Part shown: one piece after another, positions 1 through 64,000 of the stretch
How positions within the stretch are numbered: the first letter of the stretch is position 1
Layout of the letters: each line of letters opens with the position of its first letter
Source of the DNA: Kudoa neothunni
Taxonomy: Eukaryota; Animalia; Cnidaria
NCBI GenBank assembly: GCA_964304625.1
Contig: OZ199839.1
Location: 11,314,847-11,378,846, forward strand
DNA: 64,000 bases
Direction of reading: 5' to 3'
Translations under genes and position numbers: made by a program
The notes under the pieces: model-generated
The model's input: the letters and a program-made list of their open reading frames with translations, nothing else
The model's database searches: none
Told to the model about the DNA's origin: nothing

Positions 1-220
1 GGGTTGCCTCAGTCGACTGCTCCTCTTTGGAATACAAATGGGAAGACAACAAAGCAGCTCAAATATACGGTCCATTTTCCACAGAACAAATGGCCGAATG
101 GAAGAATAATGGTTTCTTCCAAGCATGTATTTATGTCGAAAAGTGGCGGAACCTGACTCATTTGGAAATGAATCGGATTTCCATTCGAGTGAACGAATCG
201 ATTTTGATTTGTATCTTTAG
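1..220 (+). CDS. CD2BP2: 3' end of CD2BP2/U5-52K-like GYF-domain protein (partial; 1-nt frameshift near 136)
   Basis: EYKWEDNKAAQIYGPFSTEQMAEWKNNGFF matches the GYF-domain signature. From 137 a shifted frame reads RKVAEPDSFGNESDFHSSERIDFDLYL* (stop 218-220), matching the RIDFDLY C-terminus of CD2BP2. Confidence 0.85.
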
Positions 221-328
221 TTTGGTGATAATTTGACCATTTTTGTATATTTTGTTTTCGTTATTTAATATTTCTATTTTTCTTATATAGCTTGTGAATT
301 TTGTATATCTTAAGTTGTTTGAAATTTA

Positions 329-1306
329 CCCTCTAAGGACTTTTGGGGTCCAATGAACTCCACAAGTTTTATGGTCAATATGCATTAAAAATAAATAAAA
401 ATAGCTACACGAGTATTATTCATTTTTGTCACATAAGAATTAGAAATATTCTATGAAATTAATAAATTAATGTTTATTTTTCGTAAGGATTTAATTGTTC
501 ACACGTGAGCGTTAATTAAAATAGATAGGGTAAACCTTCATTTATACGCAAAAATTAAATTATAAAATCATAAAAGTAAATATTATCTAATTAAATGGAT
601 TAATAACTAAATTCAGTCTAGTTGAAATGGAATCTTCCAAAAATTAATATATTTAATTATTTTATCGAAAATTGTGTTTGTGAAAAGATGAAAAGCAATC
701 CAACATTCTTTTGACGCGCTGAGAATAATCGGTTATTGCGCCAGCGGGTTTTCGTGGTATTTCTACGTCGATTCTTGATGTTATCGGCTTATTAAAACCC
801 CACATAATACCACCTTCACTGTTTATTGAGTCTTCAGTAATTCCATATTCCATCGATTCAGTTGACGTCTCAGATGATTCTGTATAGTTTCACTCAAACT
901 CACTTCCTAAAGATTGAAATCCATCAATTTGCTCATCGGTTTCACTCATGTTTAGCGCGGGAAACGAGAGGTCGCGCGTCATTAGTTGAGCAGAATAACA
1001 ATACGCTCTTGAACAATAATTTAGAATATTAATCTTCTATTCAGTTCACTTGAATTATTTGTTCTCAAAACTTAAGACCGTCCAACAACCAACGGTTTTA
1101 TATGACGATTATGTGCGATCCGGCCCGACATAATGCCGACGAGATTATAACAGATTAATTACATAAATGATCGACCGTTTTTTTCAAGTTTAGTTGGCAG
1201 AATTTTTTTAAACTGAACTAAATGGTAGATCTATATTTATTAAGTTAATTCATCAAATAAAAACTGGGGTCTTTTGAGGGTGGTCGTTGTTGCTGACCTT
1301 TGAAGG
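329..1306 (-). mobile_element. Decayed piggyBac-like element
   Basis: Left end TTTA|CCCTCTAAGG and right end CCTTTGAAGG|TTAA form an 8/10 inverted repeat, with subterminal TGGGGTC motifs. A broken acidic ORF on the minus strand (662-950) resembles a PGBD-type N-terminus. Confidence 0.55.
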
Positions 1307-3229
1307 TTAATTGTGATATAAATTAAGCGACATTAACCATCCTAGCGTATTTTTGAATGATGTGGATTGCTGTATTATGTGTTTTGAATATAGTGATATA
1401 ATTATATTCTCTTTCAAAATTTATTTTTCTCTTCAAAATAAGTTTTTTCTATGACAATGAAAATTTTGAACGTAGTGAATAGTTAGTTTACTATATAACG
1501 AAGATACTGGTAATTATAAAGCCTGACATCTGAAAAACAACCTTTTGCGCATCTTTATTATCGCCAACCTTTTACGATTCTTTTTAACAAAATAAATAAA
1601 TAAATATGAGGAGAAAAAGTTCAGCTTCAAAAACTAACTTCTAAATCTTAACCAAATCGTACTTCGAGTGATATCGTCCACGCGTGTAATCTTCTTTATG
1701 TTTACAAAAACTTGTCAGTTTCATTATTCGTCACATATTTGATGACATTAGTTATATAAAATCACTTCAATTATTTTTCAAGATAATTATTTACCTAATG
1801 GGAGTTTAAATGCTCTATTTAATTTTGTTACATTTTACAAATTGAGCAAATCAATTTGTTCATATCCGATCGGTGAAATGTAAATCTCATTGAGATTTCT
1901 TATCTTAAAACAAGATTTTTAGTTTATAATTTTTTTTTGTAAATTTATATTCACTGGATAAAGTTATATGACTGAATTGCTTTGAAAATGCGATCATGAA
2001 AAATTTAAATATTGTTTAACTTTTAAAGTTTGCATTTAAACTCGTCCATTATTTTCTAAAAAAATTATAAACTGTTATGTTTGTCATAACACAATAAACA
2101 TAGTACAGCCTTTATCAAAATTTAAAATAGACGGTTTTTAAGGTTATTTAGATAAATCCAATAAAGGTGACAGCGCATTATATCAAATTTTTTAGACCAC
2201 TCTCTTTGAGTAAATGCAGCAAATCTGAAATTTGGAAATAAACATGTTTTAATACTATTTAATAATTGATTTTATGTAAATATAACATTTGGTCGAGAAT
2301 TTGAATATAGAATTATTCAAGTGTCACTAATTAACTACATAATTTTTTGAATTTTTCGTCAGATGATCCTTATCTGATTTTTAAACCTCCATGTTAGTGA
2401 ATTCAAAAAAAAATCTTCCGCTATAAAAAATTTTCTCTGGTATTTTTTAAAGATATTCAGCTGACAGATTTTCTAAGTGTGCACAAATATTTAACTATTT
2501 TAATATAAAAATTATTGATTTTTTAAAATTTTGCTTTAACTCAATTCAAAAAATGTTGTGTTGAAAATATTAGTTTATCTAATAAATCCCTAAATAAATA
2601 ACATATTGTTATTGGGATAGTTTATTTGTCCATTTGTGGTAACATCGACTTTTTGAACATGGAAAAAAGGCTAAAATATGAATATTCCCAAAAAGAGATT
2701 TATAATAATCTAACTAAAACAACGATAAATTGTTTGTAAAATGTTTTTGAGAAGGTTTATTTCTTCACCCATGATAAATCGATACCATTCTTCAATAAGG
2801 TATTCCTCAAGATGTAATAATGATACCTCATTTTATGTGAATAAATTTTGTTTTTAGCCTCTCCCAGCATTCTTCTATAGTATTTGTGTGGGAACCATTC
2901 TGCACGTATCCTTTCGTGTGGTTGACCTTAACATGATAATAAACAAGCTCACGTATACCATTATAGACGAGCCATCCGTCAATGGATAGGGGTGACCCTT
3001 TTTGGATTTCTCTTTTGATGATAGGCGAAATTTATTTATTTTTCGATGGGTGATTGGCAGAGTTTTCGCATTTTTTTCAAACATGCTCAAACTGTTGACA
3101 ACCTTATCATTTTTGAGGTAGTTAAAATGGTCTCATTCATACACCAAAGACATAATATTTTATAGTTATCCAATAAAAATTTAAAAAAATAGAATAAACA
3201 ACGATATACAAACAAAATATACACTTTGC

Positions 3230-4094
3230 CGAATATACTTAGCGCTGATAGAACTGTCGCAAAAATAAGACGATCTAGTTTAAATTACGATTGTATACTA
3301 ATTTTATATTTGAATATATCGATTTTATCGACACACTTGGTGCTTTTGGGGTCAATTTGACCTCAGGGTTTTTATTGCTTCGAATGATAATAGAATATTT
3401 AAAGAGACGAACAGTTGAGTTAGATTAAATTCTACAGGAAGAATACTGAGAAAATAAGGAAAAAATGTAAACGAGATCATACGACGCGCTGACACGGATG
3501 GATCCGTTTTACCGCGCCGCTCGCACGAATTTACACGAAACATGTTGGCAAAAGCCCAAGGAAGGTTTTGACGGGATTTTTCTCATTGACTATGAGAGCG
3601 ATTCTAACGGAATATTTATGTCACTTATTTTAATTATCGAAAATCAAGTTCTAGTGGGTCTGACGATAAAGATTGGGGTTTGAGTGTGTTTTGCCAGAAG
3701 ACTAATATTTATGGCTTAAATTATATCCAAAGGGGGATATAAAATAAATTCATATTGTGTTTACGTGTGATTTGAACTGGATTAATGTGGTTAAGTGATA
3801 ATTTTTATCTTTTCCCTGCGTTGAGCGGATTACGTTTAAGTGGCCTACCAATTGTAGGAAACTAATTCGTTACGATAAACTCCAAGTCGACAAAAATACT
3901 GTTGGCGCCAACAAATTCGAACTACTTTGTATACATGCAGTGTAAACAAAGGCGGAAATTTGTCGATAAATTTTCATTTAATTTTACATATGATTAAATA
4001 ACTATTTATTGTTTTTAACGATACAATAACAGTCTGGGGTCAATTTGACCCCAAAAGCACCAGGTGTATAGACGATTTTGTGGCGCTCGGAAGG
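3230..4094. mobile_element. piggyBac-like non-autonomous element, same family as 23537-25111; left boundary approximate
   Basis: Inverted internal repeats ACACTTGGTGCTTTTGGGGTCAATTTGACCTCAG (about 3332-3367) and CTGGGGTCAATTTGACCCCAAAAGCACCAGGTGT (about 4034-4067). The right terminus GCGCTCGGAAGG|TTAC resembles the TIR TGCTCGGAGGG|TTAA of the 23537 element. Confidence 0.6.
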
Positions 4095-4249
4095 TTACCT
4101 GAATACTTGTTTGACGCTTAGTGAATGAATTGTTTAAAAGTTTTCCACTATTTTTATACAGATCTAATAACTGTTGTAATATAGACTAATTAAAAAAATT
4201 TTGTTCTAATTTATAAAGACAATACAAAAGCTAAATATAATAATAATGT

Positions 4250-4814
4250 TTAATAATTGTCCACATTATAAATATCAGATCTATCGACGATAGTCTTCAG
4301 ATTGGATTGTGAATTTTTTAAATTGGTATTAGCATTATCAGGTGGAGAGGTGTTTTCAATTGTAAATGTGTCTTCTATCTGCCAAATATTAGTTAGATTT
4401 TTCAGGCGTTTGTTTTCAACCGATTCAAGCTTTTTTCTTTTACGTGCTTTATCAGCTTTAAGTTTGGCTTTCGCTTCAGTGTATATTTTGGAATCGACAT
4501 CCCTATTTAGAACACGCTCTAGTTGTTGTTTCCCAATATCGATATTTGTTTGGAGTAATCGAGTAGAACAACACTAAAAGTTGTTCAGAATGAAAGAAAT
4601 ACAAATTAAGTTGTTATCCACAGCCTACCCTAACAGTGACTCCTGTTGCAGGATCAGTAATTTGAGCAGTATTTTTAATAGTATTGCGTTTGCTGCCTCC
4701 GTGTCCGGTACCTTTTATTGGTTTAATTATCAATTTTGATTCATCGATAGTTATTCTGTCACAAAGATATCGAACTACAAATGTATGCGATAAAAGTTTT
4801 TTAACTGAATTCAT
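4250..4814 (-). CDS. MTRFR: Mitochondrial class-1 release-factor-family rescue protein (C12orf65/MTRFR-like), about 169 aa, 2 exons, GGQ replaced by GGS
   Basis: Exons 4814-4629 and 4573-4250 with a 55-nt GT-AG intron. The product is MNSVKKLLSHTFVVRYLCDR (presequence-like), then IDESKLIIKPIKGTGHGGSKRNTIKNTAQITDPATGVTVRCCSTRLLQTNIDIGKQQL, then a Lys-rich helix (AKAKLKADKARKRKK). This is colinear with the C12orf65 pattern LDE...GxGPGGQ..N...GIVVKC..TR...N plus its basic C-terminal helix. Confidence 0.75.
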
Positions 4815-5775
4815 ACTGCGCATGCGATGTCGCAATAAATGATGACGCAAGATGAGGCTGTTTTTCTAGCTCACTATGAATCTGTTGGTCAGTTTGTCAA
4901 AATGAATGCATTTATATCTCAAGAATTATGTGCTGAAAGCGACAACGAATCTCTTTTCGACCAAATCACCCAATTAAGATTGAAAATAAAAAATTTATTG
5001 AACTACTAATAGATTGTTTTTTTTATATTTTTTTAATTTTGTATGAATTTGGTCAAAGCATCTAAATATTGTTTATTACAATTTCCAGAAATAAAAAGAT
5101 TCGGTTTCTAGCAAAACCAAATTATAAATACAATAAACATTTAATGATAATTTCTGTGAACTTGAAAAAATTCTGAACGGTTTTTAAATTTGTAAGCAAG
5201 TTAATTTTAGAATTATTACGAAATAGTTGGTATTGCAAAATACAAGTTTATTTTTTATTACAACCGGCGAGAGAAAATTTTTAAAAAATTCCCCATTTAT
5301 TGTTATATTCAAATATATTTTAATTTAATCATTCATAAAAGTTCACAATATTATGTTTAAGATTTTTAATAGTTAGAAAATAATAGTGAATACTCCTAAA
5401 TAGTTTAAAAGTCGCTACTCAGCTTTAATCTTATTGTAGGTCGAATTAAAATCTAATCGGGCCTACATCCTAAATCCACACTCTCATTGAATTTTGCTGA
5501 TCGCAATAATATTGAAAGAAGATTAAATGGATAATTTGTTGGGAAGGATTCGAGATTGATTGATTAATTATTTACATAGGAATAGCTGAAGCGTTTGTAC
5601 AGGAATAAGAGAGAATTGATTGAGGGAAAGTCGAAACTACTAACATCCTTCTCTCGTTGCTGACTAGAATCTACCAAAAAACAAGTACTGTTTAGTGGTG
5701 GATAATCAATCGGTTTTAACGAGTGTAAAATCGAACCTATTTTCAAATCAAAACAATTCTTTACACAGCATAGTC

Positions 5776-8700
5776 ATGTTTGCAAGCGAAAGTCAAACCA
5801 TTTTTCAGAATAGCACCAACATTTATATGGCTGTTGAGACGATCGATCCACATAACGACAATCTTGCTTGTGGGAACACGACTTTAATTCAACGAAACGA
5901 ATTACTCATGTTGACCACTTCATTGAACACAGCGGACGAGATGGTAGAGGTCAGAAATCTGATCACCTCCAAACACTGCCACGTTCTCAACGATCATATG
6001 GTCAGTTTCAACAGGAATTCGTGGAATGATGCCAAAATGATGGGTCACCCCTTCTACCGTGAGAACAACCATTTGTTTGGGTTTTTCAAGGCTACCAAAC
6101 CAATTTACTGTTACAACTGTTGTGATTATATATGGGGGAAATTCCACCAAACCGCTATCTGTTATTGTACATATTATCTTTTATTTTGTTAGCTTTGAAT
6201 AATTACTTAAAGTTTGTGGCGTCACCTTCCATCGACACCATTGTATGAATATTTCAGGTATACTTTGCGACAAGAATGAACAACTGAATTGCATAGATTA
6301 TGCAAATGTTATGAAGGTGAATTTTATTATTTTGTATGTGCTCTACAGTTGGTACTTACAGCCTATCGATCAATGGAGCAATAGAGATATTGTGGAGTGG
6401 ATGTTTGCCGCGAAATTCTCCCTCCTTGTAGAGCACATGATCAATGCCGATCTCAACGGGAATTCCTATATACATTATGAAAAAGACGCCTTTTTTGTAA
6501 TTTATATGATGTAAAAGATTGTAAATCAATGAATGGCAAATTTTCTGACAGAAACAGTTTTGTATTGAACCCTCAGAAAGTACTAACAATTTCTACAGTG
6601 CATTGGAATACTTGAATGGAGCCAAGTCTAACAAAAAAGTAAATATTCACTTTAAATTTGGTGATTTGATTGGGGTAGATCTTAGACGGGGTGACCACTG
6701 ATCTAGTTAATAACAATCATACCAAATTAACCAACCACAATGTGTATCCGTACAGTTTTGTTGGTGAGGTCATATGTGAAGCGTGTGAATATCCACTATT
6801 TGGCTACCATGACCAAGGTCTCCTATGTATAGGTAAATCAACTGTTTCAGTATGGTCAGTAATGTAATGACAGAGTGTATGAATTGTTTCCACAACTGGT
6901 GCTATTATGGTTGTTGTTCAATCGAATGCAAATCCAATGTTGATGCAAAAAACAAAGGTGGTTACATTTTATTCTTCCATCCTAGTTGTTTTCAAATATA
7001 ACGGAAATATCACACTTGATAGGCGTCATTATCTCTTCCATTTTGTTGAATAATGTGCCATCAGAACTGGCTGTTGAGTTAATAGAGAATATTCTTGCTA
7101 TTCTATCAACAACCAAATACAAATATAGCTGTTTGCCCCGACACATAACCACATGGGGTAACCCCATGTATGTCGAATTTGTAAGGAAAATATTTGAAGG
7201 TGGTTTTTAATAGTGAAAATTGATGATGTTGTTAACATGTGAGGTAATTTTAGAAGATCATTTGAACACTTCAAAGAATCTCCCCTCGAATAGATTGTCC
7301 ACATTTGTTTGCTTCCTCAATATGCTTTTATTCTTAATAGTAATCTTACCAAGACAACCAGGAACAAAAAGCGATTTCAATTATCTTTATTACGAATCGT
7401 GTGTTGGATCTGTTGGTATTGGCGTCGCCAACAAAATGGATCCAACCAAACTGAATTCAATGTTGTCACAACAGATTGACGATTTGACCGGTGAGCGAAG
7501 GACAATCTTATCTAAAGTGTCGAAACATTTCTTAAAGTGAGTGCGACATGATGTTTGACGATTTACCACAACATTCTTTAGAGTAAACAACGTTATCGGC
7601 ATCCAGCCATTTATATCAATATTTGCTATCCCATTGTTTACACCTCCGGCCAAATATTTCAAGTAATAAAGTTGTTAGTTTTTGATGTAAATTAGAATCT
7701 TGTTATCTTAGATGTTTCAGTTTGATTTATTCGAATTCGGGAGCTCTTCTAGAAGAATTTATCAACAATAGTATTCCATGTTATTACATTTCATTTATGT
7801 GTTTTGTTACAGAGATTATAAATCTTGAGCGTAAAATTGCCACAAACACCCAAATGAAAGAAAATGTCATAGAATATAAACGATGGTATTGGGGTCCAAT
7901 TGACAGGTGATAAGTTTAAGCTATGTTTCCGTCTAATAATACAAAACTGCAGAAACGATGCGATGAAATTATTGTCTCGACAGGTGGATCATAGTTTCAT
8001 CGTGAAAACCAACCGAAAACCGAATAGTTACACCTTATTAGTTCGGTATTTAGAGTTTATGACAATTTCTGAGATATCCATTGATTAGGGTCCATAATAA
8101 AACCAAGTCTATTGAACTTATTCGAAATCTCAAGGGGGGTGGATTCCAATTAAATCTACCTGATCAAAGTACGTTTGAGAATTTAAACGACCTCATCAAC
8201 CATTTCAACACCAATCCTATCAAGTATTCAACACATGAAAGCGTGCCAGAATTGTACTTAAAATATCCAGCTATTTCAAATGTAATAAATTTGTGACGAG
8301 TTACAACTATATATCTATTTAGAACACTGCATCACCTGTAAACAACAGCAATGATAAGTATACTCTAGAAAAACAACTTAAATCACTTACTATCAATTTA
8401 CGTTCGTTAAAAAATGAAGAAGAAACCATTAAGAACGTAATCCAACCACCATTTAACGATAAATTAAATCCAAATCATTTTCGGAATACTAGAATTTGAA
8501 CGAAATGAACATGTCACTGATGTGTGAGGAAAGGTTTTATGAATTTATACAAGATCATGTCAAGTTAAATGAGAATGTCATAAAATCCACAAGCGAATCC
8601 AATCACATTATTCTCAATAATGAGAAAAGCAAACAGGCTCTTTCAAAAAATGAAGTGTACGTTGTTAATCTTAGAGAAAACTCTAAATCCGCTATCAACG

Positions 8701-9356
8701 ATCTTCGAGCTGAAACGACCATTCTGATCGAAAATGAGACTAGAATTAAGAAAAAATGCCAAACAATCATGCATTCTATTGAAAATATTAAAGCGTTATT
8801 GTATAATTTGTCGCACATAATTTTGGAGCTCATAATATAAATTATATATTTAGAGGGGACAATTATAGCCCGCAACACAGCAACGATAATCTCAATTGTG
8901 AATGGTATGGAGGAGATATTAGCAAGTAGATGTGGTGACAGAGTGCTCGCAAATGCTATAATGCGAATTATTTTAGAGAGGAAGTAAAGAAAATTTTTTA
9001 CAATCTACCAGATGGATCTTTCCTTGTGCGTAGTAGTGATCGTGATCTCACACAAAATGTCATTTCTATCAAGTTACTTCTATATATGCAATCATAAACT
9101 TTTAAAAAAGATATCACATGCTTTAGAATGAAGGATAAAGTGATGCATTACAACATCGAATACCAAAATGACCTCTACTGCATCATAGGAAATTCGAGAC
9201 GGTTCGAATCTATTAGCAGCATGATTAATTACTACAAGGAAAATGATATTGATGGTAAATCGTGGGCCCACATGATATTTTTAAATTTTAATAGAGAATT
9301 TCCATTTGAAACTGTTACACCCAGTAGATACACGAAAAAACGATCTTTTATATTGA
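5776..9356 (+). CDS. Class IA PI3K regulatory subunit (p85-like), multi-exon: degenerate SH3, C1, SAM, C1, RhoGAP/BH-like, nSH2, iSH2 coiled coil, cSH2
   Basis: C1a HLFGFFKATKPIYCYNC...FCGVTFHRHHC; SAM-like PIDQWSNRDIVEWM; C1b HNVYPYSFVGEVICEAC...ECMNCFHNWC; nSH2 WYWGPIDR...FIVK...LKYPA; coiled coil at about 8320-8870; cSH2 DGSFLVRSS...LKLLHPV; stop at 9354-9356. The start codon is tentative. Confidence 0.85.
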
Positions 9357-9504
9357 GATACACGTTCTATTATAACCAAATTTTAAGAGTCATGATTTTT
9401 TATATTATATCCCATTTTTCTCATAACAATGTGAACTATTTTTTAAATTTAACTATGGTTTATTTTGATAAAATTGATCTAAATAAATTAGGAACTTGGT
9501 AACT

Positions 9505-9548
9505 TCATATTCATATTCATATTCACATTCACATTCATATTCATATTC
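9505..9548. repeat. (ATTCAT/ATTCAC)n hexamer microsatellite
   Basis: Read directly; about 7 units. Confidence 0.9.
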
Positions 9549-10589
9549 GTAAAGGATTTCCACGCATTTTCCAGAGGATAATGAAAAAATAAATTGCTCA
9601 TCATTGATTTTAAAAACTTAGACATTGATAATAAAGTTTTTAACATTTTTTTTAGAAGCACATTTCCACATGACTAAGGCATGGTTCCAGTTTCGAATGT
9701 AAGTCGAATGACTAATGGATAGTGTTATATCCAAGTCAAATCTATTTTTATTAACTCAAAATATCTATGAACGCATGATATGGGATTTTCAATTAAAATT
9801 AATATCCAAAAAATTAATAGTTTTAGGTCAAGTGAAATTTTAGAAAGTGATACTAATTGACATTCTTATTAATGATAAAATAGAGGTTTCACCAAATACA
9901 ACCGGAACCGGGTACAAAACAATTGAATGTAACGAGTTGTTATTTCATTTATTTTTTCCGATATGGCTTGCAATGTTTGTCTGCCTCGACCAATCAAACA
10001 AAATTTGTTAATGGTGGATTATTGGAAACCTTCAAATACCTCTTCAGTTGGTTATTTTAGTTTTTTTCTTTTAAAATCTTTGATGATAAATCAAAAAACA
10101 TTGAGGGCAATGATTAAGCTCCAAAGGATAATTTCTAAGTTTTAAACAAAATCTTGTTCCATCCCTTTACATGTAATCCCTATCGTTTTGTAGTAAACGC
10201 CAAAAATACTCGATTCTTCGCTTATTTTAACATGAAAATTTAACACGAAAATTTATTATAAATATTAATTATATTTTTTGTATTTTCAAAGTAAATATAA
10301 AATGTTACATCTTCATATATATATTAGGTTTGACGAATTACTAACAAGAAAATTAACTTTCTTGGTTACCAACTATTCTAAAAACCTTTTAGAAGGTAAA
10401 GCGGCATCCGTAATAATATTTCCCAGTTTATACATTTTTTTGGCAGCTTTGTTTTTGTTGAGAAATATTCTACAGATCAAATACTTTCGTAATTGAAATT
10501 TATTACAACTATACTTGTTATAATTTAATATTTTGAGCTAATTTAAGTATTCCGTTACCTTTTTAATGTAGTGAGGATACATTGAAATA

Positions 10590-11305
10590 CAGTAAGAAAC
10601 CAATTTCACGTAATCCCCTCGGGCCCAAAGAAAAAAGTGCGTAAAACCGGTTTGAATAATTACATGCCCACGCGCGCAGTTATTCAGAAAAAATTGGCGT
10701 TCAATAATGATTAAATTGCGTTTATAAAGGTTAATTAACTACATATTAATTTTTAAAAAATAATTAAAACAACGAAACTTTCCACGAATTGCACAATTGC
10801 ACAGCTGCACAGGAAGGTAAACCTTTTTCTTTGGCTAATTGATTCCTCTTGATGATTATCGTGACGACGCTTACTACAACCTTTTTGCTTCGTGTCCACC
10901 CAATCCACTCATATACATCTTCATCAACAGAATTAAATTGTCCTGCATGAAAATAATTTCTATTTTTAGATTCAAAATTTACACGTTTTGATTATTTTAT
11001 TTTTCATCTCTAGGATGCCATTAGGAGTCGAGATAATAGATACTTTAATATGTGATACAATGGCAGTTTTATGGCATTAAATATTGACTTAACTAAATAA
11101 TAAACAAGAAGTACACGGAAAAAGTGCGTGAAATTGGTCAATCACGTGACTTTCACATACGTTATTTAGCAACTTTTTAAAATTATTTTTATAAAAATTT
11201 TGATCGAAATATTATAAGAAACATATTTTATAAAACAACGACCAATCAATATTCTAACTAAATAGGTTTTTAAAATGTGCGTGAAATTGGCTACTTACTT
11301 TACTG
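10590..11305. mobile_element. Tc1/mariner-pogo-type MITE
   Basis: TA|CAGTAAGAAACCAATTTCACG at the left end and CGTGAAATTGGCTACTTACTTTACTG|TA at the right end give imperfect TIRs with TA flanks. The motif GTGCGTGAAATTGG recurs internally. Confidence 0.7.
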
Positions 11306-11323
11306 TACAACCAAACTGTACTA

Positions 11324-12714
11324 TCTATCCTAATATACAAAGCCGTAGTGCCCACGTGTCTGTCTGTCTGTCATTGTGTGTTAACGAATTCATATTCTTA
11401 TAGGAAAACTTTGTTGAACATTTAAAATTATTTTTATACTTTAAAAAATACAAAAATATAACGGGATTGTCTGTTTGCTTATAAAGTGGTGAATTGGTAG
11501 TGTCAACATTGTGCAAACAGATTACAGCTGGCAATAATAAGATTATTCCGTCATGTGACTTTCAATACAATAAAGTTATGGGTGTTGATAACTTAAACTT
11601 TTAGCTGGTATATACAATTGTAATTTTAAATATTATTTTTTCATTCTTTGAATGTAGTAAGGACGATCTACAACATTTGTTTTTGCGAAGGGGGGTGACT
11701 CGGTGTAAACGAAGATTTATTGTTTTAACGAGAGATTAATTATGGTGGAAAAATTGTGTATTATTCACATTTAATTAGCGCAAAAAATGTTCATTATTTT
11801 TATGAAATTTTAAATTAAAGTTATCACGTTTTCTTTAAATGCGATACCATTAAAAAACTTGTAGAATAGGTGGTTCAATGACGGGTTAGTTAATGCGATT
11901 AATACGCCACACGAATTGTAAGAACTTTTGATTTCTGAATGTAGATTTAGTCTACTGCAGGGAGAAATAAACAGATGGGTTATTACTGTTTATTTAGATT
12001 AACGCTATCGATAACAGAGTGATATTGAGGTTTAAATTTTCGTTCAATAATATAATCGACGGGCCTATTGGAAGATAAAGATTATTTTTATTCTTTCTAG
12101 TTTTTCTAAATAAATAATTCACTTTTACGAGAAGCCACTCATGTGGCACCGGTAGAATATTTGTTTTACATAACGAATTATGAATTTATACAGTTTAGAC
12201 GGATGTTACACAATAACTTATGGGTAGTACGTAATATCGCAATAAAACATAAATCAATCTATATCTAGAAAATTTAACTCACAAAATATAAACTTGATAA
12301 TATTAGTAACATATAACTTCAATTTTACTTTCGAAAAATTACATTATCAATGGTTTTTATGCATTTTATGTGTCGTGGGCAATTACGGCTCGTGCGTAAT
12401 GATTTTGATTTTCTCTTTGATTACGCACGACACTTAAGTCATTGTATATAAGGAATAGCAGATTCTTTTAATTTTTCAATGATTTTTTTAAATTTAAATC
12501 AGCCCACTCCCGGACAAAGCCGGGGTTGTCGATAAGACTAAAATTTTTATTTTACTTAACAAGATCTTCAATATGATGATACTATAAAAAAATTAAGAAG
12601 TTATTCTGCTCAGAAAATAGTAATATAAGAGTTTAATATTTTTAAAAATTTTTCTAGACTTATTTTCAATTTGAATTGACCCACTCCCGGGCAAAACCAG
12701 GGTTTTCGCTCTAG
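11324..12714 (+). mobile_element. Non-autonomous Helitron
   Basis: 5' end A|TCTATCCTAATATACAAAG followed by (GTCT)n. 3' end has the hairpin CCCGGGCAAAACCAGGG, then CTAG|T. The A/T insertion site has no TSD. Faint Pif1-like remnants (DGLVN near 11880). Confidence 0.75.
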
Positions 12715-12853
12715 TTTTATCATATATTGTTGAACAATGAGTTATTGCCTTTGTGTGATGCTGGATTTTAAATAATACGATTACTGCTCAATAGAAAGCT
12801 AATCTTGAAAAAACCGAGGTAATTGAAAAACAAGTTTAATCCACAACACAACA

Positions 12854-15800
12854 ATGTCTACAAGTGTTAGGAAAAACTTCTGGCAATCCAGAACTAATGA
12901 TGGATTTGTGATTGTTTACTTTCTCATGCCGAACGGCCAAGTTATAGTGTTGGAGTGTAACGAATTGTTGACGTTGTTCGAAATCAAAATTGCTGCATTC
13001 AACGAAGCTAAAAATTATCCACTCTACAGTTTGCTGAGAGAACCGAAATTCTATAATTTCTCTTATGTCACCAACCACGGCACAATACAGGTAATCAACG
13101 AAAGTGAAGAGTCAGTTCGAAAGTTAGTCAATCTAAGAAATTTGCACAAGGCTGTATTTAAATTTGTGGAAGCTGAATTCAACGACGTAGAAAAGTATAT
13201 TCAATCACAAATATCGTCCATTATTGGAGGTGAAGTTATGTCGAGAATATCAGCATTGTCTGGTGGGGAGGAACATCGTTTCATCGCAAAATATAAGGAA
13301 ATTGTACAGAAAATGGTAATGAACCGAGATTCGAAGGTGTGGGATGAGAGACTTGCTATGGCATACCCACCAGATATAGATTTTGGTCCTGATGTGCCCA
13401 AATACGTTCAATACCAGTTACTTAATGCTTATTATAATGATGAATCCATTTAAATATACATAGATTGATTGAAGAGAAAGAGTTTAAAGTGAAATTGATG
13501 CTCGATCAAAACCATTCTACAGCCCTACTTCTCAACATCGATGACACTCCATCTACGGTGCTTCCAAAGGTGATGGGTATATTCAAAAAGAAATGCAATA
13601 TTAGCGAAGACCTCGAAGAAGTCATTTTGAAGGTGGTTGGACAGAATAGTTATTTATGCAAGGAGTACGATCCTATCAGTCATCAACTGATAGAATACCC
13701 AATTATTAGATACAAGGTAGTTGTTTAAATTTTACAATTGATATTTTAATCACTGTTACAAAGTATATACGAGAATCGATTAGAAAATACCAAACACCTC
13801 GAATAACCATTTTCAAAAAAAGCAATATCAAACTGGACTGCACTCAGCTGATTCGCCAGAAAGAACCACCGCCCGTTCCACAAAAGAACACAAAAATTGA
13901 ATCAACTCACTTATGGGATATCAAAGAAGATGAGTTTTACATCAAAATAAACAATGTTACCAATATCAATACATTGGATAAATATGTAAGAGATATATAG
14001 TGGAGAGGAATTTTAAAGTTAAAATTAATGGTGTTTAGTACGGAATAGCAGGAGCAGTATTCGTGGGTAAGGAACCCGTATCCAAAATTATCCACACTGA
14101 ATTGAAACAAGGACCTCGACTTTTTTTTAAGGAAAAAATGCATTTTGGGTTGCCAACATATGTTTATCCACGTATGGCTAAAATTTGTCTATGTTTATAT
14201 TCTACCTCTAAGCCATCAAACAAGGTATTAATAGTTTATGTTTTTTACTGCTACTACTACAAAAATAACAACTATTGTAGATTAAAAACGCCGAATCTAT
14301 TGCATGGTTAAATATAGCAATGTTTGATTTTCAGGGAAATCTAAACTTTGTCAACATTCCCACTGATAGCCAAAATTTTGATAACGACTTCAATGAATTC
14401 ACATTCTCAATGTTCAACTACGAAGAAATAACCAGTGGTGTAATTCATAAACCTATGGGACCAATCTCGTTGCCTATTCAAAATAATGATAAAATAAAAA
14501 TTAATATTTCCTACATAAATTATTCAAAAACTATAAAGGGTCCTTCGAGAGATGATGTGAGTTTGATTACTATGATCTTCATATCTGTTAAATTATTTTC
14601 TCCAATATATGTATATACATCAATTGTTCACTCATATACACGTTTAGTACAATACTCTGCTGAAAAACACTAAAACTAAAGATAAAAATTATTTACAGGT
14701 TAATGACTGTTAAACTGTTATATTATGAAATAAAAATATAGTTAAATTTGGGAACCGTTGTTTCTAAATATTTAGTTGACAGTGACGTAATTTTGTTTTT
14801 AGATATTTTTTAAATTTATTTATAGTCAAAATTGGATGTATGCATATGCTCAGAGAACACTAATAATCTTTATAAAATATTAGACTGCAGCGAAACGCAC
14901 ATTGAAAGCTATCAGCAAACTACATGTGTACAACTCGATAAGAAACATTCATAGCATATTTCTGTGGTCCAACTGGTAGTATAATAGTGACTGTTACAAG
15001 TATTATTTTAGTTTATTAGGAAATTAATTAGGGATCAGTATCCGCAGTTTTTGATTTTGCTCCTAAGGTCTATTGATTGGATCAACAGAGAACATATTGC
15101 TATTGTAATTTACTCCATCGATTCCCAATCAATTTACGAGCAATCTTACTTACGCTAGGTGTATGAACTGCTCGAAAATTGGCCCCTAATGAGTCCTTCT
15201 AATGCACTTGAATTACTTGGTTATTGGTATTCAGACGAATATGTAAGAGCTTATGCGGTTTCTTGTGTAAACCAGATGAGGTAAAATAATTAGTCTACCT
15301 GTATTAGTCTTTCTCCTCTCGTAAATTTTATTGAATTTAATTAAGCCTTTCACAATCGGAGGCGGTACAAATGTCATCACATAATACCTTGATTCCTTCG
15401 AGAGTTTGCTTATTTTTCTTAGAAGACTTTAAAAAATACGGAATATTTTTAAGCTTTAAATTAATTTCCACTTTGGACGGATTAATCTCAACATTCGTAT
15501 ATAATATATATCGAGATTTTTCCAAATTTATTACAAGCTTAATATTTCTATGTATTTTTAATTAGTTATTATGATAATATCATGAAATTCTCAAATAGTT
15601 ATTTAATAATAGCAGTAAATTGTATAAAATAGAGTTGCACAAATTAAGACCACCAAGCCTTACCAAGTCTTTTATATTAGCTATTTATTGGTCCGCAACA
15701 AATTTTAAATACATAAGCATTATTTTTTTAGTTTATTCATTTACACTTTTTTAAATTATCAAGGTATTAACCAAAATTTTTTAGGTTTTTTATCCTTAGG

Positions 15801-18800
15801 AGTTTTTAAAGAGCTAACAATGAATCTCAGTTTAAAAAGTGTTCGTATAATTGGTATAAAAAAGATTTATCCATTCATGAATACACAATATATTTCCGTT
15901 CTTCTAAATAAAACAAAATTATTGAATATTTAAAGTAAATGATGCTGATTAAAAACTTAATATGAAAAGTAATAGAATTATTGGTATTTATACAATTCTT
16001 ATAGATTTAATTACCATGAGTTTTTAACTTTTTAATATTCAATGTAAATATATGGATAATTTAATTAGTTATCTACATTAGATTTTTAATAGCATTATTA
16101 TTGGATTTTAAATTATTTACAATTTTATATAAATTTCTTATAAAATTTAAATAAAAAAAGAAATAACAAAAAAATTCTCGTTGGAATTTTTAAACAAAAA
16201 TACACTGAAATCTGGATATTCGCCCGGTTAACATGTTGTGTCGATTTATTTACATAATAAAATTAATTCTTCTGCATTTAATTTAAGTTTTTATTTGATT
16301 AAAACAACAAAATGGCATAAATAGTGTATTATTTCAAGTTAAAAACGCATTCGTTTTAATTTTGAAAGGAAATGTGTTTATGGACGACGAATTAACTTTT
16401 GAATTTTCATGAGTAATCTAATATAATAATTAAATAGCTAATTAATGAAATTAAATTACATGACTATTATCTCAATCAGTGGTGCACAAACTTTTGGAGC
16501 CTCGGGCCAAATTTTACTTTTCGAAAACTTCCAGGGCCAGAAAATTTTAAAACCAAGTTATAGCTCACACTTTGTATAGGTTAATTAATTCCAAAACGCA
16601 ATATTCACAATAATTCAAGAATAATAAGTTTATTAAATGTTCTAAATTGAATAATTATTGACATAGCGAACTAATGATAGACATTCGCGTGGATTTTGCT
16701 ATTGGCCCGAACACGTTAATTAGGCCATTAATTTAGTTTTAGTTAACTCAAAAAACATTAAAATTGTATTATTAAACTATATATCATGAATGGAATTATT
16801 TTTAAATGGGTATCAAATCTATAAGATTCATTTTTGTTGTATATATCAGAAAAGACATGGAATTATTTATTATTAATAGGAACTAGATGCACACACAAAA
16901 ATAAAGTGCAATATATCTTGATGATGTATTTTTTAAAAGCTCATTTTTATTTCCAGTAAATTGGCATAAAATATTCTAGAGTATAACTATTGATATTTCA
17001 TGAATATCGTACTTTAGAATTTCACCTGATCTTCGAGATATGGAGGGGGATATTACAAACCAAAAATTATAAGAAATATTGAATTATTTTCGATTTGTAT
17101 TACATTAGCAGTGGAAATTGTTTATCATAATTTTACTTATATTATTTTGAGTAACTTGAGAAAACTTTACAACAATAATTAGCATAGCGGTCATGTACCG
17201 TTTAAAAGAAGAAAATCGAATGAGACTGTAGATAAGTTTACATTTTTTCTTAATACTCTAAATTTTCGTTATTTTTAAAGCAATCGATTGTTCGAGAGCT
17301 AAATGGTTTTCTGTATTTTATGCTCTGACATTTTGTATCGTTCACGATGCCAATACTTATGTGTTGGATTAACGCTAATGCTTTGGCATTTAAAATGACT
17401 CCATTCAACACAAAATGTCATAACCAATTACTGAATCATCATTTGACAAATCTTTTTTACAGATATTGCCCTTGTATCCAACAGTTGTATTTTGCTTTGA
17501 AGATTGCTTAAGATTGAATGGAGCATCTTTGCTAACATAAGTGGGTATCTTATTTAATGGAATTTTCGATTAATAACCGTAACAGCGAGATCTTTACTAA
17601 TAAACCAAATAAGAATGTCTGAAAAGAACTATATTATTCCAGTTTATAATAGAGTTATTCGAATTTTTGTTTCTCTATTATATTAAAAACCGATTTGTTG
17701 TAATAAGGTGATTTTTGTTTAATTACAGTTGAAAGAACTAATTCTGAAACAAATATAAACCAATAAATATCTTATATGAAACCTGAAATCTTATTATTTA
17801 TAAATATGTCACCTTTCAACTTCTGAAATATTGTTATTCTCAACATTCTCCTAACTTGTACTAGTGTCCATTACGCAAATATTATCAGGTTAAAATTACC
17901 CACGCGCCTTTGAATATTATGAACTTAAAATGTGTTTATAAATTGAATATTTAAAAATAAATATTAAAAATTAAACGCAAATGTTACAAATAATAGTTTA
18001 ATAATAGTTATTCGTGTGACAAGATTACTTTCATATAATCACGTAATTTCAAACATAATTGACACCATCATATCCTCAAAATTTAAAAAAATACTTATAT
18101 CGTATTTATAATGGTATTTATTGTTACTTAAATTGAAATAAAACTAAAGGAATGGTCTAATTAGCATGTTCGGGCAAATAGACACTTCGCAAATAATATT
18201 CGTCCCCTGTTGAACAAAACAATATTTTTCTGTCCAGACGTCATTAAATTTTATAGTTTCACCATCAACTTTACTTTATTTAATTTCAGTCATTTAGCTT
18301 AATGATAGAATAAAAATAACATTAATTAAAGATGGGATCTACTTTGGGTGAGCGAAATGGTTGTGTGCGAATATGTGGGGTGCCGTCTAAATTGTCCTGC
18401 CAAATATACTCTATCAGTTCTAATAGATTTTTTTCCTTTGTGTCAGTTTTTTTACGTTTTATTTATTTTTCTTATAGAAGGTTTACGAAAAATTTCATTT
18501 TTACGTACAATATAAATATATTATTATTTCACATCGTTCATAAGACATACTTTAATTGTTTGTCTTAATTTAACTGAACTTGAACTTCGGATCAGCATGT
18601 TTGAGGAATTTATTAATTATAAATCCGCCCAGCACCTGTATAATTTTCTTCCCCTCTTTACACGCTCAAGGAGAAATACGTAAAATTGACACATAAACTT
18701 CTATTAACAAATATTTTCTATATAAAATAGTGAAATGGTTAATAGAAAAAAAATGTTTTGCATATTTAGAGATTTTATTGATGATGTGTTCTTAAGGGTT

Positions 18801-19572
18801 CGCGTATAATAAAAACCTCAATAAATTTTTTTAATAGATTCATTAGATGCTCCCGATATATTCAATAACTAGATAAACCAATTGAAGTTAAATGGTCGAA
18901 TGTTTTTTTTGTTTCAATTAAAAGTATACCATCAATCTGAACTTAGTTAGGGTTCAACGCGGACCACAAAAAAGCTCATTGTGGGCCGGAGTTTGTGCAC
19001 CACTGATCTAAGTAATATAATCATACACTTTTTTCTCCAACGTCATTAATAAATTAATTTATAAAGATATATTATTTTTATTAAAATCTTCGTTTTTCTA
19101 TGATTATAATATAAAAACAACATCAAAAACTTTAAAGCATATCACATCGTAACGTTGATTTTTAGTAACGTGGAATTGGAATGTTATTTGTTACAACTAA
19201 TTCAGGTTTCTTTGAAGTAAAAAAATCAAATTGTTCGATCCATAATAGGCCCTAAAATTTGAGCTATATCTCGACTGTTCGTTGGCAAATTTCCTTATTA
19301 CACGAGCTGTTCACAATCGACGAATTACTCATTTCATCTTTTGGAATTTAAAGTATAAAATTTCTTCTTAATTTTGGTCAAAATTCAAAAATTAGATCCG
19401 AAATGGGAGCTCCTAAATTTTCGGTACGATTTGGACTGTTGTTGGAAATTATTTGTCGTGGAGATTTCGGATATTGCCAAGTCCTGTTTCGTCAAGTAAT
19501 TACGACACAATCCATGAATTAATTATAGCATGATCTGATATTTTATTAAAAAAACTCTACATCACTTACATC

Positions 19573-19604
<32 letters not shown>

Positions 19605-21053
19605 TATCTATATTAATGTATAATTCATAAAGGTAGAATTCCTTGAAAGACTTGAATTCCTCTCTTCTAATATTCAAAGAGCTGGCAATCTTGATCGACA
19701 TGTAAATTCATTTTGAACTATTCCACGAATTTTTCACCTCAAAGTAGACTAGAAAATGTCTTTTTATTGAATTTGTCACCATGGCTACTAACATAGATGT
19801 TTTTCAGGACGTGGTCAATCCATTGGAACCTCGATACCACATGAGTTCGCTCAAGTAGATAGTTTATTTGGGAAGCAGCATCGTCGAAATTTCCTATTTA
19901 CAATTATTAACATTATTTGTAGAATAGAAGAATGTGACATTAAGGAATCGAAAAAGAAGCCCATATTTTTGGTATTTAAGAATATGGATCCGTTAGGGAG
20001 GGATATCAAAATATTGTTCAAATATGGAGACGGTAAAGTTTTTGACATATCTTGTTGAAGCTAATTATAAATAAACGCATAAAAAATCCAAATCTATAGA
20101 TTTACGTCAGGACATACTTACTCTACAAACTATACGAGTGATGGATCATATATGGCAAAAATCTGGTTATGATTTAAAGTAGTCGAATATCTGAGGTGAG
20201 AATTGAATGTGTATTAAACTTGGTGAATTAAGGTTAGTACCCTACAAAGTGTTAGCAAGTGGGACCAACACAGGCCTAATAGAAATAGTGGATAGCTCTT
20301 GTACATTGGGGAAGATTCAACTTAAAAAAGGTTTCAAGAAAAACACCATTTATGATTGGATAATTGAATCGAAACCGGTCAAAATGCCTGCGGAAGCAGC
20401 TCTCGAAATGTTCAAATTATCCTGCACGGCCTATTCCATCGTTACACTAGTGTTGGGTATAGGAGACCGACACAATGACAACATAATGCTGAAGCAAAAT
20501 GGCACATTATTTCACATCGATTTTGGTCATTTCTTAGGGAACTACAAGAGTTTTATGGGTATACGACGAGAAAGAGTTCCCTTTTTGTTGACTACTGATT
20601 TCTTGTTTGCAGCCACAGTTGGTTCGGACGAAGTGTCGTCTACCAAGTTCAAGGGGTTATTCGTTGTTTAACTTAATCGGTTCGATGTGAGTGAATAATA
20701 ATTCATAATGACGAAATAGGTTTCAGAAACTTTGCGAAGATGTGTACATGGCGATCAGAAAATACGGCAATCACATAGTGACATTGTTTGCTCTGATGAT
20801 CAACAGCAATCTGCCTGAATTGAACAAGCCTGACGATTTGAATTTTCTGATGAACACATTATCTTTGGGCAAAGCAAAAAAGGAATCGATCTCCTTCTTT
20901 CGTGAGAAATTCAAAGAAGCCTACAACGGAAGATGGAGCACTTATCTGAATTTTTACGCCCATAACAAACGTATTGCAAGCACTCAAACTACCTCAAACA
21001 AGATATCTGATAAAATGATGGCCGACCTCAAAAACGATATTCTAGATATATGA
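12854..21053 (+). CDS. Class IA PI3K catalytic subunit p110 (PIK3CA/B/D-like), multi-exon, with a 3.9-kb intron (15281-19165)
   Basis: Adaptor-binding domain [13 protein letters not shown]...[11 protein letters not shown], then RBD and C2 ([12 protein letters not shown]). Helical domain LKAIS...FLWS and YLLQLIQ. Intact kinase motifs [20 protein letters not shown] and HIDFGHFLG. Confidence 0.95.
16477..19005 (-). mobile_element. hAT (Buster/Charlie-type) transposon with decayed transposase, inside the p110 intron
   Basis: Perfect 16-bp TIRs CAGTGGTGCACAAACT / AGTTTGTGCACCACTG. Degenerate 8-bp TSD ATCTCAAT / ATCTAAGT (6/8). Minus-strand remnant LDGTPH..HT near 18370. Confidence 0.85.
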
Positions 21054-21279
21054 TCGCTTCTGACGTAAACATTAAAAATGAATGAATATCCACATACAAG
21101 TTGGAATAGTTAAATTTTACTAAATTTCTTTGAATAATGTTTTTAACGCTGTCTTGTCTACATTGATGGTGTCAACGCAGCATTAATCATTAATGGCGCC
21201 GTAAAACATAACGCGATATTTCAATCCACAAATTAAAAAAAATAACAATCATTAACAATGAGAAAAATATATAGGAAAT

Positions 21280-21748
21280 TTAGGCGGAAAGAGTAGCCAA
21301 AAAACTGTCAACTTTATCAGCATTCTGTTTCAACGACTCAGTACGAAAAACCATTTCAGCAGTGGAATCTTTCAGTTTCGACATCGATGTAAGCACATTG
21401 TAAAATAGGTTTTTAAGGGAGTTTTTCATCAACTCCATACAATATTTATTCCAATTGATGAATGCTTCTGGGAGATTCCCTAAATTAGATTAAAACACGT
21501 TGATATTTAATCTAGATTTTCTAAATTATTGGATCTTTCGTTTACATGCTTTCGAATCTTTGGGGCTCTCATTAAAATCTTCATCTAATGGATAGTAAAA
21601 AAGAACTAAAAATAATAATCACGTGCACTAATGGCTGCCTCTCCTATTATATCGACTGCGACGTCGTCTAGAAGGCTTTTACTCCTATAATAAGTGGCAC
21701 TGAGACTATTTTTCCATTAATGACTATATACGTTCGATGCTCATCCAT
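21280..21748 (-). CDS. Four-exon 105-aa helical protein, tentatively BLOC-1 subunit 3-like
   Basis: Exons 21748-21732, 21684-21623, 21584-21546 and 21479-21280 are joined by GT-AG introns of 47, 38 and 66 nt with all phases compatible. Product: MDEHRTSKSLLDDVAVDIIGEAAISAHEDFNESPKDSKAWNLPEAFINWNKYCMELMKNSLKNLFYNVLTSMSKLKDSTAEMVFRTESLKQNADKVDSFLATLSA*. The family assignment is weak. Confidence 0.7.
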
Positions 21749-22480
21749 AGCTGCTTAAAATTAAATACAAAACTCGCGCATCACATCTAACTCTTGATAG
21801 ATACGTTAAAAAAAAGAACACATTCCGAATTTATGAATAAAATAATCAGAGCACTTCCATTAGAAAAAGTTTTAATTTCGAGTGGAGGATTTTTTTAATT
21901 TTTATAATTTGATAATTAATGCAAATCCCAATAGTTAGTCGGCTTATCGTCCACATTATAATATCAAAGCTCCGATTTATTTATAAAAGCAGTTTATCTC
22001 TACCAATATTAATCTGTGTAAAGCAATGATTATTTATAATTTAATAATTGTATATTTTTATGTTACTATTTTTATTGTGTGCTCATTGGGGTTTTTATCA
22101 TGGCGTTAAAATTTTTGTAGTTTTAGAATCGATATGGTAATTTATAGAGTTATACGCTCTAATTCCTGTAAAAATAAACAATAATTAGTTGAATATGTTA
22201 AAATATTCGTAATTTATTTTTTATCGACTTTAAAAAATTTATTACACTTTTTTAATCCTGATACGAACAATATCGTTAAACATGATTATTTAATAATATT
22301 TAATTCCTTTCATTCTTCTTGTGTGATTTAATTTATTTTTTACTTAAATCAAGATAAGTTAACTCTTGATATTCCATAACTTGTTGGGGCCAGGGAAATT
22401 TACACAATACCTGTACGTGTGCACACAATAAAAATAATTATTTATTTGAAAATATTTGTTAATTTTGTGAGGTTTCCTCA

Positions 22481-23024
22481 TTCTTTGATTCTTTGCTTAT
22501 TTGATTCTTTGCTTATTTGATTCTTTGCTTATTTGATTATTTGCTTATTTGATTATTTGCTTATTTGATTATTTGCTTATTTGATTATTTGCTTATTTGA
22601 TTATTTGCTTATTTGATTATTTGCTTATTTGATTATTTGATTATTTGCTTATTTGATTATTTGCTTATTTGATTATTTGCTTATTTGATTATTTGCTTAT
22701 TTGATTATTTGCTTATTTGATTATTTGCTTATTTGATTATTTGCTTATTTGATTATTTGCTTATTTGATTATTTGCTTATTTGATTATTTGCTTATTTGA
22801 TTATTTGCTTATTTGATTATTTGCTTATTTGATTATTTGCTTATTTGATTATTTGATTATTTGCTTATTTGATTATTTGCTTATTTGCTTATTTGCTTAT
22901 TTGATTCTTTGCTTATTTGATTCTTTGCTTATTTGATTATTTGATTATTTGATTCTTTGCTTATTTGATTCTTTGCTTATTTGATTATTTGATTCTTTGC
23001 TTATTTGATTATTTGCTTATTTGA
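22481..23024. repeat. 8-mer tandem array (TTATTTGA/TTATTTGC/TTCTTTGC) with 16-mer higher-order period
   Basis: Read directly; 544 bp, about 68 octamers. Confidence 0.97.
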
Positions 23025-23536
23025 TGTAATGAGTAACTATGAGGATTATAACAGAACTTACATATGTGCAATCAACATCAGAACAATATGGCATCACCAC
23101 CGTTAAGCTATAACTCGAGGGTTTGAACCTTATCCGCAATTATTCATTACATTATAGTGCTTGTGTATTTTAATTTTATGTTCAATATTTCTCTGAAAAG
23201 GAGTCATTTGCGGCATTTATTTTAAAGCATTTTGAAGATTAAAATGAACAAATAGTGTTGAGCAGTAATGGGAGCATCAATTTTCTCATCTTATATAAAA
23301 TGTAAATATCAAAAAAAAGGTTTCCAATTTCATATATTATTATTTCCTATCTTATCGAAATACAGTTATCCAAAAATAGGCTAAATTATAACGAATTACG
23401 CAGCATCGATAATTTACTGTAATTGTTCCATGAGTTGGATAAATTTTACGTTTTATTCCAATTTTTAATAAATTTACTAATAAAATTTTTATTTTTAACT
23501 AGAATTTATTTCAACCTATTAAGATTGTATATTTAA

Positions 23537-25111
23537 CCCTCCGAGCAGCTCCTAACTGATTATATACATCTGACGTCTTTCGGTTTGAAAAAGACCCCAA
23601 GACCAAATTCCGTATAATTAACCAATCTCATTCCCATTCATATTTTAAACAATTACATGATATTTTAAATATTAATTAAATTTCATTTTATATTAAAATA
23701 TACAAAATTATATATCGCAAGATTAATTGTAATTGTTCGAATGCATATTTTGACTCAATCTTGGCCGTGTAAATCGTTATTAAGTTTGTTGAATGCAATA
23801 TTCCAAGTAAAAATGCTATATAAAACGTAATAAATTTATATTGATCGAAGTTTTAATAAAAATTAGTTTTTTCACCTTTTAAGTGATATAAGGACTTTCT
23901 ATCCTCAGAAATATATTTAGTTATCACTCTATTTGAGTATTTATAAAATATAAAATTTATATATTTTTTTTGATGAAATTTTTTGGTAGTTATTCTTTAT
24001 ATTTAGACACATCATCTACCGTTAGGCGATTCATTTTTTAATAGTTTAAAGCTTTGATTAAATATTGTTAAAGAAAACCAAAATTAAAAACAGAAAATAA
24101 TGAATCAATGGATTCTACTATCTAATATCTAGTGTTGTTGTCACATCGTGGACAAACTTTAATAAATGTGCTATAGGGCACATTATTTTAACCTTAATCT
24201 CCTTTCATCGCTTGCATCAAAATCGTCTAAGTAGAGGTGGAGGGAGCGTTTGATTTTTGTATATTCCTTCAGTGGCATAACTTATCTAAAAATCTCAACA
24301 GCCCGTATCTAACATCCAGAATCTTTCGAGAAATTCTGTTTTCGTTTTAAAAATTGACATGTATTTCTGTATGCTGAGATATGCACGACAACCATTCAAA
24401 TCGACATCACCATAAGAAAAATCATAATGATAACAGCCAAATTTATTGACCATCGGATAATTGTAGATAACAATTGATCAGTGAAGAATAAGTTAAAACA
24501 ATCTTTAACGTTTTATATTGTTGAGGATTGTAGGTAGTTACACAAGGATTTGGATTTAAAATGTTTTTACTTCGTATCGGTTTTTCTAGGAGGAATCTTG
24601 CCCCGTATGTTATTATCTTAGTGAGTGAGAAGGTATATTAATATAGTTCCAACATTGTTAGAATCGGATGGAAATAATTGCTTTTAAATTAATTCATCAA
24701 TTGCAATTATGATGGAAGAATCTTCAGTGTAACCATTTTAGCTAGACAACAATTCACAACTCAAAGTTGCTACATGATCGTCCATGTTTGCAAAGGCATA
24801 TTAGCGGTTTTATGCCATTACTTTTATTTAAAAATAACTAAATCTAAAATGAGGTTCTAAAAAATAAATTATTCCACAGTTTGTATGAAAAAAAATTTGG
24901 GGTATTTTTTGACCCCAAAAGCACCAGGTGAAATATTTGAGAAACAACCTATTCCTTTCTGTTTAAAGAAAGGTTAACATTGTCTTTCAAAACAATTGAT
25001 TATTGTAAAAGAATAGGTAGGATATATAGATAAATGAAGTAAGATATGAGGGAGAAAATAACTGATTAAACCACGATTGGAGTCGAAAACGACCCCAAGA
25101 TGCTCGGAGGG
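23537..25111 (-). mobile_element. piggyBac-family element with decayed transposase
   Basis: TTAA TSDs at 23533-36 and 25112-15 flank a perfect 11-bp TIR, CCCTCCGAGCA / TGCTCGGAGGG. Subterminal GACCCCAA repeats are present, with minus-strand IAIDE and TGQD remnants. Confidence 0.9.
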
Positions 25112-26146
25112 TTAAACATGAATCTTGATAACATTAGTTCTTAAAGTGTGAAGCGAATATTTGTTGATAAGTTGTAATTATTTTTTTGGCATTTCCCTGT
25201 CATTATTAATTTATAAATTGCGTTAGTTCACCATTGTTATATTTTATGGAGTGTCTTTTTTAATATGTAGGTGGCAAGAAATTTTTAATTGATTATGCTG
25301 CGAGATAATAGAAATAAGAAGTTTTATGTAATAGAGTCGATGTAACGCATGAGTATTATGTATAATTACATTATTTTTTGTGACATTGAATTTCGAGGGT
25401 ATCATTTCGTAACAGACAACAAATAAATGTGTCTAATTGCAATCCATTTGCACATGTGCGTAATTGATTAATCAATTTTTGTAAGATGTTTCCCTCTTAT
25501 TCATACTTATATATATATATATATACATATGTATATATATGTGGGAAATTTATAATTAAATAATAGAATTAATTTTTTTTTTTGGAAATAAAGAAATGGC
25601 TGAAATTATTATATTTTTTATTGTATTTTACCAACAAAATGACACAGTAAGTCATTATGAACGAAAAGTTCATCCAAAATGTAGAATATTGAAAATTTCT
25701 CTATATTCATAACTCATTTTCAGTTGTATTTTCACTTAACTAAGGTAATATACCTAATTTTAGTATTACAAATTTTTCAGTTAACATCCTGTTATAATAA
25801 AGGAGATTATTGAGCGTTATTTGATCAATCGTTTTCTAAATTAGACTTTAAGAGTGATTTTAAATTAGAAAAGTACAAATAACTAATAAAAGAATTCTTA
25901 TTAGGGCTTAAACATGTAAGTAAGGACTAGGAACAAATTTTATTTTTACAAATTGTTTTTTTAAACAAACTAAGCCTAATTATTTTGAAACCAGCCGTAA
26001 TTTATATCGTTGGATTATAGGGTTTTCCGAGCTTTAACAACACTGTGTCAAGCATTAGCAACATTGTGTCAAGCTTTAACAACACGTGTCTAAATTTGGA
26101 ATCTAATTAAGTAGAGAATTCATATTTATAATTCAGAAAATATCAA

Positions 26147-27243
26147 ATGAGTGGTAATTATGTATAACATAGTTGATTTGTATAATATTTATGAAATAAA
26201 TAAGATACCAGTAACGATTCTCAAATTACAGCCCCCAAAAAAACGAGACGGACAATCTCAAATGTCACAAGGTCAATGATTATTAACCAATGTGAAAAAA
26301 AATATAGCAACTCTATAATTGCAGAAAACGTCGGTGTACATCGATGCACCGTTGCTTCAATTGTAAAAGCCTACCTAGTTGACGGAAAGGTAGAATCTTT
26401 AAAGCGGGGTGGCGATTATTCCACAAAGCTAACTGATGAACAAAAGTTGTTTATTAGAAATTGGGTGGACGAAGACGCAACAATTACTCTCAAAGCCCTT
26501 CGCCTGAAATTAATTGACGAATGTGGAGTAAGCGTAAGTGCAAGCACTATTAACAGATGCTTGAAACAATTCCACTATTCGTTAAAAATAGTTACAATTG
26601 TCCCCGAGCGAAGGAATTGTGAGAATACTTTAGAACAGCGCCTGGTGTATGCTCAAAACTTTAACTCAAAAATTCTTGAGATTGAAGATAAAAATTTTAT
26701 TTTTATCGATGAAGTTGGGTTCAGCGTATCTACGCGAACTAGAAAAGGTCGTTCCCTTGCTGGTACATCAGCTTACGTTCCTGTTGGAGGCGTTAGAACA
26801 AGGAACATATCCGTTATAGCCTCAATGAGTAAATACGGTATGGTATTTTATAAAGTTAATCGGCGACCAGTGAATGGAGAGGATTTTAAGGAATATCTTA
26901 TTGAGCTAGTAGATTTTTGTCACTCGATCGAAATAGATAATCCATGCTTCATATTGGACAACGCGAGAATTCATCATTATCGTGGACTTACAGATGTGCT
27001 GAACTCTATGCAATTGATATTGATGTACCTGCCTCCATATTCGCCATTTTTGAACCCGATCGAAATGTGTTCAGTAAATGGAAGAACCATGTTATACGGG
27101 GCTCAGCAAGGGATGAACCTGATCTTTTAAACCTAATAGATGATGGGTTTAAAATTATCACTCCTGACGATTGTTCCGGATACTATCGAAAGATGCTTCG
27201 ATATGTTTCCAGATGTCTCAACAGAGAAATTATTATGGAATAA
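26147..27243 (+). CDS. DD34E transposase (HTH + DDE_3), 51-nt intron at 26154-26204, 1-nt frameshift near 27064
   Basis: Motifs IFIDE, ILDNARIH and LPPYSPFLNPIE, with 34 residues between the second D and the E. Adding one A at GAAATG restores PIENVFSKWK into ORF 26944-27243. The ATG at 26147 splices in frame (MSDTSNDSQITAPKKTRR). Confidence 0.9.
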
Positions 27244-27501
27244 ATATAAATTTTATCATCTTTAAGAAGATTATATATTATATCCTCCCAATTTGACATT
27301 ATTATTTTATACGCGCATCAAAACTGCGGAATTTGTAATTAATCTTGAGTTACATCTAGTGCTGTGTTAATTTAGTAAAGTTTATTTCATTTAAGCTTAA
27401 TCACGTTTATCGTTGTGTATAAAAATTTTGTTTTTAATCTCGACTTGTTAAAAAAGTTCAAATTATTTCTTTTATTAGTTAATGCAGCAAACCCTGGAAT
27501 C

Positions 27502-27851
27502 GTGTTGTTAAAGCTTGACACAATGTTGTTAAAGCTTGACACAATGTTGTTAAAGCTTGACACAATGTTGTTAAAGCTTGACACAATGTTGTTAAAGCTT
27601 GACACAATGTTGTTAAAGCTTGACACAATGTTGTTAAAGCTTGACACAATGTTGTTAAAGCTTGACACAATGTTGCTAATGCTTGACACAATGTTGTTAA
27701 TGCTTGACACAATGTTGCTAATGCTTGACACAATGTTGCTAATGCTTGACACAATGTTGCTAATGCTTGACACAATGTTGCTAATGCTTGACACAATGTT
27801 GCTAATGCTTGACACAATGTTGCTAATGCTTGACACAATGTTGTTAAAGCT
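27502..27851. repeat. 21-bp minisatellite (16 full units plus a partial one) forming the expanded right TIR of the Tc1/IS630 element
   Basis: Unit GCTTGACACAATGTTG(T/C)TAA(A/T). Inverted copies of the unit occur at 26031-26085 in the left TIR. Confidence 0.97.
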
Positions 27852-28531
27852 CGGAAAACCCTATAATTTTCAACTTCGATAGCTTGTTAGTTTATTTAAC
27901 AACTTTTATTGTTTCTAAAGACATCCCATTACAAAGGGTTACGAGAAAGCCGGAGTTAACTGAAGTTCTCCATTATGTATTCAAAAACTGACTTCATAAG
28001 CTGTGTGGGATCGAACTAAATCTCATTATACCTAGAGGATTAAAATAAACATTACATTCTTCTGAACGTAATCAACGAATTAGGGGCCAATTTAAACCAA
28101 GAGTCTGTGTCATTTTTACGTTCCTAAAAGGATTGCAAATGAGAGATTTGCTACTGTATATAATAGATGTAGATGCAGGTCGATAACGCTAATCTCTCAT
28201 AAAATTGAGATTATCATATCAAATTGGAAATTTTGAGTAATTGATGCAATTTTCATCTGTCCAATAGTTTTGAGATTAATAATTATTAGCAACTTGCTTT
28301 TTTGAACCCACATACACATAGAAACGCGGCAAAACACAGATGCATATGATCTGTTTTGAACAGTATAATGAAATCAATTTTATTGGAAAATTTAGGTATA
28401 GTTTCTAATTTATTTGAATAAAAATGAAAAAATGTTGAACTTAAAATATCATTAAGAAAATCTAATTATTTTTCCTACATCTTCACGTCTGGTTTTGTTA
28501 CACATGCGCCCCAATCGAATACGAAGACTGA

Positions 28532-31500
28532 ATGGATTGCAAACTAAAAAATATTTCGGAAGAAGTGGAAGACGAATGGGATCATATTTCTGAGAAACTT
28601 GAAAACGTCCGAGAAATCGACCGGAAACTTTCTAAGCTTTACAGTTATCAAGTATAAATTGAAGCTGTGTTATACCATATTAATTCATTAATAGTGTAGG
28701 AATGATAACTCTGAAGTATCTTCTGATCTCTATGAATCCAGTAGAAGAAATTTGGAGTCTTTTGCAAATTGTTTTATTAACCGAAAAGTATCCGATTAGC
28801 AGAGATTTTTGTTTCCACTCGAATTATAGAAAAACAGAGAATTATACAATAAAAGAACTGCCACATTTATGGACAAATATTCTGAATTTCGGGATTCTAG
28901 AGTTTTTCTCAAAGTAAATGATTAAACAATATTTTTTCGTCGGTTGTGCAAGCAGGTGATTATTGGCGCTTAAAATTATAATCCATCGTGCCCAATTTAA
29001 GCTCAAAGGATTAATTTAAGAGGTGGCTGTTATATTGACACAGTAAATAATATTCAGATGACACTAGTTTTGACTATGTTTAATTATTTCTGGTTCACCA
29101 CTTCGCTCTCAAGATATTTAAATAATTATATACAATAGATTCTACAAAATCAAATTTGTATATAACTTGTACGAAAGATTTGACGAACTTAAAATCTGTT
29201 ATCTCGCAGGCGTACGTGCCGTTTGGGATAAAAATTTACCTTGCAAATAGCCTCTGTCTATTACAAAATCACACTTGGAGTAATAAACAATATTTGAGGT
29301 TTCTCGTCTACAAAAAATAGTATTTATTAAAAAATAAGATATTTTTAATTATTTAGTTGTTATATATATATATCAATGCGCCTCCCAAATCGATTTTAAA
29401 ATCCGTTTTCGGCTTTTTAACCCCGCAATTCTCAATATTATTGTACCAAAGATTCTTAACTCGAACTGAGCCTAATCGATTCTAAAATATGAGCGTCGAA
29501 ATATTAACTTTATCATTTCGATGAATTATAAAGCATATGAGGAATTTTTACATTAAATGTATTTACCAGTAAATATTTAAATCGTAATGTTTTTCTTTTC
29601 GTTTGTAAAAATCATTAATTCTACCTTTAAAAATAAAAGTTTCTTATTAAATATTCTTTTAAAAATTTGTGTGCTTGAATTTTTTAACGGGTTAATATCA
29701 CCATTTTCGAAGCGAATAAGAGAATTTAAGCGTTTACTGTCAGCTGATGCCTAATTCAGTGAAAACCCAGGTTTATTGTTACCTTCCTGTAAGAATACAC
29801 TAAATATTGACTTTCTAAGTAATAACCTTTAGTATTAGTTGATAATCATTATTTTTGTTTTATAATATATTTAAAATGATATATTGTAATTTATCGAATG
29901 AAATAATAATCTTTTGAATTATTTGGGCATATTTAATAATTTTTTATTATATTAATCAATAATATAATAATAGAGAAAAAATAGAAATATTATATAATCA
30001 GTGTTATTGAATATTGTTTTAATTTTTAAAATAATTTGTCCATTAAATAGTTAATTTTAAAATAATAAATCGACTTTTAGTATCTCTTACATTCTATAAT
30101 GGAAATGGCCAGTATATTTTTTCCAAGAAGAAATTTTCTCCAGTGGCTAATTAATAGCGCTAATAATCACTTTCTTCTTAATATTTGTTTTAATTAATAA
30201 AAAAGGGCCTAACCACTCAAAACCTTCAAAATGATTTCTCCCAATATTATGTCGACACTGGTAAACGACCTCATAATTATATACGCGACACCTCCGTGGA
30301 ATCACGCTACAATTCCTATCCAAAATTGAAAGAGCTTATTCGATTAAAGGTTTCTAAATTGATTCACTATTGTGCATTCTTTCATTTTTAACTATTATTG
30401 TGAATGCCATTGTTTAGGATGAAATAATCGATAAAAGGCGAATTCCCCCATTGTATATACGATACCTGTTTCATATGTGAACAAATTTGTTTAGTCATTT
30501 AAATGAAGACTTGCGTAAATTTGATTTGACGAAATTATGCAACCAATTTGATGTGATTTTAATCCAACCGCCTTTGAATGAATACAAACAACAACATCCA
30601 ATTGTACATCAGAATCTGGATACATGGACATGGGATGAGGTGGTTTGTAGTTTTGATTTTTTTAACTTAATCGTTTGCAGATCAAAGAGTTGAATATTGG
30701 CGCAATAGCATCGCCAAAGTCCTTTTTATTTATGTGGTGTGGCTCCAAAGAAGGATTGGAAAAAGGAAGAGAAGTAACGCTTATGGATTGGTCAATTTTA
30801 TCGATATAATTTTTGCTGTCACCACACAGTGCTTTAGAAAATGGGGTTTTCGAAGATGTGAAGATATCTGTTGGTTGAAAACTGACAAAAAATCTAAATC
30901 CAACCTTCCAATTGTTGTTGAAGGAAACCTACTTCAAAATCAAAAAGAACATCTGCTTATGGGGATCAAAGGAACCGTCCGTAGAAACATGGATGTGCAT
31001 CTCATTCACACGAATATTGATCTTGACGTTATTGTGAATGATGAGGTTATATCTTGGTCAAATATTTAATATGCGTTATTATTATTGTTTAATAATGTGT
31101 AGCAACCTAATGGAAGTTTGGAAAAACCGAGCGAAATCTATCGACTTATTGAACACTTTTGTCTTAGTAGAAAAAGATTATGTTTGTTTGGCGATCGAAA
31201 TTCTTTAAGAGAGGGTGAGTTATAACTTCGAGTTAATAGTTAGTTAATAACTAATACCTCATTGTGTATGATGTTGACTAGATTTTCGTAGGTTGGGTTG
31301 TTGTTGGAAAGGACTTAGATTGCTTCAACTACACGCCGGAACATTATAATTCCTACTTTGAAAATGATGGTGTGCTAATTGGTTCAACCCCTGAAATCGA
31401 ACAACTACGACCCAAATCCCCTGTGCAAAAACGCGTCCCCCAAATTCAGCTACAAAATAATACCACAAATTCTAATCCTTTGATGTTTTTCCGGGGTTAA
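28532..31500 (+). CDS. METTL14: m6A methyltransferase non-catalytic subunit METTL14, multi-exon, 1.3-kb intron (28914-30205)
   Basis: Motifs FRDSRVFLK|GLTTQNLQNDFSQYYVDTGKRPHNYIRD, YPKLKELIRLK, FDVILIQPPL, KWGFRRCEDICWLKT, KEHLLMGIKGTVRR, IEHFCLSRKRL and EIEQLRPKSP. Stop at 31498-31500. The 5' exons are tentative. Confidence 0.95.
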
Positions 31501-31868
31501 TTTATTCTGATTGACCCAATTTTTTGTTTTTTACAATTGAGAAAAATGATGAATTTTTGTTCATATTTTTTCTTTTTTTGTTTCGCAACTATTCCCTTCC
31601 ATTATCTTTTACATCGTAATTCCTCAACTCAAAAACTTGCTTGCACATCCTATAATCAACGATATCCAATTAAAAATAAATTCATACTATGTTGGATGAG
31701 AAAACGAAATCCGCACCTTTTCTGCATACAATAAGACGTACCTTGCTCAAAATTTGTTGAAAATTACTTTCTATTGTGGTCAAATCTCGCATCCCTAAAA
31801 ATCCAAAGTTCTCATCCCCAGCTGAGAAGCGCTAAGCTAATATACACGATAAGGCATTTTATATTTAA

Positions 31869-32359
31869 CCCCTTATGGACCGACTTCTGGCGCTCACGAT
31901 TTGGAGCACCTTGAGTTCCTTGGGCCTAGAGATTAAAAAATTTTAATCATATGATGTTGAATTTTGAAAAAAATATTCTCATTACTCCATTCTTCAGCTG
32001 AACTTTCATCTAATGTATTTATATCTTCTAAGAAATCGTTAGGTTCACCAGATGTTATACATTCGCAGTCCGACGACATTTTAATTCCTTCAAACAAATA
32101 AACTTTTAATTGAGCTGCTGATACGGCAAGAATTCATATTTCTAATTTAATAATACATTAGGTTCTTAACAGCGGATTTAAAGTAAATGAAAAGGGATTA
32201 AAACTAAATAATATAATTTTATAAAATTTAGCTAAACAAACGAAAGAAAAATTTTATGAATATATGTGATATTTGGCCCTCATAATTCGAAGTTTAACCG
32301 AGGAAAGCGGCATTTAATGCATAGGTGGGATCGTGGAGCCCAAGGTGATACATAAATGG
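31869..32359. mobile_element. piggyBac-like MITE
   Basis: TTAA on both flanks. TIR CCCCTTATGGA versus reverse-complemented CCATTTATGTA (8/11). Subterminal inverted motif TGGCGCTCACGAT / GATCGTGGAGCCCA. Confidence 0.6.
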
Positions 32360-33392
32360 TTAATATTGGAGGGTAAATAAAAATAAATTACAACAAGAAT
32401 CAACTTAACTTAACTTAATTACGCATAGATGATAAATTTCTAGTTCGAGTTTTATATTTAAAAATTAATCATTAATAAATTTTTTACATATATTTTAGTT
32501 CACGCTAAATTTTGTCTCAAACGAATCAAAATTATGTTTTGTAGAACATTTTTTGTTATCTATTAATAGTTATTTAAAGAGCGTTATTGATATTATTTCG
32601 CTTTTAATCTATTTAAATTAAAAATTTAATCTATAATGTTTATAGATAAATTTGTTGACATAATAAAATTAAATATTATCCATTTATTGATTTACTAAAA
32701 ATATTTTGTAATCGACAATTTTTTTTGCTCACGCAAACACAAAATATCTGTTTAACGTTTTTTACGCTACGTCATAAATTTTTCTTTGTCAGATTTCCCA
32801 AATTTTTAATTATTTCATATTTAGAACTTTCATAAAATTAAATATAGCTAAAATAAGCTTCTTGAAATAATTACTGTTATAATAAAACGATTTTTATACG
32901 TTGTATTATTCAAAGCAGTGAATATGAATTATCGAGGATTTATAAGAAATTTTTGTAATGACTGTTATTCTAAAAAAGTGTTTTTAATATTAGGTTAATT
33001 AATTCTGATTTTATTTTAATTTTTTATGTTTTTAATTAATGTTAATATGCTTCTGAAACTGCGTTTTGCATTATTAAACATTGTTGTATATTTCGTTGTA
33101 ATTTTGTCGTTGATTGTTACAGATTTTGATTATTTATAACGATTTATGTTTATAATTTAAAATTATATTATTTTTCGGTTTGCAGACTTATTATTTTATT
33201 ATTGCTATTCTGTTCACTTTCAATTAGGAACATCTTTCCAACATATCAATATCTCCTTATTTATTGGATATTAATTACGTTCTATATTTAATTTTTTTAC
33301 ATTTAGTTTTTATATCCCAATAAAAATTATAACAAGTAATTTCATAACAACAGAAGTTTTTATAATAGTCAATTGTGAAAATAAACATGTTT

Positions 33393-33434
<42 letters not shown>

Positions 33435-33507
33435 ATTCAACTCAACTATATTATAGCGGATAATGCTATCTTTTTCGGAATGAGTTATGAAAGGAGACCA
33501 CCTAATA

Positions 33508-34645
33508 CAGGGGTCGGCGACAGATTTGACCGGAAGAGCCAGTTATTGATGTCGAGTAAAAGTTTTCTACTCCCCGAGAGGCAGATTAAATTTAGACTCG
33601 AAAATCAAACTATTCAACTTTGAAAACATGAATACATAAATACATACATACATTTCAGAAAAAGCTGGATAAAATAATCTAATTAGTCTATCTACGAGAT
33701 TTGCTATAATTGATCAACCTATTGTTTTTATTATTAGCAGTATTTTAATGCAGGGAGAAATAACAAAAATAAAAAAGTATGCATTTGAATTTGTCTGATT
33801 ATTTCAAATAATATTTTAATTTCGTTTTTGATAATTTCCATCATGATGAATTATAAATTTTACCATTGTCCTCTATCCAACAAATATACCATATGAAATT
33901 CACTTTAAAAAATATTATGTCAACAAAAAGAAAATTTCAACCATATAATTTAATACTTTAAAATTGAAAGAGTTAACTATTTTCTGGTGTATTTTCCTGA
34001 ATTTAATTATTTCATCAACTTTTTATATGGGGGTTTCTTCGTATTAAAACTAAAGAACGTTTAATATTACAAGAGAATACTTTTTAATGGATAACACTTA
34101 ATGAAAATGTATGTATAACTACTTTTTCATGCAAAAAAGTTGTGCATATAAACAAATAAGATGAATTTTGTATAATACTCAAAAAATATATTTTTGAGTA
34201 GTTTTAGTTTAATAATAACCTTTTCATCAATAAGAATTTTGAAATAATGATAAAAAACTATTTTTTAATTTAAAAAGACATGAAAATTGAGAACATTTAG
34301 AGTTATTGTGCCTCGTTAATTATTGCACATGCATAGGACAATGTTCTATGAGGAATTTTTAATATTTATAAGTTTTTTATTTTTGTTGGGTCTTTTCTTT
34401 CTATATTTAATTTTTACTTTGCAGTTTAAAAAAATTAATTCAAGTTGGTGAAATTGGAGTACCATACATTCATTTCAATACCCACATATTTCCATTAAAA
34501 ATGATTTGTCTGATGTAAATGCAAAATCTGAACGTAGTAATGAGTTCAGCGATTAGAAATTATATAATCTCTTCGCGTGTTAACCTTAGATATTGTAGTT
34601 TATATTATGCAGTAAGGTGGGTGAGCCGTCGGTTGCCGACCCCAG
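33508..34645. mobile_element. hAT (Buster/Charlie-type) non-autonomous element
   Basis: TIRs CAGGGGTCGGCGAC / GTTGCCGACCCCAG. The 8-bp TSD ACCTAATA / GCCTAATT (6/8) has a central TA. Confidence 0.75.
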
Positions 34646-35525
34646 GCCTAATTCATGAAATCTAAAGATTAGCAATGATTTTACGATATCAGGCTCGCTC
34701 GATATTTTAGCCTAATTATTCAAATAACTTTTATTGGTGCAGATTTTTATCCCATCTGGTAAAAAAATGATAAATAATAAAATATTATTTAATATCACAA
34801 TTTTTTTAAATTTATTAATTAACAAATTAATATAAACGAAACAGATTTTTAAATGAATATATTTCTTAGAGAATGTTTCCAAATTATTTTTTTCTACTAG
34901 TTTTTTAATAATATTTCACCTATAAGTGGAAAATATTAATTAAAAATAAATTAAGTTGACTTATGCAAATTAATATAAATAATCTGCTTATTTATTATTT
35001 ATACTGGTTGAAAACTAATTATTCTGCGAAGTAAGGTCACAATAACGCATATTAAAAGTTCTGGAACTAAGTATTTGTAAAGTATTGCTTATATGTTTCA
35101 TCAAATTTTCATAAATACTGGTTTTATAAGCCAATTAATGAAAACTTCCATTATAATTGTTCTTTATTATTATAAGATAGTGCACCCATTTAAATACCTA
35201 AACTAAAACTTCTATTACTGAGGAAAAAATTTTGAATATATTGGAATAACATGATATTATCACAAGAATGTTAGCTGAGATTAATCCGAAATATTATCTT
35301 ATTATATTGCGTAATATATAAAATAAGGAAATTTATTAGATTAACGTATATTTTTACATAGAGCAATAATTCTTGTAAAATTACACAAAAATAATAAATT
35401 CAAGCAACAGCAAAAGTTATAAAAATCAATGCTCTATTTAAATAATAATTTTATAAAATTTAATAAAGAAGTAATTATGTTTAATATGAGATTATAGTTT
35501 AACTGGAGGCGCAATAATCTTACAA

Positions 35526-36955
35526 ATGGGAATTGTTGGAGTGTTACTATTTGTGTTTTTCTGCTCTTTACCAAAATATCATATACCACTGAGGTTGATA
35601 GAAGTTTACAATTAAATTTTTTAACTCAACATAGAGTTCCTTTGATCAAGAGCTTTAAACCAATCGTAGATGAGCAAACAACAAAAAAAACATATAATGG
35701 TTCCAAATTACACCTTGCAAGCATATTGACTGTAACATTTATTCAAGTGATAGACTTTTATTTCTTATGTTTACGTAGTTTCAATATGTGGGAGTTATAT
35801 CCATTGGAACACCTCCACAGAAGTTTTTAGCTATTTTCGACACTGGCTCCTCTGATACATGGGTTTATGCAAAGAATTGTGTACCTGGAAATTTTGTGTG
35901 TAACACTCGAGGCAGAAGATTCGATAGAAGCCAATCGTCCACCTTCATTAGAGCTACTGGAAATAGGGAATATTTTAAAATATCATATGGCCAAGGAGAT
36001 GTTTTTGGAACTGGAGCTATTGATACCGTCAGAGTAATTTGTTGATACCACTTCAATAAATTAGCAGATTTTAGTTAGGGAATTTTGTTGTAAACAATTA
36101 CACCTTGGGTGAAGTTAATTCAACTTTAATTAATTTTATTGGTACCAAGGCGAATGCATTGGTGGGTTTGGGGTTTCCTAAATTATGCAATGTATCCGAA
36201 AAGCCTCTATTCCATGCATTGTTAGACCAATATCCAGATTCCCAGAAAATGTTTTCAGTCTCTTTCAAAAGGTTCAGACTAACTGGAATAAGCATAGTTT
36301 ATTGATATATTAGCGAACCTGATATCAACGGTTATTTTGGTGAAATCATTTTTGGTGGGTACGATGAAAGTCAAGTGGCTGGACCCTTCCATGATGTACC
36401 TCTAAAGTTCAATGGATTTTGGATATTTGAAATTACAAGGTACGATATAAATGGCCTAAAATATTAGTATGTTTTTATTAGAATATCTTTTGGAAATCAT
36501 GTGTTATGTGAGAGAGAATGTCATGGCATATTGGATACCGGCTCTTCTCTTATTGTAGCTTCAGAGGATGCGGCTTATAAGTTGTTCAACCTCATGGGTA
36601 TACCGATAGTCTTCTTCCCTTACGCATTCGATTATGCACATTGTTCCGACGACACAAGATTTAACAATATAACATTTTTAATCAATGGTCACACCTATAA
36701 TGTGACTAAAAGCGATTATTTAAGAGTCGTATTTTTCATCGTTTAATATTCATTGCCACGTATTTGATTGTTTAGTTCAATGATATGTGTTTGGCTCTAA
36801 TTACACCTCTGTCACTTTCTAAAAGAGAAACGCATTGGATTTCGCCCAATTTGAGCAACAAGAACCTATGGATTTTGGGTGATACTTTCATAAGAAATTA
36901 TTACACAATATTTGATGTTGGTGAGAGAAAAATTCGTTTGGCTGACCGAGTCTAG
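35526..36955 (+). CDS. Secreted pepsin-family (A1, cathepsin D/E-like) aspartic protease, copy 1
   Basis: Signal peptide MGIVGVLLFVFFCS, catalytic motifs AIFDTGSSDTW and ILDTGSS, flap YGQG, C-terminal WILGDTFIRNYYTIFD, stop at 36953-55. Confidence 0.93.
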
Positions 36956-37508
36956 AAGATAATGTCATTAACGTTAATTAACGTTCGATTTCTTTGGTGC
37001 GTTTTCTTGCGGTTGGATATATTCATTGAATTTATTAAGCTAATCTAAACAAATATTTAAGTTTTATTTATTTATTTAGTTAGTCTAATCATATCTTTAA
37101 ATATACGTAGAAATATTAGAATGTAGAACTCGTATTATCAACCAGCCTACAATTAAACCAGGAAAAAATTCGTCAGCCCAATACAATTATATGGTATTTT
37201 ATTAAAATTTAAATAAACAAAATATAATAATATTTTTAATAACATTATAAAAAGTTATAAACGAGTTTTAAAATTGGGGTAATCGTTAACCCATGAAAAT
37301 CATAATTATAAATTCAAATATTCTAAACTATTAATAACATAAATAAAACAAATCTATATTTATGGCACACCCACACAAATAGAGTAGCGCCTAACTTCGA
37401 GAGCAAATCGCCCATAACCTAAGTAATAAGGCACCGCCAATCTTATTATCTCGAGGGTCAGGGGTTCGATCCTCATCCATTACAATATTAATTAATATTT
37501 AATGATTT

Positions 37509-40422
37509 GGTTAAAATGCAGAATAATGGCCGAATTTTCAGGTTAAAGATTATAATTAGTTCGAATATTAATCCAATAGTTTTAAACTCAGATTAGCGTT
37601 ATGATTATGCTATTTTTTTCTGCCAAGAATTAATCATTTCGATTCAATACATTATTTTTGATATTGTGATTATGCGTTTACTACAATTGAGCATCTAATG
37701 TTTGCATAAAATACGAATTCTTTTTTCTTATAGACGGATTTAATAATAGGCAATCGCTAAGGATGAAATATGACAATCCAATAACATTAGAGTTGTCCGA
37801 CTTAATTCTACAGCACATAAGGCATGCTCTACTTGAACCAACTTAATTGGTGGTATAGCCTGTCGAAATAATCTCGATGGACCAGGATTTTTCTGCATTA
37901 ATAGATTACTGCAAATGTTATTGTGATGACACAGCGGTTGCTGAAGGTAGGGTTGTCCGGATGTCAACTTTGTAGCAGTACTCGGTACTCGCCAAAAGAT
38001 TCTGATACTTAAAACCGATACCAATAAAATTTCGTTTTTTGAAACTAGTGTATAATAAAGAATAGTGTGTCAAATTACGTTAGAGTGTATCAAGATATCT
38101 TTAACTTTATTCTTACATTTTTATGAATCTTTACGCATTTCACCATTGAATAGTACAAAAAACATATTAGGTTTGCAATGTTCATTAGGCCTGTCAATAA
38201 AATATCAGGTAATGGTAAAATATGCGGCACCTAAAAACCTCCTGTTGAGCATGTTTTTTCGCATTTCTTTTTTCACGATTCTTGATAATAAAATAACAGA
38301 ATATGGATAGCAAGGATTCAGTTCAAAATAATAACTTTAAAATTTAGAGAATTTTTCATCCAAACACAGTCGGATGTCGGTTACACGTGTAATCTCCATC
38401 TGTTTTCAACAAGCATTAAATTGGTCACTAATTTGTTATGATAATCATTCATAAATTGGTTCTTTTTCATACTTTTACCTTATAAACACAAATTTTACAA
38501 TGTCAAATTTAATTATACAGGTTTTTATAGGTTTTAAGCATGAATAGTTCAAAAGCCCAAAGACAACCACCTGCTCTAAAATTATATTTTCTCAATTTTC
38601 TTGGAGCTTGTAACGCGGCAGCGACAAACTATAGAAAACACGGTTCAACAAAACTAACCACGCCACCGACGACGAACCTCGACCATAACATAAAGGTGAT
38701 GATTAATTATATTAGGTTCACTACAGAGCTGATAATTTTTTTCAATAATTAATCAATATCACATTTCAGATTAACATTTAATTACAGTATGGAAATAACT
38801 TAAGATAGATTATAATAAGTTATCATTTTTAGGATGAATTCTCACATGTGTGTTTAGTATAGCATTCGATAAACGTAAAAATGTAGTTATAATAAAACCT
38901 AAAAACGAAAAAATTGTTATTTCTATAAAATTATTAGTTTTAATGAATTATATATGTACAGATAAAAATAACTTTAATTAACATGTGTTGACATTTTAAA
39001 ATATTCTCAATTTGTATATTTGGCCGAACTTGTTGTTAGGGATTTTTGGTATATAAAAAAACTTATAAAACAATAAAAATATGGTTAAAAATTTTTCAAT
39101 GTTTTACGCCTACTTCAAAGAAAAAAAAGTTAATATAATCATTTTTAAAAATTAGGTTCCAGAATTTTACTGATAAAAACTGAATAATTTTTGAATTTCT
39201 TGATAGAAATTAAATAAAAATATTATAAACTAACACAAACTTTAGTACATTCATATCTATATTTAAAAGTTCACAAAATATTTTTATTAATGTGAAAAAC
39301 GAGATGTTTTTTTTTTCTTCGAAATTTGCAAAAAGTTTATTTCTAAAGTTAGTTAGTATAAAATTATTATATATCAATAGTAAAAATCTAAATAATAATA
39401 AATAACTTTTGAGTTAATAACTAAGGAATAAACAAAATATTTCAATGTTTGTTTAAAAAAGCGCATTAACGTTTATGCGGGCCAAAGGATATCAATTTGA
39501 ACAACAAAAATTAATCTTCTTGTATTTTCTTCATCTCTATTACTTGTTCTATTTTTTTAATCCTACAAAAGTTGGTGGTGTACACATTTTTCGATCCGAT
39601 CCAGAATTAGATTTTAAAAATCCCCCTGGCCAAAAAATAACGTATTAGATTGCACTTTAAGAGAGTTTAAATAAATCGGGAATGAAGATAAATATGACAT
39701 TGACCTTAAATTATTTAGACTTTGTGACGGGACTAGAAATTGTTAATAAAAAACCCAGGATTTATTTGATACACTCCTGCACAGAAATAATCATGATTTA
39801 AATTTCGAAATCATAATCGATAAAGTATGATGCTTAAAAAAAGTTAGTTTGACTACTTCTATAAATCAATTTGAATCTTAATATTTTTTTGAATGTTATA
39901 AAGAAATATCTCTATGTGAAATCTTCCAAGCAACGTCAGGCAGTTCACGCTAGTATCTTATAAAAATATGACAAATGAATAATTTAATTATCTGATAAAA
40001 TATATTACTCATGGTTTGATGTGTTCACGAATATAAAATACCAACCTCGCACTAAATATTTGTTTTAACATAATAAATTAACTAGTTATCCATATAGTGG
40101 ATATCAAAGCATTATTTGAAAACATTAGTATTTTACTGACCGATATTACAATCAGTTAGGTTCCCTTATTAAGTAAAATCAATCACTTTTAGAGAAACAA
40201 AACTTTTTTTATGAATTAATAAAAATTTTGGCGTAATCTCATTAGAATACAACAAACGTTTAAAACAATTGAAATTTAAAATGTGGTATCGGTACAACCC
40301 TAGCTGAAAGTACCCTAATGATGGCGCAATACAGATCAATACTCATGATTAAAGTATTTATGGGGTTCGTTTTTGTACGTTATCGCTGATTTAGATCACG
40401 GCCACTATTCTGAATTTTTACT
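37509..40422. mobile_element. About 2.9-kb TIR element (GG termini, 8-bp TSD; MULE- or Merlin-like), decayed
   Basis: TIRs GGTTAAAATGCAGAATAATGGCC / GGCCACTATTCTGAATTTTTACT with flanks AATGATTT / AATAATTT (7/8). Internal homology to 46426-46970 and 54646-55050. Confidence 0.7.
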
Positions 40423-41328
40423 AATAATTTTTTTTACATGTTGGTGTAAAGTTCATTCCTAACTTAATTTGAAACACCCACCTATGAAGATTACATATAT
40501 ATATCAAACAGTACCTCGATGATTTTTATTACAATGTCGTGCCATGTTTAGTATAAACTTAAACTGAAATTAAAAATAATGGAGTATTTATAAATTAAAT
40601 TCAAATTATTTAAAGTTTGACGCATACATTTTGAAGTTGAACGTTATAAATACGAAGCAATTTGTGATTACACTCACTAAGCCCAATTATTTGAAATCGA
40701 AAGTACTGATAAAAAAAAGCTTTAAGAAATGTAAACAAATATCGTGATAATGTAATTTAAATAAATTATTTGTGTTAATTTAATTGATTTAAGTTGTTTA
40801 TTATAACAGAATTCATATATTATATAAAAATGTTGAATAAAAGTATTAATAAATTAATTGCCTCTCATAATAAGGATCAATAACTTGATTATACAATAAG
40901 ATCCACAAAAAATATTATATATAAAAATCGGCTGGAAGTATAAGCGATGGAAATCTATTATTAATATTGATATTAGAATCATGCAGTTAGAGTTTTATTT
41001 ATAAAATTATCATCAATAAAATAATTACGTAAAATAAATTTATAGTATTAAAGCGAAAATATTAAATCAATATTTGATAATACGATTAAAATAATATTAA
41101 TATTAATTTTAATCTTTAATTAAATAATGCAATTTATCTAACAGGTAATAAAATTTTGATTCACCGATTTAATAATGCAATTATAAAATTACTACGCAAT
41201 TCACCCTATTTCATTAATGGTGACGAAATATTTTTAATATAACTCATCAGATCACTAATATTACCGAATAAAATAAGGCATTAGAATTAAAAAAGATTAT
41301 TATACGCTCGGGAACTGTAACCATTGAA

Positions 41329-42804
41329 ATGAAGGTTGGATGTTTGATTATATTTTCAGTTGCGCTATCCCTCTTCAATGATTATGAACCTATACGGTGA
41401 TGTTTGTATATAATATCGATTTAATTTTGAAATAGAATTCCTCTAATTAAACACAATGTGGAGAATATTAAATATATGATCCATTCCACTAACACATCCA
41501 ACTATATAAGATTAAACCTACAAGCTGTATTGGTATTTAGTTTATTATTTATTATATTAATACAAATAATTATCGACTTAAAAATAAAATTTTAAATTAA
41601 TTTTAGGTCCAATTTTTGGGTGTTATATCTATTGGGACACCCGCACGAAAATTTCTAGCTATATTTGACACTGGTTCATCTGATACTTGGGTGTTTTCAA
41701 AATATTGTAGTCCAAACGACATTGTGTGCAATACTCGAGGTAGAAGATTTGATCGTAAGAAATCATCAACCTATTTGAGTTATAATGCAAATAATTCCGA
41801 CTTTTCAATACGATATGCTCAAGGGGGAGCTAAAGGAAAAGTTGGCATCGATAATTTCCAAGTGAACTATTCCATTTGTTCTTCGAAAAATTTATTCACT
41901 ATAGATTGGAAATTTTATGATTAAAAATTATACGTTTGGTCAAGTAAAATCGACTAGTTTAACATTTATTGCCGCTAAATTTAACGTCTTAGTGGGTTTA
42001 GCATTCACCAAATTTTGCCGAATCTCCAAAAAACCACTTTTATTCTCATTATTTGAACAACATCCAGATATTAGGCAAATGTTCACTTTTTATCTCAACA
42101 GGTAAATACGTCTATTCTAAAATTATAATAAATTCTGATTGGTAGGAGGCCAGATGTAAATGGCTATATGGGAGAAATCACAATCGGACACTATGACGAA
42201 ACAAAATTTGTTAAACCATTTCGAAATATTCTGTTAGTAGATAAGGGATTTTGGTTATTTAAAATTGACAAGTAAGTTAGTATATGCACTTTGTAATTGT
42301 AGTAATCGCAATTATATAGGGTTTTCTATGGAGATTTGGTTTTGTGCGATGACTGCCATGGTATACTGGATACAGGAACTTCTGGACTAATTGCTTCCGA
42401 GGATATCGCATATCCATTGTTTAATCTTCTCGATATACCAATAGTTCTCTTTCCATTTGCGATAGATTATAAGAATTGTGATGATGTTAAAAGATGGAAG
42501 GATCTAATATTTGTGATTAATGGTTTCAACTACACAATGACACATAAGGACTACGTAATAATGGTATTAATACTCAAGTGATTACCTTGTTAAACATAAT
42601 CAAAATTATTGTGAATAGGCAGAGAAAATTTGCGATGTTATGATTTTTCCATATCATGTGGCAAAAGATAGAATACAAAAATACATATTTGAAGGTTTTA
42701 GCAACAAAAAACTTTGGGTTTTGGGTGAAATCTTTTTGAAAAATTATTACACTGTTTTCGACATTGGTGGCAGCAGAATACGTTTGGCTGATCGAGAAAA
42801 TTAG
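41329..42804 (+). CDS. Secreted pepsin-family aspartic protease, copy 2 (tandem paralog)
   Basis: Signal peptide MKVGCLIIFSVALS, motifs AIFDTGSSDTW and ILDTGTS, flap YAQG, C-terminal WVLGEIFLKNYYTVFD. Exon layout matches copy 1. Stop at 42802-04. Confidence 0.93.
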
Positions 42805-43056
42805 CATCAACATTAATATTATAACTAAAAATATTACTCCTTTAATTATATTTTGTTCCTAATAATTTTTTTGAAACATTGAATCAGCATATTTGTTTTT
42901 GGATTCTTTCATTCTGCTGTACTTATTTATTATTATATTATGAAATATTTATATAATAAATCAATAAGATAAATAGAGCTAAGATAGACTTTAGATTAAA
43001 TCAATCCGGATTATTTCTCATTCTAGCGCGGCTTAATTTTAGGGTTAAAATAAAAC

Positions 43057-43975
43057 ATGGAGATAGTTGTTTCTATACCAAAAATTGAATGTATTGAATT
43101 TAGAGAAACGGATGCTTCATTTATCGATATTCTGAAATGTGATAATGAATATTGTGTTAAGTTATTCCGCCATTTTGTTCTGTTCGTTGATAAACCTACA
43201 TGCTGACGTATTCACATTAAATTAATGAGAAGACATCAATTAAACGATGGATTCGTTAATTTTTGTTCAGAATGCAAAAAGCAAGAAAGTGTCCAAAAAA
43301 ACTCATTTTTTCGAAATAATCATCTGAGACTTCATATAATATTAAAATTGATATTTTATTATTTCTATAATGTTTCTCCACACAAGCTTATTAAAAAAAA
43401 TATTTGGAATATCATCTAACACAATCGTCGATTGGAAGAACTTCATTAGAGACATCTACACGAATTATCTTCTTAATAATTAGAGGAAAATTGTTGGCAT
43501 TGGAATAAGCGTCCATATCGATGAAGCCTTAATTTGAAAACGAAAGCATAATGCTGGACGGATACTTGCGAATCAACATACATGGGTTTTTGGAGGAATT
43601 GATGAGGAGGATAATATCTTTAGGGAATTAACCTTGAAAAGGGATCATAGTACTCTGGCAGACTCTATTGTGATAAGTGTTTACCCAAGTTCGATAATTT
43701 GGTCTGGCTCTTGGAAGGGTTACCGAAAATTGAATGAGTACGACTATCTTCATAAGATGATGTTTCATTGTAAAGAATTCGTCTCTTCTGAAGGAGTGCC
43801 TACGAATAACATTGATTCAACTTAGGGAGCATCCGAAAGGAAGTTCAGGCATGTCCAGAATAAATCGCCGAATCTTACTCCAAGCTATTTGACGGAATAT
43901 GTATTCAAAAAACTTGTTCTAACAACATATTTGAGGAAACTAGTAACGTTATAAAAACATTATACTGTAGGTAAC
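43057..43975 (+). pseudogene. Merlin/ISXO2 (IS1595-like) transposase pseudogene
   Basis: Remnants IDEALI*KRKHNAGR, WVFGGID and PTNNIDST*, interrupted by stops and frameshifts. Confidence 0.85.
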
Positions 43976-44299
43976 CGATTTTCGGTAAGTTTGGGCTTTC
44001 TTCCATTAAAATAATATTTAAATATTTTAAACCATATATTTTACTTTTAGGTTTTAAAATTAATTCATAAAAATTTTAAAAATTGAAAATTGGAAAATAA
44101 TTCAATAATAAAACTAAAATATTAATTTATTGATTTTTTTACATTATACTAAACAGGAGTGAAAAAATACTACTTTTCGTAAATTTAAGCTTCCTTCTAT
44201 TTCTACCCTAGATATCATCTTGATTAGGAAAAAAGATATAGTTTTATCTTATAAATTGACTTGGCTTCTTGATAGAGAAAAAATTTTAAACAGTGTTTA

Positions 44300-45400
44300 A
44301 ATCACGACATCGATACTTTAGTATATGACTGGTTGAATTATTTCATATAAAAAATTGAATTATCTGATCATGATATCATACATGAAAGAAACCAAATGAC
44401 AAAAGAATTGAACCTAAGCATAGTAATGACCCATGATTGACTTCTTGATTTTGAATCACGATTTAATTTAAAAATATCATTGCACATGATGATGCTGAGT
44501 ATGTTGACTAAAGTTTTGTAGAAAATTGGTAATCTAAATTGAATCACTAAGTCAGTGGTAACAGTGATGACTGTATCTATAACCTTGACGAAACTGCACC
44601 CATTTACTAACTACATAGAGGTCCATTATTTTTAATGTTATGTTTTGTCGAGAGGAAAAAATCTAAAAAATAGTTACTGTTTAGCGACATACATGCATGT
44701 GTGCCTGAAGGTTGCATTGAATCTCTTGTGATTGGCAGTCACAAAAACCACCTTGTTTTAAAAATGCTAAAATATTTATAGTAAATACAAATCAAGCAGG
44801 AAATAATGGGTGACTAGACAAACATTTAACAAATATCTTTCTAATTTAGACAACGTATTCAAAACGAAGTACAAGAAAGTTTACTACTTCTTAATAATGT
44901 CACTTGCCACGCCGAAATTCATTCGTCCAATATCTCTCTTATATTCCTTACAAAAAACTCAACTAGCATTTTGCAAATATTAGACCATGAAATCATTTTC
45001 TCATTCAAATAAAATTACAAATTAATTTAATAGAGAGCTATATTGCTGCAGTTAGCAATGATATAAATACATCCTACCAGGATTCGCTTAAAACATTGTT
45101 CCTAATTAAAAATTCATGGGACGGTGTTTCAAAGGATATTGTATTTAACTGCATCAGAAAATGTGAGTTTCTTGCAGTCAATAAGTGCGAGCGTTCGTTA
45201 AATATTAATTTAAGCAAAAAAATTCTCAGCCAGAAATTTTGAGTTGATTCAAGAGGAACCCATTATGTCCACATCAAAATACTTTGACGAGCTTACTCCT
45301 TTGATTGTTGAATCTGCAAATTTTGAAAATGAAGATAAACGAGTGGCAGAATTTATATCATCAAAAGATTCATTTAAATATTTAAACGTGTAGAAGAAAT
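44300..45400 (+). pseudogene. pogo/Tigger (DDE_1) transposase pseudogene
   Basis: Remnants IYNLDETA, LLLLNNVTCH and FLTKNSTSILQILDHEII match the pogo motifs N.DET, LLLDN...H and FLP.NTTS.LQPLDQGII. Confidence 0.8.
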
Positions 45401-46425
45401 ATACGACAGACAGGAATTGATTATCTGGACGAAATAATGAGTTAAGATGATTAAATTACGACATAAGTCTTTAAAAATATAAATAAAAATAACATGTTAT
45501 TACAATAAAAGGAGATGAATGTATAAATGAAATTGATTTCATTAAAATGGGTAAATTTTTTTATTTTTTCGTGCGAAGAAAGTTACCTACTGCGTAAATG
45601 TAACGATTAATATAATCCCTTCCTTGCGCTTCGCGCTAGAACGTGAAATAATCCGGATTAATTTGATCTAAACTCGATAATAGATAGCATTTCCAAGGAA
45701 TCATTATAACTCCCCTTTTTATAATATTTATGAAATTTTAAATCAGTAAAACGATTTTATCCCTGTTTTTCGACGAAAAAAGGAGTAACCGATTTTTCGT
45801 ACATTTTTTCGCCTTTAATCCTATTTTTTCTCTGATGAGCATGGGATAAAAATATTTTTTTTAATGTGATGAAAAATTTATATAATATATGTATATTTTC
45901 CGCCTAATTCCCCTTAAAAATGTTTTTAATAATCAAATTTTTTTATCTTTGATAGTCGTACATATTGCTTTACGTTAATTCGGACCTCCGCATGGATAAA
46001 AATCCCATTTACAAACATCCACTGACTACTATATCATGTTATTTCCTGTATTTGCTGAAGGTGTTCTACGTCAACAGAAATACGAGAATTACAATAATGT
46101 AATAATTCTAATTTTAATAGATGTATCCATATTAATAATCACTAATGTAAACGTATTGACAAGAATTCTTTTTTTCTTAGTGTATATGTCGCACATCCTA
46201 GAATTTAGATTGGTTCATAAGGGCCCTTAATTCTACTATGGGCTGAATGTAATATATTATTTAGTAATATAATATAAACAAAATGAGGGTAGAATAATAT
46301 CTTTGTATAAATTTGTAGGGACAAACTTAATTTTTCCCTTTGGTACGCGCGTAAAAAAGTTCGAAAAATCAGTCGTGACCTATTTTTCGCACTTTTTGGA
46401 TGGTCAAAAGAGGATTACGAATATC

Positions 46426-46970
46426 GGTTAAAATGCAGAATAGTGGCTACATTTTCCGATTAAAGATTTTAATTAGTTCGTAGATTAATCCAGAATTTTT
46501 TATAACAAATTAGCATGGAATATGTTGAACATTTATTGGTAGGAATGAGTGGATTAATTATAATAAATTATTTTTGATATTAACGTTATGCATCTGATAC
46601 AATTTAACACCTAATACTTGTAGAAAATATGAATTTATTATTCTTATAGACATAGAATTAATAATAGACAGTTGTTAACGATGAAATATGACAATCGATA
46701 CAAAATCATAGTTGTCACGCTCAAACTTTAGGATAATAAAGAATGCTTTATTCGGTCGATTAAATGGTATAGCCTATGGAAATAACTACGAAGCGCTGAC
46801 AGTTATTTATATGATAGAATACAGCAACTATTATCGATTATAAATACGGTGCTGATAATAACCTATTGGTGGTAAAACAATGATAAATATAAAACATTAA
46901 AATAATCAACAGGTTCGATTTTTATCGTGGTCGCTGATTTGGATTACGGCCATTATTCTACATTTAAACC
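46426..46970. mobile_element. MITE-sized deletion derivative of the 37509-40422 family
   Basis: TIRs GGTTAAAATGCAGAATAGTGGC / GGCCATTATTCTACATTTAAACC, plus a shared internal GGTATAGCCT.T.GAAATAA segment. Confidence 0.75.
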
Positions 46971-47201
46971 AATTTATAGTTGTTTTACAATATTGGATAT
47001 ACAAAAAATCTTTAAATATGTCTATGACGCCAAGAAAACGAAATAAGGTTAGTAATTTCTTCTAATATTGAGTATCTTCTTATTCTAAGAATTAAATTCA
47101 TGTAATAGTCAATAAATATTGTTACACACACTTTAAAAATGATATAAGCGTAGATAAATGAGTAGAAATTAATAAATTCAATTTTCTCACATAGATATTA
47201 A

Positions 47202-48384
47202 CCATCTGATGGATGGTTGTTGGGGAAATTTTACCCCAAAACAATTTTATTAATGGTATATCTTTTCATAAAGTGAACCAATACCAAATAGATTCCAGTT
47301 ATTCTTCTAATAAAATTTTTTCTTTTATTTTACAAAATAATTTGGTTGGGGATATTATTGTATAAGTTTTAATTTTTATTTTATCTTATAATGGTCTTTG
47401 GGGTAAAATTTACGCCATGTTTTTTTCGATTAAAAATATTTCAAAAAATGTAAAACATTGAAAACTTAAATATAATAAAATTTCGATCAGTGGTTTTTGT
47501 AGAAAGTAAGGGAATGTTAAATAAATTAAATAAAACGCATGCGCGAATTATATGAAGGTGTGTGATTCTAATGATTTAATTGATGAATTTTGTTGATCAG
47601 AGAATGAACATCATGTTGTTGACGAAAATGTCTTCATATAGATGTTTCTTGCTGAAAAATTGTTGGAAAAAATTGACCATAGAAACATTACATTAAAAAC
47701 TAGAGATACCACCATGCATCCAATCATCACCAAATAGAGCCCGTTAAGGCAGCATTTTTGTATTCCTTGAAAAGTATATGTTGGTATCTTATGTTCCGAA
47801 TAAATCAAAATGCGTGATTTTCTTAAAGAAATCACCGAACAATTAAACATAACATTGTTGACAACTAATTCTACGAATAAAGCAATAAAAACAGGTCTCA
47901 TCATTATTTATGCACCTCAACAAGAATCTCTTCTTAATTTCTTAACGTATTAATGTAAAGCGAGAAACATGTGGATACAGTGAGAGGAAAAATGATAAAA
48001 ATTTTTCTAAATAGTACGAAAATTGTTATAGATTTTATTGTCCATTTCATGCATTTAAAAACTGTTTTAACTTTTCATAACTTTCAAAAATTCTTTCTAT
48101 GTTTTGTTTTAATATTTTAACTGGTGTAATATGTTTAATTCCAGTGAATTAACGCAACTACTTTATTAATGAACATCGATGTGTACCGTTAAAGATGGAT
48201 CGTAAACGAAGCCGATTATCGCGGGGATTACATCAAAATTTAATATGCATTTGCCAGTGTTTCATACATAGAAATTAAAAATTATTCTATAATATTGATT
48301 ATTAAATTCTGTAAAATGTTATAATTCAAAAAAATGTGGTATAAAATTCATTACACGTTTATCGTTTTTGGGATCATTAGAGGG
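47202..48384. mobile_element. piggyBac-like non-autonomous element
   Basis: TTAA|CCATCTGATG at the left end and CATTAGAGGG|TTAA at the right end (8/10 TIR). Subterminal palindrome TTGGGGAAATTTTACCCCAA. Confidence 0.65.
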
Positions 48385-48749
48385 TTAACATCATTATTAT
48401 TATTAAGACAATAAATTAGCCCTAATATTTTCTTTTTCGTCAATTTAATGAATTTCAAGACTTTTCTAATTGATAAAATACACCTTAATTAATTTAGGCA
48501 AATGCGTCTTTAGAACTCAACATATTTATATTTTATGTTAGCGAATGGAAATACGCTTATTAATTTTAATTATTAAATCAAAAAATTTTTACGGTAGAAG
48601 TTAAATAATTTTATTTTATGTAATTTTGATTTAAAAAAATTAAGATGGTTTAAATATAAAAAATAGTCGTGCGAATTTAAATAAGGTTGTATACCATAAT
48701 AAGTATATATTTTCCATATACAATAACAATCGATATAATTCTTCATTAA

Positions 48750-49714
48750 TCCTTGTGGGATCATTTGTGACCCCAATTTCGATATTTGACTTTTTTCGTG
48801 TATTAAACTAAATGAGAGGGCTCAACAATTCTGTAATCCTTAATTAGAATCTGTGATTGATAATTAAAAAGTTATGAGGAAAAAGGGGCATTTATTGATT
48901 TAAATATTTTGCTTTTAGTAAGCGATGTGCCCACTATTTCTTTTAAATGTAGTTGTTACGAATTGATATCAAAATAATAACTATAATAAAGATAGCTAAT
49001 GACATTAATTTCGATTAAAAAGTGTTAGAGCGTTATTAGAAGCTAAATATATGCATTTTTTGATTTCATACCGATGGATTCCGTTACACTATGGTGAGCA
49101 TTCTTTGGAAGAGTCTTCAACAAACGTTGTAATGAAGGAAGACATAAATCGAATCTCTAATTTAAATCAAAATGGGAGACGTTTAAAATCTGTCATCAGC
49201 TTTAAAATATCTATATTTTTTATAAAAAAATTGTTTTATAATATCCTCATCCGAATAATTACAAGTTAGTTGGGAAAGGGAGACCCTATTTAATAAACGA
49301 AGATCAAATTATTATCTACGGTTGCGTGCACGTATTATAGAGCCACACCGGAGATTGTAATCATCAGATACTTGGGGTCTTATGCTTAAAGTCTACATTA
49401 AAACTCAATTAGATATTCTATTTTTATCATTCACTCCTTGAATCTGTTCTAAAATATTGGTATCTGTCTATTCAAGCCATTATATCCATTAATATACATG
49501 TAACGTGGGTGATGGTTTATGTAAGTATTTGATATTAACTCAGCAGCGGTAAAAATCCCATCATCCAATTTGTATTAAATACACATAATAAGTATAATAA
49601 CCACACGGAGTAAGAGATTTCAACTATTTAAAATATTGAGAAAAAACCAACAAAGGTCATTTTTGACCTCAGTTGGTTCCTCGCGTAATTCTCTTTAAGT
49701 CGGGCCTTCGAGGG
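48750..49714. mobile_element. Decayed piggyBac-like element
   Basis: Right end CCTTCGAGGG|TTAA with subterminal AGGTCATTTTTGACCT. The left end TTAA|TCCTTGTGGGATCATTTGTGACCCC is a weak match. Confidence 0.45.
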
Positions 49715-50956
49715 TTAATTCAATATGCTTGCAGCAATATCTTGGCAATCTAGACGTCTCTCATAATATTCGTTCTTTTGTAATATTATGGATATATACA
49801 AGATAAATTGTAAAAATGTATCATTCAATTTATATCGAAATTGAAACTGCCATTAAAAATAATTCAATTATCAATAGTACACGTAAATTTTTTTAAACTT
49901 CGTTTATAATAAAATCGTGCTCTTTAAATTTCTCAATAATTATATATATATTAGTTAACGACGTGTATAATAAAATGTTTATTATTTAAATTTAGCAACG
50001 GATTAAATAAATCTACACGTTTATTATAAAATCGATTCTAAATAAATAAGGTTTATTTTACGTTATTCTCTACTTTAAAATTAATTTCAATGTTTAGTTC
50101 TGACCAAATCATTAAAAAAATTGAATTTTATTACGCTCTTTGTACAAATAATAAAAATAGAACTAGAAAATTAAAATTTTATTATAAAATAATTTGTTGT
50201 CTAAAAATATATGAAAAATCATCTTAAAAATATGATACATTCAAAAATTGGAAATTAATTTTTTTATTTATTTCATCATATACAAAATAAATTCACTCGT
50301 TTTTAATTATATATGAGTTATCCATTATTAGTTAAAATTTAGGATATTATATTTAATGAAAGCAATACAATTTACTTTATTAACTTGATTATATTTTAAT
50401 TGAATTAGGGTAGTATATAATTATATTTTCAATTTTTTATATAGGATTAAGAATGAATCAAATAACAAAATATTCTTATGAAATTTATTTATTATTATAT
50501 TCGATGATTATAATGAGACATTAAAATATTAAATTAAGAATATACTAATTACGATATATCAATAATATTTTTAGAAGCTGGAATGAAAAAATGGAATATT
50601 TTGAATCACTTAATACCGCATTGTGCATAAGTGAAAACAAAATCAAACCTATTTAACTGTATATTCATTTAATTATTTATTTTTAAACTGATAGCTAATA
50701 TGGTTATTCATCAAAATAATGACATATTTCATTCTCATATTACTCATATTTTGAAATATTCATAAATTAAGACAAATACTCAAGTATTGAATGGTATTAT
50801 GTTTAATTCATCTGCTGACGAAATCTAATTGCGTTGTTCGATACTATAAAATTGTATTTCATTTAAATTGATGAGAGGGACTTAGTCAATAATTTGAAAA
50901 ACGAAAATGGACGAGAGTCCAAAAATTAATTAAAACAATGTTGATAATATCAAATG

Positions 50957-53880
50957 TCAACTAATTATTTCATCATCTGAGTCGATTATTGAATATCGAC
51001 GAAAGCGATAATATTTTCTCCAACGAATCCATAATATAATCACCACAGACACAGACACAGCCACAACAATAATAATAGCGATAGTGACTGATATAGCTAT
51101 TATTCTAAAATAAAGTAAAAACCTTCGTTGAAAATTTACTCTACCTCTTTGACGGCTTAGAACTAAATATATTATTATTTAAAATCATTAATAAAACTTA
51201 AAATTACTATTTAACTGCAGTAGGAATATTGCCGCGAACATCTTAAAATGAATATTTTTTTAGATCAATTAAATAACATAATAAAACTTTTCTTAATTTC
51301 TAGTTCTCCCTTGATAGATGTGTTTGTCGAATAGAATACTATAAGGCGGTAATTATCATTAAGATTAACATCAGTGATAGTAAAATTTCGACATAATGGC
51401 AGCTGTTGTTTGCAACCACTTCTATCAGTTTTGAGGCATCTCCTGATCATTTTGCATTCGTTATCATCATACATGAACTTCCAATAACATCTCGGCTGTT
51501 TTTCTTTTATTAGATCGGGCAGTGAAGATATCACATGCAATTTGTTATCAGTAATTTCATAGTTCATAGATATTACTGTTGTTTCGGCAGTTCCATTCGC
51601 TAAAATAAATGTTTAATAAATCAATAAAATAGATTATAATAAAATTGAAAAAATCAATTAGATTTTGTTATTTTTAGATTGAATATAAATTACATTGTGC
51701 TACTGTTATGCATTTAGCTTCAGATATATCTAAATCAGCTCGTGCACAAACTAGATATTCCTCCGTAGCATCGTAATGTTCAATGAATGTGAAGCTATCA
51801 CAAAATGAGACTAATGAACAGTTGTTGGTTATATCTAATTTGTGAGTGTCTAACAGTGAAAATTTCAATTTATCAAGACTGATCGCACTCTTTTCAGAAC
51901 CACAGCCATAAATCATTTTATATTTGGCACATTCCTTAAGAAAGATATTGTAGGAACATTTTATTTCGTCTGCGTTTGCGTTCGGAAATTTACCCATAAT
52001 TCTGACTCCTTTATCAGTATAAGTGAGATCGAGTTGGATGGAACCATGATCTAACCAAGAGAAGTTAATAAAACAGATTTTACAATTATTTACAGTGTAA
52101 TACTGCATCTTCATATCCTGGAGAAACAATCTTGATATTATAATCGGCTGTGGGGATAATTCCATTAATTATAAATTCATTAGCACACAGTCTACGACAT
52201 TGGCTTTTGTTTGGGCAAGAAGCTTCGTAAAACAAATTACTTTCCGTTAAGCTAATATAATATGCGCATTCAATATTTATATTTGAATTTTCTGGATCTA
52301 AGAGGCTTGATTTTATAATGATCTCATTTGGCTGATTCGTAAGATGAATTGTGTAACGGAACAAACTTCTAAGTCCCTCTACACGAATTCAAATCAGGAA
52401 AATAAATAAATCAAATTTTGTTTAATACTCGTTTGAACAAATATTTTTTCTTGGTAAGTGTCATACCCATCAATTATAGATTCTATAACTAGTATAAGAG
52501 GAGTGCCAACAGGCAGCATAGTTATATTTAACACATCACATGTAGAAGAACAATCAATAGTAGATTCACAAGTAGCATGTTGTATCTGTAATGGTGGTGG
52601 AGACCTGGCGTTGTAAACTTTAACCTCACAAGATACATGCTTAGTAGCCATAATTCCGTCTTGATAGAAGGTAGTATTTAATATAACATTGGACTTGGTT
52701 ATATGCGAAGTTAATTTATTTTCGGCGTATTTACTTAGAACTAATATTTTTTTCAAATTTCATCGCACCGCAAAAGAAAATACCGAATTTTTTCTCAATA
52801 AAACCAGATGTGTCATCACTCAAGTTATCTCGTCTAGTTTTTATCATAATTTCAACAATTGGAGATATCTCAGCTTCAAGTTGAACATTTCTACATGGAG
52901 CATAACATCCTTGGTTAATTTTTGTACCTGCACACATAGAAGTGTAAAGCGAATAATACTCTCCAACTTTGGCCACTTTTCTCGCACTGAAATGACATAT
53001 TTCAGCTGTTGTTATGTGATCAAAAATTAGATTATATTTATTTCTTTCATGGGGTGATTTAACAGTGACGTGATATTGTGGTTTGAAAATATCGGCGTTT
53101 TTACGAAATCCCTTATTAAACACATGATAGAAGTATGCGGGTTGGTGTGCACAAAGTATCTCATAAGTTGGTATCAGACCATCCAAAATCACCCTCATAT
53201 AACCATAACCGGTAACACAATTGCCATCATGATCGCCCTCAAACAATTTGGTACCTTCATAGAAAATGGCACAACTGACATGAGGGCATGATTTTACGTT
53301 GAATTCAGCAATATTAGCTAGCCTTGCTATCTTAAATTGAGGATATAATAGAAGAGCTAAAATATGTTACGTTAAGTTGACAACACTAACATATTTAGAC
53401 GACATTACGAGTAGTAAAGCCGTGTATTTGAAAATATGTGTTGGTGGGTGATAGAAAATTTTCCCGCGTGGATACGGAAACATACTTTTCATTAGGTGAT
53501 ATCACATCGTATCCCAATATTACTCCAGATTCACAGTTAAACCAGCAATCATCATACCATGGAGATATATTTTGGTCAGAACATTGAGTAACATCTTTGT
53601 ATTTGGCTGATTTTGATAAGAATACACTAATATGGCAATTTGTGGTATTTGTCATCGGTGGTGTATTTGAAGTGATATTTAATCTATTCTCATCAACTCC
53701 GTCATTATTGGAAACAACTGTGGTCGTGTAGCTAAGAGTTCTCGAATGAATATAATCACTTTCTGGGATAATCAAGCAAACATGAAAAACTATAGATAAA
53801 CATAAATGGTTGTGTATTTTATTCAAATATTTACGAATGATTAAAAACCAACAATATACTGCACTTATTTTCTCGCTCAT
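50957..53880 (-). CDS. Cys-rich type I membrane protein with CUB-like and FN3-like modules, one TM helix and a short cytoplasmic tail
   Basis: Spliced signal peptide MSEKISAVYCWFLIILFHVCLII. Successive minus-strand ORFs are joinable by GT-AG introns of about 45 nt. TM segment IIAISVTIAIIIVVAVSVSVVIILWI and tail RWRKYYRFRRYSIIDSDDEIIS*. Domain names are pattern-based inference. Confidence 0.8.
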
Positions 53881-54513
53881 AATAAAACGACCGCGTCCAA
53901 CAAATAAGCTTGGTTAATCGAGAAACAAAGTTTAAGCATCGATATCCAACGAATAAGCTGATTTATATTATGGAAAATATTATTAAACACTGTTAGAAAA
54001 ATGGCTTTGATTAAAATTAAATATAATAATAAATTCAACCTAATGGAGTATTTATGATTTTATTAATATCCAGAGTTAGTTATTATGGATGCTAGCCTAT
54101 TTCTTATATGCCAATACACTTATGAGAATAGTTTTTTTCTTAAATATTTAATGTAAAATCTATGTACTTTTTTAAATTACTGACTTTGTAATTTTAACGT
54201 TATGCATAGAAGACAAGTATTAAACTACGTAATAATATGTAATAGGCATAATGGGAATAATATATTAATCTCGATTCTAAAAAGATTATCATTAAAAAAA
54301 TATTCTTCATAATATATTCGGTGAAAATCGATTTCTAAATTTTTATTACAACATTTTTTAAATCGGAGATAGATTACTTGTAATATTTTCAAAATACGTT
54401 TATTATTATTATTTTATTAAATTCGTTAAAGATTCATCTTATCCGTCGGTGTCAGTTAAAAACAGGTTCAAAATCTTTTATTTTGCTTCATATGTAATAA
54501 GTATATTTAAATG

Positions 54514-54556
54514 ATTCATTCATTCATTCATTCATTCATTCATTCCGTCCGTCCGT
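54514..54556. repeat. Compound microsatellite (ATTC)n(CGTC)n
   Basis: Read directly. Confidence 0.9.
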
Positions 54557-54645
54557 TATATTGGTTTATATGGACCGTAATATAATATTAAAACTGAAAG
54601 TCACAGCATTGTATTGGATTATGTTTTTAATAATAGTTAACCAAT

Positions 54646-55050
54646 GGTTAAAATGTAGAATGGTGGCCGTAATCCAAATCAGCGACCACGATAAAAATCG
54701 AACCTGTTGATTATTTTATTCTTAAGTTATTATAAGTGTTACACCACCAGTAGGCTACTTTCGGCTATTGTTATCTGCTATCATAATAGCAATTGTCGAC
54801 ATCTATTAGTGCAGGGAACTTCTGGCCCCTCGCAATTATTTCCACAGGTTATGCCACCAATTAAGTCTGTTCGAGTATGATATGTTATATTAATTCTAAA
54901 ATTGAATTTAAAAAATTCTAATTGCGATAGAATGCCTACTGTATCAATTCGTTGTCTATACAGATAAGAATTTCATATTTTATGCGAGCATTAGCTGGTT
55001 ATCCGTAGCAAATTCATAACGTTATTTTCAAAAATAATTTTGCTTGATTA
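54646..55050. mobile_element. Inverted, truncated copy of the 46426-46970 MITE
   Basis: 54646-54718 is a near-exact reverse complement of 46900-46970, and homology continues to about 55040. Confidence 0.75.
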
Positions 55051-55124
55051 AACATTTTTAAGTATTTATTACTCTGAATAACAACATTGTGTATTTTATT
55101 AGGAAATATTGCCATAATATCATA

Positions 55125-55521
55125 AAATGCGTAGTACTCCTGCTACGCAATAACCCTACACTACTGTATATGAATATTTTTATAGTAACTTTTTTAATCT
55201 TCCAAGCATTTTTGAACTCCTTATTTACTTAATTGAATTATTACAACTGATAATTTTAAAGTTCTCGTCAACACCCCTCTGTATCCTTGGCATGGTCAAA
55301 TTCACTACGCAATGTCGAATCAAAACGGGGTTTCCGGACCTTAGAAATTCTACGCAATACAAAATTATGTCACAATTTAACATTAATTTTGTTATTCATT
55401 GATATTTATACACATATTTTACGAGATAATAATTTAATCATTAGTTAGCAGTATCCAAATTTATAAACAATCAAAAAAATAACGAGATATTGGAGTACTA
55501 CGCAATATCGAGGTACGACTG
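55125..55521. mobile_element. pogo/Tc1-type MITE remnant
   Basis: Right end GAGTACTACGCAATATCGAGGTACGACTG|TA, partial inverted copy TGCGTAGTACTC near 55128, and repeated CTACGCAAT motifs. Confidence 0.55.
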
Positions 55522-57283
55522 TATAAACATATTTAGGTCTTTAAAAAGTTGAAAACTCAAAAAACTCGTTTATTTATTAATAAAACCTAAAATGTAATTA
55601 AATAATTTAGGAAAATAGATAAGCGGATTATACGATTTAATAATAGGATTATCACTCGCTTATATTAGAGTGATTGCCATTCGAAGTTATCATTCCTTCT
55701 CACATACCAAAATCATCTGTTAATCAAGTTATATCATCAATCAATATAGAGTAGTTGTTTGAATTTATTTCTTTAATCGAATAGTTGAATTAATTGTTAT
55801 TTCGTTTCAAAAGAGATTAAGCCTAACGATAATAATTAATTGTCGCATGTTTTCACCTGGCCACATAAATTTATTATTTTTTCAGTTCTATTGAATAATT
55901 TTAACTTTAAATATAACATTTTTAAAAACGTGAATTTTTATACACTCATGAATTGCAATATCTTTTTAAGAGATTTTTCAAAGCGAAATATGCTCAGTGC
56001 AAAAAAACCGGATATTTGTCGTTAGTTAAAAGTATCCATATTAAATTTAATTTTTTAAGTCATTTTTACAAATAAACAAATGATGTAAAAAATTTCAAAT
56101 TAATAAAGGATATAATTAACGAAAATAACAAAAAGTTGTGAATAAATTTGAAAGGAGTTCGATTTTTGAGTAAAATTGCACCAATGAAAACAATATAAAT
56201 TTAAAAAATGGCTCATCCCACCTAATATTCAGCGAGTAATATTTCTCGTGTAGTAATTGTGATAATTGTAGTAACTAGGAAATTTGTAATATTTCTAAAT
56301 CCTAGTGTAGTCACCACAATAGATTATAATTATTATTAAATATATTAGGAAAAAAGATGGTTATAGGAGAAATAACGATAACCTATAAAAATTGAACGAT
56401 GATGAGAACAAAAAAGGAAGTAATTTCAATTGTGAATTTCACAAGCCTCTCGACACACTACGTAAAATTTCACCAATTCCAGTGATAATAGTTATGTGAA
56501 CGATCGGTATTTGTAATCGTATTTGGAGTCAGCTTCAACTTGTGTGCTAGTGAAAATCCATATTTTATTATTTGTGGGCCAACCACTTTACAACTCATTT
56601 AGAGGATATGGAATGAATTCCACCAAACACTTAAAAAAATAAAAGTAAATTTGTTATTGCAATTGGTAGTTTAAACAGTATTAATTGATGAATGTTGGGT
56701 TAGTTACTTAATAGTTACGACAACAGAGTTTAGATTAAGTCTTTAATTTATTAATCCATTAATCACATACTAATTTTATTCATTATGTCCAAACACGAGT
56801 TGGTATATATGAGAAAGTGATTAAATTCAACGTAGGTACAAAGAATAATACTCAAATAACATAGTAATAAATATCTATTGGATTTAGCAGCTTAGTATCG
56901 TACTAATAAAGTAACACCCAGCTGTTATTTTTTTATTTGATTCTCGAAACAACAAAGGAAGATATTCATAATGTGTATATATTTCCTGTTGAACTAGATG
57001 TGTGGATTCCTAGTTAAAAATATATAAAAAATTATCATTCAATTTATAGGCAAAATAAATCTAATCTAACATTAGAAAGTATAGAATAGGTGTGGGTGAA
57101 TAGAAGGGGGTTTGAATAAGCTCACATAATGATTAGCCATTCCATAGGGTGGTTGTTGTTGTTGTTGTTGTTATTGTTGACATTAATGCAATACTTTTTG
57201 TTTGGAATTAGCACATAACTAATATTTAGGCTGTGAATAATTCCAACGGCGTTAACTAATCCTTTTAACAAGAAGTTGGTATT

Positions 57284-57884
57284 ATGAATTTTTGGTACAT
57301 TCTTCCTATAATGGTGAATGTATTATCGATGACATTATTGAAAATTCCTCGTGAGAAGCTTTACGTCAATCGATCTCATAAGTTGTGTTCCAGCGATGAT
57401 GGTAGATTTTGGACTATTTCGAAAATATACTAAAAATTTGTATAGATAATCAAAGTGCCAATCTCGCACACATAGAAAGTGTAGAGTTAGAAGAGTGTGA
57501 GCATAAAATTTGTTATTGTTCAAATACATCCAACAACCCCAAACAACCAATCACTCTAAGAATCACTTTCCAGTCTATCAGCAATGCATCCTCAATCCAT
57601 TTTCAGGCAAGTGTTAAGATGATAAACAAATGGATACGACTGAAATCACTTGATCGTGATCTGTGTGTGTATAATGATATTAGATGCCCAATATATTATA
57701 ATGAAAAAGTGAGTATTGTTGTTCGTTCCAATGTGGGCGATATATTTTTAAAGGTATACAGATCTAGTGGTGATAAAGGGTAGTTTTATGATTTATTTAG
57801 CGAAAAATCCTCGTCCAATTCAAGGTATTTGACGAAAGGAGGAGGGAATTGATGTGTTTTATTTTGGATTTCAAGTGTTTTTAA
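57284..57884 (+). CDS. Secreted ML-domain (NPC2/MD-2-like) lipid-binding protein, 3 exons
   Basis: Signal peptide MNFWYILPIMVNVLS and Cys pattern KLCSSD...VELEECEHKIC...DLCVYNDIRCPI...ELMCF. Introns at 57402-57445 and about 57754-57800. Stop at 57882-84. Confidence 0.75.
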
Positions 57885-58128
57885 AACCAATTTTATTGAT
57901 CTCAACATTTTTATATGTAAATAGATAGTTTTATCTCATGACACTAATTTTATAATTTTGTAATTACGTTGTTTATCTGTGGTAATCAGTTGTTTCCTGG
58001 AGGGTGCTACTATTGGGAATTTGTTGTCTTAGTCAAATCCCCAAACAGCTGATAAACACACCTTTAAAATGAAAAAAATAATACACCTCACTATACGAAT
58101 AAAATCTAAAAGTATTTCAAAAGTTTCG

Positions 58129-60011
58129 TTAAAATGGTACATGTTCGCCCTCATTGGTGGCGTTCAAAGGAGCTTCCAAAGAGTGATACCAACTAGGTAG
58201 TGCCGAATCGAAAACTTTACCAAACACCTAGAATAACAGAGTAACGTAGGAAAAACTCAAATTTAAAATCAATAGTTGTTGAAAGTGAAATTACCGTGTA
58301 CTTTTTTGAATGTAAACACATTACACGACGTACCTGGGTGGCATAAAATCCTTCATTACATTCACCACAATTTTTGTCATAAAACCCTACCACACAATCA
58401 AATTCAATAAAATTAGTCCTAAATTGAAAATGTGTTGATATTACGAGTTGTGTCATCATTATTTTCGGGCAAATCTCCCAATGTCGAATCAGTTGAAGTG
58501 ATATGGTTAGCTTTCCGTTTCCGGCTTTTTGATGTGACAAATTCTCTTCCTTTGAGCAAACCCTCAATTATCTACCAATAAATTTATATAGATTTATCCT
58601 AATTAAACTATGAGTTACATCATCAATTGGAGGATAGTCCCCTTGGAAACCTCTCTTTGGCCCAAATGCCAATGGATGACTGTATATAGGATCCCCAATA
58701 ATGGGATAGCCCAACCACTGCATATGGATTCTAATTTGATGCATTCTTCCAGTGATAGGTTTGCCTATCAGTATTCATTGTGAAATTGATAAGCATGAAA
58801 TAGGTTTGTGGCAATTATGTGATACATTTGACAATTGATTTTCCTTTCTCATATTTAACTCGTTGGAATATGGTTGTGGAAGGTTTTCCCTCCACACTAT
58901 CAATAAGGCATACTCCTAATTTTTGTGAAGCAATTTTGATAGGTTGATCACAAACCAACTCATCTCTAAACCACATAAATATGAATCTATTAGAACTACA
59001 CTAATTCTATAACTAACTCTGGAAATTCACCATCTACCATACAATAGTATTCTTTCATTATGGTGCGTTCTACAATCTCATCCGAATACTTTTTAGCAGT
59101 GATTGGATCCCTTAACATAGTTGATAAATTGGTTAGGATATTCAACAACAACTTGGCTATTATAGTCACACCAGATGTGAGTCGGTCCAAACGATGCACA
59201 GCTAATCAACATAAGTACCACATCAATATAACAACGAGACAAACTACTGAATAATCGATTTTGATTCAATTCTTTGTATAAATAGAATAAAACCGTGTTG
59301 TGACGATACCTTCCCATTGGATGGATCTAAATAAGCAACAGTAATAATAATGAACCCAACATAAAAATAAATACTGCCATCCCACTAGGTTTATCAACCA
59401 CAATAATACTCTCATCCTCATGTATAATATCCATCTTCTCAAACGGTATGGGAAGCTCATGTCGATGCATTAAACTTTGAATAATATCATTATTTTTGAT
59501 AATATAATCCGATGATTTGATTTTTCCATTAACTAATTAATAATTCTCCTATCGAAAATCTCACTTAACAAATACCCCTTATTCTACCATCTTTGATATC
59601 GTTTTCCTAAGAGAATTGTATTGTCGATCATTGAAGTTATCCAATGGAACAACAAAATGTGTACTATTAAATGAGATTGTCGCTGTAGAAATTCTTTCTC
59701 AAATAACTCTTTCAATGTGAGTCCTATCCATCTGTTTTTGCAGTACGAATAAAACAAATAATGATAAGGATTCACATATCTCAGTCCTGTGTCAATAAAT
59801 CAACCTTAAAGTCATACAAAATATCCCTGAACTGTTACCATCTTTGATAAAACAAGTAGTTTCGGTTAAGGCGCATTCTTTTTGATCCACATGTCTTTTC
59901 CCCTTGAAAATCTACAATGTGGGATCGAATCAATAAACTGCTCCTTCGTTCGTTCATATCAACCTTAAAAATATCAGAGTCTGTATTTGTTTCAGATTCA
60001 TTTTTCTCCAT
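58129..60011 (-). CDS. RPUSD2: RluA/RluD-family pseudouridine synthase (RPUSD2/RIB2-like), multi-exon
   Basis: Motifs LRYVNPYHY..CKNRWIG, HRHELP, KPSG, GRYRHNTV, catalytic HRLDRLTSG, TGRMHQIRIHMQWLGYPIIGDPIY and CLHSKKY. Confidence 0.9.
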
Positions 60012-61114
60012 AGTTAATTATGAATTTAAAAAAATTGTATCCAATTAACGCAATAAATGTTCGAGGTTGATTCTTAGGTCACTTGTCTAATCTGCGCGCG
60101 ATCGTATAAGAATGATTTAAGCCAAGGTAAATTTTAATCCAAAATTGTCTGTCGGTAGGCTTCCCCGATCCAAATTTTTAATCACAGCAAATTTTATTCA
60201 CAAATGTGATTTTTTTGAAACTTCTGCTATATTCAATTATTCCTGAATCCAAAGAGAGCGGCGGTGAGCCAGAAATAATAAATATCTTCAAAACTAAACT
60301 GACGATAATTAAATATCATTAGCCCCTGGGTTCTCAACTCAATGTAGTTTCCACATGTCATACCACTTATGAGAACAACCCCGCACCACGTTTCAAAAAA
60401 GAGATTTAAACATGGAATTATTTGTTAGGTTGGAAACAATATTTCTGTTTAAATCTTGAATCACTCGGAAAATAAAAACAGCCGTGCATTTTAACAAGAA
60501 AACTAATGTAAATCAACTAAGCGCAACTGATATCAAATTAAACATTTTTATTTTTTTGTCTTTCTGGACAATAATTCTGTCAGAACGAAGTTCCTTATCA
60601 GATGACAATCGAATAAATCAGAATTCGTAATGAATTCGAAATTCTAATATTTTAGTGCAAAATATCAGATGTGAAAATTTGCGCGGAACGTTGAATTGTG
60701 TAATTTTTTTGTTTTAATTAAAAATTTAAAAGCTATATAAGAAATATAAACATGTAACCCAATCACAAATGTAAAGTTTTAGTTGATATTATTTTTTAGT
60801 ACAAACTGATTTTAATTTGAATTATAAAAAACCAAAATAATTCAACAACAAAATAAAAAACCTAATCTAGATGCTAACTAGAGTTTATTTATTGCTCGCC
60901 TTTTAACGTACTTATAAAAAATAAAATAACTTTTTATTATTCAACACATTTTAAAACGTATTATACTATATTCATCTTTTTTATTAAAGAGTGACTACAG
61001 TCGAACCCTGTTTATCCGCAAATCTGGGGACCTGGCGCAATTTTTTTCGCATAATGAAATTTCGGTTAAACGAGACTCGGTGAGTATGCATGTGCACAAC
61101 TTAAATATTATTAA

Positions 61115-61530
61115 GCCGTGGACAGATAACACATCGGTGTGACACTCGGACTCAGAACCTTGAAGTAATGGGTTCGAATCCGCCGGTAGTAAGACTACTA
61201 GACTACTGCTTCCGTGTCGGTGGGTCCCTATCCCATATTTTGGTGGGAGCTGTGGTTAACGTGTACGCTCGCTTGTGGAGTGGGATGCACTGGCAGCCAG
61301 ATTTGCGTGAAGTGAAGTGGGGTGAGCGTGAATAGGAGTTGGAATCTCCTATTCACATCGTAAGGCAAGTAATTTGCAGGCCAGGCCACACAGAGCCAAC
61401 ATCCTTAAATTAAGGGGATAGGGTATGGGGTGGTGGTCGCCCTAAAACGAAGATGTTTAGTGGGTTAAAGTCCCACACTACCGCATAAAGATAAGCGACG
61501 AGGTTTCATGTTACGTCCTGCGGTGCCTAA
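61115..61530 (+). mobile_element. tRNA-headed, GC-rich structured element (SINE-like)
   Basis: B-box GGTTCGAATCC at 61171-81 in a tRNA-like head. The body is much more GC-rich than its surroundings and has several hairpins, including an 11-bp perfect stem GTGAATAGGAG / CTCCTATTCAC. Confidence 0.6.
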
Positions 61531-61599
61531 AGCGTTAATGGAAGAGCTCTGACCAACCAGAATTCCACAACCTTATAAGTTGCGCTAGGGGATTTACCT

Positions 61600-62090
61600 T
61601 GTAAACAAAAAAAAGTGGATGCCATTGTGCAGATCGATGAATCCAACATCTGTAAAAGAAAATACCATCGGTGAAGTGAAGGGTTCTCGTTAACCAAAAC
61701 GTTTGGATTGTTGGCGGGGTTGATGAGAATAATAATATTTTCCAAGTTTTGACCGAAGTGAGAGATTAGTCAACTCTTGAAAATATTATTACCACTTAAA
61801 TGGCCCCCGTTCCATAATATGTACAAGTGGCGTGGTTATAATTCGCTTGATTCTCTTGGTCATAAACACAAATCTGTAAACCACAGCGTTGAATCTAAAA
61901 CTAGCGATGGCGCCCATACTAATAAAATCGAGGCCATTTGGAGCGCAATTAAACGCAAATTCCGGCATATAACCAATTAGAAATCTGAATTAATAGACTC
62001 TTATTTGGCAGCCCACCAATTTAAAATAAAATTAAAAACAATCGTTTTTCTTCCTATATAGAAACTATCAACAAAATATACCAACATTAG
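61600..62090 (+). pseudogene. Second Merlin/ISXO2 transposase remnant
   Basis: IVQIDESNICKRKYHR*, HKSVNHS and HTNKIEAIWSAIKRK. Confidence 0.85.
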
Positions 62091-63129
62091 AATTGATTAT
62101 TGTCGTTATTAAATTTTGTTTTTCTTTTGGCCGACGCGCTAGGAAAAAATACCGTAAGTTTCCCACTGAACCGTACTTTAGCCACAAAGTTCTTATGTTT
62201 ATCAGTGTGTTTGCAGCAGTACGCATGTGAAATAGAAAACCTTTTTTTAGAGGCTGTTAAGTATTTGTTTATGTACTCATAAACTTAGCGAAAGTTTGAA
62301 CACTTCTGCTAATCTGAACGCGGTCCATTTTAATCTGTGTTTTTCTCTGCACTGCCTGCTTACAAAATACATAACAGAGGCAGTGACTATTGCCACGAAA
62401 ACGAATTTCTCCTAATTCTGAGGATGCCTAGACCTATAATTTTCTTTACTACTTAAACATATTTTTATCTATTAAATTTTAAATTTTCGCATTAAAATTT
62501 ACTATATAGATTTCATGATAAAAATCGGTGACTTAATTATCTAAAATATCAGTTTATGTATATACACAGTGACCTTTGAAATAATTTTTGATTTTATATT
62601 ACCACAATTGGGTATTTCTAGACTGCTTTAAGCCCTAATTTGGTGATCCATCCTCAAATCAACCCAATAAATCAAATCTATTATAAATACACAACCTGCA
62701 TTTGCATGTCTATACACATCTTTTTTGTTAGTTAAAAGATATTTTATCTGACATTTTAGGGTACTTTAAAATGGATAACTCTGAAAAAGGGTGTAAAAGT
62801 GTTATGAAAATAAGCTTAAAAAACTTGTAATACTTATAATTATGAATCATCTTTATATTATATATATTAATGATTATAAATAATAAACAATTTTTCCTCA
62901 TTAATATGTATTTTGTTAAGATATTTATAAAATGCGAGAATAAGAAACAATATAAGGCGGTGCTGAGAGTGATATCTTTTAAACAGAGACAATATTTATC
63001 TCGTTTCTTCAGCTAGAAGATTCCTTAGTCATATGAAAAAAAATCATTATGTAATTTTATAGATAGAGATTATAAAAATTGATTATGTCAAATGTGTTCT
63101 CTTCCAAAAAATTTAAAAGGGGAATTAAA

Positions 63130-64000
63130 ATACTGTTATATTTAGTACATTTGTTATTTTGGAAACCATTATTGTAAAAGACCAAGGGGTGTAAGAGAGA
63201 CTAAAACTTTGTGAGGCGCCTGTCAGACTCATTTTAAGGTAGGAATCAGCTCCAATAGAAAAAAAATTGATGGAAAATTTTTACATTTAGCACGTAACCA
63301 CAGAAGAAGTCAGGTTTTCTTCGAATATACCGCCACAACGTAAATTAGACCGCAATAGTAAATCAATTTCGAAATTAACTTCTATGTTTGCCAATGAAAA
63401 AGTTATGCGGTCTAAAATAAAATAAGAAACGGGTGTTATAATTACACTCAATTCCATATATTATACAGAAAAAGCTCCTTACTAACGTAATAAATTCGAC
63501 TATTTTTATAAGATTTTAACTCTAAATCATAAGTGTGATCTTAGAACTCTTACTGAAGATGCGAATCGGCTTTGTGCAATAATATTTATAGAGAATGAGA
63601 TGAAGAAGGTTCTTCCCTTTTTATGGAACTACTTATGTTGATACAACCTAACAATTATTGGAATCACGATAAAAAACTCAATATTCATAATTTATTATAT
63701 AAACTTCCAATTTTATCAAATTTTATTCAGTGTTACCCAACACCTAACAGTTAACGATTTTTCCTGGAACGAACCGTATAAGTATAAGTAGAGCATGTAT
63801 TATTTACAAAAAAAGTTATTTTAAACTTGTATATTAATATATTAATTTCTGTTCTGCCGTCGATAAAGGAGAAGGTACTTTCTGTAATTACCAGCAAAGA
63901 TTTGAAGATCTTGAAAAACAATTCTCCAAATGCTAAACTACTTATATATAAATTTCACGTTTTGAACATTCTTGAGTGGTAGATATTGTTTTAAATATAT
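63130..64000 (+). pseudogene. Possible decayed MULE-type transposase
   Basis: Fragmentary coding-like sequence with many stops and weak similarity to the MULE motif order. Judged by eye only. Confidence 0.3.

Follow-up and report, generated by a model that had tools for sequence, protein, structure and literature searches.

What does it mean that the genes for the two candidate subunits of a class IA PI3K stand side by side in the genome of a parasite? The corresponding genes are not known to be linked in human (PIK3R1-3 and PIK3CA/CB/CD), Drosophila (Pi3K21B and Pi3K92E) and C. elegans (aap-1 and age-1), whereas in Kudoa neothunni they are tandem neighbours. In the window, the whole stretch of 64,000 nucleotides of contig OZ199839.1 that was analysed, a p85-like gene at 5776-9356 (+) is followed on the same strand by a p110 gene at 12854-21053 (+), and no earlier report of neighbouring p85 and p110 genes was found in the literature searched. 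The first-pass annotation had placed the end of the p85-like gene at 9356 and the start of p110 at 12854 on one strand, which is confirmed by a stop at 9354-9356, an ATG at 12854 and gene ends that match those of a divergent relative (L001). All domain searches, folds and complex predictions were carried out exon by exon.

The catalytic gene

Judged from its sequence, the p110 gene is apparently complete and active, and like known class IA catalytic subunits it carries ABD, RBD, C2, helical and kinase domains:

12854..21053, + strand, class IA PI3K catalytic subunit (p110) gene, from Pfam exon matches and conservation with L001
12854-13450, + strand, exon-wise Pfam match to PI3K_p85B (ABD, PF02192), E 2.2e-10, 40.5 bits against a cut-off of 27
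12854..13228, + strand, exon part of the adaptor-binding domain (ABD), 73% identity to L001
13465-13725, + strand, PI3K_rbd, Pfam E 9.3e-06, over the cut-off
14063-14308, + strand, PI3K_C2, weak Pfam match, E 0.042, 14.3 bits at exon level
15159-15281, + strand, PI3Ka (helical, PIK), Pfam E 2.6e-09, over the cut-off
15282..19160, + strand, large intron, enlarged by nested dispersed repeats at 16467-19030
19894..21053, + strand, kinase domain exons, 74-87% identity to L001
20207-20668, + strand, PI3_PI4_kinase, Pfam E 1.4e-31

At both ends, the ATG at 12854 and the stop that closes at 21053, the gene agrees with its orthologue at L001:7062-10964; about 989 amino acids align between the two at 65% identity, with the RBD, C2 and helical regions in order and all three collinear. 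The catalytic motifs DRH and DFG can be read in the sequence (GIGDRHNDN, HIDFGH). The large intron of K. neothunni corresponds to a stretch of only about 35 nt in the orthologue of L001 (9287 to 9324). The conservation of the ABD implies that a binding partner for p110 exists.

The candidate regulatory gene

The p85-like gene is built of many short exons:

5776..9356, + strand, p85-like regulatory-subunit gene, start tentative, coding conservation with L001
5890..7390, + strand, N-terminal half, conserved coding blocks (tblastx, 36-60% identity to L001)
6709-6828 plus 6876-6905, + strand, C1-type Cys/His motif, read directly from the sequence
7806..8281, + strand, N-terminal SH2, three exons (about 7806-7907, 7948-8052, 8087-8281), weak Pfam SH2 match
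8323..8800, + strand, inter-SH2 helical region, two exons (8323-8436, 8493-8800), about 140 amino acids, introns and phases matching L001
8879..9356, + strand, C-terminal SH2, four exons (about 8879-8926, 8975-9073, 9125-9254, 9293-9356), Pfam SH2 match

It is collinear with L001:1368-4507 over about 514 aligned amino acids at 46% identity. Its tentatively assigned start is the in-frame ATG at 5776, which precedes the first block shared with L001 (5890 onward) by about 110 nt, while its end is correct at 9356 because the last exon, which follows a short intron (9255-9292), aligns with L001 to a common stop, TGA at 9354-9356.

Of the domains in this gene, only the C-terminal SH2 passes the Pfam cut-off, with 36.4 bits when read across an intron; its FLVR motif is intact, and its middle exon shares 94% identity with L001. 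At exon level, the N-terminal SH2 stays below threshold (E 0.12, 12.9 bits); it is degenerate, with FIVK replacing FLVR, and its motifs WYWGPIDR and LKYP are kept in L001. Between the two, the inter-SH2 exons share their GT/AG introns and reading phases with L001, and AlphaFold2 models the second of them as a helix (2-34), a turn and another helix (44-101) at a mean pLDDT of 79.9. At this locus, Pfam PF16454 (inter-SH2 coiled coil) gave no match; likewise, Foldseek matched the helical hairpin model to nothing in the PDB, and an ESM Atlas feature search with the inter-SH2 exon returned no meaningful neighbour (top 0.82, a bacterial TelA cluster). Exon-wise phmmer searches of PDB sequences with the SH2 and inter-SH2 exons recovered generic SH2 domains only (SHP2, PLC-gamma and Lck, with p85 among the weak matches) or nothing.

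The N-terminal exons had no exon-level Pfam match in either species, a search whose sensitivity is limited by the shortness of the exons; under the same constraint, no SH3, SAM or BH (RhoGAP-like) domain was detected in K. neothunni or L001. Within the regulatory family, SH3 and BH domains are optional, being present in long p85 isoforms only and absent from p55, p50 and fly p60. Unlike class IA p85, the K. neothunni gene has no detectable match to the Pfam iSH2, SH3 and RhoGAP models, and it carries both the degenerate N-terminal SH2 and a C1-type motif with the pattern H-x12-C-x2-C-x13-C, then C-x2-C-x4-H-x2-C.

Assignment to the p85 family is plausible from architecture: at the C-terminus, two apparent SH2 domains flank a putative long helical hairpin, whose length and predicted helix-turn-helix are consistent with class IA regulatory subunits. 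Elsewhere in the genome, SH2 domains occur in two SH3-SH2-kinase genes, a Vav-like gene, a small gene with a single SH2 and an ORF of 1,466 residues, but nowhere as a pair separated by about 140 helical residues.

Predicted interaction and identity of the pair

Most likely, the two products would pair as in other class IA PI3Ks, with the ABD of p110 contacting the helical inter-SH2 region. Complex prediction for the ABD with the two inter-SH2 exons returned "weak support", with a median of 0.51 (runs 0.51, 0.85 and 0.00), which lies in the range up to 0.60 that holds only 5 of 78 solved complexes yet all 4 mismatches that passed; 51 of the 78 solved complexes attained the mark itself, as did 2 of 108 mismatched pairs. 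Contact agreement between runs was at least 0% and partner pLDDT at least 53, and the best score among three controls was 0.01.

A rather unlikely alternative holds that the upstream gene encodes a different tandem-SH2 adaptor, such as an SH2 fusion of a chimaerin-like C1/GAP protein, so that its position would be irrelevant to PI3K. Such an adaptor would account for the C1-type motif, which canonical p85 lacks, for the absence of any p85-specific sequence match, and for the modest complex prediction with one of three runs at 0.00. It fits poorly with a p85 layout that ends at the extreme C-terminus and is unique in the genome, with the partner implied by the conserved ABD, and with controls that scored 0.01 or less. 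The two genes very probably encode both subunits of the only class IA PI3K of K. neothunni. In this respect the first-pass annotation is supported, whereas its view that the linkage itself is functional is not. Additionally, each gene occurs once in the genome of 40.3 Mb, where one ABD locus (PF02192) and one iSH2-like locus were found; no extra unlinked copies turned up, and the suggestion that the pair was co-duplicated as a unit is contradicted.

The spacer

The sequence between the two genes resembles ordinary intergenic DNA of this organism:

9357..12853, no strand, intergenic spacer, 3,497 bp long, with dispersed repeats over about 2 kb
about 10575-11313, no strand, MITE-like repeat with at least 40 copies and 23-nt terminal inverted repeats
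11408-12198, no strand, dispersed repeat
12204-12716, no strand, dispersed repeat

The spacer length is close to the published median intergenic distance of K. neothunni, 3,578 bp, and the spacer between the same genes in L001 measures 2,548 bp against a median of 2,363 bp in K. sp. trachurus (PMC12239612). No ORF longer than 72 codons, tRNA or Rfam match was found in 9357-12853. The repeat at about 10575-11313 is called MITE-like because of its copy number and terminal inverted repeats. As regards the putative Helitron of the first-pass annotation, the observation is a GC-rich hairpin duplicated at 12470-12531 and 12647-12708. AATAAA signals occur downstream of the p85-like stop, from 9482 onward. 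A scan for bacterial promoters and terminators, irrelevant to a eukaryote, stayed at shuffle level.

Gene order in relatives

L001, the one close relative compared for adjacency, has an independent short-read assembly in which an RF-1-like gene (-), the p85-like gene, p110 and an MT-A70-like gene are collinear with K. neothunni across 16.8 kb. The adjacency is therefore conserved, and the syntenic block, of at least four genes, reaches beyond both PI3K genes. L001 may also hold an extra ORF between p85-like and p110. Kudoa species are collinear genome-wide, with a rank correlation of orthologue positions of 0.88 (Weber, Paulini and Blaxter 2025, PMC12239612), so conservation of the pair is expected; it shares the microsynteny reported for Kudoa (PMC12239612) and is in no way distinguished from the surrounding block.

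Microsynteny, which had been proposed as a check on the pair, thus holds in L001 but not further afield. In Thelohanellus kitauei, p110 sits beside a pannexin-like and a DUF2340 gene, and its 4.6 kb of upstream sequence contains no SH2 ORF; in the hydrozoan assembly GCA_029227915.2 no SH2 gene lies within 10 kb of p110. Two further eukaryote p110 loci (L002; L011/L012) have no SH2 neighbour. At another p110 locus (L003), a single-SH2 ORF lies downstream, but it does not resemble p85.

Why the genes adjoin

The explanation that we regard as probable is that these are two ordinary, separately transcribed tandem genes, the sole p110 and the sole p85-type subunit, whose adjacency is lineage-specific and neutral. 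Both independent transcription and neutrality are what we infer for the pair. The adjacency would have arisen through a rearrangement somewhere on the lineage to Kudoa, and we propose that it persisted because Kudoa gene order turns over slowly, not because function needs linkage.

In class IA PI3K, p110 is unstable when unbound and p85 inhibits when in excess, and selection might accordingly maintain linkage through a shared chromatin context or shared regulatory elements that keep subunit amounts balanced. This account is unlikely, although it can draw on the single-copy state of both genes and on an adjacency, strand and order shared with a relative in which the p85-like protein has no more than 46% identity. 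With about 5,300 genes, any one named pair would be neighbours with a probability of only about 4 in 10,000, which also speaks for selection; by a rough estimate, however, thousands of interacting pairs among that many genes would yield about one adjacent pair by chance. The spacer is of median length (PMC12239612) and filled with repeats, the flanking genes are conserved as well, L001 possibly has an additional ORF between the two genes, and the adjacency is absent from T. kitauei and the hydrozoan assembly, all of which counts against such selection; the functional two-gene module of the first-pass annotation is not supported. A narrower form, in which selection in the reduced Kudoa genome holds the sole p85 and p110 together for in-step expression of mutually dependent subunits, is quite unlikely; if true, a signalling heterodimer would be retained here as a gene pair, which is rare among animals.

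A single polycistronic precursor resolved by spliced-leader trans-splicing is very improbable. Such trans-splicing occurs in hydrozoan cnidarians, strand and order are the same in two species, and the operons of nematodes and tunicates likewise consist of tandem same-strand genes whose products sometimes cooperate. Intercistronic spacers in those operons, however, are about 100-400 bp and repeat-free, whereas the K. neothunni spacer, at 3.5 kb (2.5 kb in L001), is of genome-median length and mostly transposon-derived; the short spacer typical of operons is thus not seen in these 3,497 repeat-rich bp. The AATAAA signals after the p85-like stop also count against a shared precursor, as does the absence of any report of nuclear trans-splicing in myxozoans in the literature searched. 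That the junction between 9356 and 12854 is a misjoin, which could be feared in an assembly whose reads gave low coverage and came from an infected host (PMC12239612), is barely credible, since the independent assembly of a different species shows the same order across 16.8 kb.

Implications

As the evidence gives no sign of linkage beyond that of ordinary neighbours, the pair would pose a new mechanistic question only if the two genes proved to be co-regulated in expression data. What the analysis documents is that a strongly reduced cnidarian, a parasite of fish muscle, retains a single, complete class IA PI3K catalytic subunit together with one plausible regulatory partner, a finding that can help annotation and inform ideas on receptor-tyrosine-kinase signalling in myxozoans.

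The catalytic gene and its domains

The class IA catalytic gene p110 occupies 12854-21053 on the plus strand of the window (G000:C2:11314847-11378846), in a K. neothunni genome of 40,260,978 bases in 4 contigs. The assembly was published at 40.2 Mb with an N50 of 12.0 Mb (Weber, Paulini and Blaxter 2025, PMC12239612). It has 5,316 predicted proteins, introns with a median length of 49 bp and 46% repeats, and the scarcity of mapped RNA reads precluded transcript-based annotation (PMC12239612). Exon-wise Pfam scans of the plus strand placed the following domains:

12854-13450, +, PI3K_p85B, the adaptor-binding domain (ABD)
13465-13725, +, PI3K_rbd
14063-14308, +, PI3K_C2 (weak match)
15159-15281, +, PI3Ka
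20207-20668, +, PI3_PI4_kinase

The DRH and DFG catalytic motifs are both intact, and the intron at 15282-19160 has been enlarged to 3.9 kb by nested dispersed repeats. Eleven PI3/PI4-kinase matches fall at about eight loci of the genome; because only one of these loci, the window p110, carries an ABD, it is the genome's sole class IA catalytic gene.

The probable upstream regulatory gene

The exon structure of the p85-like gene was derived from stop-to-stop segments, from GT/AG sites and by comparing the window with L001, a contig of a divergent relative. The gene is split into numerous short exons and runs from about 5776 to a TGA at 9354-9356; its C-terminal third encodes, in order, an SH2 domain, two helical exons, a second SH2 domain and the stop:

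First SH2, +, motifs WYWGPIDR ... FIVK ... LKYP
8323-8436 and 8493-8800, +, inter-SH2 helical exons, about 140 residues
Second SH2, +, motifs WYGGDISK/REEV ... FLVR ... LLHPV

The second SH2 reaches 36.4 bits with the Pfam SH2 model when its intron is read across, and the first stays below the Pfam threshold in the exon-level search. The Pfam iSH2 model has no match at the locus, and PDB sequence searches return generic SH2 matches only. AlphaFold2 folds the larger inter-SH2 exon into a helix (2-34), a turn and a second helix (44-101), with a mean pLDDT of 79.9. In the N-terminal half, a C1-type Cys/His motif can be read directly from the sequence, and no SH3 or RhoGAP domain is detectable by Pfam. 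The upstream gene most likely encodes a p85 regulatory subunit.

In the N-terminal SH2, the phosphotyrosine-binding Arg is replaced by Lys (FIVK at window 7948-8052, FVVK at L001:3221-3325); as the change is present in both species, it is conserved rather than a sequencing error.

The probable partner of the ABD

The whole genome holds only about six SH2 loci, p85-like included: two SH3-SH2-tyrosine-kinase genes, a Vav-like CH/RhoGEF/SH2 gene, one small single-SH2 gene and one 1,466-residue ORF make up the others. The inter-SH2 exon is single-copy. The count of unlinked paralogs called for by the first-pass annotation ends at one locus for each subunit, and no gene but p85-like could supply this type of ABD partner. 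The Vav-like gene (G000:C1:3490500-3498500, L008) has a second SH2-like stretch at L008:4701-4847, about 540 nt past the first and unrecognised by Pfam.

Complex prediction of the two inter-SH2 exons with the ABD gave 'weak support', with a median score of 0.51 (runs 0.51, 0.85 and 0.00), contact agreement between runs of at least 0% and partner pLDDT of at least 53; the best of 3 controls scored 0.01. Of 78 solved complexes, 51 attain the mark used, as do 2 of 108 mismatched pairs; scores of 0.60 or less include only 5 of the 78 solved complexes and all 4 mismatches that passed. Since a similar complex has already been solved, the prediction indicates likeness, not proven binding.

Conservation of the adjacency

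With p110 exon 1 as query, a word search returned a single protein (59% identity) on L001, a 16.8 kb Logan contig (run SRR31175926, 20.8% GC); a full HMMER search with an ABD-exon profile found no close relative besides it. By tblastx, L001 is collinear with the window over an RF-1-like gene (minus strand), the whole of p85-like (46% identity, about 514 aa), the whole of p110 (65%, about 989 aa) and an MT-A70-like gene, which carries the syntenic block downstream beyond p110. This collinearity excludes a misjoin, the failure envisaged for the adjacency, and makes the tandem order older than the species split. The p85-like/p110 adjacency, with p85-like ending at 9356 and p110 starting from 12854 on the same strand as first described, is thus real and conserved within Kudoa. 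Downstream of p110 lie:

26276-27130, Tc1/mariner-type transposase ORF (DDE_3 E 3.2e-23)
About 27387-27882, tandem repeat
28827-31425, MT-A70-like gene, next after p110 (L001:12265-13465)

The methyltransferase was identified by eye from DPPL/EHLLMGIKG motifs and is 60-73% identical to its L001 counterpart; the interval that precedes it (21054-28826) compares with only 1.3 kb in L001.

Among more distant relatives the adjacency is absent. The p110 gene of Thelohanellus kitauei (GCA_000827895.1) starts at L004:6513 and lies between a pannexin-like gene 4.6 kb upstream and a DUF2340 gene downstream, and the 4.6 kb contain no ORF or SH2 motif. Assembly GCA_029227915.2, presumably Hydractinia symbiolongicarpus, has no SH2 gene within 10 kb of p110. 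In the proposed microsynteny check, the adjacency is thus present in L001 and absent in these two. Three further eukaryote p110 loci have no p85-like neighbour. In one of them, from an intron-poor eukaryote of an ENA metagenome (L003:2167-7698), a single-SH2 ORF lies 1.2 kb downstream of p110; its SH2 is tensin-like by eye and not p85-like. The contig of another of the three (L002:8270-10810) carries two tandem ORFs, each matching the PI3K ABD model, possibly because the 5' end of p110 was locally duplicated.

The spacer and the meaning of the linkage

The spacers, 3,497 bp in the window and 2,548 bp in L001, are close to the published median intergenic distances of 3,578 bp in K. neothunni and 2,363 bp in K. 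sp. trachurus (PMC12239612). In the window spacer no gene was found: searches gave no ORF longer than 72 codons, tRNA or Rfam match, and dispersed repeats, one with 23-nt terminal inverted repeats, fill about 2 kb. In the L001 spacer lies an ORF of 112 codons that carries an SH2-like motif (L001:5915-6400, TFYHHISETKAENILK..GTFLVCP; Pfam SH2 E 0.073), possibly an additional small adaptor gene or one in decay, so p85-like and p110 may not be strictly adjacent there. No counterpart of this ORF was found in K. neothunni, either in the spacer or elsewhere in the genome, and the content of the spacer is therefore not conserved. The stretch ahead of this ORF resembles a PH-domain C-terminal helix, and GC rises slightly there.

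Within the library searched, no paper connects myxozoans to nuclear spliced-leader trans-splicing and none describes p85/p110 gene adjacency. The probability that a pair named in advance are neighbours, given about 5,300 genes, is roughly 4 in 10,000; this pair was picked post hoc among all interacting pairs of the genome, and if these number a few thousand, about one would be adjacent by chance (a rough estimate, with no interactome computed). Two Kudoa genomes are 'remarkably colinear' (rank correlation 0.88, PMC12239612), so any neighbouring pair is expected to remain neighbours, and the flanking genes are also kept adjacent in L001. Conservation of the adjacency does not show function.

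Of the functional, possibly co-regulated, co-duplicated or shared-transcript two-gene module first proposed, the partnership of the products is very probable and the functional linkage is not supported, given median spacers, genome-wide collinearity and retained flanks. Nothing indicates that p85-like and p110 are more than neutral neighbours, each of which would be transcribed on its own, and their products very probably work together.

Follow-up and report, generated by a model that had tools for sequence, protein, structure and literature searches.

Apparent loss or rewiring, on both partners, of the nSH2-helical safety catch of class IA PI3K in the myxozoan Kudoa neothunni

In vertebrates, the helical domain of p110 begins with an acidic loop that occupies the phosphotyrosine pocket of the p85 nSH2 domain and keeps the enzyme inactive until displaced by a pYxxM peptide. 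p110β and p110δ possess an extra inhibitory contact between the cSH2 and the kinase domain, with the nSH2 brake present as well. The nSH2-helical interface consists of the contacts R358-E542, R340-E542, K379/L380-E545 and K382-Q546, in which R358, the FLVR arginine, forms a salt bridge with E542 (PMC6195558). All human SH2 domains except three have this phosphotyrosine-binding arginine, and its mutation lowers affinity about 1000-fold (PMC7530234). The brake works in nematodes too: E630K in C. elegans AGE-1, at the E545 equivalent, is a gain-of-function mutation, and the residue corresponding to E542 in AGE-1 is Val (PMC13277760). Few regulatory switches in cancer biology have been studied as thoroughly as the E542/E545-nSH2 contact, and an enzyme-adaptor pair in which both partners had lost their key charges would separate the essential parts of p85 control from those that can be traded away.

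Kudoa are intracellular muscle parasites of fish. By its predicted gene model, the window (the whole 64,000-nucleotide stretch that was analysed) contains the only class IA PI3K catalytic gene (p110) of the myxozoan Kudoa neothunni, in intact form. A frame-consistent GT-AG path crosses all 15 junctions of this model, and all 16 exons are open. The gene and the parts discussed below are:

12854..21053, forward strand: class IA p110 gene, 16 exons, about 1034 codons, with Pfam domains on successive open segments
12854..13416, forward strand: exon 1, adaptor-binding domain (ABD) and linker, PF02192
14281..14556, forward strand: exon 5, end of C2 and C2-helical linker, ending in KGPSRDD in phase 0
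14884..14975, forward strand: exon 6, start of the helical domain and nSH2-docking loop
15020-15104 and 15159-15280, forward strand: exons 7 and 8, helical domain continued
15281..19165, forward strand: intron 8, 3.9 kb, non-coding, enlarged by nested dispersed repeats
19166..20178, forward strand: exons 9-14, remaining helical domain and kinase N-lobe (DLRQD)
20233..21053, forward strand: exons 15-16, kinase catalytic core

As in human PI3Kα (p110α/p85α), the domains run in the order ABD, RBD, C2, PI3Ka helical and PI3/PI4-kinase, which here follows the order of the exons, and the flanks of the docking loop (LKAIS and FLWS) are identical to the human ones. The initial annotation had taken the ABD to be retained, and exon 1 indeed matches PF02192 (PI3K_p85B) with 2.2e-10 (40.5 bits; cut-off 27). 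The RBD matches its Pfam family with 9.3e-6 and the C2 domain only weakly (19.4 bits, under the cut-off of 26.4), while PF00613 (PI3Ka) is matched on 15159-15281 (2.6e-9) and 19249-19368 (2e-10), and PF00454 on the kinase core (1.4e-31). Translation of 20207-20668 gives an intact catalytic loop, GDRHNDN, and an intact DFG motif, HIDFGHFLG. Relative to L001, a second Kudoa-like contig, identity is 58.5% in exon 1 (L001:6886-7464), 37% in exon 5, 66-94% in exons 9-14, and 86% and 79% in exons 15 and 16. An equivalent of the C2 residue N345, which had also been reported as kept, is plausibly present (NIN; NLN in L001), but the assignment of this NxN is not firm because the C2 alignment contains indels. 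Genome-wide, we found one ABD locus and one PI3Ka locus above the curated cut-off, and so rejected the idea that another class IA p110 in the genome retains the acidic loop.

The docking loop itself is acid-free. On the forward strand, 14902-14970 translates to 23 residues, exactly as the initial annotation quoted them, that align without gaps to L531-S553 of human p110α. The alignment is anchored at both ends, since the two segments have the same length (23 residues) and share LKAIS at one end and FLWS at the other; the numbering of E542, E545, Q546 and E547 was confirmed from the human chains in the PDB (anchor V484). With Ser at the position of E542, Arg at T544, Asn at E545, Ile at Q546 and His at E547, both the gapless alignment and the absence of any acidic residue at these positions hold up against the translation and the PDB sequences. 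There is no Asp or Glu in the whole of exon 6, and the net charge is +5 over the 28 residues that lead up to and include the conserved Trp. The exon lies between an AG acceptor (14882-14883) and a GT donor (14976-14977), starts in phase 0, which fits exon 5 ending at 14556 (donor GTGAGT at 14557), and ends in phase 2, with the Trp codon split between exon 6 and exon 7 (15020). The introns flanking exon 6 were searched for an alternative exon with an acidic run or with an xLW motif, and none was found; a mutually exclusive or otherwise alternative exon 6 was therefore rejected. The counterpart of exon 6 in L001 (8744-8835) has the same length (92 nt) and phases at about 29-31% identity, and places Asn at the E545 position and Thr at the E542 position. 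Of all the p110 exons, exon 6 differs most between the two (31% identity, against 86% in the kinase exon), and its 31-residue product, used alone as a phmmer query, had no match in the PDB.

How unusual such a loop is was judged from 26 ABD-bearing p110 representatives, and for net charge from 30 sequences. The E542 position is acidic in only 11/26 and non-acidic in 15/26, so its loss is ordinary. At the E545 position, 19 of the 26 have an acid and seven do not; the seven include two mites, a mussel record, Capsaspora and a choanoflagellate. The E542/E545 positions of Capsaspora are occupied by Lys and Arg, and the choanoflagellate has Pro. At the E547 position, by contrast, an acid is kept in 24/26, yet it is lost in the Kudoa loop. 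Just one other of the 26 has no acid among the final 10 positions of the loop, and at +5 the Kudoa loop is the most basic of the 30. The acid-free, +5 loop is the extreme of this sample, and the initial annotation's question of whether such substitutions are common thus divides: loss of E542 is common, loss of E545 occurs in a minority and a loop free of acid is rare. Only the two Kudoa-like species show the state described here; P0002, the nearest full-length relative, keeps Glu at the E545 position. A homologue search with P0002 as query returned only P0002 itself, and searches with the kinase exon and exon 1 gave L001 as the sole close kin. P0003, which carries a contaminant flag in a sturgeon assembly, is a 21-kb gene shown without neighbours and was set aside as a relative.

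The Kudoa loop resembles the E542K and E545K cancer mutants in lacking negative charges and carrying positive ones. Unlike the human hotspot mutations, the change is natural and fixed and takes in all the acidic positions (the equivalents of E542, E545, E547 and D549). It also differs from AGE-1, whose E542 position is likewise non-acidic: the AGE-1 loop keeps four acidic residues, one of which, E630, is a proven brake residue, whereas Kudoa has none.

A further difference from the hotspot mutants is that the change in p110 is paired with one in the predicted partner. Directly upstream of p110, head-to-tail, lies a p85/p55-like adaptor gene with the layout of human p85α (a putative nSH2, a linker predicted to be helical and a cSH2), and the same gene order occurs in L001. 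What is new here is this predicted adaptor gene adjoining p110 in both species, together with the replacement of the nSH2 FLVR arginine by Lys in both. The domains of the adaptor are:

7884..8281, forward strand: putative nSH2, three exons (to 7906, 7953-8045, 8092-8281)
8323..8890, forward strand: inter-SH2 region, roughly 150 residues, predicted helical (exons 8323-8436 and 8493-8800 and the first part of 8854-8925)
8900..9255, forward strand: cSH2 (exons to 8925, 8977-9072, 9127-9255), with a canonical DGSFLVRSS

The nSH2 reads WYWGPIDR followed by NDAMKLLSRQVDHSFIVKTNR..., with Lys at the FLVR arginine position (human R358); the L001 nSH2 also has Lys there (SSFVVK). From WYWG to the FLVR position there are 26 residues, which we take to be the human spacing as well. 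The features read in the domain were WYWG, the αA2 Arg (R340 equivalent), the FIVK motif and YTLLVR. Pfam gave no match on the nSH2 segment, nor did the 30-residue nSH2 exon match anything in the PDB; the PDB matches of the C-terminal half are weak (E 0.16-1.5) and are all SH2 domains. We looked for a hidden exon that would supply the nSH2 with an FLVR arginine and found none. A Lys falls at or beside the K379 position, the βD register being uncertain by one residue (the HMMER alignment to Lck disagrees with the ungapped alignment to p85). The pocket is not obviously dead, since the Lys at the FLVR position keeps the charge, the αA2 Arg is retained and a Lys lies at or near K379. TYK2, RIN2 and SH2D5 keep an SH2 domain as a protein-protein module without the FLVR arginine (PMC7530234), as the Kudoa nSH2 may do; in those three it is replaced by His or Trp, whereas the Lys of the Kudoa nSH2 preserves the charge.

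For the main exon of the inter-SH2 region, AlphaFold2 predicts two long helices (3-32 and 36-94; mean pLDDT 78.5), and the region is 41% identical to L001. PF16454, the inter-SH2 coiled coil that binds the ABD, was matched neither at the adaptor nor anywhere in the genome, and the inter-SH2 exon had no PDB match and no Foldseek match. C. elegans AGE-1/AAP-1 is similar in this respect, with a single class IA enzyme, a p55-type adaptor and an iSH2 that is unrecognisable by sequence (PMC13277760). The cSH2 matches Pfam SH2 on its two halves (3.9e-4 and 3.1e-4) and scores 36.4 bits (1.7e-7) in an SH2 search of its own genome. It is 94% identical to L001 in the FLVR exon and 71% overall, against 45% for the nSH2. 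Two loci were considered as a second adaptor and rejected: L010, a tandem SH2-like locus, resembles the p85-like gene only near the FLVR motif and is not a paralogue, and L009 has a single SH2. A second iSH2-type adaptor was not found in the genome.

In these predicted sequences, each of the two partners gives the impression that the nSH2-helical safety catch has been taken apart or rewired. Both halves of the contact appear to be without their defining charges: the loop is acid-free and net basic, and the nSH2 pocket has Lys for the FLVR arginine. Just short of an even chance, in our judgement, is a reading in which the brake has been lost: the nSH2 would have stopped acting as a canonical clamp released by phosphotyrosine, the heterodimer would stay joined through the ABD and iSH2, and the cSH2, which is canonical and strongly conserved, would take over most of the recruitment and control. 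The analysis establishes the sequences, the gene structure, the synteny, the agreement between the two species and the rarity of the loop state; that inhibition is lost and that control has moved to the cSH2 is our inference. The proposed shift would bring Kudoa closer to p110β and p110δ, with a cSH2 contact that is purely conjectural. The initial annotation had anticipated much of this. Its suggestion that p85 is still bound is made plausible by the adaptor gene adjoining p110, and its view of a brake 'gone or rewired' gains support from the Lys in the nSH2 of both species. A 'phosphotyrosine-independent' PI3K, by contrast, is a poor fit, because the cSH2 is canonical and conserved and the genome retains SH3-SH2-tyrosine kinases. 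Missing acidic residues do not prove missing inhibition, the loop being variable in many class IA enzymes.

Rather less probable, though the strongest of the alternatives, is that the interface has been rewired, such that the nSH2 still docks and inhibits through co-evolved residues specific to each species, and release by a phosphopeptide could still occur through the αA2 Arg, which is retained, and the βB5 Lys. Asn −6, Val −12, Lys −15 and Ile −17 of the loop are kept in both Kudoa-like species. The position of human K382, which contacts Q546, is Glu in the window and Arg in L001, and the loops differ in a manner that may amount to a charge swap: Arg −7 and His −4 in the window, Asp at the Q546 position and Glu −10 in L001. 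This reading has two sequences as its sole basis, and a βD register that may be off by one residue bears on the nSH2 side. Within their genes, the nSH2 and exon 6 show the lowest conservation, as would be expected of relaxed constraint more than of an interface under maintenance.

Ordinary drift, in which a loop poorly constrained outside a subset of animals has been randomised in a fast-evolving parasite and p85 inhibition continues unchanged through the iSH2-C2 and cSH2-kinase contacts, seems unlikely to us. The variability of the E542 and E545 positions in the sample, the Lys/Arg of Capsaspora, the Pro of the choanoflagellate and the Val of AGE-1 are what drift would produce, and myxozoan proteins are documented to evolve rapidly (PMC12239612). 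Drift accounts less well for the loss of the E547-position acid and for a loop with zero acids, and the E545 equivalent is a functional brake in animals as distant as nematodes. Nor is it easy to call undirected a change that removed the near-invariant FLVR arginine from the partner's nSH2 and not from its cSH2.

That exon 6 is unused or otherwise spliced, or that the gene is a pseudogene, is highly improbable: the published annotation of the Kudoa neothunni genome has almost no transcript support (PMC12239612) and three metatranscriptome runs under the host's label had 0 reads on the stretch (no real test), but the exon has canonical splice sites and phases, L001 has an exon of equal length and phase, there is no alternative exon, all exons are open and the catalytic motifs are intact.

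Returning to the loss of the brake, a stronger version, in which the Kudoa lineage has permanently removed the brake of its only class IA PI3K on both partners, is doubtful. If true, Kudoa PI3K would run in a natural 'E545K-like' state, with the nSH2 retained for a role other than phosphotyrosine binding, or with the contact re-formed in each species by an exchange of charges; the lineage would then show, by a natural experiment, how far an animal can do without p85 control. The two genes would also offer structural biologists a ready-made, co-evolved variant pair, and they hint at differently wired growth signalling in these reduced myxozoan parasites. The weight of such a case is limited by a fast-evolving lineage and by the variability of the loop in several invertebrates and unicellular relatives.

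Intron 8 of p110 also differs between the two Kudoa-like contigs. In the window, its segment 16000-18500 has 90 matches elsewhere in the Kudoa neothunni genome, and its counterpart in L001 is about 36 nt long.

The loop at the start of the p110 helical domain, which in human p110alpha docks the nSH2 domain of p85, had been described in the initial annotation as free of acidic residues. This was borne out, and a matching change in the nSH2 of the partner strengthens the observation. The genes concerned are:

12854-21053, + strand: class IA p110 gene, 16 exons, of which number 6 is the loop exon
7686-9255, + strand: p85/p55-like adaptor gene, placed head-to-tail with p110 and some 3.6 kb upstream of it

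Translation of 14902-14970 (+) gives exactly the 23 residues claimed; exon 6 as a whole (14884-14975) encodes 30 residues, none of them Asp or Glu, and stops two bases into a Trp codon. The human stretch corresponds to L531-S553 in PDB chains of p110alpha numbered from V484, and these chains put E542, T544, E545, Q546 and E547 where they had been placed. The two 23-residue segments agree in the first five and in the last four residues, which fixes the gapless alignment at either end. At E542, T544, E545, Q546 and E547 the window carries S, R, N, I and H, respectively.

How unusual such a loop is was gauged in 26 p110 representatives from our search that bear an adaptor-binding domain (ABD), with positions counted relative to the conserved LW. 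Of the 26, 19 have an acidic residue at the E545 position, 11 at E542 and 24 at E547, and the last ten loop residues are acid-free in only one other sequence. Two mites, a mussel record, Capsaspora and a choanoflagellate are among the named sequences with a non-acidic E545 position. Measured across the 28 residues up to and including the Trp, the window loop has a net charge of +5, the most basic of 30 sequences compared (mostly −7 to 0 elsewhere; Capsaspora +4; the second Kudoa-like species +2). In C. elegans AGE-1, E542 aligns with Val, and E630 is the equivalent of E545; E630K is a gain-of-function mutation (2026 paper, PMC13277760). Judged from the survey counts and the AGE-1 Val, loss of E542 is ordinary, that of E545 is uncommon yet has parallels, and loss of every acid is the extreme case.

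Relatives were sought among 1.84 billion representatives with the p110 kinase exon as query. One close relative was found (87% identity by kinase exon), on L001, a 16.6-kb contig of a second, Kudoa-like species, and one more distant relative that is full-length, P0002 (1062 aa, 57% identity), a transcript contig in which all five domains are present. The window and L001 are colinear across both the adaptor and p110 genes. Exon 6 of L001 (8744-8835; VKTQKLFNKIHKFPVSETLNNDQNSFLWKN) has the length and phases of its counterpart, with Asn at the E545 position, as in the window, Thr at the E542 position, and a Glu and an Asp one residue off the canonical sites. No other p110 exon is so poorly conserved between window and L001 (31% vs. 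86% for the kinase exon). P0002 retains Glu at the E545 position and has His at the E547 position, as in the window.

L001 carries the adaptor in matching arrangement beside p110 (2917-4240); thus both subunits of one enzyme are encoded side by side. The adaptor introns are canonical (45-56 nt). Its first SH2 reads WYWGPIDR / NDAMKLLSRQVDHSFIVKTNRKPNSYTLLVR / VHNKTKSIELIRNLKGGGFQLNLPDQSTFENLNDLINHF...LKYP, and PDB matches to its C-terminal half are all SH2 domains, if weak. About 150 mostly helical residues follow, then a second SH2, recognised by Pfam, that reads EWYGGDISKEEVKKIFYNLPDGSFLVRSSDRDL... Pfam and PDB searches with the linker gave no match, as likewise reported for worm AAP-1 (PMC13277760), and an AlphaFold2 model of the main linker exon consists of two long helices. 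The genome holds one ABD locus, and no other iSH2-type locus was found in it. We take this gene to encode the enzyme's p55-type adaptor. Just upstream of nSH2 lie six open segments (window 4839-7537, +; L001:586-2682), colinear and 25-52% identical, two with C1-like Cys/His motifs (KPIYCYNCCDYIWGK and VICEACEYPLFGYHDQGLLC); Pfam found nothing in them, and they may extend the adaptor at its N terminus or belong to a separate gene.

In the adaptor nSH2, Lys replaces the FLVR arginine (FIVK in the window, FVVK in L001). Counted from where WYWG starts, this Lys is at a distance of exactly 26 residues, the spacing of human nSH2. The change was not part of the initial annotation and matches the acid-free p110 loop. 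The human FLVR arginine, R358, binds the phosphotyrosine phosphate and forms a persistent salt bridge to E542; further contacts are R340-E542, K379/L380-E545 and K382-Q546 (PMC6195558). Only three human SH2 domains lack this arginine, and its mutation costs about 1000-fold in affinity (PMC7530234). The cSH2 has FLVR, with 94% identity between window and L001 over the FLVR exon, and is better conserved overall (71% vs. 45% for nSH2, the first small exon counted by hand).

At least two SH3-SH2-tyrosine-kinase genes and a PTEN-type C2 are present in the genome, so phosphotyrosine signalling and its counter-enzyme exist. With a canonical, strongly conserved cSH2 and tyrosine-kinase genes kept, the proposed phosphotyrosine-independent PI3K is unsupported. 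The kinase genes (Src/Csk/Abl-type) lie at G000:C1:14182022-14183817 (L007) and G000:C1:2464973-2466947 (L008), G000 being the window's own genome. The other strongest PK_Tyr matches checked were PKN, WNK and a 407-aa kinase without visible receptor features, and none of those checked was a clear receptor tyrosine kinase. Another tandem SH2-like gene (L010:3024-4005, +; G000:C1:3494524-3495505) has DGSFLVRNS in its first SH2 (Pfam SH2, 6e-5) and PEGTYLIGNL, with Gly at the FLVR arginine position, in its second SH2-like stretch; it was rejected as a close paralogue of the adaptor.

Judged from sequence, the defining residues of the canonical contact are lost on both sides, in two species, and the segments involved are also, in each gene, those under the least constraint. 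The simplest reading, which we favour tentatively, is that nSH2 would no longer serve as a clamp that phosphotyrosine releases, with recruitment and perhaps inhibition left to the conserved cSH2. The changes in loop and nSH2 amount to a variation on an established regulatory system, in a parasite that evolves fast. A serious rival, somewhat less probable, is that the interface has been rewired: nSH2 retains the alphaA2 Arg, Lys preserves the charge of the FLVR arginine, and four loop positions are common to the window and L001. A charge swap is hinted at as well, in a comparison of two sequences with a register uncertain by one residue: the human K382 position holds Glu in the window and Arg in L001, and the window loop carries Arg and His vs. 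Asp at the Q546 position in L001. Undirected drift without consequence is an unlikely account.

An annotation artefact is highly improbable; all 15 p110 junctions are joined by a frame-consistent GT-AG path with introns mostly of 41-68 nt. Exon 5 ends at 14556 in phase 0 (donor GTGAGT), an AG at 14883 precedes exon 6, which ends in phase 2, and exon 7 completes the Trp codon from 15020; the introns flanking exon 6 contain no alternative exon. Three metatranscriptome runs, which carry the organism label of the DNA runs and are taken to be from the host, yielded no reads on the window. Both catalytic motifs, DRH and DFG, are intact, and Pfam gives the order adaptor-binding domain, Ras-binding domain, C2 (below the cut-off), PI3Ka and PI3/PI4-kinase. 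The adaptor-binding domain is retained, as first proposed, and the N345 equivalent is plausibly kept within an NxN motif (NIN in the window, NLN in L001), in a C2 alignment that has indels. The assembly comprises 40,260,978 bases in 4 contigs, and G+C in the window is ~30%. For Kudoa neothunni, the published assembly, which was recovered from data on yellowfin tuna, comprises 40.2 Mb in three inferred chromosomes at 30.41% G+C; its median intron length is 49 bp, and its genes are almost without transcript support (PMC12239612). Intron 8 of p110 (15281-19165) is 3.9 kb long vs. about 36 nt in L001 and is packed with nested dispersed repeats, one element having inverted ends; a search with window:16000-18500 gave 90 matches in other parts of the genome. 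Farther along, downstream of p110, the open segments at 22380-23100 (+) read as repeats of LFAYLIICLFDYLIICLFDYLLI and resemble a short tandem DNA repeat array.
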